Assembly (NCBI RefSeq): GCF_033153115.1
Contig: NW_026889794.1
Span: 4,278,001 to 4,342,000 of the forward strand
Origin: Saccostrea echinata
Lineage: Eukaryota
Length of the DNA stretch: 64,000 nt
Direction of reading: 5' to 3'
Position 1 is the first letter of the stretch; every line of letters starts with the position of its first letter. The notes below the pieces were generated by a model. It worked only from the letters and a program-made list of their open reading frames with translations. It was not told where the DNA came from and did no database searches. Positions 1-64,000 of this stretch are shown in pieces. The position numbers and the translations under genes were made by a program.

Positions 1-2792
1 ATCCTTAACATTGTGTTCATTCCTCTGAAAAAAAGAAAAGCAAAATCTTAAAAAAAATTAGACATAAACCTACGTTACATGTACATGTATACAATTTTCA
101 TTTTTGTAAGCAGTATGTTTACTTACTCTGTGCCCCTGCTGATGGCCTCACACACATCTGAGGTGTCTTTGGAGGAGTGGAACTTGTGGTCCATGTACAG
201 CATGTTCCTCAGAATATTTGTGGCAACTTTCCTCATGGAACTCTGGGCTACTTCACTGAATACATAATTCCTCATCTCACTGAAGAATGTGGACAAAATC
301 CTGGCAATGCCATCTACAATTAATATTTCTGAGATTATAAAATTACTCTTACAGATGGAATTATGTACATGTATGTATTGTGTCAAGTCATAATCAGCAT
401 CAAGGAAGATAACTTTTGAAGACCACTGAAAACATAACATATATCTACTTTTCATTCCTTTTTCTTTCCTTTTTTTCAAACTAAAACTTATTCAATCAAA
501 TTACACAAGTAAGGAGATAGAAAGTCTATTAAAAGTGACAAATATACTAAGAAAACTGGAAAATTTATCCATCAAAGAATCACTCCCTTATTCTGACCAA
601 ATTGAAATGAAAAATAACATGGCTTGAGAACTCTAAGGGCATTATTTGGGCAAGTTAAGTACCGGGTAATTCAAAATAATCAATATGGCTTGAAAAAAAA
701 TGTATACAAAAAACTAACAAAAGAGAGCATAAACTAAAGATGGTGAGAATTTTAAAACCTACAGATTAACATGGATCCTGTAGCTACTGTTAAGACAGCA
801 GTTGGGGCACTGGTCAAGTCCAGGAAGTTTTCTTTATCTCCAAGGTAATCTACTGCATATTTAAATATAAATGGCACACAAATATTGATGGCCTGAAATA
901 AAAGCAAAAAAGGTGTGACAAATTAATTCATTATAAGTGAATACAAAGATAAATAAACTACTACAGTGTAACTAATTAAACAATTTAAGTTTGAAGCACA
1001 TTTGTTTCACTTCGAAAAAGTTACTAACCATGTTAAAAATAAACAAAATTTGATTAAAGAGGTCAAGTAGAAAGAACAATTCATTCAGGTAACCTAACCT
1101 GAATGGTACAATTAAAAAGTCACACTTTCAAGGATGCAAATTTTTCCTTCTCCTCTTTAATCTTCCCCTCCCACCACTACATTTTAATAAATAATTTAAA
1201 CCTTAGAGCCAAGAAGTAGCGAGGTTGTTAATATGATGCGCCGTTTGATGAACCAATCATCTTTAGGCCAGATAAAACTAAGAAGGTATCGTCGAATTTC
1301 TTTATTGGTGACATCAGGAGTTCTCTCATCTTCCTTTTTAGCTGCAGGCTTTGTAGATAAAACTCTCGCCTCAACAACAGCATTATTCCAAGAGCGCTGA
1401 AAGAAAGAGAACATAAAAGCTACCAATGTGTCAAGGCATTGAGTCAAGGCATTAGCAACATTTTATTTAAGGTAAGGTTTGTGATTACAAAGAGATAACT
1501 CAAATATTGTTAACAAGGATGCCATGGATCATCCGAGCATTTGAAACAAAAGTAAATATTACAAATGTAGACATGCGTAGTCATTCAAGTCATGGTGTTT
1601 TCGAGATAAAAGAGGTAAATTTTAGTGTTGTCAATGAAAAACCATCTGAGTAACCAGTTATTCGATCGGAAAAATAAGCGAGTAACTGGTTACTAAAAAT
1701 TGTCCGATTTGACAACAATAGTAAATTTCAATCCCAAAAATTATTCTTCAAGCAATTTAAAGACAGTGAAGTGAAAAGGGATTCATTAGAAAAATCTTCC
1801 AGTGGAAAACTCAGTGAAAGACAACCACAATTTCACCTTGCAAACCTTACCTTAATACCATCAACATATGCATACCTAGTCCGAAATATCTGACGTTTTC
1901 CAGGCTTTTTTCACGATTTTGATATTTTACGTGCCAGGAAAACGTCAGAACCGGCGCCATTACGAAAACTGGAAATTTCACCGTCTCCAACCGGGGCTGA
2001 TTTTCGATACTTGCAAACTGAGTTAAATGCCGAACTTACTATTTATCAGTACCAGAATGCCCCTAGTACTCACCAATATCGATGAAAAGAAAATATCACT
2101 CCACATTTCGATTTGGTTTTGCAAGAGTTTAAAATGCACGAAATGAAAAGAAATTCGACTGTGTGATAAAATGGTTTTCACCAGATTGTATTTTTCATAA
2201 ACAAACCCATATAAACGATGCTGGTGAGTATTAAAGGCATTGTACTATTGATAAGTTGTGAATTCAGCATTTAATTCGGTTCGCAGGTATCGAAAATCAA
2301 CCCGAGAATGCCGTCTCCAGTTGGAGGCGGCGAATTTCCAGTTTTTGTAATGGCGCCGGTTCTGATGTTTTCCTGGCACGTAAAATATCAAAATCGTGAA
2401 AAAAGCCTGGAAAACGTCAGATATTTCGGACTAATGCATACCCATCTTAATTAAAGGCATGTATATTCCATATATTATTTTAATTTTACAAATACACATA
2501 CCTTCAGAAAAGTATTTTCATGACACAAGCTTCCAAGTACAGCTTTCTCAGGAGCATGACCCTGAAATTTTTGATTTAAGAATAATAAAAAAGTACATGT
2601 ATCTCCATTTCATATTCAAACAGTCAAAGTGAACGTCCGTAAATCTGACCTTATGTTACTCACGGGTTTGAAATTATGTAAATACTGTCTACATAGATTG
2701 TATTTTGGTACACTGCTTTGGCATAAGGGTTTTAAATTCAGAATTCTATGTGAACATTGTCTACATTGCAGTATTTTTGCAAGGCCTGTCAT
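1..2792 (-). CDS. ABCB7: Mitochondrial ABC transporter ABCB7/ATM1 (Fe-S cluster export), 5' portion; gene continues beyond the window start
   Basis: Hand-spliced GT-AG exons in frame: 2664-2792, 2502-2561, 1202-1396, 763-892, 127-313 and 1-24 (partial). Translation: MTGLAKILQCRQ (basic, targeting-peptide-like)...YLLSFIWPKDDWFIKRRII...GSK|AINICVPFIFKYAVDYL...YGIARILSTFFSEMRNYVFSEVAQSSMRKVA...ISRGTEGM. This matches the ABCB7 motifs WPKD, VPFxFKYAVD, YGxxR, RNxVFxxVAQ and RGT. Confidence 0.88.
1471..1851. mobile_element. Non-autonomous DNA transposon (MITE) with TTAA target duplication, Kolobok-like
   Basis: TTAA at 1467-1470, then GGTAAGGTTTG ... CAAACCTTACC, then TTAA at 1852-1855. The TIR is 11 bp and there is an internal palindrome (agtaaccagtta...taactggttact). 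A TTAA TSD with purine-purine ends fits Kolobok better than piggyBac. Confidence 0.7.
1877..2433. mobile_element. Foldback MITE with long TIRs and 9-bp TSD (AcademH-like or Mutator-like)
   Basis: Begins TAGTCCGAAATATCTGACGTTTTCCAGGC and ends GCCTGGAAAACGTCAGATATTTCGGACTA. The inverted arms cover most of the element. An exact 9-bp direct repeat ATGCATACC flanks it at 1868-1876 and 2434-2442. Confidence 0.88.
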
Positions 2793-2922
2793 TCCCTCAG
2801 CTGTACTTTCACTTCCGGTGAGTACATATAGATATTCCGTACATAAAAAATTCCTTTTCATTCATTTCTGAGAACGAGTTAGTTTTGAATGCAATTTTCC
2901 GGGAAGCCGCACGAGGATTACG
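2793..2922. promoter_or_regulatory. Compact bidirectional promoter/5'UTR region between ABCB7 and UPRT
   Basis: Only 130 bp separate the divergent ATGs (2792 on -, 2923 on +). Contains an ETS-type ACTTCCGG (2811-2818) and TTCCGGGAAG; no obvious TATA box. Confidence 0.65.
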
Positions 2923-5900
2923 ATGGAGCCAGATTTAATACAAAATTCTCATGTACATCACAATAGTTATGAGGACACTGACTTCGGACCAAAGTTTAAG
3001 AAGTTGAGAATAACTGACAACGTCAGAGAATTACAGACTGTGTTACGTGACAAGTAGGTGTTTAGTGTCATTTCATATTTCTGTTGTAATCGACTGTAAT
3101 TTCTTTTGTTTACAAACACGTGTTAAAACATTAAAACGAGAATAAAACTTTGCCAAAGGTCTTCTAGATGTAATTGAACAAATATACATTTTTATATTTA
3201 GTGGTGTTCATGTTGTTAGGCAGTCACCCCCCCCCCCCCCTCAAAAAAGCAAACCCCCCCCCCCTTCACCAAATATCTAAATATCAGAGCAAGCAATGCA
3301 ATATACATGATATGCTATGCCACTATACAGACATAAGACATTTATGTCTCAGAGGTTATAAAATGAAGCAAATTCATAATGAAGTTTATAAAATTATTTA
3401 GGTATTTTTTTTTGGTTCAGATATCTTGAACAGAACATACTTTAGGTTAAATTATTTGATGTTTTTATTGTACAGTAGGCCTAATGTGCAACATAACTTA
3501 TGATACACATTAGACAAGAAGTAGATACAATGACTTTATTTGCAAATAAAAGCTGTTGCTAGGTAAATGTAGATCGACATTTTTCTTACAAATTGTTAAT
3601 TTGTAATTCAAACTGAATTCGTCTTCAGATTTTCCGTTTACCAGATCATGACAAGGGGAGCACATGGCAGGTAACCCAAGACGACAGGGGATGCCTACTC
3701 CTCCATGGCACCTGATCACACCTCTGTTTTCAGAGGTCCTAGTTGGCTTTGTTTATAATTTGTATTATTTAAATGGACTCTTTAGATACATGATCACTGT
3801 TCGTTATCTTCAGATTTTACCTTTCCATATCGTTTTTCCTTTGGAAAGCTACTATTATAATTTGTATATCTAAAAAGTTTTCCTAAATGTCCTGATGTAA
3901 TGTGTAATCTGGTCTGTGTGGGTAGGTTAAGGTTACCTGTCAAAAATTATATTGCACGTATGCAGTCTCTTCTCTGAACAACCAAGAAAAGATCTCAAGA
4001 CACTGCAAACTTGAGCTGTCATGATGTGGAGAGTGTCATAAAACTTTACAACTTAATTGATAGTGCATGTAAAATGAATGCTATTGTAAAATCCATATGT
4101 CTACATTGTCCGCGGTTTGAGGATTTGTTATATTTATTTATTTCATATTTTAAAGTTAACAATATTTTATTTCATTTCCCTAAATTGGCATTCAGTGTAT
4201 CAATATGATAACAAAGAAATAGAATTGTAAAGTTGCATGTAACAGGTAGCATTTATCATTAATGTAATCATTATATAATGTAACTGACTGGTGCAAGTGA
4301 TTGATAAGAATTAATTTAACACATTATCCTTGATTTGGGAGGAATAAGTTGTATGTTCTCTTTCTGAATCTTATTTAGGATGCTGTTGTGATTGCTTCAG
4401 TATTAGTATTAATTGCAGTGCTATAGAGAAAATACATGTACCAACAAATACATGGGTTCATTGCAAGTTGAAATTCTCATATAAAAATATTTTCTTTAAG
4501 AGGTACATGTGCATGTAACTACTCATTGACAAGTTCGTCGCTAGCACTTTTCAGGTTTTTTACATTAGAAAATGAGTTCATTTATGTAACAAAAAAAAAG
4601 ACAGTGTTAATCACTTGCATAGAAGCAACTGACATCCAACACATTTAAAAAATATAATTGAATGTAACTTGATCATCAAGGTCATGTGACATTGTGACTG
4701 TCAAAATATATCTAATAGAACCCTCTGTGCAAATTGACTGTACTTACATACAGAGTTCATAAATTAAAATAGAAATTGGGCTAGCTTGCAATGTAATGAT
4801 GTATAAGCTTCCAACAACTTTAACATAGCTGCATGTCCTATGAATAAGAACATTTAATAGCACAATAAAGATATATATAATAATGATGTACATTCAATTT
4901 TTTATTAAAATGTGAAATTTCTATTTTTAGATCAACATCACGAGGGGATTTTATTTTTTATGCAGATCGATTGGTAAGGAAAATATATGAAAAATTAAGA
5001 GTAATACCTTAGTACGCTTCAACTACATATCAAAGAAAATGCAGTGCTAAAGTATTTTCATTACTGCCGAGGAATTAAACTTGACAAAAGATCTTTCTTG
5101 CCCTTCCTATTAATATTCATAATTATTAAGATCATATTTGTGATAATTCTTTGATAATAAAGAAGTTACTATCCCTGCTTAAAAGTTACCAGTAATTAAT
5201 AGCCGAGCTGGTCATCTGGTTGCTTATCACAGAATGGAATTTTTCTTAACACTTGACGTGTATTACAAAAATGATATATTGTTGCCAACTCTTGTACCGG
5301 TACATATTACTTATGATTGACATTTTAACATAATGTTTCTTATCAGATTCGCCTTGTAGTTGAGGAGGGTCTCAATCAACTTCCTTACAGATCAAGCGAG
5401 GTCACCACTCCTACAGGTAAGTTGAGTATTGGGGGGGGGGGTGGGGGTGGGTAGTCCTTCTTTTCACTTGTAGAATTACTGCATATAGTAATGATGAATC
5501 CCATGTGTTAGACATAAAGTTTGCATACATAATATTCATTGTACAATAAAATGTCAAAGCCTATCTAGAGGAGATACATGTATTAGTCATTTAAATTAAA
5601 TACCAAGATTTTTAATGTGTAGACAGAATTATTGAATTTTTAAAAATCAAAGTTCATGTTTTCAACATGTTCAAATTCATTCCTTTCACATATACATGTT
5701 TTTCAAATAACACCCAGTCAAGAAGATGTATTGAATAAACTCTGAATAATAACATATATTTTGGGTTATATTGCAGGACAGGTATACAGTGGTCTAAGAT
5801 ATGAGAAAGGAAATTGTGGGGTCAGCATAATGAGAAGTGGTGAGTCAACCTATGTGTTAGAGCTAGTATTCTCCAATATGTTGTAGGAAATAATTTTCTA

Positions 5901-8406
5901 TGAAAAGTAAACTTTATATAAATGCCAAAAATTTTTGGTGTTTCTTCATACTTTATGTAATTTCAAATCAAGTTTAATTCAGACTGTATTTTATATATAT
6001 ACATGGATGTGAAAGGTAATGTACATGTATGTCTTACAATCCTTCACAAATCTCCAGGCAGTAAATGAATTTAAGAAATTTGTAAACTTGACCAGATTTC
6101 TTTGTTTTACTATGACAGGAGAGGCGATGGAGCAAGGTCTTCGAGACTGTTGTAGGTCGATACGTATTGGAAAAATCCTCATCCAGAGTGACGAGGACAC
6201 ACACGAGGCCAAGATTGTATATGCCAAACTCCCTCCTGATATTGCTGACCGCAAGGTGCTCCTAATGTACCCCATCTTGAGTAAGTGTGGTATAACACCC
6301 TGTTGTTGGAAAAATGGATATTTTTCTAGGCTCACCAAGTTTTTAGTTAGGACTACATGGAATCATCTCAATGATTTCCCCCATAGGAAAGCCTGACATA
6401 GTGATCCGACATGTTAAACCATCAGTGATTTGTAGCTGAGTTAAGGCTTTTGTTGTTACATGTATTTTGTACTGGAAAATTCTGTGAAACACCTATATTG
6501 TATGAGGTTTACTGTTAGCTGTATGACCATTGGCTAACATTGGCTGAGGGTAACCTTGATGGACTATTATATAAATAGTGCACGTTTTTGAGGGTAACAG
6601 TTGAAATTGACACCCCAAGGAAAACCATTGTCAACCGACGCGTCAGCGGAGGTTGACAATGGTTTTCCGAGGGGTGTCAATTTCAACTGTTACCCTCAAA
6701 AACGTGCACCATTTATTTTATTATACTGAATGTCTTATTGATTTCGGATGTCATAAAAAAATTCGGAGATCGTCGTTAAGTTCACGCTTAGAAAGCTTTC
6801 AAACTCCCCGCTTCTATTTTTCTCAATAAGAAAGCTTCGGAAAAGATTTACCAACCTCTTTATAGCTTGTTTGCTACTCAAAAAGTCCTTTATCATCTAA
6901 AGTTTGCACTCGCAAGGATGTTTCGTCTGTCGTTTGTTGTTTTCAAGTAAGCTTCATCGGACGCAAGCTTTTAATGAAGTCGTTTATGCTGCTTCTTTCA
7001 AACGCACAACTGACGTTTTGAGAATTCTACGGTGAACCGTACGCGCATGATTTGAACGCATGTGATATTTTCGTAATATTACCCGTTGCTAAGTGTGTTG
7101 CTAACGCTGAGGGTAACATTACGGATAGTTAAATGCGTCTAAACCAATCAGATTTTAGTATTTAACATGAAAGTATAATAAAGTATGATATTGTTCACTT
7201 CAGAAGAATATCTGACTCTCTAGTATAGATCACAGAAAATGATTATAGTACATGTACAGTGTATGTCTCAGAGTTTCTATTCTTTATGGGGAAAGTAATA
7301 ATTAGCACAGTCATGAGTATAAACATAGTTTTAACGTGTGTAATATTCAAATTGTTGTCCTATAGTATCTTATGCCCTTGAGATGGGAAAAAACAGGATA
7401 TAATGGGTACATGTATAATTTTCTAATTGGCTGTGTAATAATCACCTTGTTCACAAATTTAACACCATACACATACCTATTCTTAAAGTCATGAGACAGA
7501 GACTTTACAAAAGATGAAGGTCTCTTGTTGTGCTAAGATCAAAGATTGAGTATAGTTTTGCTACAATAGGAATTTCACACCCTCTTAAGTTATACAGAGA
7601 TATATAATTATTGAGAAAAGGTCAAGGTTTTCAGTTTGGCCAAAGTCATACTTTTTTAAGTTTTAAAGACCAGATTCAAATTTGCATCCATTGGATCTTC
7701 ACACCATCTGGAACATTTTATTTTTGTATCTTACCAGGTACAGGGAACACTGTAGTAAAGGCCTGTGCAATACTCACAGACCACAAAGTACCGGAGGAAA
7801 ATATCATCCTATTGAATCTCTTCACAACTCCACAGGGTAAGCAAAATACATGACAAAGTAATAACGATAGTATTCAATGTTAGTAAAGAACTCAAGTCTT
7901 AGCTCCAACCAGCTTGTTATCTTATTAGTTGCTAATTTTCAAATTTATCAATCTCAGGGTTTTAGTATTTATTTCTGTTTTGTTTCAGCTATAGAAAAAG
8001 CACAGGATTTTCACATTATTTATTTTTCACGTATATATTAAAAAAATAACCCCATACCTTGTAAATAACTTTAAGGTATGGGGACGGGTTAATTTTTTCA
8101 ATAAGAAAAATATGTGACAACAAGTGCCTGTGGTATAGGCTCATTGTTATGCTATACAAACTTTGTAGAATATAAAATTTTGTTTGATTTTCAAACTGAA
8201 TAGATAAACCATTGGTTAGCCCTGTATTTCTAGATACATAATTTATGATAATATTATAACTGCATTTATCAGAGACAAATCTTACTCTTTCTATTTCAGC
8301 TGTTCGCTTGGTCCAGAATAAATATCCAGAAGTGACCATCTTGACATCAGAAGTTCACCCTGTGGCACCTAATCATTTTGGACAGAAGTATTTTGGTACA
8401 GAATAA
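2923..8406 (+). CDS. UPRT: Uracil phosphoribosyltransferase homolog, 7 coding exons, 224 aa
   Basis: Exons 2923-3053, 4931-4973, 5347-5416, 5777-5839, 6119-6280, 7738-7836 and 8300-8406 (675 nt, all GT-AG, in frame). Motifs: [94 protein letters not shown]. Confidence 0.95.
3610..3828 (+). mobile_element. 3'-terminal fragment of a Penelope-like retroelement (structured repeat copy A), in UPRT intron 1
   Basis: Homologous to 63681-63891 (+) and to the 3' end of the RT-bearing fragment at 57340-57918 (-). Shared core: CAGGGGATGCxTACTCCTCCATGGCACCTGATCxCACCTCTG. Confidence 0.7.
6571..7182. mobile_element. Non-autonomous element with a 146-bp terminal palindrome plus an adjoining short-TIR segment (superfamily uncertain, possibly Crypton-type)
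   Basis: Near-perfect inverted arms at 6571-6636 and 6651-6716 around a 14-nt loop. The following segment is bounded by tttattatact ... agtataataaa (about 6717-7182). Lies in UPRT intron 5. Confidence 0.65.
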
Positions 8407-10410
8407 TGAACGTTGGAAAGCTCAATAGCTCTCAGTGTGAATGCTTGGTAATGAATATGTCTTAAGTTTTGGTATGTCTGTAAAAAATGAGAACTTAGAA
8501 GGAACAATTTTTTCGTCTGCTTTAAATCAATTGTCCATTTTTTTTCCCCTTCATTTTTTTTTTCATGAATGCCTTTTTGGTTGATGAAATATCTCTTTAA
8601 AAAATCTCAGGAATATTTGGCATTGTTCACCGAGATTTCCGATTTGACACATGTATGATTATAATTATGTTCATGTATATTATATACATATAATGAAAGG
8701 ACTAATGTAATTTAACATTTGATAATTAAATTAGATTTACATGTATGATGAGCATTTACTGGTGCCAGGAATTGTGTGATAATGTTTTGGTGTTTTTTAA
8801 AGTATTATTAAATGTTTATACATTATTTGTTGCAACAATGTAAACAACAATGTAAAATGCACAAAGCCCTTTTTTCCCTTTTATTAATGGACTTTTTGTC
8901 TTTATTTTTTGTAAAAATCTTGACATATACAAAGTATCATGATACTAGTTGATTGTAAATTGAAACTAGGTGTTTATTTCTCTCAGTAGTCTCTAGCCGT
9001 ATGACTGAGAATATGGGTATGAATGAGGATGGAATATAATTACATGTGTAATATGTTGTGTCTGACTCAGTAAAATTTACTTATTCCACTAATTGCATTA
9101 TTGCAATAACAGTATATACTGAGTACATGTATAATCAAATGACACACCTTAATCTTGTACTTTACCAAAATACTGAAAACAAACTTTTTTCCATGGGGTC
9201 ATAATTCCATGAAATCAGAATTTCTGTTCAATCTGTGGGTAGAAAATTATGCAGATTTTTCTTGGAATGTGTTTACATGTCCTTAATGCATTTTAAGTCT
9301 GCATACGTAGTATAAATTAATCCCATACGGAAAAAAGTACACCTACAGTAAATGATCATACCAACGTATTTTCATTTTTTTTCTCTGTAACATATACCAA
9401 AATAAAAGATTATTTATCCAAAAAGGTCACATTGCTTGTATTATCATGATAATACATGGTAAATATGATTTTTGTTTTTGTTGAGTACATTATGCATACT
9501 TTTGTATTTTATCAGAGCATTTATATAAAACTAGAATATGTTTACATGTATTAGAATTGGAATGTGCAATTAAAAATTAACAATTATATTTGCATTATGA
9601 CACAAGGGCTTCATTTGTGAAAAGAACTCAATTTTTAACACATGTATCAGAGTTATGGCCTTTGACATAAAATAACTGGAACTTAATTAATTCTTATTTG
9701 TTTTGTCATGTAAATTGTTAAGGAAGAAAAAAATGGATGTATTTAATATTTACAAGATATTTTCACAAGTTATAAAATTGTTAATTATGGAGATGCTGTC
9801 TTGAAAGTGAGTCTGTTATACCTATCTAGTAAAAAAGCAGTTTACATTGATTTGATATTAATATCTTTATGTTTATAGTAAATGTTGACGTGTACTGGTA
9901 TACTGAAAACTGCCACAATCTATAGAAATTTGTTCATTTCTTGAAAATACATATGTGTAGCTAGAATTACCTTTACTTGTTCATTTTGAATCAGAATAAA
10001 GCAATTCTGTATGAAATGGAGTACCTATGCATCTCTTTTTAAAGCCAATAAGAAAAGGATATGTTGATGAAATACAGTATTTCAGATGCTGTTAGAACGA
10101 AAAAAAAATCTTACTGGTTACTGAGCTCTCTGTAAATTGTGGTGAAAATTTATCACCAGCTAAACTCTGTAATAGATCATGTCGGCTGCATCATCAAAAT
10201 TGATTTCTGTGCATGAACTGCACAGGATTCAAGACAAATAAAACATTGACTCACATTAATACTTTTTATCCCCCCCCCCCCCACCCCCCAGAAAGGAAGA
10301 ACAATTTCTGAGTTTCCATGTTTGTTATTTTTTTAAGTTGGAAGATTACATGAAAAAAGTAACACCAGAATGTATGCTTAAAGCTGACATGATTGATTAA
10401 ATATGCAATG

Positions 10411-10608
10411 CTGTAAAATCACTTATTTTCGTGGGGTCAAATTTTTTAGTTTGAGGAAAATATATTGGTATGAAAGAATTTGATTTTGTAGGTAAAAAAA
10501 GACTTTATACTGTTGATGTGTTGTATAGAATTTTAACATATTTGTGGGCATCTTTATACCACGAAATCAACAAAAATTAGACCCTCATTAAATTTAGGAA
10601 TTTCACAG
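10411..10608. mobile_element. Degenerate CTGT...ACAG-ended MITE
   Basis: ctgtaaaatc...tttcgtgg at the left end and ccacgaaa...gaatttcacagta at the right end; same end type as 20016-20222. Confidence 0.4.
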
Positions 10609-11723
10609 TAGTTTTGTTCTTCAAATACATGACCTGCATGTCCTGTATAACTGTTAAGCTTACAGAGATATGCACTTCCAGAATGCCTTCTAAATTTGTC
10701 AGTAAAAAGCTATAATTCTTAGAGATATCAATCCTGTATATATAATAAAAAAAATCAATTTAGAGTAATCTTGAAAATCATCCAAACCTCCCATTTTATA
10801 TTTAAATCTGTTTTGTGGTGATTCATGTCATACTTTGTTCCATGGCCATATATAACTTCAGCCAAATAACAGGTAAAAGAAAACACCATAACACACAATA
10901 AAAGTTTTAATATTAAAGCAACAAAAACAATTCATATTAATGCTGGTACAATGTACTGTAAATCATTATATTTCATGTGACTTTTTTCGGTGAGACAATA
11001 GCACTGCATTTATACCAGATATAAATCTTATGTATATTTCCTAGACAATAAATAATTAAAGTCATTTCCCATAACTAGTCTATTGATGAAAATTTATTTT
11101 CAAGATGAGACAATAATTACTTTAGTGCATCTATGGTTGCATTTCCATAAAAAAAAATCTCCATGTATAAAAAAAACATTCCTCTCCTGCATCACATTGC
11201 TCTCTCTAGCAAAATTTTTTTCACATAAATTTGGTCTTTTTGATGACATGTCTCTTTATAGAAAGAATTATCAATGACCTATTAAACCTATAAAAAAATT
11301 TCAATCGTCTCCCTCCCTTGCTTCCAAATTTTTTGGAGAAATTTGAGTCCTGCTTATCCAAGCATGCTTTTTAACAAGTTTGGTTGAAATAATAATACAG
11401 AGTTAACAGACAAGACACCAATTGGATGGGCAGAAAAAATTAAGAAAATTTTTGATTAGAAAAGCTTACTTGAGCCTTTGGCCCAGATGTGCTAAGAAGT
11501 TGCAGACAAGAAAGATAATTAAGCATACACTAGCTAGGGTTTATGTTCAACAAACAACAATACTTATTTTAGAAAACAACACTTTATAAAAGGTTATAAA
11601 ATAACTATAAAAAACAGCACTTTAAACAAATTAAATAAAATACTGAAGCATAGAAGCCTTCTTTTCTTGTAAAGTTTAAAGTTAATACTAGTATAACATT
11701 ATTTTTTGCAAAAAATAACCTGA

Positions 11724-13372
11724 AACTAGAAATATGTCCATAGGACATGAATGCCCCGCCAAGGGTATATTAGTAATGCAACATTTTAACACAAATTGAG
11801 AAAAGTGAGGTCAAGGTCAAAGGAAAGGTCAAGGTCAAAAAATATTGCTGCAGTTGAATAGCTTACATCAGTATGTATCAGCATATGACGTTTGATTCAG
11901 AAACTAATTTAAGAAAAGTGAGGTCAAGATCAAAGGAAAGGTCAAGATCAAAAAATGTTGATGTAGTTGAAAAGGTTACATCAGTATGTATTAGCATATG
12001 AAGTTTGATGAAAATATTATGAATGGTTTCTTTAAAACTGAGCTAAACACTAATTTAAGAAAAGTGAGGTCAAGGTCAAAGGAAAGGTCAAGGTCAAAAA
12101 ATATTGATGCAGTTGAATAGCTTACATCAGTATGTATCAGCATATGAAGTTTGACACTAATTTAAGAAAAGTGAGGTCAAGGTCAAAGGAAAGGTCAAGG
12201 TCAAAAAATGTTGATGCAGTTGAAAAGGTTACATCAGTATGTATTAGCATATGAAGTTTGATGAAAATATTATGAATGGTTTCTTTAAAACTGAGCTAAA
12301 CATTAATTTAAGAAAAGTGAGGTCAAGGTCAAAGGAAAGGTCAATGTCAAAAAATATTGATGCAATTGAATAGCTCTCATCAGTATGTATCAGCATATGA
12401 AGTTTGACACTAATTTAAGAAAAGTGAGGTCAAGGTCAAAGGAAAGGTCAAGGTCAAAAAATGTTGATGCAGTTGAATAGCTCTCATCAGTATGTATCAG
12501 CATATGAAGTTTGATAACACTATCTTGAATGGTATCTTTAATACTGAGCTAAAAACTTATTTAAGAAAAGTGAGGTCAAGGTCAAAGGAAAGGTCAAGGT
12601 AAAAAATATTGATGCAGTTGAATAGCTCTCATCAGTATGTATCAGCATAAGAAGTTTGACACTAATTTAAGAAAAGTGAGGTCAAGGTCAAAGGAAAGGT
12701 CAAGGTCAAAAAATGTTGATGCAGTTGAATAGCTCTCATCAGTATGTATCAGCATATGAAGTTTGATAACACTATCTTGAATGGTATCTTTAATACTGAG
12801 CTAAAAACTTATTTAAGAAAAGTGAGGTCAAGGTCAAAGGAAAGGTCAAGGTAAAAAATATTGATGCAGTTGAATAGCTCTCATCAGTATGTATCAGCAT
12901 ATGAAGTTTGTTAAAAATATCTTGAATGGTTTCATTAAAACAGAGCTAAACATTAATTTAAGAAAAGTGAGGTCAAGGTCAAAATAAAGGTCAAGATCAA
13001 AAAAATGTTGATGCAATTGAATAGCTTACATCAGTATGTATCAACATATGAAGTTTGATAACACTATCTTGAATGGTATCTTTAAAACTGAGCTAAACAC
13101 TAATTTAAGAAAAGTGAGGTCAAGGTCAAAGGAAAGGTCAAGGTCAAAAAATGTTGATGCAGTTGCATATTCCTCATCAATATCTATCAGCATATGAAGT
13201 TTGATAAAAATATCTTGGATAGTTTCTTTGAAACTGAGCTTTGAACAGAGCTAAACGCAAAGTGTGACGGAAGGACAGACGGAAGGACGGAAGGACAGAA
13301 GGACGGAAGGACGGAAGACGGACATGACAAACACTATATGCCCCGGCCATATTCATGGCGGGGCATAAAAAA
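11724..13372 (-). mobile_element. Helentron-associated non-autonomous element (HINE) with internal 146/107-bp tandem array, copy 1
   Basis: One end is AACTAGAAATATGTCC...ATGCCCCGC. There are 11 internal repeat units, then a (GGAA/GGAC)n microsatellite and the terminal hairpin ATGCCCCGGCCATATTCATGGCGGGGCAT followed by an A-run. Same family as 17702-18718. Confidence 0.85.
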
Positions 13373-13627
13373 GTTTATACAAAACAGAATAATATGTGCT
13401 TATTCTATTTCCTCTTTTTTCTATGCATTACTTCATATGTCTAAAATTCCTCAAATGCTACAATACTCAACATTTGCTCTGAATCATCTATGCTACCAAG
13501 TGTTTCTGATTTGCTGGACTCCCCACAAACCCAAGGGTTTGGGAGTGAAACACTTGGTAAATGAAGATTGCATTGGATGTATAAAAGGACATTGACGCGT
13601 AGCTTAAAGATTTCAAAATGATTCTAG

Positions 13628-15440
13628 CTATAGAGTGCTTTTGTTCTCTACTCCTAGTATTTCGTTCTGATTATAAACACTTTCCTCCATCTGTAAGTAC
13701 ATTGGATACTTGTCAACCCCGCGACATTTAGCTTTATGCCGCTGTAAATGGTATTTTGTGTAGTAGTTTTTGTCACATAACTCACAGTGAAAGTTCTTCT
13801 GTCCAGTGTGAATAAGAATGTGTCTTTTGTAGTTTTGCTTTTTAGTAAAGGTCTTTTCGCAGGACTCACACTGAAAAAGACCAGATTTCGTATGGATTTT
13901 CTCATGGAGTTTTCGATCTGTGTCCCGGTTGAACGTTCTTTCACAAAATGTGCACCTGAGTTTTTCCACTTTATGAATTCCCATGTGAGACTCCAAATGT
14001 GCCTTTTGTCGAAAAGATTTATGACACAATTCACATTGAAAATTTCTTTCACCTGAAAAAAGATACATAATTTCAAACCTGCTTCTATAAAATACACAAA
14101 AGTATACGCTTCAGCCTATCAAACTGAGAAATCTCTTCTTTTTTTTCTACATACTTTACATAGTGCATGATTGTTTTATTGATTGAATTAAGTATTATGT
14201 CTCAACTACATACAAGTAATGAAACAAGAGGCCCAGGGGCCACATCGCTCACCTGAGCACTCTGCCTAGGAAAAAGCAGAAATCAGTTCAGTCTTGAAAA
14301 GTTTTGTTATAAAAGTGGTTTGAGGGGGGAGGGGGGGGGGGTTATTTTGAACTTGAATCTATACTTCAAAGGGATGCTTTTGAATTAATATGACAAATAA
14401 TGGCTATGCTGTTCTTAGGAAGACAATTTTTATTGATATATCATTTATATTCTTTTGTATAACTATGATCCCCTGTTATGGCCCCTCTATTCTCCTGGGG
14501 GTTCATGATTTGAACAAAATTTGAATCTACATTACCTGAGGATGCTTGCATTTAAATATGACTAATTATTGCTTTGCTGTTCTTCAGAAGAAGATTTTAA
14601 AAGGCTTGCTTTTTCCTATGTATTCCTATGTAAAACTTTGATTGCCCATTGTGGCCCCACCCTACCCCTGGGAGGTCATGATTTAAACAAACTTGAATCT
14701 ACACTACCTGAGAATGCACCCATAAAAAAAAAACAATCATGGCTTTGCTGTTCTTGAGAAAAAGATTTTTACAAATTTTTCCTAAGGCCCCACCTTACCC
14801 CCAGGGTCATGATTGGAACAAACTTGAACCTGCACTACTTGAGGATGCTTCCATGTAAATATGACCAATCATGGCTTTGTTGTTCTTGTGAAGAAGATTT
14901 TTACAGATTTTTCCTATGTATTCTTATTTAAAACTTGGATCGCCCATTGTGGCTCCACCCTACCCCCGGGGGTCATGATTGGAACAAACTTGAATCTACA
15001 CTACCTGAGCATGCTTCCATATAAATATAACCATTCATGGCTTTGCTGTTCTTGAGAAGAAGATTTTTAAAGAATTTTCCTATATATTCCTATGTAAAAC
15101 TTTGATCGCCCATTGTGGCCCCACCCTACCCCCGGGGGTCATGATTTGAACAAACTTGAATCTACACTACATGAGGATGCTACTACATAAATATAACCAA
15201 TCATGGCTTTGCTGTTCTTTTTAAAGAATTTTCCTATATATTCCTATGTAAAACTTTGATCGCTCATTGTGGCCCCACCCTACCCCCAGGGGTCATGATT
15301 TGAACAAACTTGAATCTACACTACCTGAGGATGCTTCCATATAAGTTTCATATTTTCAAGCACAGTGGTTCTTGAGAAGAAGATTTTTAAATGATGCCAT
15401 TAATTTTTCATGAATTCATGATTATCTCCCCTTGGAAGAA

Positions 15441-15517
<77 letters not shown>

Positions 15518-15593
15518 CCAGTAGTTCTGGAGAAGAAGATGAAATTGTGAAAAGTTTACAACAACAACGACAACAACGCCGACGACGACGACA

Positions 15594-15655
<62 letters not shown>

Positions 15656-18600
15656 TGTTCTCGTAGAATTCCAATATGTATTTCAGTTAAAAAGGGAAAT
15701 AACTCTGTATTAACCTGAGTGCTTACAATTTTCTAACACACTATAAGAAACTCCGTTTTACAAAATACAGAAGTATAGCAGATCATAAACATGGGAAATT
15801 ATTGAATCAGGTAATTGTAACTGCTCTCTGCAAATAATGAGTTTTGCTACGAAGGGAAGTCATGAACCATTTAATATTCAATTGCATATTTACATAGAAT
15901 GTTTCATCAGTTGCAAAAATTATTAGTCTTGTGTGGATTTCATACTGATGTATCATGCATACAAATTAATGCTAATAATGGTTGGTTTACAGAATACATT
16001 GTATAACATGGAAATTTATAGCCTTACCTTTGTGGACTGCTAAGTGTTTTTTGAGATTACTGTTACTGGCCAGCACTTTCTTACAAAATGGACAAGTGAT
16101 GAGTTCTAAGGGATCGGATTTTTGTTTCCTGGATTTGGATTTCAGACAGAAAGGATCATTATCATCCACTGGATTACAGAGGGCTTCCTTGTGTATGTCT
16201 GCAAGATGCTGCCTCAGACCCTGCTTTTTACGGAACATTCTGGCGCAGACTGGGCACTCGTTGACACTTCCTGGTTTGGGAATCAGTGAGAAACCTGTGA
16301 GAGATCAAACAGAAATATGTTAATGTACCTATACTAATTATATATTTAGAAATATTACTTCGAGATTACACCATTATTTTTAGGAAAAAAAATTGTTCTT
16401 ATACATGTACATCAGGATATATATGGATTAATTTATTCATTTTGGAGATTCTTTATGCACTGAATGATCATTTTTAGCAATGCACTGCATTATAAAATGT
16501 ACAAGGTCTGTTTACAAATTTTTCAATGTATACTGATGAAAATTTGTATGTACACATCACCTTGTGTGATTTATGACAAAGTGAAATTCAAAAAAATGAA
16601 TATTTAATGCTTATACACATACAAATATCAATTCTAAAAACTTATATTTGCCCTCATTTACTACTAATTTCAATTTTTTCTCAACCTAATTTACCATTGT
16701 GTCATCATATTCTGCACTGATGATGATCTGACAAATGAAATGCAAGTTTTATTAAGGAGTTATGAGCAAAATTTTTAAATAGAGTACATGCACTCAAAAA
16801 ATATGATACCAGTATTTCACATTATGAAATGGTTATTAGAATGACACATTTATGAAGTAATTATATTCTTTATCAGGTATATACATGTAACTGTGTACTT
16901 TTTAAGTTTCTAAACATTTACCACAAATCACAGCATACTCCTTGGAGAACCAGTACAAGAGTTCTTCCCCTTCTCTGATGTCTCTTTTGGCAAAGAAGAA
17001 CAACGACCTTCCCACCTGATGTACGATCAAGTTCTGCTCCACGATGTTCTGAGCAGGGCGTATGAATCTCAACCAATTACTAAGTTCTTCATCCTCAGTT
17101 GTAATATAGTGACAATCATTTTCTGCCATTACCTGAAAGTAAATCCAATTCAGCTAATATTGTTGGGATACTACCCAGTAAATAAACTGTGAATGTGTCA
17201 TCATCCATATACTGAATATATGAAGTTTAAAAGTCATCTGATCCTTAAAGACATAAGATGAAGTGATTTAAATAAGAACTTTTGTTCAGATGAGCTAATA
17301 AATATTCACAAGCATAGGTGTGTATTTTGAAAATTAGACAAATCCACATTAAATTCCATGTCCCACGATAATGAAACAACTTAGCCCAAAGTCAAAATCC
17401 ATAAATTGACCTTATTAGTATAGTACATGTAGTCAAATAGTCCAAACATAAATGTTATTCAAGATTGCATCACCAAGGTGTGTATATCTGCCAATTCAAA
17501 ATTTCATTTACACAGCATCTGAAAAAATAAGGTGTCTACCTTTAGCCATTACTCATCTGTGTTGCAAATACATTGCATAAAGTTAAAAGATACTTGTGTT
17601 ATTGTGTCACATAAAAGTGTTGACACAACGAAGATGGGTGGATGGACAAACATAGGGATTATTATAGGGCACCCACACTTTCATGCTGGACCCTAATTAA
17701 TACTAGAAATATGTCCATAGGACATGAATGCCCCGCAGAGGGTATATTAGTAATGCAACATGAAAATTTGTATTAGTGTATGAAATTTGATGAGAATATC
17801 TTGAATAGTTTCTTTAAAATTGAAATTGAAATCTAAAAAGTTGGATATAGATGATAAGTTCTCACCAAATTATGTATAAGTGCATAAACTTACACAAATA
17901 TATCTTAAATGGTTTCTTTAAAATTAAGCAAAATGCAAATCTAAGAAAAGTGAGGTCAAGGTCACAAGAAAGTTCAAGGTCAAATGTTTTAGAAGCAATT
18001 GAATACTTCTCACAAATATGTATCAGCATATTTAAGTTTGATAAAAAAATTTTGAATGGTTTATTTAAAACTGAGCTAAACACTAATTTAATATAAATGA
18101 AGTTAAGGTCAAAGGAAAGGTCAAGGTCAAAAAATGTTGATGCAATTGAAAAGGTTACATCAGTATGTATTAACATATAAAGTTTGATAAAAATATCATG
18201 AATGGTTTCTTTAAAACTTAGTAAACACACATAAAGAAAAGTGAGGTCAAGGTCAAAGGAAAGGTCAAGGTCAAAAAATATTGATGCAGTTGAATAGCTT
18301 ACATCAGTATGTATCAGCATATGAAGTTTGACACTAATTTAAGAAAAGTGAGGTCAAGGTCAAAAAATGTTGATGCAGTTGAATAGCTCTCTCATCAATA
18401 TGTATCAACATATGAAGTTTGATAACACTGTATTGAATGGAATCTTTAAAATTGAGCTAAACACTAATTTAAGAAAAGTGAGGTCAAGGTCAAAGGAAAA
18501 GTCAAGGTCAAAAAATGTTGATGCAGTTGCATAGCTCTCATCAACATCTCTCAACATATGAAGTTTGATAAAAATATCTTGGATAGTTTCTTTGAAACCT

Positions 18601-21600
18601 AGCTTTGAACAGAGCTAAACAATAAGCGTGACGGAAAGACAGATGGAAGGATGGAAGGACAGAAGAAGGACATGACAAACACTATATGCCCCGGCCATAT
18701 TCATGGCGGGGCATAAAACCTGGCTTACTCTCCACTCTGGGAATGATCCTTCTGTTTCTAATGTTGTTATATCTTTCCCAATCAGTGGTCCAAACTTTGT
18801 ATGTGCCCCCAAACCTTTCAGTGCATAGACACCTTCAGGAGCTGAAACCAACAAGTAACAACTTTGTAATATTTATAAAAATAGGAAACTACCAGTACAA
18901 TCATTTTTCTAAGTGTTCAAGTTTTGTGTTTATTCTAGCACACAGACATAGGTTCTTTTTTCAAAGGACAAGATTTCTTTACTATACATATACTCAGTAT
19001 GGTGATTTTAATCACATTAAATCTTATTATAATAAGAATGCTGAATGACTGTGTCCAAGAGCTACCATAATTGTCTAACATGAGTAGATATTGAAAGGAA
19101 AAAGTTGAAGATAACGAACAGTGATCCATCTCATAAAATATTTTTTTTTGTTTAAATCATCTTAAAAAATATTTTTCATTTAATTCATCTTGAAAAATGT
19201 TAAGACTTTACTCTGTGAGGACATAGAAGACTTTGAGAGCCTGATTTCCAGACAGCTTGGCATAGACAGACGAGCCCTGGAGGGGATGACTTTGTCTGTA
19301 ATGTGGGTATACTGAACGGGACTCAGGCAGGTGCACTTAGAACTGTCACAGGTAACACAATCTAAAACAGAGCAAATCTAGTTATTACACATGGTGTGAC
19401 AAGAGTAGGAAAGAGTTAATACAGTCGGTTAGACATACATGTAACAGTTGCTACCGCACATCAATGATGTAGCTAATAACCTAGATGTTTAATAAGTAAA
19501 AGATATACCATACAATTTTGACTGTTTTGTGGTGTAGTGTAAATTATATCATGGTATATGTATATCCACAACTAACTTTTCTATAGAGTCAATGGGGGCA
19601 ATATAGGTTGTAAGTAAGAGTAATGCATACTGGGCAGTGCATTTCGATTATTTCTATAAGAGGTCTATATCTAAGTCATCTAAACTATCTGATAAATAAA
19701 TAACTGATCAATAAAACCCATTACTGTTGCCAACAACACATTAATGAATTTGGAGAATACTAAGGTACCTGTTTGAAATGTTTCAAAATTATTCAAACTT
19801 ACAGTCTACTGAAAAGTCTACAGCTTGAGTTGATGGGGTTTTCTTAACTTTTGGATCTGAAATAATGAAATGGCAATTGAGCATCCATACATACATGTAT
19901 GTACATGTATAATTAACATTAATCAATGGACACATGCTGATCTACAGTGTACTCACAGGTACAAGTATAATGTATATCTTAGTTTGAGTAAGTTCATGAA
20001 CATCTGTGCAAGATACTGTTTACAGGGAAATTTTCGCTCCCGTTTTATTTTCGCCCCTTTCGCCCTTCTCAGAGGTGGGCGAATTTAAAACAGGGCGAAT
20101 TCAAAGAACACAGTATAATCTCTTAAACAGAACTGCAACTGGGCGAATTTAAAACGGGGCAAAGTTGTTTGCAAGTGTGAAAGGGCAAAAATAATATGGG
20201 GCGAAAATAACCCTGTATACAGTAAAACTTTAATGCATGTTAAGATAAAATGACTTGTCTTCCATTCACATTCTTCAGTGCTTGCACTTTGCACTGAAGA
20301 GCTACCTATGGTTAATTTATATACAATAATGATCATTTACGTACATCATAATGTACATATATCTTAACATCACCTATCTTATACATGTAAATTTTTTTCA
20401 TTGAGAATGAACACCTAATAATTATAAAGGTCACACAGCCTTTGTGGCTACCTTCAGACTGTATAGCTGCGTTGATGTTTTCTATGGTGAGGTTGGACGG
20501 AAGTGTGACATCATCCGTATCCGCGGAGGACTGGAGGTAGTTAGTAAGACTATTCTGAATGGCAGCGTAGTCCTGGTAGTTCATCGTAGCCACTGAAAAA
20601 AAAAAACCACACTCCAAAATCTGCAATCTGATGATGTCTAGCCAAATATTGCACCATAGTTATTTGATGAATACATTTAATGAAGAATGACATTCAGTAA
20701 AAATTGTTTATAATAGAATCCTTGAGACATAAATTTTTAGTTCTAACCCATATTTTAAACCAAATTTCTCTGTATTCATATATAGAGACAGTTATGACAT
20801 GAGGGATAAGAAATGATATAACTTCCTTTTTACAGAGATTTCCTTATACCCAAGCTCCTTATAAGTGAGTTTTATTGTACATGTAATTTTTGTGATATAA
20901 AATTAAGGAAGCAACAACAAAAGATAATAAAATAAAACTGGTTATGTCTGCTACTCAGGCAGATTGCAATTTAAAACTTCAATGTCTTTAAATGTAGCAT
21001 TCACTTTTAAAATTTTGAAATTAATTAGTTGCATGAAATTTGGATTAAATATCTTGGATCAAGTTTCTTCAATTAAGAAATAAAAATAAAGAAGTAAAAC
21101 CATTGGAATTATTCATACCGGTAAATTTTATACATATTCACAATTCTTTATAAATCTTAAAAATCCTTATTTCTTGTAACGAGTAATTTAAAATGGGTGC
21201 AAACACACAGAAATTTTAGACTGAATGTGTTCTTCTTTTGGCAAGATTTATATTTTGACACCTTTAATGCGATCTTTAGTCAGGGATAGACATTAACTTT
21301 CAGATTCACTTGCCCTTCGGGCAAGTGATCTCAAACTTTGACTTGTCCGAATGCAAAACTTGGTTGCCCAAAATTAGGATGGAACTTAAGACGAAAATTA
21401 TTAATTACTGCAAGCGTTATGAAAAGAAAAAATGTGACGATATACACTACTGTCAATTTGGCAAGTTGAGCTACCGGGTACCTGAAAAAATTTCGATCCT
21501 GTATTTGTACATAAATGTATATCGCTGTACTTGTAAATTTAACCTGTTAACTCACACTGCCATTCAGCAATAACCCTCCGTTTCCTTTTTTAAAAATTCA

Positions 21601-23898
21601 TATTTTTGAAAATTATTTGCGGTAGGATCATTTTGTGATTCGTGATTTTCAGCGATAACTGTGAAGCAACGCTTAAGGAAGATAGTTGCTACGGAACATA
21701 CATCTTACCTTGATCAGGATACAACGTGTTACACTGTACTTATATTCTGTGCGTGATTAATCTAATTTCCTAAAAAGAAGTTTAACAAAATGTTGTTACT
21801 CGTAGAGCGTATTTCCTATGAAAGAAAACAACGAACTCGATTTTTAAATGAACGGTATAATCCAGAAATGCTACCAAGGAATTTCGAATGCAAAACATTG
21901 TCAGTCAGGTGCGTTGCAGAAATCAAGTGCTCAATTTATTGTTTTATCTATAAATTAATGTAAACTAAATAAATATGTACATTTGTGTGAGAAAAATTCA
22001 CTTGCCCGATCGGACAAGTATGTCGATGATTTCACTTGCCCGAACTGAGAATTTACTTGTCCCGGGCAATCGGACAACCGTTAATGTCGATCCCTGTTAG
22101 TGTTCTAATTCATAACTACCACTAAAATATTACTTTATCACAGTATTATACATGAAAAATACAAAAGATTTAGAACTTAATCAACATAGTGCTAAATAGT
22201 ACATCATTTATATTTTAATGCCAAACTTTAAAAGTACTAGCACATACAGAATGTACAAGTACTGTAAAAAAAGAATACAGTGAAACAAACCTGCCACTTG
22301 TGTATTAGAGGTTGACTGCAGTAGGCCCTCCACTGCCATAGTGTCAGAAGATGTAGTGACTGCATAGAACTGCTCCAACTGATCCCCACTGATCAGCAGT
22401 GACTGGGCAGGGTTTTGAATTGAGCCCAGGGAGGGATCTTGTTTAACAGAGATCATTTGATTGGCTGTTTGTCCCAGGGTTGCTGTATCAGCATAAGAAA
22501 CTTGGTTGTTGATTAGCTGTCTTAGGTAGGTCACCTGTGAGGCATCAATTGGCTGAGAATGTGATGTCTCCGTGACAATAGATGATGGGGCTGAAGTTGA
22601 TTGGTTGGATGAAGATGATGAGATTACTGAAAGAGAGGACGGAATGCACACTGGAATACTGGGTACAATTGAGGCCAGAGCAATGGTAGATCCAGCTGAC
22701 TGTGTGATGGATGGAATTGCTGGTAGAGACACATTACTTGATGGAACTGGTTGGACAGAGCCATCACTGTTCAATAAATGACAAATGTCAACACTTTGCG
22801 AGACTGGAATAATGTCCGAATTTGCTGTAGTTTCACCAGATGACTGGTTAAGAATGTTTAAAAGTGCCTGACATGTTGCACTGTTTTGTAAGGACGGATT
22901 AGTCAGGATTAGATTTATCATACTCTGAAGACCAGCTATCTGTGCATCAGTATTAGAATTTGGATTTTGCAAAAAACTGCCATCAATACCCTCCAACTGA
23001 TCAGCATTTTCTATGCCTGACACCTCTAGTTGGTTGGCCTGGGCATTTCCCTGAGCTAGGGTTGCCAGCTGTGATAACAGGGCACTTGTCTGGTGACAGT
23101 TTGCTGTAGAAGAAGAGTCTGGGGGAAACACTCCTGAAAGGACAGACTTATCAACAGGTATGACTTCTTGGATTGCTTTGATGCTGTTCCCCTCTATCGT
23201 TGAATTATGGGATTGTTCAGATGTACTCACAATAGATGAGGTAGCACTTGGTGGTGTGATGGGGGAAAGAAGCTGACGAATTGATTGCAGTCCTGTGTGT
23301 CGAATCAATGACTTCAGTGGTGGCAATGTTCCTGCAAGGTATTATATATCAAAGTCATGAGTTCTTAGTGTTCACATAATGTGTTACCAAAGGCTATAGG
23401 CGCTAAGAAAACATCTTTCAAAATACTACATTGTATGTTTCAAAAGTAATTTTTTTTACCCTGTGTACTGTTTTGTTTATCTCCCATTCCTATAGAGACC
23501 ATTAGTGGAACAGTTTGAGATAAACTTGTCATAACTGTTGACGACGAAGGAACTGGAACGACTAAAAAAAAATATATCAAGATATGGGTGTCCATACTTC
23601 AATCCCTTTTACTTTGAATTATTTTATTATTTATATATTTTATATATTCAAATTAAAGAGTATTTTAATCAGGTGTTTGTTTAAAAGTAGGAAAGTTTAG
23701 TTATTAGTACTCAACTGTTAAATATTGAACAAATCAGAGAAATTTTGAACCTGTGGTATGTGTGGAGGCTGGTTCATTTTGTCCGTACAGTCCAACTACA
23801 CTCTGCCCGAACGCCCCCATGGCTGCACTGGTTAACTGGTCAATATTGATAGCCGACAATGTGTCCGTCATCGAGTCGTTGGATTCCGCTGTAGTCAT
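13628..23898 (-). CDS. PR/SET-domain zinc-finger protein (PRDM4-like architecture: long low-complexity N-terminus, zinc knuckle, PR domain, 6 zinc fingers), about 895 aa
   Basis: In-frame GT-AG exons: 23751-23898, 23460-23561, 22291-23331, 20452-20592, 20270-20305 (least certain), 19803-19856, 19212-19361, 18729-18841, 16922-17132, 16028-16294, 13628-14052. Motifs: YCVTCD...DKVIPSRARLSMP (knuckle); TKFGPLIG, SNWLRFIRPA..EQNL and GEELLYWFS (PR); five C2H2 fingers and one C2HC finger. Confidence 0.9.
14222..15655 (-). mobile_element. Helentron/HINE element carrying about 166-bp satellite monomers (Cg170-like), in the last PRDM intron
   Basis: One end is AAACAAGAGGCCC...GCTCACCTGAG. About 7 repeats of GATTTGAACAAACTTGAATCTACACTACCTGAGGATGC, a (CAA/CGA)n microsatellite, and the terminal hairpin AGCTCACTTGAGCCTTCGGCTCAGGTGAGCT followed by AAAAA. 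Confidence 0.88.
17702..18718 (-). mobile_element. HINE element, copy 2 of the 11724-13372 family, in a PRDM intron
   Basis: Same ends (ACTAGAAATATGTCCATAGGACATGAATGCCCCGC and ATGCCCCGGCCATATTCATGGCGGGGCATAAAA) and the same GAGGTCAAGGTCA units, but with a shorter array. Confidence 0.85.
20016..20222. mobile_element. TA-flanked MITE (Tc1/mariner-type target site)
   Basis: TA+CTGTTTACAGGGAAATTTTCGC ... GCGAAAATAACCCTGTATACAG+TA, with internal repeats of GGGCGAATTTAAAAC. Confidence 0.75.
21281..22096. mobile_element. Non-autonomous TIR element with CAGGG ends (hAT-like)
   Basis: CAGGGATAGACATTAAC ... GTTAATGTCGATCCCTG (17-bp imperfect TIR), with subterminal ACTTGCCC/ACTTGTCC repeats at both ends and a flanking TTAGT direct repeat. 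Confidence 0.8.
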
Positions 23899-24160
23899 AT
23901 CCTCGTGTTTTTCGAGTTATTTAACTTGGAAAATTCAGTTTTCTTACAACACGCCAAATCATTGTACTTAAAAATGATTATCAAGAACACAGTTCAATTA
24001 CATTTTACACAAATGGCAACATAACAACTTCAAAATCCTCTGCTTTATGAATATCTGTTAGAAATATATGTAGAAAAAAAATTGTTTAGCTTTTCCTAGA
24101 GGAAGTATTTAGCGAACGGTAAAAGTTGAGTGAAAATAATGGGAAAGCGCATTTCCGGAA

Positions 24161-24354
24161 NNNNNNNNNNNNNNNNNNNNNNNNNNNNNNNNNNNNNNNN
24201 NNNNNNNNNNNNNNNNNNNNNNNNNNNNNNNNNNNNNNNNNNNNNNNNNNNNNNNNNNNNNNNNNNNNNNNNNNNNNNNNNNNNNNNNNNNNNNNNNNNN
24301 NNNNNNNNNNNNNNNNNNNNNNNNNNNNNNNNNNNNNNNNNNNNNNNNNNNNNN
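24161..24354. other. Assembly gap (N run)
   Basis: Run of N bases. Confidence 1.
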
Positions 24355-24511
24355 TTACCCCCATCCCACCCCTGTCTTTTCCGATTGCATTAGAATAATG
24401 TACAATAGAATGACACAAAAGAAGAGAATTATTAAAAATATATATCTAAAAAAAACAGATTTTCATCGAAATGAAATTAATCTAATATAATCACATCTGA
24501 AGTCTTTCCCA

Positions 24512-25216
24512 ACCCGTAGGAAGCAATTTCACTTTGACGGGGCACAACCATACATTTTCAGTTGGGGGGGGGGGGGACTATGAACTACCAAAATTCCTTG
24601 ACAAGCAAAAAAAAAAAAAAAAAAAAAAAAGGCCATCAGACATTAATATTGAGGGGGCACAAGCATATAGCAGCTATGTTTTCTATAGTGTTCTATATAT
24701 CGGCAAAATTATTGGGGGCGGGGGGGGGGGGGGCACGCACCCCGTGCCCCCCGGTTCCTACGACCATGCTTTGAAAAGGGGGTGGGTTAAAATTTAGCTG
24801 ACATAATTTACTAAATTACGTGGGTGCAGGAATTTTTCCCGAAGGGGGGGGGGGGGGGAGTCGAGGTCCTTACTAACTCAGAAAATATCAGACTTGGAAA
24901 CAGCTTGAGAAGCAAAAAAAAAAGGGGGGGGGGGACATCCTGTCCAAACCTGAAAAGCTATTTCGTGTTTAGGGATATGGGGAGTGGATTGGTGAGGATA
25001 CGACAAATCCCTTTCCTAAACCAATTTCCTTCTAACATATGACTCTCCTTATCCATTTCCGAGGGGTCCGTGTTTACGAAGGGGTCCAAACTCATTTGGG
25101 GGGGGGGGGGTTGCTTTACCACAGAAATTCAATAACATTGAAAATCTTGGGAATTGGGAATTAAGGGGTCAGGATCCCTCTCCCGAACCAAACGCCCTTT
25201 TTAGATCCGAGCATGC
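24512..25216. repeat. Cluster of poly-G/poly-A tracts, probably decayed small TIR elements
   Basis: Five G-runs of about 10-14 nt interleaved with A-runs; a short inverted pair cgtaggaa / ttcctacg at about 24515 and 24760. Confidence 0.5.
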
Positions 25217-38900: not shown

Positions 38901-41900
38901 TTAATTATTCAATTGCAATATCCAACACATCAATCACAGAGCCTGTAAATTAAGGCAAAGCTCTAAAGGTCCGTGAATAATACATGACGCCCTCTCAACC
39001 CCCTTGTCGATCTGAACGACATCAAACCAAGAGCCGCGGCCTCTGGGAACAACGACTGCAGCGCCACTCTAACTTAATGGGACATTTCGCCGCTGTATCA
39101 ATCCTGGAAATTCCTACTGGACAAGTTTTCTCGATTGTGGTTGCTAACTGAAGAAATTTTGTCACGTTCATTTAATTCCAGATATGGAATTCTACAAATC
39201 GTCTGTTTTTCCCCGGAAATAATCCATGAAATATTTTATTCCTCTTAACTGGAAATTGACTAAGTCAAGTAAAGGTTTACTTTTCTTTCCACAGTGCGAA
39301 GTGATACCTGGTTATGGCTTCCGTCGGGGCGGTTACCAGTGCGTTTGTAAGCCCGGATATTACTACCCATGGTGGCATGACGGACCTTTCCTTGGGATTG
39401 AAATTGAGCAGGCTACCGGGACCGAATACGACGCTTGGTTTGATTGTCTGGCTGTGGAAGGTAAGTATTGACATTTATAATAAAAATGTGTGTCTTTTTA
39501 AAGTCAATCATTTTTTTTCAAAAAATAAGCAGTGACATGCTGTCTTTGACTGTAGAACAAATGGTGCCTCCCAATGAGATGCCAAGCTTTGTGGAAAGAA
39601 AGAAAAGATCTTCCTCTCTTCAGGACCGTTTCATTGACGTCATTTCTGCTGCTGACTCTAGCCCGCGTGTTTCAATGGGAAAACTATCTACTACAGAGAA
39701 TGCAGGGAAAAGACAAAAACGTTCTGCCTCAAAGAAAGTCAACAAGTTGGTGGCAAAGAGATCTGCATTTAAAACAGTCAAACAAAGAATGCAGGAGCGA
39801 AGATTTATACCTCGGTACCCCGGAGAGAAGAGATTTATGAGGCATAAACGAGATCTATTTGATCAGGAAATGTACTCAAGAATGGAAAAGATTTTATACC
39901 GAAAGCAAACCACGAATAAAGAGAACTGCATGACAAAGCCAGATTATGAGTTGTACTTACCGGGTGATGCAGGATATGGCGCTGACAAACGATTCGAAGC
40001 CGAGGCTCGCACTGCATTGAGATTGGCACACTTTCTGTGTGATTTCCTTCAAAACATCGACGAATATGAAGACTTCGGAAGTGTAAGAGGAGACAAGAGA
40101 TTAAATGAGACACACATATTTGGTGAAGTTCTCGCAAATGTCATGAGCAACTTCAAAATTCTAGGCAGTGGCGTTTTCTTTGATCGCTACAAGTTCCGAA
40201 TGTCGCCGCCTATTAATAACACTGATCCCCGATTTGTACACGGTATCACCCGGGAGTACTTCGGACCATTTGCATACACATATATGTCTGCAGATACCGA
40301 CGGATTGGAAAAGTTCCGTGCTTTAGACTATGCTGGTCTGAAATCTCCATATACCCAAAAGAGGTGGTTTAGAGACATGAAGGCAAGATGGCAAACGAAC
40401 TTTGAGGGCCTGAAACAATACACCGCCAAGCCTATGGTTCGTTCTGACCCTAACGGAACTAGCTTAGTGAGATGGGAGCACTACCCATTAAAATATTTTG
40501 CTCCAAAATATGAACACGGAGAATGGCTGAGACCTACCTTTAAGTGTGATGGAATGGTAGATGAGTGGGTCGTGACATACATAGCACCATTCTTTGGAAC
40601 GAATGCATTAAAGACTCGGCTAGAATTTCAGTAAGTCCGGACATATATTATTAGTCGAAAGCAGTTTTTACTTTTGTATAATATTTAAGTATACCGGTAC
40701 TAGCGTAGTAACATTTATTCTATTTCTCTTTCAGTGGAGTGGTTACAGTTGATGTCAAGTTAGACTTCTTAGAAATCCATCAGTGTCCTGGAGATTATTC
40801 GGTGGCAAATGCATTCAAAAACACAGCGCGTTGCCACTTTAAATCGCAATATGTAAGTGAAGCAAACCTTCATGTACTGTTCAAACACAAATAACTGGCG
40901 ATATTCACTATAGTTTCCACCTAGAAGTTATTAATGTATTCTTAGATATTTTTGTATTTATTGCAACTATAATCTTAGTATGCATGAAGTAGCTTCTCTT
41001 TATTTATAAACTTTCTCTACTGCTTTATTTTCTCTAAGCGGAAGTTTTTCCTGTTGGTCGTTCTTGGCACTGGCGGAATAATCACGTGACAAGTATAGTG
41101 GTTGTTCCCTTGTGTCAATAATGAACTCGAGGAAAGTCGCCATATTCTTAAACAGCCTTCAATGTATATTTCTCGGTACTATATCTACTGTTAACAAAAT
41201 GTATTTTTAAACAGTATCTCTCCCTAAAATATTACTTTAATTTCTTTTATCATCAAGAATTTAGTTTGCATGCAAAGATTATTTTTTTCACCCTTCTCAT
41301 TATTTGCGTCTTTCAAAAGCTTCAAGTTTCAGTCTTTTTTTGTTTTATTTCGCCGCATGCACGAAATGCATTTGTAATCTTACGATAGATGCAAGCTCTC
41401 TTTTGAAAGATAAATACGTCAATCTACGAGTGTTATGATGTCTAAAGAAGGAATTTAATAACAACTCGCAACTCAACTTTGAAGTATTTTTCTTTTGCAG
41501 TGTATACCTTTACCTCTACAAACCCCCACCCAGCGCTACCTCCGAGGAGGGTACAAGTGCGAGTGTCGTCAAGGTTACGAGTACCCCTTCAATGACCTCA
41601 GCTGGTTCTTCGATGGTCAGATGATGGAAGAGGAATATAACAAAATGTTACGAGGAGAGCCCAATAGGTATCGTCTGCTGATGACGCGCTTATGTTTGCT
41701 GATTACGTATTTATGTTTCATATTTAGAATAATCAAAACAATTGAAAATATATACTTACCATGGGACAAACAAAGTACTTGAGATGCCTTGGAACTACGT
41801 GCATCCTAATCCTACCAGACCAGTAGGATTTTTTTTATCATGCATTTGCATTATGTATAACATTTTAAATTTCTTATTACAGATACGACACGCTGAAATG

Positions 41901-41988
41901 CAGAATAGCTGGAGCGGCCTCCATTACATTGAGCTGGGTGCTTCTGTCAATATCTTCTTTTATCTATCTTCTCTGGACTCGTATCTAA
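35946..41988 (+). CDS. Secreted/GPI-anchored protein with two tandem GPR158/GPR179-type ectodomain modules (Cache + EGF-like), no 7TM; 7 exons, about 903 aa
   Basis: Exons 35946-36898, 37300-37426, 39295-39460, 39556-40630, 40735-40852, 41501-41667 and 41883-41988 (2712 nt, GT-AG, in frame). Signal peptide MGFLRCAFTCVILALFFVWTGSG. Module 1: WSKPYFDCGRSNKWIVTASAP...DINPC...GTARC...GFRRGGYQCVCKPGYYYP. Module 2: WLRPTFKCDGMVDEWVVTYIAPFF...EIHQC...NTARC...RGGYKCECRQGYEYP. Ends CRIAGAASITLSWVLLSISSFIYLLWTRI*. Confidence 0.88.
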
Positions 41989-44192
41989 ATATTACAGTGC
42001 ATTTCCTAATTTAAATTTTCTTTTTTCCCCTTTGAAATCTGTTCTAGTCTTCTACGCAAGTAAGTACAGAAAAGTAACCGGAAAATAACCATGGGTCACA
42101 TTTTAGACCAAAAATACAAATATCTGAATTATGATATACATGCATGATGATTTTTTTTTTACATTCTTAAAGTAATAAATTATTTGGAATAACTAGTTTG
42201 CAGGATTTTTTAAATTGATTGACGTGTTTTTCAGTATAAATGCTCAAAAACAATGTTATCATTAAATATTTTAAGTTGTTTTTATCATTATTATATGATT
42301 ATACTGTTACAATTTTACTTTGTAAACTGTAACCTCGTGCCATTAATGCCAAAATGATTGTTCGTTGTTAGTGCAGTTGAAATGTATAAATGCTTGTGAT
42401 TTTAAATCGAATGTACGTATATGATTCAATGAAAATTAACGAATGTATGCAAGACCGCTTGAAAAGGCATCCATTTAATGTATTTTATGTATATATCTAC
42501 CTGTAATGGGCATACAATATTGTATAAATAGATCATATACATATACATGTATTTTTTTTTAACATAAGTGCTTTTAAAATCTAACGCTTCTACGTATGCA
42601 AGAACTTTGTTTTCTCGTGCCATGTATATAATTATGATTTCACATACAGAAGGCATATTACCCAAGAAATCTTCAGAATGGTCAATAAACTTCTGTTTCT
42701 CTAACCTTATCATGTCACTTTGTTACCAAGAACTTTGGTGTATAACCTAGAAAATTCCACTACTGTTGAATACATGTCAAATTCATTAATTGTTTTGTTT
42801 TTATACATGTTTCCTTGATAAAATATTTTTGAATTCTAGAAAATATCTAGTCTAAAAGCCATATTTTTATGAACTACGTATACCGGGGGAATAGGTAAGG
42901 CGCCTTAATTGTGATTTTTTTATTGTATGTAAGTATGTACATAATATTTTCATAGATTATTTTTTTATACTACCATGAAATGATAATAAAAATGAACAAA
43001 TACAAACAGGGTGTTTTGATTGTTTCTATAAATCATGGAGTTTTGAAAGTATATCGTTATGCAGGTTGAAGGTTACATAGCGTTTGCGAAATTAAATATT
43101 GAGAGACAAATGCAGTTCTATTTCAACGAAGTGGTGCATTATTTGAGACGAATAAGGTGTTGAACAAATAGAAACGAGTAAAATATATCTCTGTTTGTGA
43201 TGAATTCTACCTACAGATAGTGCTTTTGACAGATTTGATTTATCGTGCTGTACCCAGTCACGGACTATGTTACGAATTATTTCACGGAAAAAATCCAGAA
43301 AATATAATGAGACATAATAAACAGCCACGAGAGAGGGATTCTAATATACAACAATTAAAATTAGGCTAGTGTATTGAATGCAAAGAAGAGGACCGTATCT
43401 ATTGAAAAAAAAATGGAGTTTTTTGGATGGAAATTGTACCAAGTAGCATCTTAGGTGATCCGTAGTCCTCCTCTGAAACTCTGAATTCTGTACAGCATGA
43501 TAACGACCTGCCAGTCCATGATTGGCGTCATGTGACAGAGTTGTATCAAATTCTTCCTTTTTTGGTAAGCAGTGAGCCAGGCATCAAAGAGAATAGATAC
43601 ATGTAATTAGTAGAGTGATATTAAATTAATAGCATGACTGGAACGACTATAGTGAACCATACAGTTACTTTTTCGTGTCCGAATTTGAATTATCTCGCTT
43701 GAATCGTACTTCTCAAATATTCTCTTGCAAGTCATGGTCTTTATTCAATTGTAATATGTACTACTCTAAAAAAAGGCTTATAAATATCCACAATATATAC
43801 ATGTCGGTAATCTAGCAACAAATGACACATGAGCCATTAGGCTGACCTGAGTCCAAGTTTCTCGTCATTTACCTTTGTAAAGTGAAATGTATTTGATTGA
43901 TTCCAGGATGGGGGGTGGGGGGGGGGGGGAGGAATTAGAGATCTAAATAAACTATGCAAAGTAAACAGATATGGTCCTTCTCTTATGAAAATGATCATAA
44001 GGGTCACCAATTTTATCAGACAAACATAATTTAGTTTATGCCTTATTCAGGTGGGTATTGTGCATAATGACAAACAATAACTTACAATGGTGGTCAGCCT
44101 CCAACAACAGAGAATACTTGTTTTTTTTTCCTTTATTCAGGACAGGCATTCATCCACTGTAACCTGTACCACTACTGTCCAGTGACTTATAC

Positions 44193-46103
44193 CATGTCCA
44201 TGCATGTGAACAAAGTAAACCTCTAGATGGTTGAACTCTCTATGTCCTTGCATGTGAACAAAATAAACATCTGGGAGGTTGACATATCTATGTCCTTGCA
44301 TGTGAACAATGTAAACCTCTGGGAGATTGACTTCTCTATGTCCTTGCATGTGAACAAATTAAATCAATGAGAGCTTGACATATCTATGTCCTTGCATGTG
44401 AACAAATTAAACCACTGGGAGATTGACATCTCTATGTCATTGCATGTGAACACAATAAACTGCTGTGAGGTCGACCTCTCTATGTCCTTGCATGTGAACA
44501 AAGTAAACCTCTGGGAGGCTGACCTCTCTATGTCCTTGCATGTGATCAAAGTAAACCTCTGGGAGGCTGACCTCTCTATGTCATTGCATGTGAACAATGT
44601 AAACCACTTGGAGGTTGACCTCTCTATGTCCTTGCATGTGAACAAAGTAGACCTCTGGGAAATTGACATCTCTCTGTCCTTGCATGTGAACAATGTATAC
44701 CTCTGGGAGTTTGACATATCTATGTCCTTGCATGTAAACAATGTAAACCTCTGGGAGGCTGACCTCTCTATGTCATTGCATGTGAACAATGTAAACCACT
44801 GGGAGGTTGACCTCTCTATGTCCTTGCATGTGAACAAAGGCCTCTGGGAAGTTGACCTCTTTATGTCCTTGCATATGAACAAAGTAAACCACTGGGAGGT
44901 TGACATCTCTATGTCCTTGCATGTGAATAAAGTAAACCACAGGGAGGTTGACCTCTCTATGTCCTTGCATGTGAAAAAGTAAATCTCTGAGAGGTTGACC
45001 TCTCTATGTCCTTGCATGTGAACAGAGTAAACCTCTGGAAGGTCGACCTCTCTATGTCCTTGCATGTGAACAATGAAAGCCTCTGGGAGACTGACCTCTC
45101 TATGTCCTTGCATGTAAACAATGTAAACCACTTGGAGGTTGACCTCTCTATGTCTTTGTATGTGAACAAAGTAGACCTCTGGGAGGTTGACATCTCTTTG
45201 TCCTTGCTTGTGAACAAATTAAACCTCTGGGAGGTTGACATATCTATGTCCTTGCATGTGAACAATGAAAACCTCTGGGAGGCTGACCTCTCTATGTCAT
45301 TGCGTGTGAACAATATGAACCACTCAGAGGTTGACCTTTCTATGTCCTTGCATGTGAACATAGTAGACCTCTGGGAGGTTGACATCTCTTTGTCCTTGCA
45401 TGTGATCAAAGTAAACCACTGGGAGGTCGACCTCTGTATGTCCTTGCATATAAACAAAGTAAACCACTGGGAGGTCGACCTCTCTATGTCCTTGCATGTG
45501 AACAAAGTAGACCTCTGGGAGGTTGACATCTCTATGTCCTTGCATGTGAACAATAAAAACCTCTGGGAGGCTGACCTCTCTATGTCCTTGCATATGAAAA
45601 AGTAAACCACTGGGAGGTTGACATCTCTATGTCCTTGCATGTAAACAATGTAATCCACTTGGAGGTTGACATATCTATGTCCTTGCATGTGAACAATGTA
45701 AACCGCTGGGAGGCTGACCCCTCTATGTCATTGCATGTGAACAATGTAAACCACTGGGAGGTGACCTCTCTATGTTCTTGCATATGAACAAAGTAGACTG
45801 TGGGAGATTGATATCTCTATGTCCTTGCATACGAACAAAGTAAACCACTGGAGGTTGACCTCTCTATGTTCTTGCATATGAACAAAGTAAACCTCTGGGA
45901 GGTTGACCTCTCTTTGTTCTTGCATGTAAACAAATTAAAACAACTGGGAGGTCAACCTTTCTTTGTCCTTGCATGTGAACAAAGTAATCCTCTGGGAAGT
46001 TGACCTCTCTATGTCCTTGCATACGAACAAAGTAAACCACTGGAGGTTGACCTCTCTATGTCCTTGCATATGAACAAAGTAAACCTCTTGGAGGTTGACC
46101 TTT
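44193..46103. repeat. 48-bp minisatellite, about 40 copies
   Basis: Unit TATGTCCTTGCATGTGAACAAAGTAAACCTCTGGGAGGTTGACCTCTC. It accounts for all the repetitive ORFs between 44137 and 46132. Confidence 0.95.
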
Positions 46104-46644
46104 CCATGGTCGACCCCTGGATAGTTAGTCAAACCTGAACATCACAGGTACAAAGAAATATAACTGCAATAATGTAGCCTTCTCCGATTTTTTTTTTTTT
46201 TGGGGGGGGGGGGGGGGAGAGGGCTACAACTACTTTGGATCTCCGTAATGGTTCAAGTGCTGGAGTGATTCACTGCCGCACAGATTTCGGCTCAAATTAT
46301 CAGTAAGTGGGTATTTTATTAACATATCTTACCTGAACTCATAAAATGTAGTTATGCAAGACATGAATTGATCCAAAAATATACAGAACAATCAATATAT
46401 CGGTTATTTTTCATGTATGTCAACATCACAACTTGAATTTATCCGCCATGTTTACTGACCTTGATCGATTTTATTTTGGGACAACCAATGAGAATTCGGG
46501 ATCTAGGGGAGCGGATCGTTCAGGATTTCCCTTATTTAAAGCATAAATATCACTATTTTATGAAAAAAATATCACATGGAATGGTTTTATTCATCGATGT
46601 TTAGTGATAACATACAGCACAAACATTTATCAATACCGACATTT

Positions 46645-46890
46645 ACAATACAAATGAGAAATTATACAATACGAATGGAAAATTATAGAATACAAATAAA
46701 AATTAAACAATACAAATAAAAATTATACAATACAAATAGAAAAATTATACAATTCAAATATAAAAATATAAAATACAGATGGAGAATTATAGAATACAAA
46801 TAAAAAAAATTTCAATACAAATGAAAAATTATAGAATACAAATGGAAAATTTTACAATACAAAAGGAAACTTATACAATGCAAATGGAAA
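46645..46890. repeat. About 20-21-bp AT-rich tandem repeat
   Basis: Repeated AATTATA(C/G)AATACAAAT(G/A)(G/A)AA, roughly 11-12 copies. Confidence 0.85.
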
Positions 46891-49627
46891 AGATCGAATA
46901 TTGCAACGGTTGACATGTCATAACTTTTGTTAAAAAATGGTTCTTGATCCTTGACGATGTCCTACTACTGAATAAGTTTTTGAATAAACTTGATATCTAC
47001 ATTTCATTGTACATCATTGTATAAAGATTTTTGTATGTAAACATCTAAGTCAATCTTTGAAGTTAAATTGCTCCGCCATTATACTCCCACCGACTCAAAT
47101 AAATCTCGGGATGCTTTACGTATCCGACCCATTGTAAGCCTGCTATTTTATTTTGCAATAATCCTAACAATATGAATCTTCACTATTCAGAAATGTTTTG
47201 TACATTTCTTTTTGAGCCAGTGATTCTCCATGCAGAATCATGTCCTTTTAAAATGATCCCCACGAACGACTAATTATTTAGAGCTACAGCTAATGGCCCT
47301 TCATTTGGAAAAGGTATTTTTCCTTTAAAAAGGGTGCTTATTGCAAAGGTTGGTAGAAATTGGTCCTTTAATTCTGGAGGAAAAAAAAACAACACAAAAC
47401 AGACACCTCGACGGACAGAGGAAGAAACTTATTTGTAACTTAAGTTCAAATGACTGATAAAGAACCAAGAGTTTTCAATACACTAGCGAAGAACTCTGCA
47501 CGTACCACAACAAGTAAAGTCATCCATGTACTCTGATGTCCTCCGGAAGCCAGGAGAGTAAATCATCGCATGTCTTTCCCAGTATTGAACTATTGGTGGT
47601 TCCAAGAGGACAACAGAAAGGTTAAATAAATATTCTAGGACCTGGAAGTCAATGGACAACAAATTTGTATCTGGATGGATACACATTTTTCTTTTCATAC
47701 ATTTTTAAAGCTAAAAAATTCAATTGGCTTTTAAATATATTAATTTTTAGGTCCTAATGAAATTAAAATTATATTACTTTGTCTGTAGATTTAAAAAAGG
47801 CAGATAAATCGATACATTTATGCACTCGTACATGTACACTAGTTAAATGCAAAGAAAATTCTAGCTAAAATATGCAATTCTTTCCATTAAGTGAAAGTAT
47901 GACAAAGTTTTCCTATTGTTGTATTTATTCCAAAGGCCTTAAGATATTTCCTACTTTTTTCTACTTCAAATATTTGAATCAATTAATCTTAGTTAGGTTT
48001 AACACACTTTCTACCTTGACATAAATGAAATCCATTGCCCTCAATTATCAGCCATCTACAAATAATACACTACAAATAAAGACCATTGACGGATTAGCAT
48101 TGTTCTACAATGAAGTCTGATTAAATATTCCTTTTTACTAACCAGAGTAGATATCGAGGCAAGCGTATTAAAAACCTTTGGACCATTCAACACAAAGATT
48201 AACCCGACGATTTGTTTCTTTTTTCTCCTGGATAAGGCACCCTATTGCCAGAGTGCAAGATCCTTGTCAACGTTTTAACGCCTGATGTTTATCGACGGGT
48301 AAATCGCAACAAATGTTCCCATGCTTTAATTATAAATGAGGGACGGTGTATCTTAATTAAACCTTCTATATTAAGGTAGGTGGTTTAGGTATCTAGATGC
48401 GTTGTTAATGACCACAATCGGGATCTGTTGCATACGCTTAGACACGAACCGTAAATACTCCTGTAGCTTAATTCTGGGGAATGGATAGCTAAAGAGGCTG
48501 GATTTTGAAGTGATGCTTTCATAAGTATATTGGTAGGTAAAATATTAAAAAGAAAGTAAAACGCAAAAAGTGTGTAGAAGTGTTAAGAAAATAAACCTAA
48601 TAATTCAAATATAGGTAGTGATTAACAAGTGGAGAAATACCAAGGTTTTTGTTTTTTCTTTTTATATTTTTTTATCGATCAAAGATATACTTTTATAATG
48701 ACAAATGAAGCTGAAGTACACGGAGTTAAATGTTTGATAGGCGACTATTTTTTCTTCAACTTAAATTCCAGGTTTCAATGACAAAATACGATATTATTTG
48801 CTATTGCACTCATCAACTTTGTATTTCATGCATTTTACTTTTTGGAAAAAATAGATTTTCATGATTAACCTTTTCAGTTTGAGTTTTTAAATTGTGACAA
48901 ATTCCTTGCATCTTGTTACATGTAGATGACTTTCAATAAACTGCATCTATTACATCATTATGAAATGGAAGTGCCACCTATCAGGAACATATGTTTTTAT
49001 TAAATATGAAGATATTAATAATTTCTACATTCAAATTGTTGGAATTTTTAACTTTGTTTTGCGAGGTCACCAATATAAAGAATTAAAATTCTGTTGACAG
49101 GTCTTACCGATTTTTATGTGGACAACAATTTCATTGTCAAAGCATGTGTGCTACCGAGTAATTAAATACTTACAATCAAACATGTGCATTTAAATCCTAT
49201 GTATTTGCTTTAATTTAATCAATATTTGTTGAAATGCAGAGATTAAGATGTCATCGTGAAATGGCTTTATTAAAGGACCCTTTATTCTAAAGTTACCTCT
49301 ATGTATAGATTTTTTAAATCTTAAAAATGTTTCAGATCAAATTTTTCACTCAACTGTTACATTAAATATCAGTAATATATTAAATTCATATGCTGTAGAA
49401 GTGTACTCAAAGTTACACTTTGGAAAACGCTCTATCAAATACATGTATGGCGCATTCAAACCCATGAACTCTAGAAAGTCCACGCCAGTATTTTAAAAAA
49501 AAAAATATTCTGAATACAAGAATGTTGTATATTGATATATATTAGGAATACTGATACTGTTTTAAAGACAAACCAAAATAAAATTCTTCCACAATTATAT
49601 CTCCTTTTTCAGACAGTGAACAATACC

Positions 49628-49879
49628 ATGCCTATCATGTGGCCTTGTCCGGGAAATCCAAAATGCAGAAAAATTTACCTCTATGGTCGAGGACTGAAGG
49701 CACATATTGCTTCCTGTAAGCATGCGCAGTCCAAAAGAGTTCGTGGAAGACGGGAAGCTTTGGAGACGATGTTCAGTGTGGTGTGTTTTACAGAAAGCAG
49801 AAACTTAGGAAACATCACTCTGGCCAGACGGTCAGTGCCGGACTTCAGATATGAACCTGCTACCCTGATTAGAATTTAA
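49628..49879 (+). CDS. Putative 83-aa microprotein with one C2HC zinc-finger-like motif
   Basis: Acceptor ctcctttttcag at about 49612, then ACCATG. CPGNPKCRKIYLYGRGLKAHIASC has C-x5-C-x12-H-x3-C spacing. GC content is raised relative to the flanks. Confidence 0.45.
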   Translation: MPIMWPCPGNPKCRKIYLYGRGLKAHIASCKHAQSKRVRGRREALETMFSVVCFTESRNLGNITLARRSVPDFRYEPATLIRI

Positions 49880-50469
49880 CAATGCACGGTAGCCTTCTAA
49901 CGCTAGTCATTAACATTATTGTTCAGTGAATTAAAAATGTAATGAAATTCCGTAAAGCATTTGAAGTGCTATGTATAAGTGTTAGTAAAATGGATTCAAA
50001 GTAGCGAATATGATTAAATGTGTTTCAACACTTTTTCAAAAAAGCTTTCTGTTGCATAAAACCAGACTAAAATTATACAAATAAGTCTGCTGCCGAAGAG
50101 GGCATCTTGGAAAAAAATCACGGCAATAAGATTGCTGAAAAATTTTGAATATAAATGAATTAATTTCGTTCTACTATTGTAGTTTAAATGATGTTTAAAT
50201 GAAATATGACAATAAAATGCAAAACGAGTTTGTTTCTTCCAATTGTTTGTTTAAGCAAGATTTGTTGTTTATATTGATTTTATCTTTAAAAAAGTATGTA
50301 TAGGTACCATCAAATACGACGGAATTTATCCTTTTAAGGAGTGGATCAATATAGGTATAGAAAGTGAATCTATGTTCATTAGCCGAATCAAAGAAAACTA
50401 TTGATATTTGAAGATGAACGCTTGCAAAACAAGCCACAATAATTATTCTATAAATTAAATTATAAATAC

Positions 50470-52810
50470 TAGTATTGTTAAAAAAAGTAGCGATGGCAAA
50501 CTATTATAACAATATAGAGACCAATCTTATCGACGCAAGTATCAAAAGTTCAAAAAATTACGAAGGTCAGGTCCGAAATACCACCGCTGCAGGATATTAC
50601 AGAAAATGGCGATGTGCATATTTTCATATAGGGATATTGACAAAGTTGAGGCGTTAAACAACTATTTTGCTTCGATTTCGTCGTTGCATGATGTTGAACA
50701 AGCACTACCAGTTTTTTCTTTATTGTGTAATAGTGTTTTTAATAGTATTGAAATAGTTGAGCAAGACATTATTGATATAATTTTTATTCTCTCTGTGAAC
50801 AAGGCCATAGGACCAGACAATATTAGTCATAAAATGTTAAAAGCTACTATTTTTAGCGTCTCATTTCCCTCGTGTATTCTGTTTAATAGATTTTTAAGAG
50901 AATGTGTATTTCCTAAACAGTGGAAAGTAGCTAATGTACTTCCTGTATTTAAAAAAGGTGACCCATCATTATTATCAAAGTATAGACCTGTACCATTATT
51001 AAGCTGCGTAGGTAAAATTATGGAGCGAGTCATTTTTAAATATGTTTATAATTATTTTCATTCAAACAATCTTTTTTTTATAAATATCAGGCTGGTTTTT
51101 ACCAGGTCATTCAACTGTTTATCAGCTTATTGAGACATACGATTACATAGCTAAAGCTATATATGAAGGAAAACACTGTTGTATGGTTTTCTGTGATTTG
51201 TCTAAGGCATTTGATCGGGTATGGCATAAAGGTCTTCTATTTAAGTTACAAACTTATGGTGTTAGTGACAAAATATTGCTATGGTTTCAAAGTTATTTAG
51301 ATTTAAGGACACAATGGGTATTGCATAGGAATACTATGTCTAATTTTAAACCTTTACATGCTGGAGTCCCTCAGAGGTCTGTATTGGGACCACTTTTATT
51401 TTTGACATATGTCAATGATGTTGCTGAAAATATGTCGAGTTTAAGCAGGTTGTATGCTGATGATAATTCTTTACATAACTGTTCTGAAAATATACATGAT
51501 ATTCAAGTAGGATTGAATTATGATTTAAATCAACTTGAACAGTGGTCTAAACAGTGGCTATTGAAATTTAATCCTTCGAAAATCAAAGCTATCTTTTTTA
51601 GCACTAAGAAAAATGTCGATCTACCAAGGCTTAAATTTCAGGACTGTTATTTAGATTTTGTATCATCACACAACCACTTAGGTATTCTCTTTTCACACGA
51701 CCTTACATGGTCAGCGTACATTGATTCTATCGTTGCCAATGCATATAAAAAAATAGGTCTACTTAAAAAAATGCAGTTCAGGGTAAGTGCTAAAACTTTA
51801 TCTCTTTTATATACTACTTTTATAAGACTTCAGTTAGAATACGCAACTGAAGTTTGGTGTGGGTGTTCTTGTCAAGATTCCGAAAAACTAGAAAAATTAC
51901 AGTTAGCAGCAGCAAGAATAGCCACTGGATTAACTTCTTTGGCATCGCGAGATTCTCTCTATTTTAAAACTGGATGGGAACCACTTGCTATTAGAAGAAT
52001 GTCCAAAGTAAGAACAACTATGTATTAAATTTTTCATAATATGGTACCCGAGTATCTGAAAGAAATATTTCCAAACATTCGATCACACGAATCAAATTAC
52101 GCAACAAGACAATCACAAAATTATTGCATCCCTAAGTGTAGATTAAACATTTATAAATCATCTTTTATCCCAATTGCAATAAGGGAATGGAACTCTTTAC
52201 CACTAACAAGACAATCCACTACTATAGGTTCCTTCAAAAACTGTATAAACTCTCAAAAAACACCTACTCCTGCCTTTTTTTCTTTTGGTGTTCGTTACTG
52301 GAATGTAATTCATACTAGATTAAGACACAATTGTGTTCTGAATAAAGATTTATTTAGGTATAACATCATTGACAGTCCATTATGCACTTGTGGAAAAATA
52401 GAAGACGCATATCATTACTTTTTTTCTTGTGCGAAATACACTGTCCCAAGAAACGATTTGTTTAATGCTATTTTTAGAATGATTAATTTACGTATTGTAG
52501 ACACTCACGTACTGTTATGGGGAGATGATTCGATTAGCATTTCTGAAAATGAAAGTTTATTTTTAAATGTGCAATTGTTTATTAAGAGATCTGGTCGTTT
52601 TTGAATTTATATATTTAGATTCATTTGTACAACTACATCAAATCAATTTTGTACATGCATAACCTATGTAAGATAATCATATTGACCTTTGGTTCAAGTG
52701 TAGTTTAATTTTTTAACATTATTTTTCGTTCTAAGTTTTAAGAACGTGTGTCCGATCCTTTTGTTGTAATATCTAAACAATAAAATATGTTCAAATCAAA
52801 TTAAAAAAAA
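50470..52810 (+). mobile_element. 5'-truncated CR1-clade LINE (reverse transcriptase ORF2), inactivated
   Basis: Motifs KAIGPDNI, WKVANVLPVFKKG, YRPVPLLS, FCDLSKAFDRVWH, GVPQRSVLGPLLF, LYADD and a C-terminal CxC...EDAYHYFFSC. Frameshift in the T-run at about 51072-51079 and a stop at 52026-52028. The 3' end is AATAAAATATGTTCAAATCAAATTAAAAAAAA. Confidence 0.92.
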
Positions 52811-53416
52811 GTCACTTTTAGGATATCCCTAATCGGTCCCCAGTATGAAATAAAAATCCCAAAACCTTATTGCAGTTCTAAAGGACATTACCAATAATTT
52901 TCCAAAATATGATATGGCTACTACCTTAAATATAAGAGAAATTCTGTAAATCATGGTTTTTGTACAAAAACCACCATTCGCCATACTTGACAATATTCCA
53001 GTATGCATTCAAAATAAATTTGCGATGCCATTCACGACAATACACGTGCGGAAACGGACCTTCTAGTTTTACAAATACATTAAGTGATAAACTTCTTGGG
53101 GATAAGAAATATTTGCGATTGTGGATAGATCGTCAAAATATTTATTGAAAGTGAATAAAAGTTGATTAACTGAAGAATTCATTCAAATTTGCTTGCATTT
53201 TACAATGGATATACATGTATATATCTTCATCTTAATTAATAGCAATTTTTTTGGTTGCAAACTACATATACATGCAAAGTCTCGCATATAAAACAAAAAC
53301 GCTTTTTCTGAGGGTCCAAGAGGATTTAAACAGACATCAAAGTTCCAGGAGAAAAAATGACTGAAATGAACCATACTATATATAAAGACAACAATGAAAA
53401 CAATGATAATGAATAA

Positions 53417-53452
<36 letters not shown>

Positions 53453-53808
53453 AATTTTGGATATCATTTATATATCAGTATTCATAAAAATCTAATGGTT
53501 TCCATAAATGTAAAATTTTGTGATTTACTGACATAAACCGGTTTATTCTTTAGCATAAACCCCCACCTCAACCAATAAAACTTCTGAACTGTCCGCGTCT
53601 TAATTTGATAAAAAACAATTGCTATTTATTTATTTTTATTTAGTTTGATAATATTAAAGCAGGATATTTGGTTTTTTGAGGCATTATTCAAATAAATAAT
53701 ATAGTCTGATTCTGAATGCAATTCACTGAATGAATTATTTTGTTTGAAAAAAAAAAAGATTTGTTGAAAATGACCTCGTGTAGCATATCTAAAAAAATTA
53801 TGTGTCAT

Positions 53809-55350
53809 TCACTTCAGATATTGGATTTTCTTAACATTTCCACTATAATGCTCTGCAACAAACATATTGTCACTGTTATCCACACATAAACCATATGGAT
53901 TTTTCAGATCACAGTTATTTATAAAAGAGAGGAATCGTCCATCCTGGTCTAGTATGTGGATACAGTGGTTATTATGGTCTGCTGTAAGGATCTGACTCAG
54001 ACTATCTGTTGTTATCCCGGGAGGTTTAAAAGGTTTGTTCTTGGTAGTAGAAGGATGGCCAGTGTTTCTAAATCGGAGTTTTGCAGACTGATTGACTACC
54101 ACTACAGCACCAGCTACACAGTCAGCCACACAGATATCCAGGTTTCTATTCTCAGTGATGTACTTAATTTTGCAATTTCCTGAATATAGAGGTTTACCCT
54201 TGACATCAAACTGGATGGTTTGTTTCTCTGAGGAACCTGAGTAACGGACAACTTTAGATTGTGTTTTATCATCACTGCACATAGTAACCAGGAGATCATC
54301 AGTTGAGGAGGAAACACAGAGGTTTGTAGGTATCCAGTTCTGTAATCTGATAACCTCCTCTATCTGCCCATTCTTCACTTTATTCACAGTCTTTGTGTTC
54401 CATGCAACATACACTAGATCCCCATCACTTGTCAGTGTTATATCACTTGGCAATTCCTCTATTTTTGTACTGATTGTTTTGATGAGTGAACCTTCATTGT
54501 TAAAGCATTTCAAATCACCGACTCGGTAAGCACTTGTGCATTTCTTTTTCACTAAGACAAGTAATACTGCGGAGTTTTTCATACCCAGTATTTATAGTAG
54601 TGATGAGTTTAGGTTCTTCCAGCAGTTCTCTATTTGGTGTCTCTGGTTTCTTCAGTTTGTAGCCATTCTCTTCTTTTGTTGTGGATAAAGGTGTCAAAGA
54701 TCCAAAAAACTCGTAAATCTGTTCTGTAAAATGTATTGTCTTTGGACTGAACGTTGGTAATGAAACTTGAACTTTGGAAGGAAGTTTCCTCAATTCTTTG
54801 TTTTTAGAACTGTATTCCATGGTCATGGATAATTCATTTGATTCCTCAATTCTATTCAGGTTATGTAGTGTTTGTCCAATAAGATTTTGAATCTGTTTGA
54901 TATCATTCAAATGCTTTTTTAAAATGCTCATATGTTTTACTTTCATCTCTCCAATTTCGGCTTTCATTTTGTTGACAATGGTGTCGATTTCTCTGTGCCA
55001 TTTTCTCCATGATTTGTTACTGCTGTTGTACAAGATTTCCATATTCTCCATCCAGTCTAGCTATTTCAGTTTGTATTTCAGTTAATACACAAAGAACACG
55101 CAGAGGTGTTGCATTCTTTGCAATGAAATTTATATCTTTTTGTTTGATGTGTTTTGCACTTAGGATAAATCAAGGTTGAATTTCTCTGTTGGAATGGGAC
55201 CATCTTATGTTCGTCATAGTCATCAAAAATATGTTTTCCTACACAAGAAATGCATAGATTGACATAACAGTAATCGCAGTGCATCTGCACTATAGCGGTC
55301 TCTCAAAGGTCACAACGGACGACATCTTGGGCACTCTTGCTGGGATACAT
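53809..55350 (-). pseudogene. Disrupted TRIM-like B-box/coiled-coil/NHL gene (bivalve-expanded family)
   Basis: Starts MYPSKSAQDVVRCDL*ETAIVQMHCDYCYVNLCISCVGKH (TGA in place of a B-box Cys). The second B-box CKTH...CKEC...CSLC is cut by a deletion/stop at about 55078. Coiled coil at 54515-55051, a frameshift at about 54530, then NHL repeats (YITENRNLDICVAD, GITTDSLSQILTAD, PYGLCVD). Confidence 0.85.
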
Positions 55351-57339
55351 GTTGAAGCTAAAACATGAATGTTATAAAAACTTCTCTATTGTGGAAGAAT
55401 CTCGTCCTTAATAATTTATGTATTACCTGTGAAAATGAAAGTAGTTAAATGTACTTAGTACTATCATTATAATCTTTTACACATTTTCTTCACAAATGTG
55501 CAGGTTAGTTAATTAAATTCATCACATTGCATACTTTTTATATAATTGCAAATAAACTGGCCTCTTTTTGTAAAAAAAATAATAACGTCTTGAGTGTGTC
55601 ATCGGTCATAGGACATACACACCTAAAAATTTTCTGTTATCTGTCTAAAAATAGGATTAAACATATATATTCCTGTGCTATATACAGTGGTCTATTCCAA
55701 AGATTTAATCCAGTTTCTTATAACATTCAATTTCATTTGATATTCCATTTTTCTTTTCTATATCATATGTGACGTGGCCACCTCAAATCACTGCTCCAGT
55801 TATATGTGTCCTTTAGAGTTATCCCTCTTGTGTTGTTAAATCTATACATGCCTAAAAATTCTAAAGTAAATGTGAATAAAATTATATTCTCCCTTACTTT
55901 GTTCATCTGAATTTAGATGAATTATATTCTAAGTAATAACAAGTAAAGGCCAAAGTAGGAATGCTACTCGCTATAACCTTAAATCAATTAACATACATAA
56001 ATTAATACACAATTATAATATTACCATCTTTACCAATATTATTCAATCTATTGTGTAATTATTTTTGTCAACTAAACAAACAAGAACTGGTATTCAGACA
56101 ACGTCTCCTTCTTGTTATAATATTACATTCTTCTGCGTGAATATACGTTTTTGAGGTTACAGTGAGAGTCGATAAAGAATGTAAATGACCGGAAGTGTTT
56201 ACAGTTACTTAGTCACGTGTTCTATGATAATTATTTATAGCAAGTAAACAACGAATTGAATCTAAATTAAATTCTCCCTCACTTCGACGTTCGTTCGTCC
56301 GAATTTAAATTAATTCTATTCTATAAAAAAATCATAACAAGTAAAGACCATAGTAGGAATGCTACTCGCTATAACCTCTATACAAGGGGCAATTTTAAAA
56401 GGACTTTATAATGAAATGATCAATATCCGTCCCAAAAATCAAACTCAGATGGAGAAGTCTATATTTATGTTTTTAACCAGCGGAATACCTGCGACTTCAA
56501 AACATTACCTATTTTCATTAGCTATGGCGTCAAATGTGAGATATGGCGTCAAGAAGATTACGCAAATTAAACATTTCAATGATTTTGAGATTTACGTGAA
56601 TATTTTAATTAAAAGTCATAGAGCGCAGGTCTGTTCCAACTCAATGTTTTGATACAGTGTGTAAAACTATAAAATGAATGAAATATATAAATTCTGTATT
56701 GGAGCAGAATTGCGCTCTGTAAATTCTATCGTCAAAATTGTACAAATATTGTCCATTTTGTCCTCTTTCAAGATTAAAAATAACAGAAAATCCATGTACA
56801 GTCTCGTGTCAAAAGTATTCGTAAAAACATGGCGTCGCTCAGACTGAAATTCGGTAACGCGTTTGTTTTAGACATCGTTTTCAGAAACGAATGTAGAGTT
56901 ATTTCTCTTACTCTATATCTAACTTCACTAGAACAGGCATTTATCACGTGAGTGGTTGATGACGTATTTTGTCGTCTGCATTAGTTAATTTCGGACTGTA
57001 AACAACCATGGGTAGAAAGGAAAAGGAATTATGTTTGGAAGAGAAACAGTCGATTTTATCACTTAGAAAAGCATATGAATTAAAATTCAAAACCTGTTAA
57101 TTTGATATAATTTAAAAGCCAATTCACTGGAAATGTTGGTGAACCTGTCTTTTGAAACAATAACCCAGTTACCTCTTCTGTAAACGTCTGTCTTTCCCAA
57201 TAAATACTCAAAATGACATATGCATCATGAAATTTTAGATCTGACATTTTTAAATTCGTACGCTTACTATATCGAATGAAATATGTGGAGATAACGAACA
57301 GTAATCGAGCTCGAAAGTCCATTAAACATTACAAAATAG

Positions 57340-57918
57340 GACCAGAGTAAACACGGACCTCTAAAACATCAGAGGTGGGATCAGGTGCCATGGAGGAGTG
57401 GGCATCCCCTGCCGACCGGTCACATCCGCCATGTGCTTCTTTTCATGATCGGGAAATAACGGAAAAATCCGTCGACAATTCAATGTGTAAATAATGGCCT
57501 AACAATTAGTATGAAAAGTCAGTCAGCATTTGACTTAATGATAGATTGTATTTGCTGACAAGGTCATTGTATCGACCATAGAACTTACGAAATGATGACT
57601 TTAAAGGAGACTGCTGACATTCTTGTTTCATCAACTTGTTTGTCAATAACTTACCTCGTTTTAAAAATTGTTCATACGTAGAGCATGCTCTGGCGTATCG
57701 AATGAATCAATTGAGAGATATAAACCCGTTATGCGGGTGATAAGGGTATATTGCTGCATAAGTAAGGGAAGTTGACGATTGAAAAGTTAAAGTCATCACG
57801 TTTATCATAAAGCTTTGTTGTTAGATTAACATTAACGTCTTTTTCTAAAAAAAATATCCAAATATGAAACAGATGTTTCAGACTCTGTGGTATCTTTTAT
57901 CTCAAGCTCACCGGGATA
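57340..57918 (-). mobile_element. 5'-truncated Penelope-like retroelement: RT C-terminus plus structured 3' tail (copy B)
   Basis: The minus strand encodes YPGELEIKDTTES..SYLDI..LTTKLYDKRDDFNFSIVNFPYLCSNIPLSPA..IRYARACS..KSSFRKFYGRYNDL with frameshifts, followed by the repeat shared with 3610-3828 and 63681-63891. The clade assignment is from recalled motifs. Confidence 0.75.
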
Positions 57919-59560
57919 CCAGCAAACACAAAGGGTAAAGAATTTTATGCTGCTTCGTTTGTATGCGGATTTTAAATTTTATTGGGATGCCTTAAAAATG
58001 GTGCATTCGAGGAGTGCAGAAGGCCATTAAAGCCTTTTCTCAATTGGAAAGCAATTGTACAAGAAATAAAGTATATATAAGATGTCAATTACAAACCAAA
58101 TACATATATTCTCAGTGTTTTTGGAAAGGGAAATCTACCCTTTTTAAGGTTTTAGTTGATATACTCTACATCATGTCTATTCTATGTAACGCTCCATTCG
58201 GTATACACTAAACAATGTCTATTCCTTTTAAGACCCTGTTTGGAATACATTACCACATCTACTCTTTACTATTGTAAAACGAGTTAAGAGGGTTTCGTAA
58301 GAATCGTTCTTTTACTGCATAAACAAAAAGAACTTTTTGAGAGAATAATGGATGAAAATGATCAAGTTGAAAAACATTTCTTCTCAAGGATATCACATTA
58401 ACTTTTCTAAAAATGCTATTCATAGCACGCTTCCTATTTTGAAACATAATCTCTGCATAAATAATAATAATGAATTTCAAAGAAATATGATAGGGATGTC
58501 GGAATTAACTATTCAGTATTCTTGCTTGCTATATGTCTTTTACGTAATTGAAAATGAGAGGCCAAAAATTGCATTCTTTTCAAATTCTTCATTAATTCCG
58601 ACGATTTGTAAAACTTCAAGATGTCAAGAACATATCAACAATGGCACAGGATTCTAACTAAAGACGTTCTAACTGAATACAATATTTTATTCCTAGTTGA
58701 ACACTTTATAGTGCATTTTACAAGAAAATGGGAAATAGAAAGGAATAACTTCAATGTGAGAATTTTAAAACAAATTTGAAATACAATAAACGATCTAATA
58801 TGGTCAATTTATTTTGTTTATTATGGTTTATTGACCACACCTAATCGTGTTTTGTATTTCAAAGATTTTTGAAATTTGAGAGTGACCTCAGATAACACTG
58901 CATATCTGTAACACACATGTGTAGTCACCGAATTGAAATAAATTCTGATTAAATTAGGACTAAGGTATATTTGAAATGATATACATTAACTTTTAAAAAG
59001 GACGCCTACACTTCCTAAGATTTTCAACTAACACGCAAAACTACTATGAAAGAGTAAGATGTAAAATATGTAGTAATTAAAACATTCCCATCACCTTCTT
59101 TTTTGAACTCGGTCAATATCGCTTACCTTTCGAGAGTCAGATTTCTGTATATTTCGTGTTTTGTTCGAATTAAACATGAAAATTAGATAATTTTTATACT
59201 TTACAGGAATGAGATTATTTTTGAAATTAATATTTGAAATTATTTTTTGTAAATGCAATTTGTTTGAGCTTTTCCCTATTTGATTTTATAAGAATTCGAT
59301 TATTGATCAGCCTGTTAGTAAATGCTGCATTATATGTGTAATTAGTCTTTTTAAAACTCATTTTAATAATCTAAAAATCAATTTAACTAAACCTAAAACA
59401 TATAAATTTCATACTCTTGTGAATGATATTTAATTGTATTCAAAGATTTTAATTTTTAAGATTTAAGTTAAAGTTGCGTTACTGTTTTATTTCTTTCAAT
59501 AACGTGTGCACATAATCCCATAAGTATTTTTTAAACTCTGATTCTGCTCTTTTGCAAAAA

Positions 59561-59592
<32 letters not shown>

Positions 59593-60199
59593 AAAAAATA
59601 AAAGGGGAATGGACAGCAGGGTTGAAGACATCAGTACTCATGAATCTTGTGTAAGCTTGCCTTCTGTGATGTTATTAATCTTCCTAAAGTAAATACACAG
59701 TTTTTGTTTGAATGTTTTATGGGTGACTTACAGTAGCCTTAAATTATTTCCCACAGGCCTCTATGTTTTTGAAGAAAATAAATATCGATGTTCGATTATG
59801 TAAACGTAAATCGCTGACCTAGTTAGGTAAGAAGAAAAATTAAAAACGCTAACAACAACATCTGAGCATTGCAAAAGACAAAAAGAACACTCACTATAGA
59901 ACATTACATACATTTGGCATAATGTAATGTATACACATTTGAACTTACATTTAATAAGATAATACACTGTAACATAACTTGAAAATTATTTTGAACAGAC
60001 ATTATGAAGTCTATATGCGTATACTAGATGTTAACATTATATATAAGTTTGTTTGCTTTACGTCACCTCTAAAATTGTTAACTCAAGTTGGGACAACACT
60101 ACATGGGGTATACATAGAATATACATTGTATACTGTAAACAACATAGATACATTCTCACTATAAACTCGTCGAATAGTATATATGCACTAGAATCTTAC

Positions 60200-62820
60200 G
60201 AAGAAAAACAATACTTTGTGTAGTTTATGCCTAAAACCCTTATTTGTTGGGTAGATATGTAATACATGTCCACTAAAGCTTGACATAGAATAGATGTGGT
60301 TTAGTTTAACTAAATCCACCAGAAACTTACAAAATAGTAAGATTTATATACCTACTACATTATAACCTTATAAAGATAAAACATGGTTTATAATATACCC
60401 TGGAGTACTAAAACCTTTTACAGAATAGACATTTTATAGTGTATATCTACTATAGACCCTTATATTATTTTTTTTTTTTATTTATTTATAAATATTATAA
60501 TAAAAATTACATATAGTTTATATGCGTTAATATAATAGTCATGGCGTGGTGTGTATCCACTGGAGCCTTACGTAGAATAGATCTTATGAAATATACGAGG
60601 GTTGTTAGAAAAGTTCGCGGACAAGTTCTATTGTGAGCGCGCTATTTGCATGAAATCAGTAAAACTCTGCAGGTAAAAATTATACGTATTTTCCAATTAA
60701 TATGCCAAAATTTGGTGTTTTCCGATGATCTTTAAAAAATAAACAGCGAAATTATTTAGATAAAATATGCTTCACGGAGCATGTTACTTTTTCGCACTTT
60801 TACATTTCAGAGACATAATTTTGAAATTAAAAATTGCACTGTTGTAGCGCATTAAGATTTATTATATTTCACCTCTCGCTAAGGTATTTATGAAACGTCA
60901 TTTGGCGAAATTTTGAATTAAATTGGAGGAGTTATGACTATTTTATCACTAATTATAGATGATCAATGCGTAAAAACATAGCCAAGAAATGGTAACGTCA
61001 TTGAACGTCTTGGAGCACCGAGCTATTAAAAATATGTGTGCAGACAGGGAAATGCCCGAAAGAGACTAAAATGTTTTTAGATTCTGTTGGGGATGGCTTA
61101 CACGTATCTAGTACCAAAGTGTTCAAGTGGTAGCAACTTTGTAAGAATTAATGGAAGGATGGGCATTTTTGATTATCAACTCCTGCGATACCCCAATATC
61201 CTGCTCATCGCATGGACGTTGCGCCAATGGATTTTGCATTGTTTCTCATAACTGATCGCTGAACTGCGTAGACATTGTTTTAAAGATCTCACTAATATCC
61301 GATACGCCACAAAAGACATTAAAAAATATATAACATGTCTTGATATACTTATTTAATTTTTAAGTCAGAAAAGGACAGAAAAAGTCTATAGAAATGAAAG
61401 ATATTTACAACTGTGAAAAATCTTCACAGGTCTGGAATCAGGTTGTCACGTCGCCTACCGTCATAAAACGTCAAGTGATTGCTCCCTGAATCCGATGACC
61501 GCGCAGTAAAAATCGAAGTATATTTTCAAAATGTTAGTAAATGGACATGATCTTTTACATACTAATGAGCAAAAGATAAGAATTCAATTAGACATACGTC
61601 ATTCTTCAAAGTTTACAATATATTTTCCTTAAATCAACTGAAGGTGTCCGCGAACTTTTCTAACAACCCTCGTATATTAACTATACTAACTACACGCTTA
61701 CAGTTATAAATAAAGTATACAAACTACAGTCTTAAATAGAATAGTCATAGTGTAGTGCATACTAGAACCTTACATAGTTACACAGAATAGGCATGCTGTA
61801 ACGTATATATACCTACTGGAAGTGCACATAGAATAGGCATGGTGTAATATATACCGAATAGAGCGTTACATAGAATAGAAATGGTGTAGTGTATACCGAA
61901 TAGAGCGTTACATAGAATAGAAATGGTGAAGTGTATACTGAATAAGGCGTTACAGAGAATAGGCGTAGTGTGATGTATACCGAATAGAGCGTTACATAGA
62001 ATAGAAATGGTGTAGTGTATACCGAATAAAGCGTTACATAGAATAGGCATGGTGTAGTATATACCAAATAGAGCGTTATATAGAATAGTGAAATGTATAT
62101 ACCAAACGTAGAATACACATGTTGTAATTTATACGAAACATAGTCTTAAAAGGAATTGACTTTGTGTAGTGCATACAAAAAAGAGCCTTTAAAGGAATAG
62201 ACATTATGTAGTATATACCAGACAGAGCCTTAAAGGGAATACACATTGTGTCGTGTTAATAGAATAGATCTTTACATAAAATAGACATGGTGTAGAGTAT
62301 ATCAGCTAAACCTAATACGAATAGACATTGTGTAGTGTATACCAGATAAATCCTTACATAGAATAGGCAAGGTGTAGCGAATATCAACTTACTAAAAAAG
62401 AATAGACATTGTGTATAGTGTATACAACATAGAGCTTTACATAGAAAATACTTAGCGTAGTATACACCAAATAGAGTATTACGTAGAATAGATATGGTGT
62501 AGAGTATATCAACTAAAGCTTGAAAAAGAATAGACATAGTGTAGTTTATACCAGATAAACCTTTGCATTAAATAGACATGATATAGAGTATATCCACTAA
62601 CTAAAATAGGAATAGACATTGTGTAGTGTATACCAAATAGAGCCTTACATAGAATAGACATGATGAAGAGAATAGCCACTAAATCCTCAAAGGAATATAC
62701 ATTTTGTAGTGTATACCAGATAAACCCATACATTAAATAGACATGATATAAAGTATATCCACTAAATCCTAAAAAGGAATAGACATTGTGTAGTGTATAC
62801 GGCATGCATCCTTGAATAGA
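60200..62820. repeat. Degenerate 42-bp minisatellite array, interrupted by a mariner element
   Basis: Unit ATAGAATAGA(A/C)ATGGTGTAGTGTATACCGAATAGAGCGTTAC, best conserved at 61830-62090. Related units occur in inverted orientation at about 58140-58260. Confidence 0.8.
60596..61672 (+). mobile_element. Internally deleted mariner (Tc1/mariner) transposon
   Basis: TA + 28-bp perfect TIR CGAGGGTTGTTAGAAAAGTTCGCGGACA ... TGTCCGCGAACTTTTCTAACAACCCTCG + TA. Transposase relics: CVQTGKCPKETK and STKVFKW (N-terminal HTH), and DVAPMDFALF (degenerate YSPDLAPxDFxLF). Confidence 0.92.
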
Positions 62821-63099
62821 ATCGATCTGATTTAATGTATACCTCTCATGTACATGTAATTTTGTTGCCGTAGTTTCATTATTAGATTTAGAGTCGGCAT
62901 TTCGCGGGTTCTATGGTCGATACAATGACCTCTTTTGCCGATGGAGTTTATCATTATGTCGAATGTTGACCAGGCACGTAGCAGAAAACGGGGGTACAAA
63001 GTGCCTGTTGAATGGCGTCTTTCATACAAATTGTTAGATTATTAATTTCACAGGGTCGGTACTAAGTTCATATCCAATCGTGTGTGTCGATCTACTTTA

Positions 63100-63414
63100 G
63101 TCGTCCACTAAAACGAGGTACAACTCGCACATTAAATCTTGTTTCGAAGTCTTTCCGATGCTGGAAAACGTAAACAAGAGATTCAGCTTTCACGAAAACC
63201 ATCTTTCTCGTTTGATATTTACAATTATTATACCCCATCTCTCCGAATTCAGTACACATTGAGACCCGAGCCGAGAACAGACAACATCTTAGGAAACCCC
63301 ATGCAAGTTGTAAGGCGGAAAGTGATTGGTCTAAAATGTTCTAGAAAAACATTGTTGACCAATCACGTCCCCGTTAAAGGCTAGATGCATTGTTGAGCGA
63401 ATTTAGTGGACGAC
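63100..63414. mobile_element. Small MITE with 13-bp TIR and apparent TTA TSD (PIF/Harbinger-like)
   Basis: TTA + GTCGTCCACTAAA ... TTTAGTGGACGAC + TTA. Confidence 0.7.
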
Positions 63415-63680
63415 TTAAACTACATCAACAAGCTTGACAAGATATCGGATTTGTGAAACACGACTTAAACACTTTGTAAACGACCCTGATAATATTTTTA
63501 TTAAAGAATAAATGTTGCTGTATGGTTCCAGTCGTTAATAGACTTGCTGGAAGGTATTTAATTGAAAGTACAGTGTTTTTCAGTTTGTAATTCGAGCTGA
63601 CGTTTCCTATTCCTTTTGTATACAAAGTGATCACACGTAAAATCAAGTAAAGTATGTTGCTTGCCGCTGTGATTATTTTC

Positions 63681-63891
63681 ACACTAAATTGTCTACAGAT
63701 TTTCCCCTTTACTCGATCATGACATGGGGCACATGGCGGGTGTGAGCGGTCGACAGGAGATGTTTGCTCCTCCATGGCACCTGATCCCACCTCTGTTTTC
63801 AGAGGTCTGTGTTTGCTTTGCTCACAATTTGTATTGTTTAATTGGACTCTTGAGCACGATTATTGTTCGTTACCTTCTCATTTCATTTCAT
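63681..63891 (+). mobile_element. 3'-terminal fragment of a Penelope-like retroelement (structured repeat copy C)
   Basis: Homologous to copies A and B. A separate RT relic (SAFRGFYGRYNDL) lies at about 62890-62932. Confidence 0.7.
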
Positions 63892-64000
63892 TTCATTACA
63901 TCAAGGACAGTATTGATTAGAGCAGGATTAAAAACTGTTCAGGAAAATAACATATTTATTTGTCCTACTAAATATCACATATAAAAGAGGATTAAGGAAC

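Follow-up and report, generated by a model that had tools for sequence, protein, structure and literature searches.

A doubled GPR158-type ectodomain without a receptor, joined by a predicted cleavable linker, in the oyster Saccostrea echinata and its protostome relatives

The window analyzed here is a stretch of 64,000 nucleotides from Saccostrea echinata (NCBI RefSeq assembly GCF_033153115.1, contig NW_026889794.1, positions 4,278,001 to 4,342,000 of the forward strand). On its forward strand lies a seven-exon gene (35946-41988) encoding a protein of 903 aa (Table 1). Transcript contigs from all four runs (at most three samples from two studies, with RNA status guessed by the tool and coded contigs carrying no tissue record) spanned all six introns of the gene model, which rules out a wrong-gene-model artifact. 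The spliced product was 100% identical to record P0131, named as an uncharacterized S. echinata protein. The stop codon falls 28 residues past the last cysteine, and the contigs run on past the coding part of exon 7 as 3′ untranslated region (UTR) to a poly(A)-like end at 43006. A 7TM domain encoded beyond the tail was ruled out by this stop codon, the 3′ UTR contigs, and the absence of a 7tm_3 match in a Pfam search of the window protein.

The other features of the window are also given in Table 1. Among these, the NHL-repeat frame overlaps an upstream frame and is one that we take to resemble the TRIM-NHL genes, common in bivalves. A Ser/Gln-rich frame of 377 aa may belong to the C2H2 zinc-finger gene. 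The tandem repeats are of three kinds: a 48-bp unit, whose 40 copies preserve long open frames on both strands; a family with units of 107/147 bp; and a 42-bp array.

Table 1. Features of the 64-kb window (positions are those of the window; aa, residue numbers in the 903-aa protein)
Feature	Positions	Strand	Content
Exon 1 (coding part)	35946-36898	+	Signal peptide (about aa 1-23), then the N-terminal helices and Cache/PAS core that make up most of module 1
Exon 2	37300-37426	+	Module 1: last portion of Cache core, first portion of EGF-like part
Exon 3	39295-39460	+	Last portion of module 1, EGF-like/cysteine-rich; final conserved Cys at aa 411
Exon 4	39556-40630	+	Stalk after module 1, entire basic linker, Cache core of module 2
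RKKR	39597-39608	+	Furin-type site (aa 430-433); predicted C terminus of module 1
Spacer	39609-39851	+	Basic, 81 aa, low AlphaFold confidence, little conserved; predicted to be removed in pieces
GKRQKR	39705-39722	+	Internal furin-type site (aa 466-471); Gly only in Saccostrea sequences
VAKR	39750-39761	+	Basic site
ERR	39795-39803	+	Basic site
FIPRY	39804-39818	+	Short spacer motif common to bivalves, annelids, and one nemertean
EKR	39825-39833	+	Basic site
RHKR	39840-39851	+	Last furin-type site (aa 511-514); predicted to make the N terminus of module 2
Exon 5	40735-40852	+	Module 2: last portion of Cache core, first portion of EGF-like part
Exon 6	41501-41667	+	EGF-like/cysteine-rich part of module 2
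Exon 7 (coding part)	41883-41988	+	Last Cys, small residues, hydrophobic tail, stop; GPI-type signal
ABC-transporter membrane-domain exon	123-491	-	Divergent from the UPRTase-domain exon
UPRTase-domain exon	6013-6396	+	Divergent from the ABC-transporter exon
C2H2 zinc-finger gene exons	13628-16304, 22208-23341	-	
BTB/POZ-domain exons	27178-27843, 33198-33875	-	Near-duplicates; upstream tandem gene pair
LINE-type reverse-transcriptase remains	50510-52604	+	Broken, three frames; RVT_1 match
NHL-repeat frame	53809-55060	-	NHL match
Tandem repeats	44194-46108, 11788-13240, 61826-62800		

In order, the protein comprises a signal peptide, two Cache+EGF ectodomains of the GPR158/179 type (modules 1 and 2), and a GPI-type tail, with no 7TM domain; hydrophobic 19-mers were found at its two ends only. 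By hydropathy, the N-terminal hydrophobic stretch ends near aa 21 to 24. A preliminary description of this DNA had taken DNFDEI as the mature start of module 1, paralleling DLFDQE in module 2, but DNFDEI begins at aa 33 and is not the mature start; the two motifs lie 17 and 25 residues, respectively, ahead of the first conserved cysteine of their modules. At the other end, an A-G-A-S consensus after the last cysteine and a tail of 25 to 33 residues were present in 108 of 120 aligned rows. This hydrophobic, GPI-type tail without a cytoplasmic part agrees with the earlier proposal of a surface-anchored module 2, and we predict that the window protein is GPI-anchored and lacks a cytoplasmic tail.

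The identity of the modules was apparent from several kinds of search. Pfam detected PF22572 in two stretches of the window protein (E = 1e-46) and no VWA family. A profile of 23 orthologues searched against the PDB matched only GPR158 and GPR179 (five sequences, E ∼1e-13); a PDB sequence search with module 2 alone gave no match. When compared by hhalign with the ectodomains of 7TM-bearing GPR158-like proteins, module 2 aligned over 303 columns (probability 100, E = 3e-41), and its alignment with seven such proteins covered the region from the first helix through the last cysteine. A Foldseek search with the model returned GPR179 (E = 3e-10) and GPR158 ectodomains and bacterial Cache sensors as best matches, several of the latter being amine sensors by title. 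The two modules are also homologous to each other (E = 2e-16, 22% identity). Since the Pfam, PDB profile, profile comparison, and fold searches agree, the protein is, as judged from its sequence, a doubled GPR158-type ectodomain minus the receptor, with a predicted GPI anchor, and the receptor-like ectodomain of the preliminary description is borne out. Each module contains eight conserved cysteines (120 rows). One additional cysteine per module was observed in the window protein, at aa 148 (exon 1) and aa 577 (exon 4); because the former occurs in 52 of the 120 rows and the latter in 4, the two probably do not form a family-wide bridge.

GPR158 and GPR179 were deorphanized only recently, and their Cache ectodomain has been described as part of a 7TM receptor. 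Like GPR158 (mGlyR) and GPR179, each oyster module consists of an N-terminal helix, a Cache/PAS core, and an EGF-like cysteine-rich part. In contrast to these class C GPCRs, the oyster protein has two unequal ectodomains per gene with a linker predicted to be cut by convertases, larger insertions in its Cache core, and a GPI-type end in place of the 7TM domain and the cytoplasmic RGS7-binding part. A second comparison is offered by alpha2delta, in which one precursor is cut into two chains and GPI-anchored. Alpha2delta and CACHD1 are likewise Cache-domain surface proteins and gave weak fold matches (Z of 6 to 8); unlike them, the oyster protein has EGF-like parts and lacks both a VWA domain and a conserved interchain disulfide. 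PMC8915833 describes the alpha2delta/CACHD1 architecture as a VWA domain inserted in double Cache domains and gives the bacterial amino acid sensor motif dCache_1AA as YxxxxRxWY plus Y[x27-34]D. Mapped by sequence pattern rather than by structure, the oyster family departs from this motif, the residue two before the Trp being not Arg but Asn in 87% for module 1 and Glu or Lys for module 2.

Between the modules lies the basic linker. The sequence R-x-K/R-R is the furin consensus, and G-K-R is the peptide amidation signal. The preliminary description had noted RKKR, GKRQKR, VAKR, ERR, EKR, and RHKR between the modules; all were found in frame within exon 4, from 39597 to 39851 (85 codons, as described), and the sequence continues directly after RHKR with DLFDQE, where module 2 had been said to start. 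The 903-aa protein has three R-x-K/R-R motifs in total, every one of them inside this 85-aa stretch. Three such motifs in any 90-aa segment had a P value of 0.0013 in whole-protein shuffles and, for the linker, 0.012 when the linker alone was shuffled; the seven plain dibasic sites were borderline once the basic composition of the linker was allowed for (mean, 4.0; P = 0.058). The R-x-K/R-R motif sits at a conserved position in a disordered extracellular segment, and the P1′ residues at the furin-type sites are non-bulky, being small or acidic (S, S, and D). Furin-cut linkers are common, and a cluster of sites is therefore ordinary by itself.

To place the linker in context, we compared it across relatives. 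At E ≤1e-5, 251 family proteins were detected, and among the matches listed (the best 120 of the 251) were molluscs, annelids, a nemertean, a flatworm, an orthonectid, rotifers, and arthropods. Drosophila and Anopheles members are 805 to 810 aa long, and insect members are 70 to 80% identical to one another. The corresponding Atlas cluster, “GPR158/179 extracellular domain-containing protein,” holds 1,026 members and is uncharacterized, and the database names encountered for family members were all assigned automatically (“uncharacterized” or “putative GPCR,” and in some cases a stray transfer). At the level of titles and abstract openings, the literature searched yielded no description of a twin-ectodomain family, and six family locus identifiers went unmentioned in the main texts searched, largely those of non-subscription papers. 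The S. echinata genome itself carries five loci with both modules. The four paralogues of the window gene (genome G000, C54:45777172-45824723, two in tandem; C12:9220009-9229235; and C62:3405067-3410539) are ∼50% identical to it over matched exons, and all four have an R-x-K/R-R site ahead of module 2.

The positions of the end sites were conserved. An R-x-K-R before module 2 was invariant in 23 of 23 mollusc orthologues, in which a basic pair also ends module 1, and [RK]x[KR]R occurred 22 to 24 residues past the last cysteine of module 1 in 25 of 27 orthologue rows, the exceptions being two octopod rows with KKR at this site. Mean identity to the window protein was 63% and 61% for the modules versus 17% for the spacer. 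Over 126 full-length rows (P0033 was left out because it has no cysteine at the anchor column; eight near-identical Rotaria rows were kept), the linker was bimodal: 86 rows had an [RK]x[KR]R site, with a Cys-to-Cys span of 55 to 256 aa, and 40 had none, with a span of 50 to 76 aa. In 67 of the 86 site-bearing rows, the last site was 26 to 27 residues from the module 2 cysteine. Of 90 further scored rows, found with an insect query (P0401 and P0451 skipped), 89 lacked a site and 1 had one. Arthropod members, which share the twin modules and hydrophobic C-terminal tail of the oyster protein, differ from it in a Cys-to-Cys linker of 61 to 76 aa without furin sites.

Trees were built after removal of seven of the eight near-identical Rotaria rows and were midpoint-drawn, without an outgroup. 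Thirty-eight of the 40 site-less rows formed one clade holding all named arthropods, and the remaining 2 (P0040 and P0041) nested among bivalve sequences; a tree grouping the site-less rows together was rejected (p-AU = 8e-8, 47 rows). On these trees, the site-less state arises at least twice. P0040 and P0041, paralogues that evolve fast, have a linker of 50 aa without sites and, ahead of the hydrophobic tail, an additional stalk rich in Ser/Thr. The earlier question of whether the basic sites and spacers are conserved in orthologues has a split answer: the end sites were kept in position across Spiralia, but the spacers varied in both sequence and length. Given the bimodal linkers, family members work as a single chain and are predicted to work in two-chain form as well. 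Conservation of the end sites supports furin-type cleavage at the linker ends, as proposed in the preliminary description. Retention of furin sites across Spiralia also implies some effect of cleavage that a short linker left intact would not provide, a point that speaks against a mere tether.

We next consider how the two modules are arranged. AlphaFold2 run with 118 sequences on P0001, an oyster protein 87% identical to that of the window, gave a pLDDT of 89 and a pTM of 0.86, with low confidence in the linker only; with 23 sequences, the values were 55 and 0.41. The Atlas model of the identical protein had a pTM of 0.76. By rough arithmetic, a pTM of 0.51 to 0.56 would be expected for independent modules and 0.72 to 0.86 for packed ones. 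From these overall pTM values, which come from single-chain models with the tether present, both modules are predicted to lie in one frame, packed together. Packing is as expected if their pairing resembles that of GPR158, which dimerizes through side-by-side ectodomain helices that bury 1,806 Å2 in a large, hydrophobic interface, as described in PMC8611064. From the models we infer an intramolecular version of this ectodomain dimer. Because each module has its own eight cysteines, no conserved disulfide would join the halves after cleavage, and the pair would be non-covalent.

The putative pocket differs between the modules. In module 1, the motif P-Y-F-D-C was nearly invariant (P in 100%, Y in 98%, and D in 100% of 120 rows). 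In module 2, Y and D were retained in 30% and 17% of 79 site-bearing rows versus 80% and 95% of 41 site-less rows. Since module 2 lost the motif more where a cut is predicted than where it is not, the halves appear, from these sequences, to have specialized where the linker is cut. In both the alignment and the profile, the module 1 Tyr and acidic residue align with Y269 and E271 of GPR158, which we take to be glycine-pocket residues. GPR158 binds glycine or taurine in its Cache domain, according to PMC12834959.

Taking these observations together, we favor, at slightly better than even confidence, the reading that the linker serves as a disposable tether, excised while the halves remain paired as a GPI-anchored surface heterodimer. 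Furin-type convertases would cut at both linker ends and inside the linker in the secretory pathway, after the tether had ensured 1:1 cofolding of two unequal halves. Modules 1 and 2 would then stay non-covalently paired in a heterodimer shaped like the GPR158 ectodomain dimer. Being GPI-anchored, the heterodimer could signal only through partners and may serve as a coreceptor or ligand-holding surface protein, with the better-conserved Cache-pocket motif in module 1. Cleavage in vivo, persistence of the pair, and the coreceptor or ligand-holding role are what we infer from site conservation, predicted packing, and motif retention. In proinsulin-type precursors, a C-peptide spacer between basic sites joins two chains. 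The oyster protein similarly has a variable spacer between conserved basic sites joining parts predicted to stay together; however, there is no homology, and its chains are membrane-anchored, folded domains of 400 aa that are not disulfide-linked.

The main rival to the tether reading is that cleavage, whether immediate or induced, sets module 1 free and leaves module 2 on the membrane; module 1 would then be a soluble Cache protein acting as a ligand trap, a carrier, or a paracrine signal. Conservation of both end sites, the lack of a conserved intermodule disulfide, and the apparent specialization of the halves speak for release, and since the half that would lose its covalent anchor is the one that better keeps the pocket motif, this rival stays alive. 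We nonetheless consider it unlikely: arthropod orthologues and P0040/P0041 work with their modules joined, tight packing is predicted by the models, and the GPR158 ectodomain interface is large and hydrophobic (PMC8611064). The preliminary description had envisaged a precursor split into a released module 1, a surface-anchored module 2, and small peptides. Cleavage at the linker ends and an anchored module 2 are retained here as predictions; release of module 1 is doubtful, since relatives keep both modules in a single uncut chain and the modules are packed together in the predicted structure; and the peptide products are not sustained.

The spacer itself bears on a further reading. After exclusion of 20 rows without two well-spaced sites or a terminal site, the 79 site-bearing rows of the tree set gave 59 spacers. 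A FIPRY-type pattern occurred in 27 of the 59 (shuffle mean, 0.7), although the pattern was picked after viewing the alignment and the sequences are related, and S-x-R-L/V occurred in 15. Such recurring motifs suggest some function beyond tethering. The spacer may be an inhibitory or chaperoning prosegment that docks through short motifs and whose removal switches the dimer on, as two partly confident spacer helices in the AlphaFold2 model and a positive net charge (median, +0.16 per residue) would allow. However, spacer length ranges from 21 to 184 aa, P0045, P0064, P0036, and P0039 have a single site and almost no spacer, and the FIPRY-type pattern was absent in rotifers, cephalopods, and most gastropods. 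A prosegment thus seems quite improbable to us, although it is compatible with a tether and does not exclude it.

Far less credible is the proposal that neuropeptide-like products, bioactive and in part amidated, are derived from the spacer. The signal peptide identified by hydropathy and the seven dibasic sites flanking peptides are in keeping with it, and the one Gly before K-R, shared with a second Saccostrea record, could give a 32-aa amide. However, G-K-R was found in 1 of 59 spacers, the window's own, which is below the shuffle mean of 2.8, and the Gly is absent in the Magallana record and in the other oyster rows compared. The spacer is unconserved, no repeated or conserved peptide was found among the spacers, and an Atlas search with the linker alone (aa 425 to 520) gave no usable match. 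By convertase and carboxypeptidase rules, a cut after RQKR followed by trimming would leave a Gln end, not Gly; because the candidate amide Gly lies inside the furin site and K-R-Q would remain after it, amidation would need a second cut after K-R. The amidated peptide was accordingly rejected on conservation, and the neuropeptide reading fails. Separately, a Gly directly precedes the first basic cluster in 14 of the 79 site-bearing rows, mostly from the annelid clade and rotifers (P0043-P0056, P0065, P0082, P0094, and P0096) and not in the window, so that in those proteins trimming could leave module 1 itself with an amidated end. Equally hard to credit is a linker left uncut in vivo as a basic flexible loop, such as a proteoglycan-binding patch: the spacer is strongly basic (pI 10 to 12) and the GPR158 ectodomain binds a heparan sulfate proteoglycan (PMC9027133), but molluscs, annelids, and rotifers all keep an exact R-x-K-R whose spacing from module 2 is constant, even though its neighbors drift, and the P1′ residues are small or acidic.

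The protein is therefore not a GPR158/179 receptor (no 7TM), not an alpha2delta/CACHD1 protein (no VWA), and not a neuropeptide precursor. Building on the tether reading, a wider and admittedly speculative proposal is that the protostome family consists of GPI-anchored, preassembled GPR158-ectodomain heterodimers, made as two chains in Spiralia and as one in arthropods. These would bind small amines or amino acids, acting as coreceptors or as ligand traps, and excision would let the pocket-bearing half leave or swap with the ectodomain of a true GPR158 receptor.

The idea of neuropeptides from a receptor gene does not hold, and the part worth following is a twin ectodomain that lacks a receptor and whose predicted cleavable tether is confined to certain lineages. 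An ectodomain without its receptor, doubled in one gene, has been kept from oysters to flies with no function described in the papers searched. Its linker is a clean natural experiment, cut (by prediction) in Spiralia and uncut in arthropods, and the fly orthologue makes function testable by genetics. A soluble, well-predicted twin domain could also be easier than the receptor to use in finding ligands of the Cache pocket.
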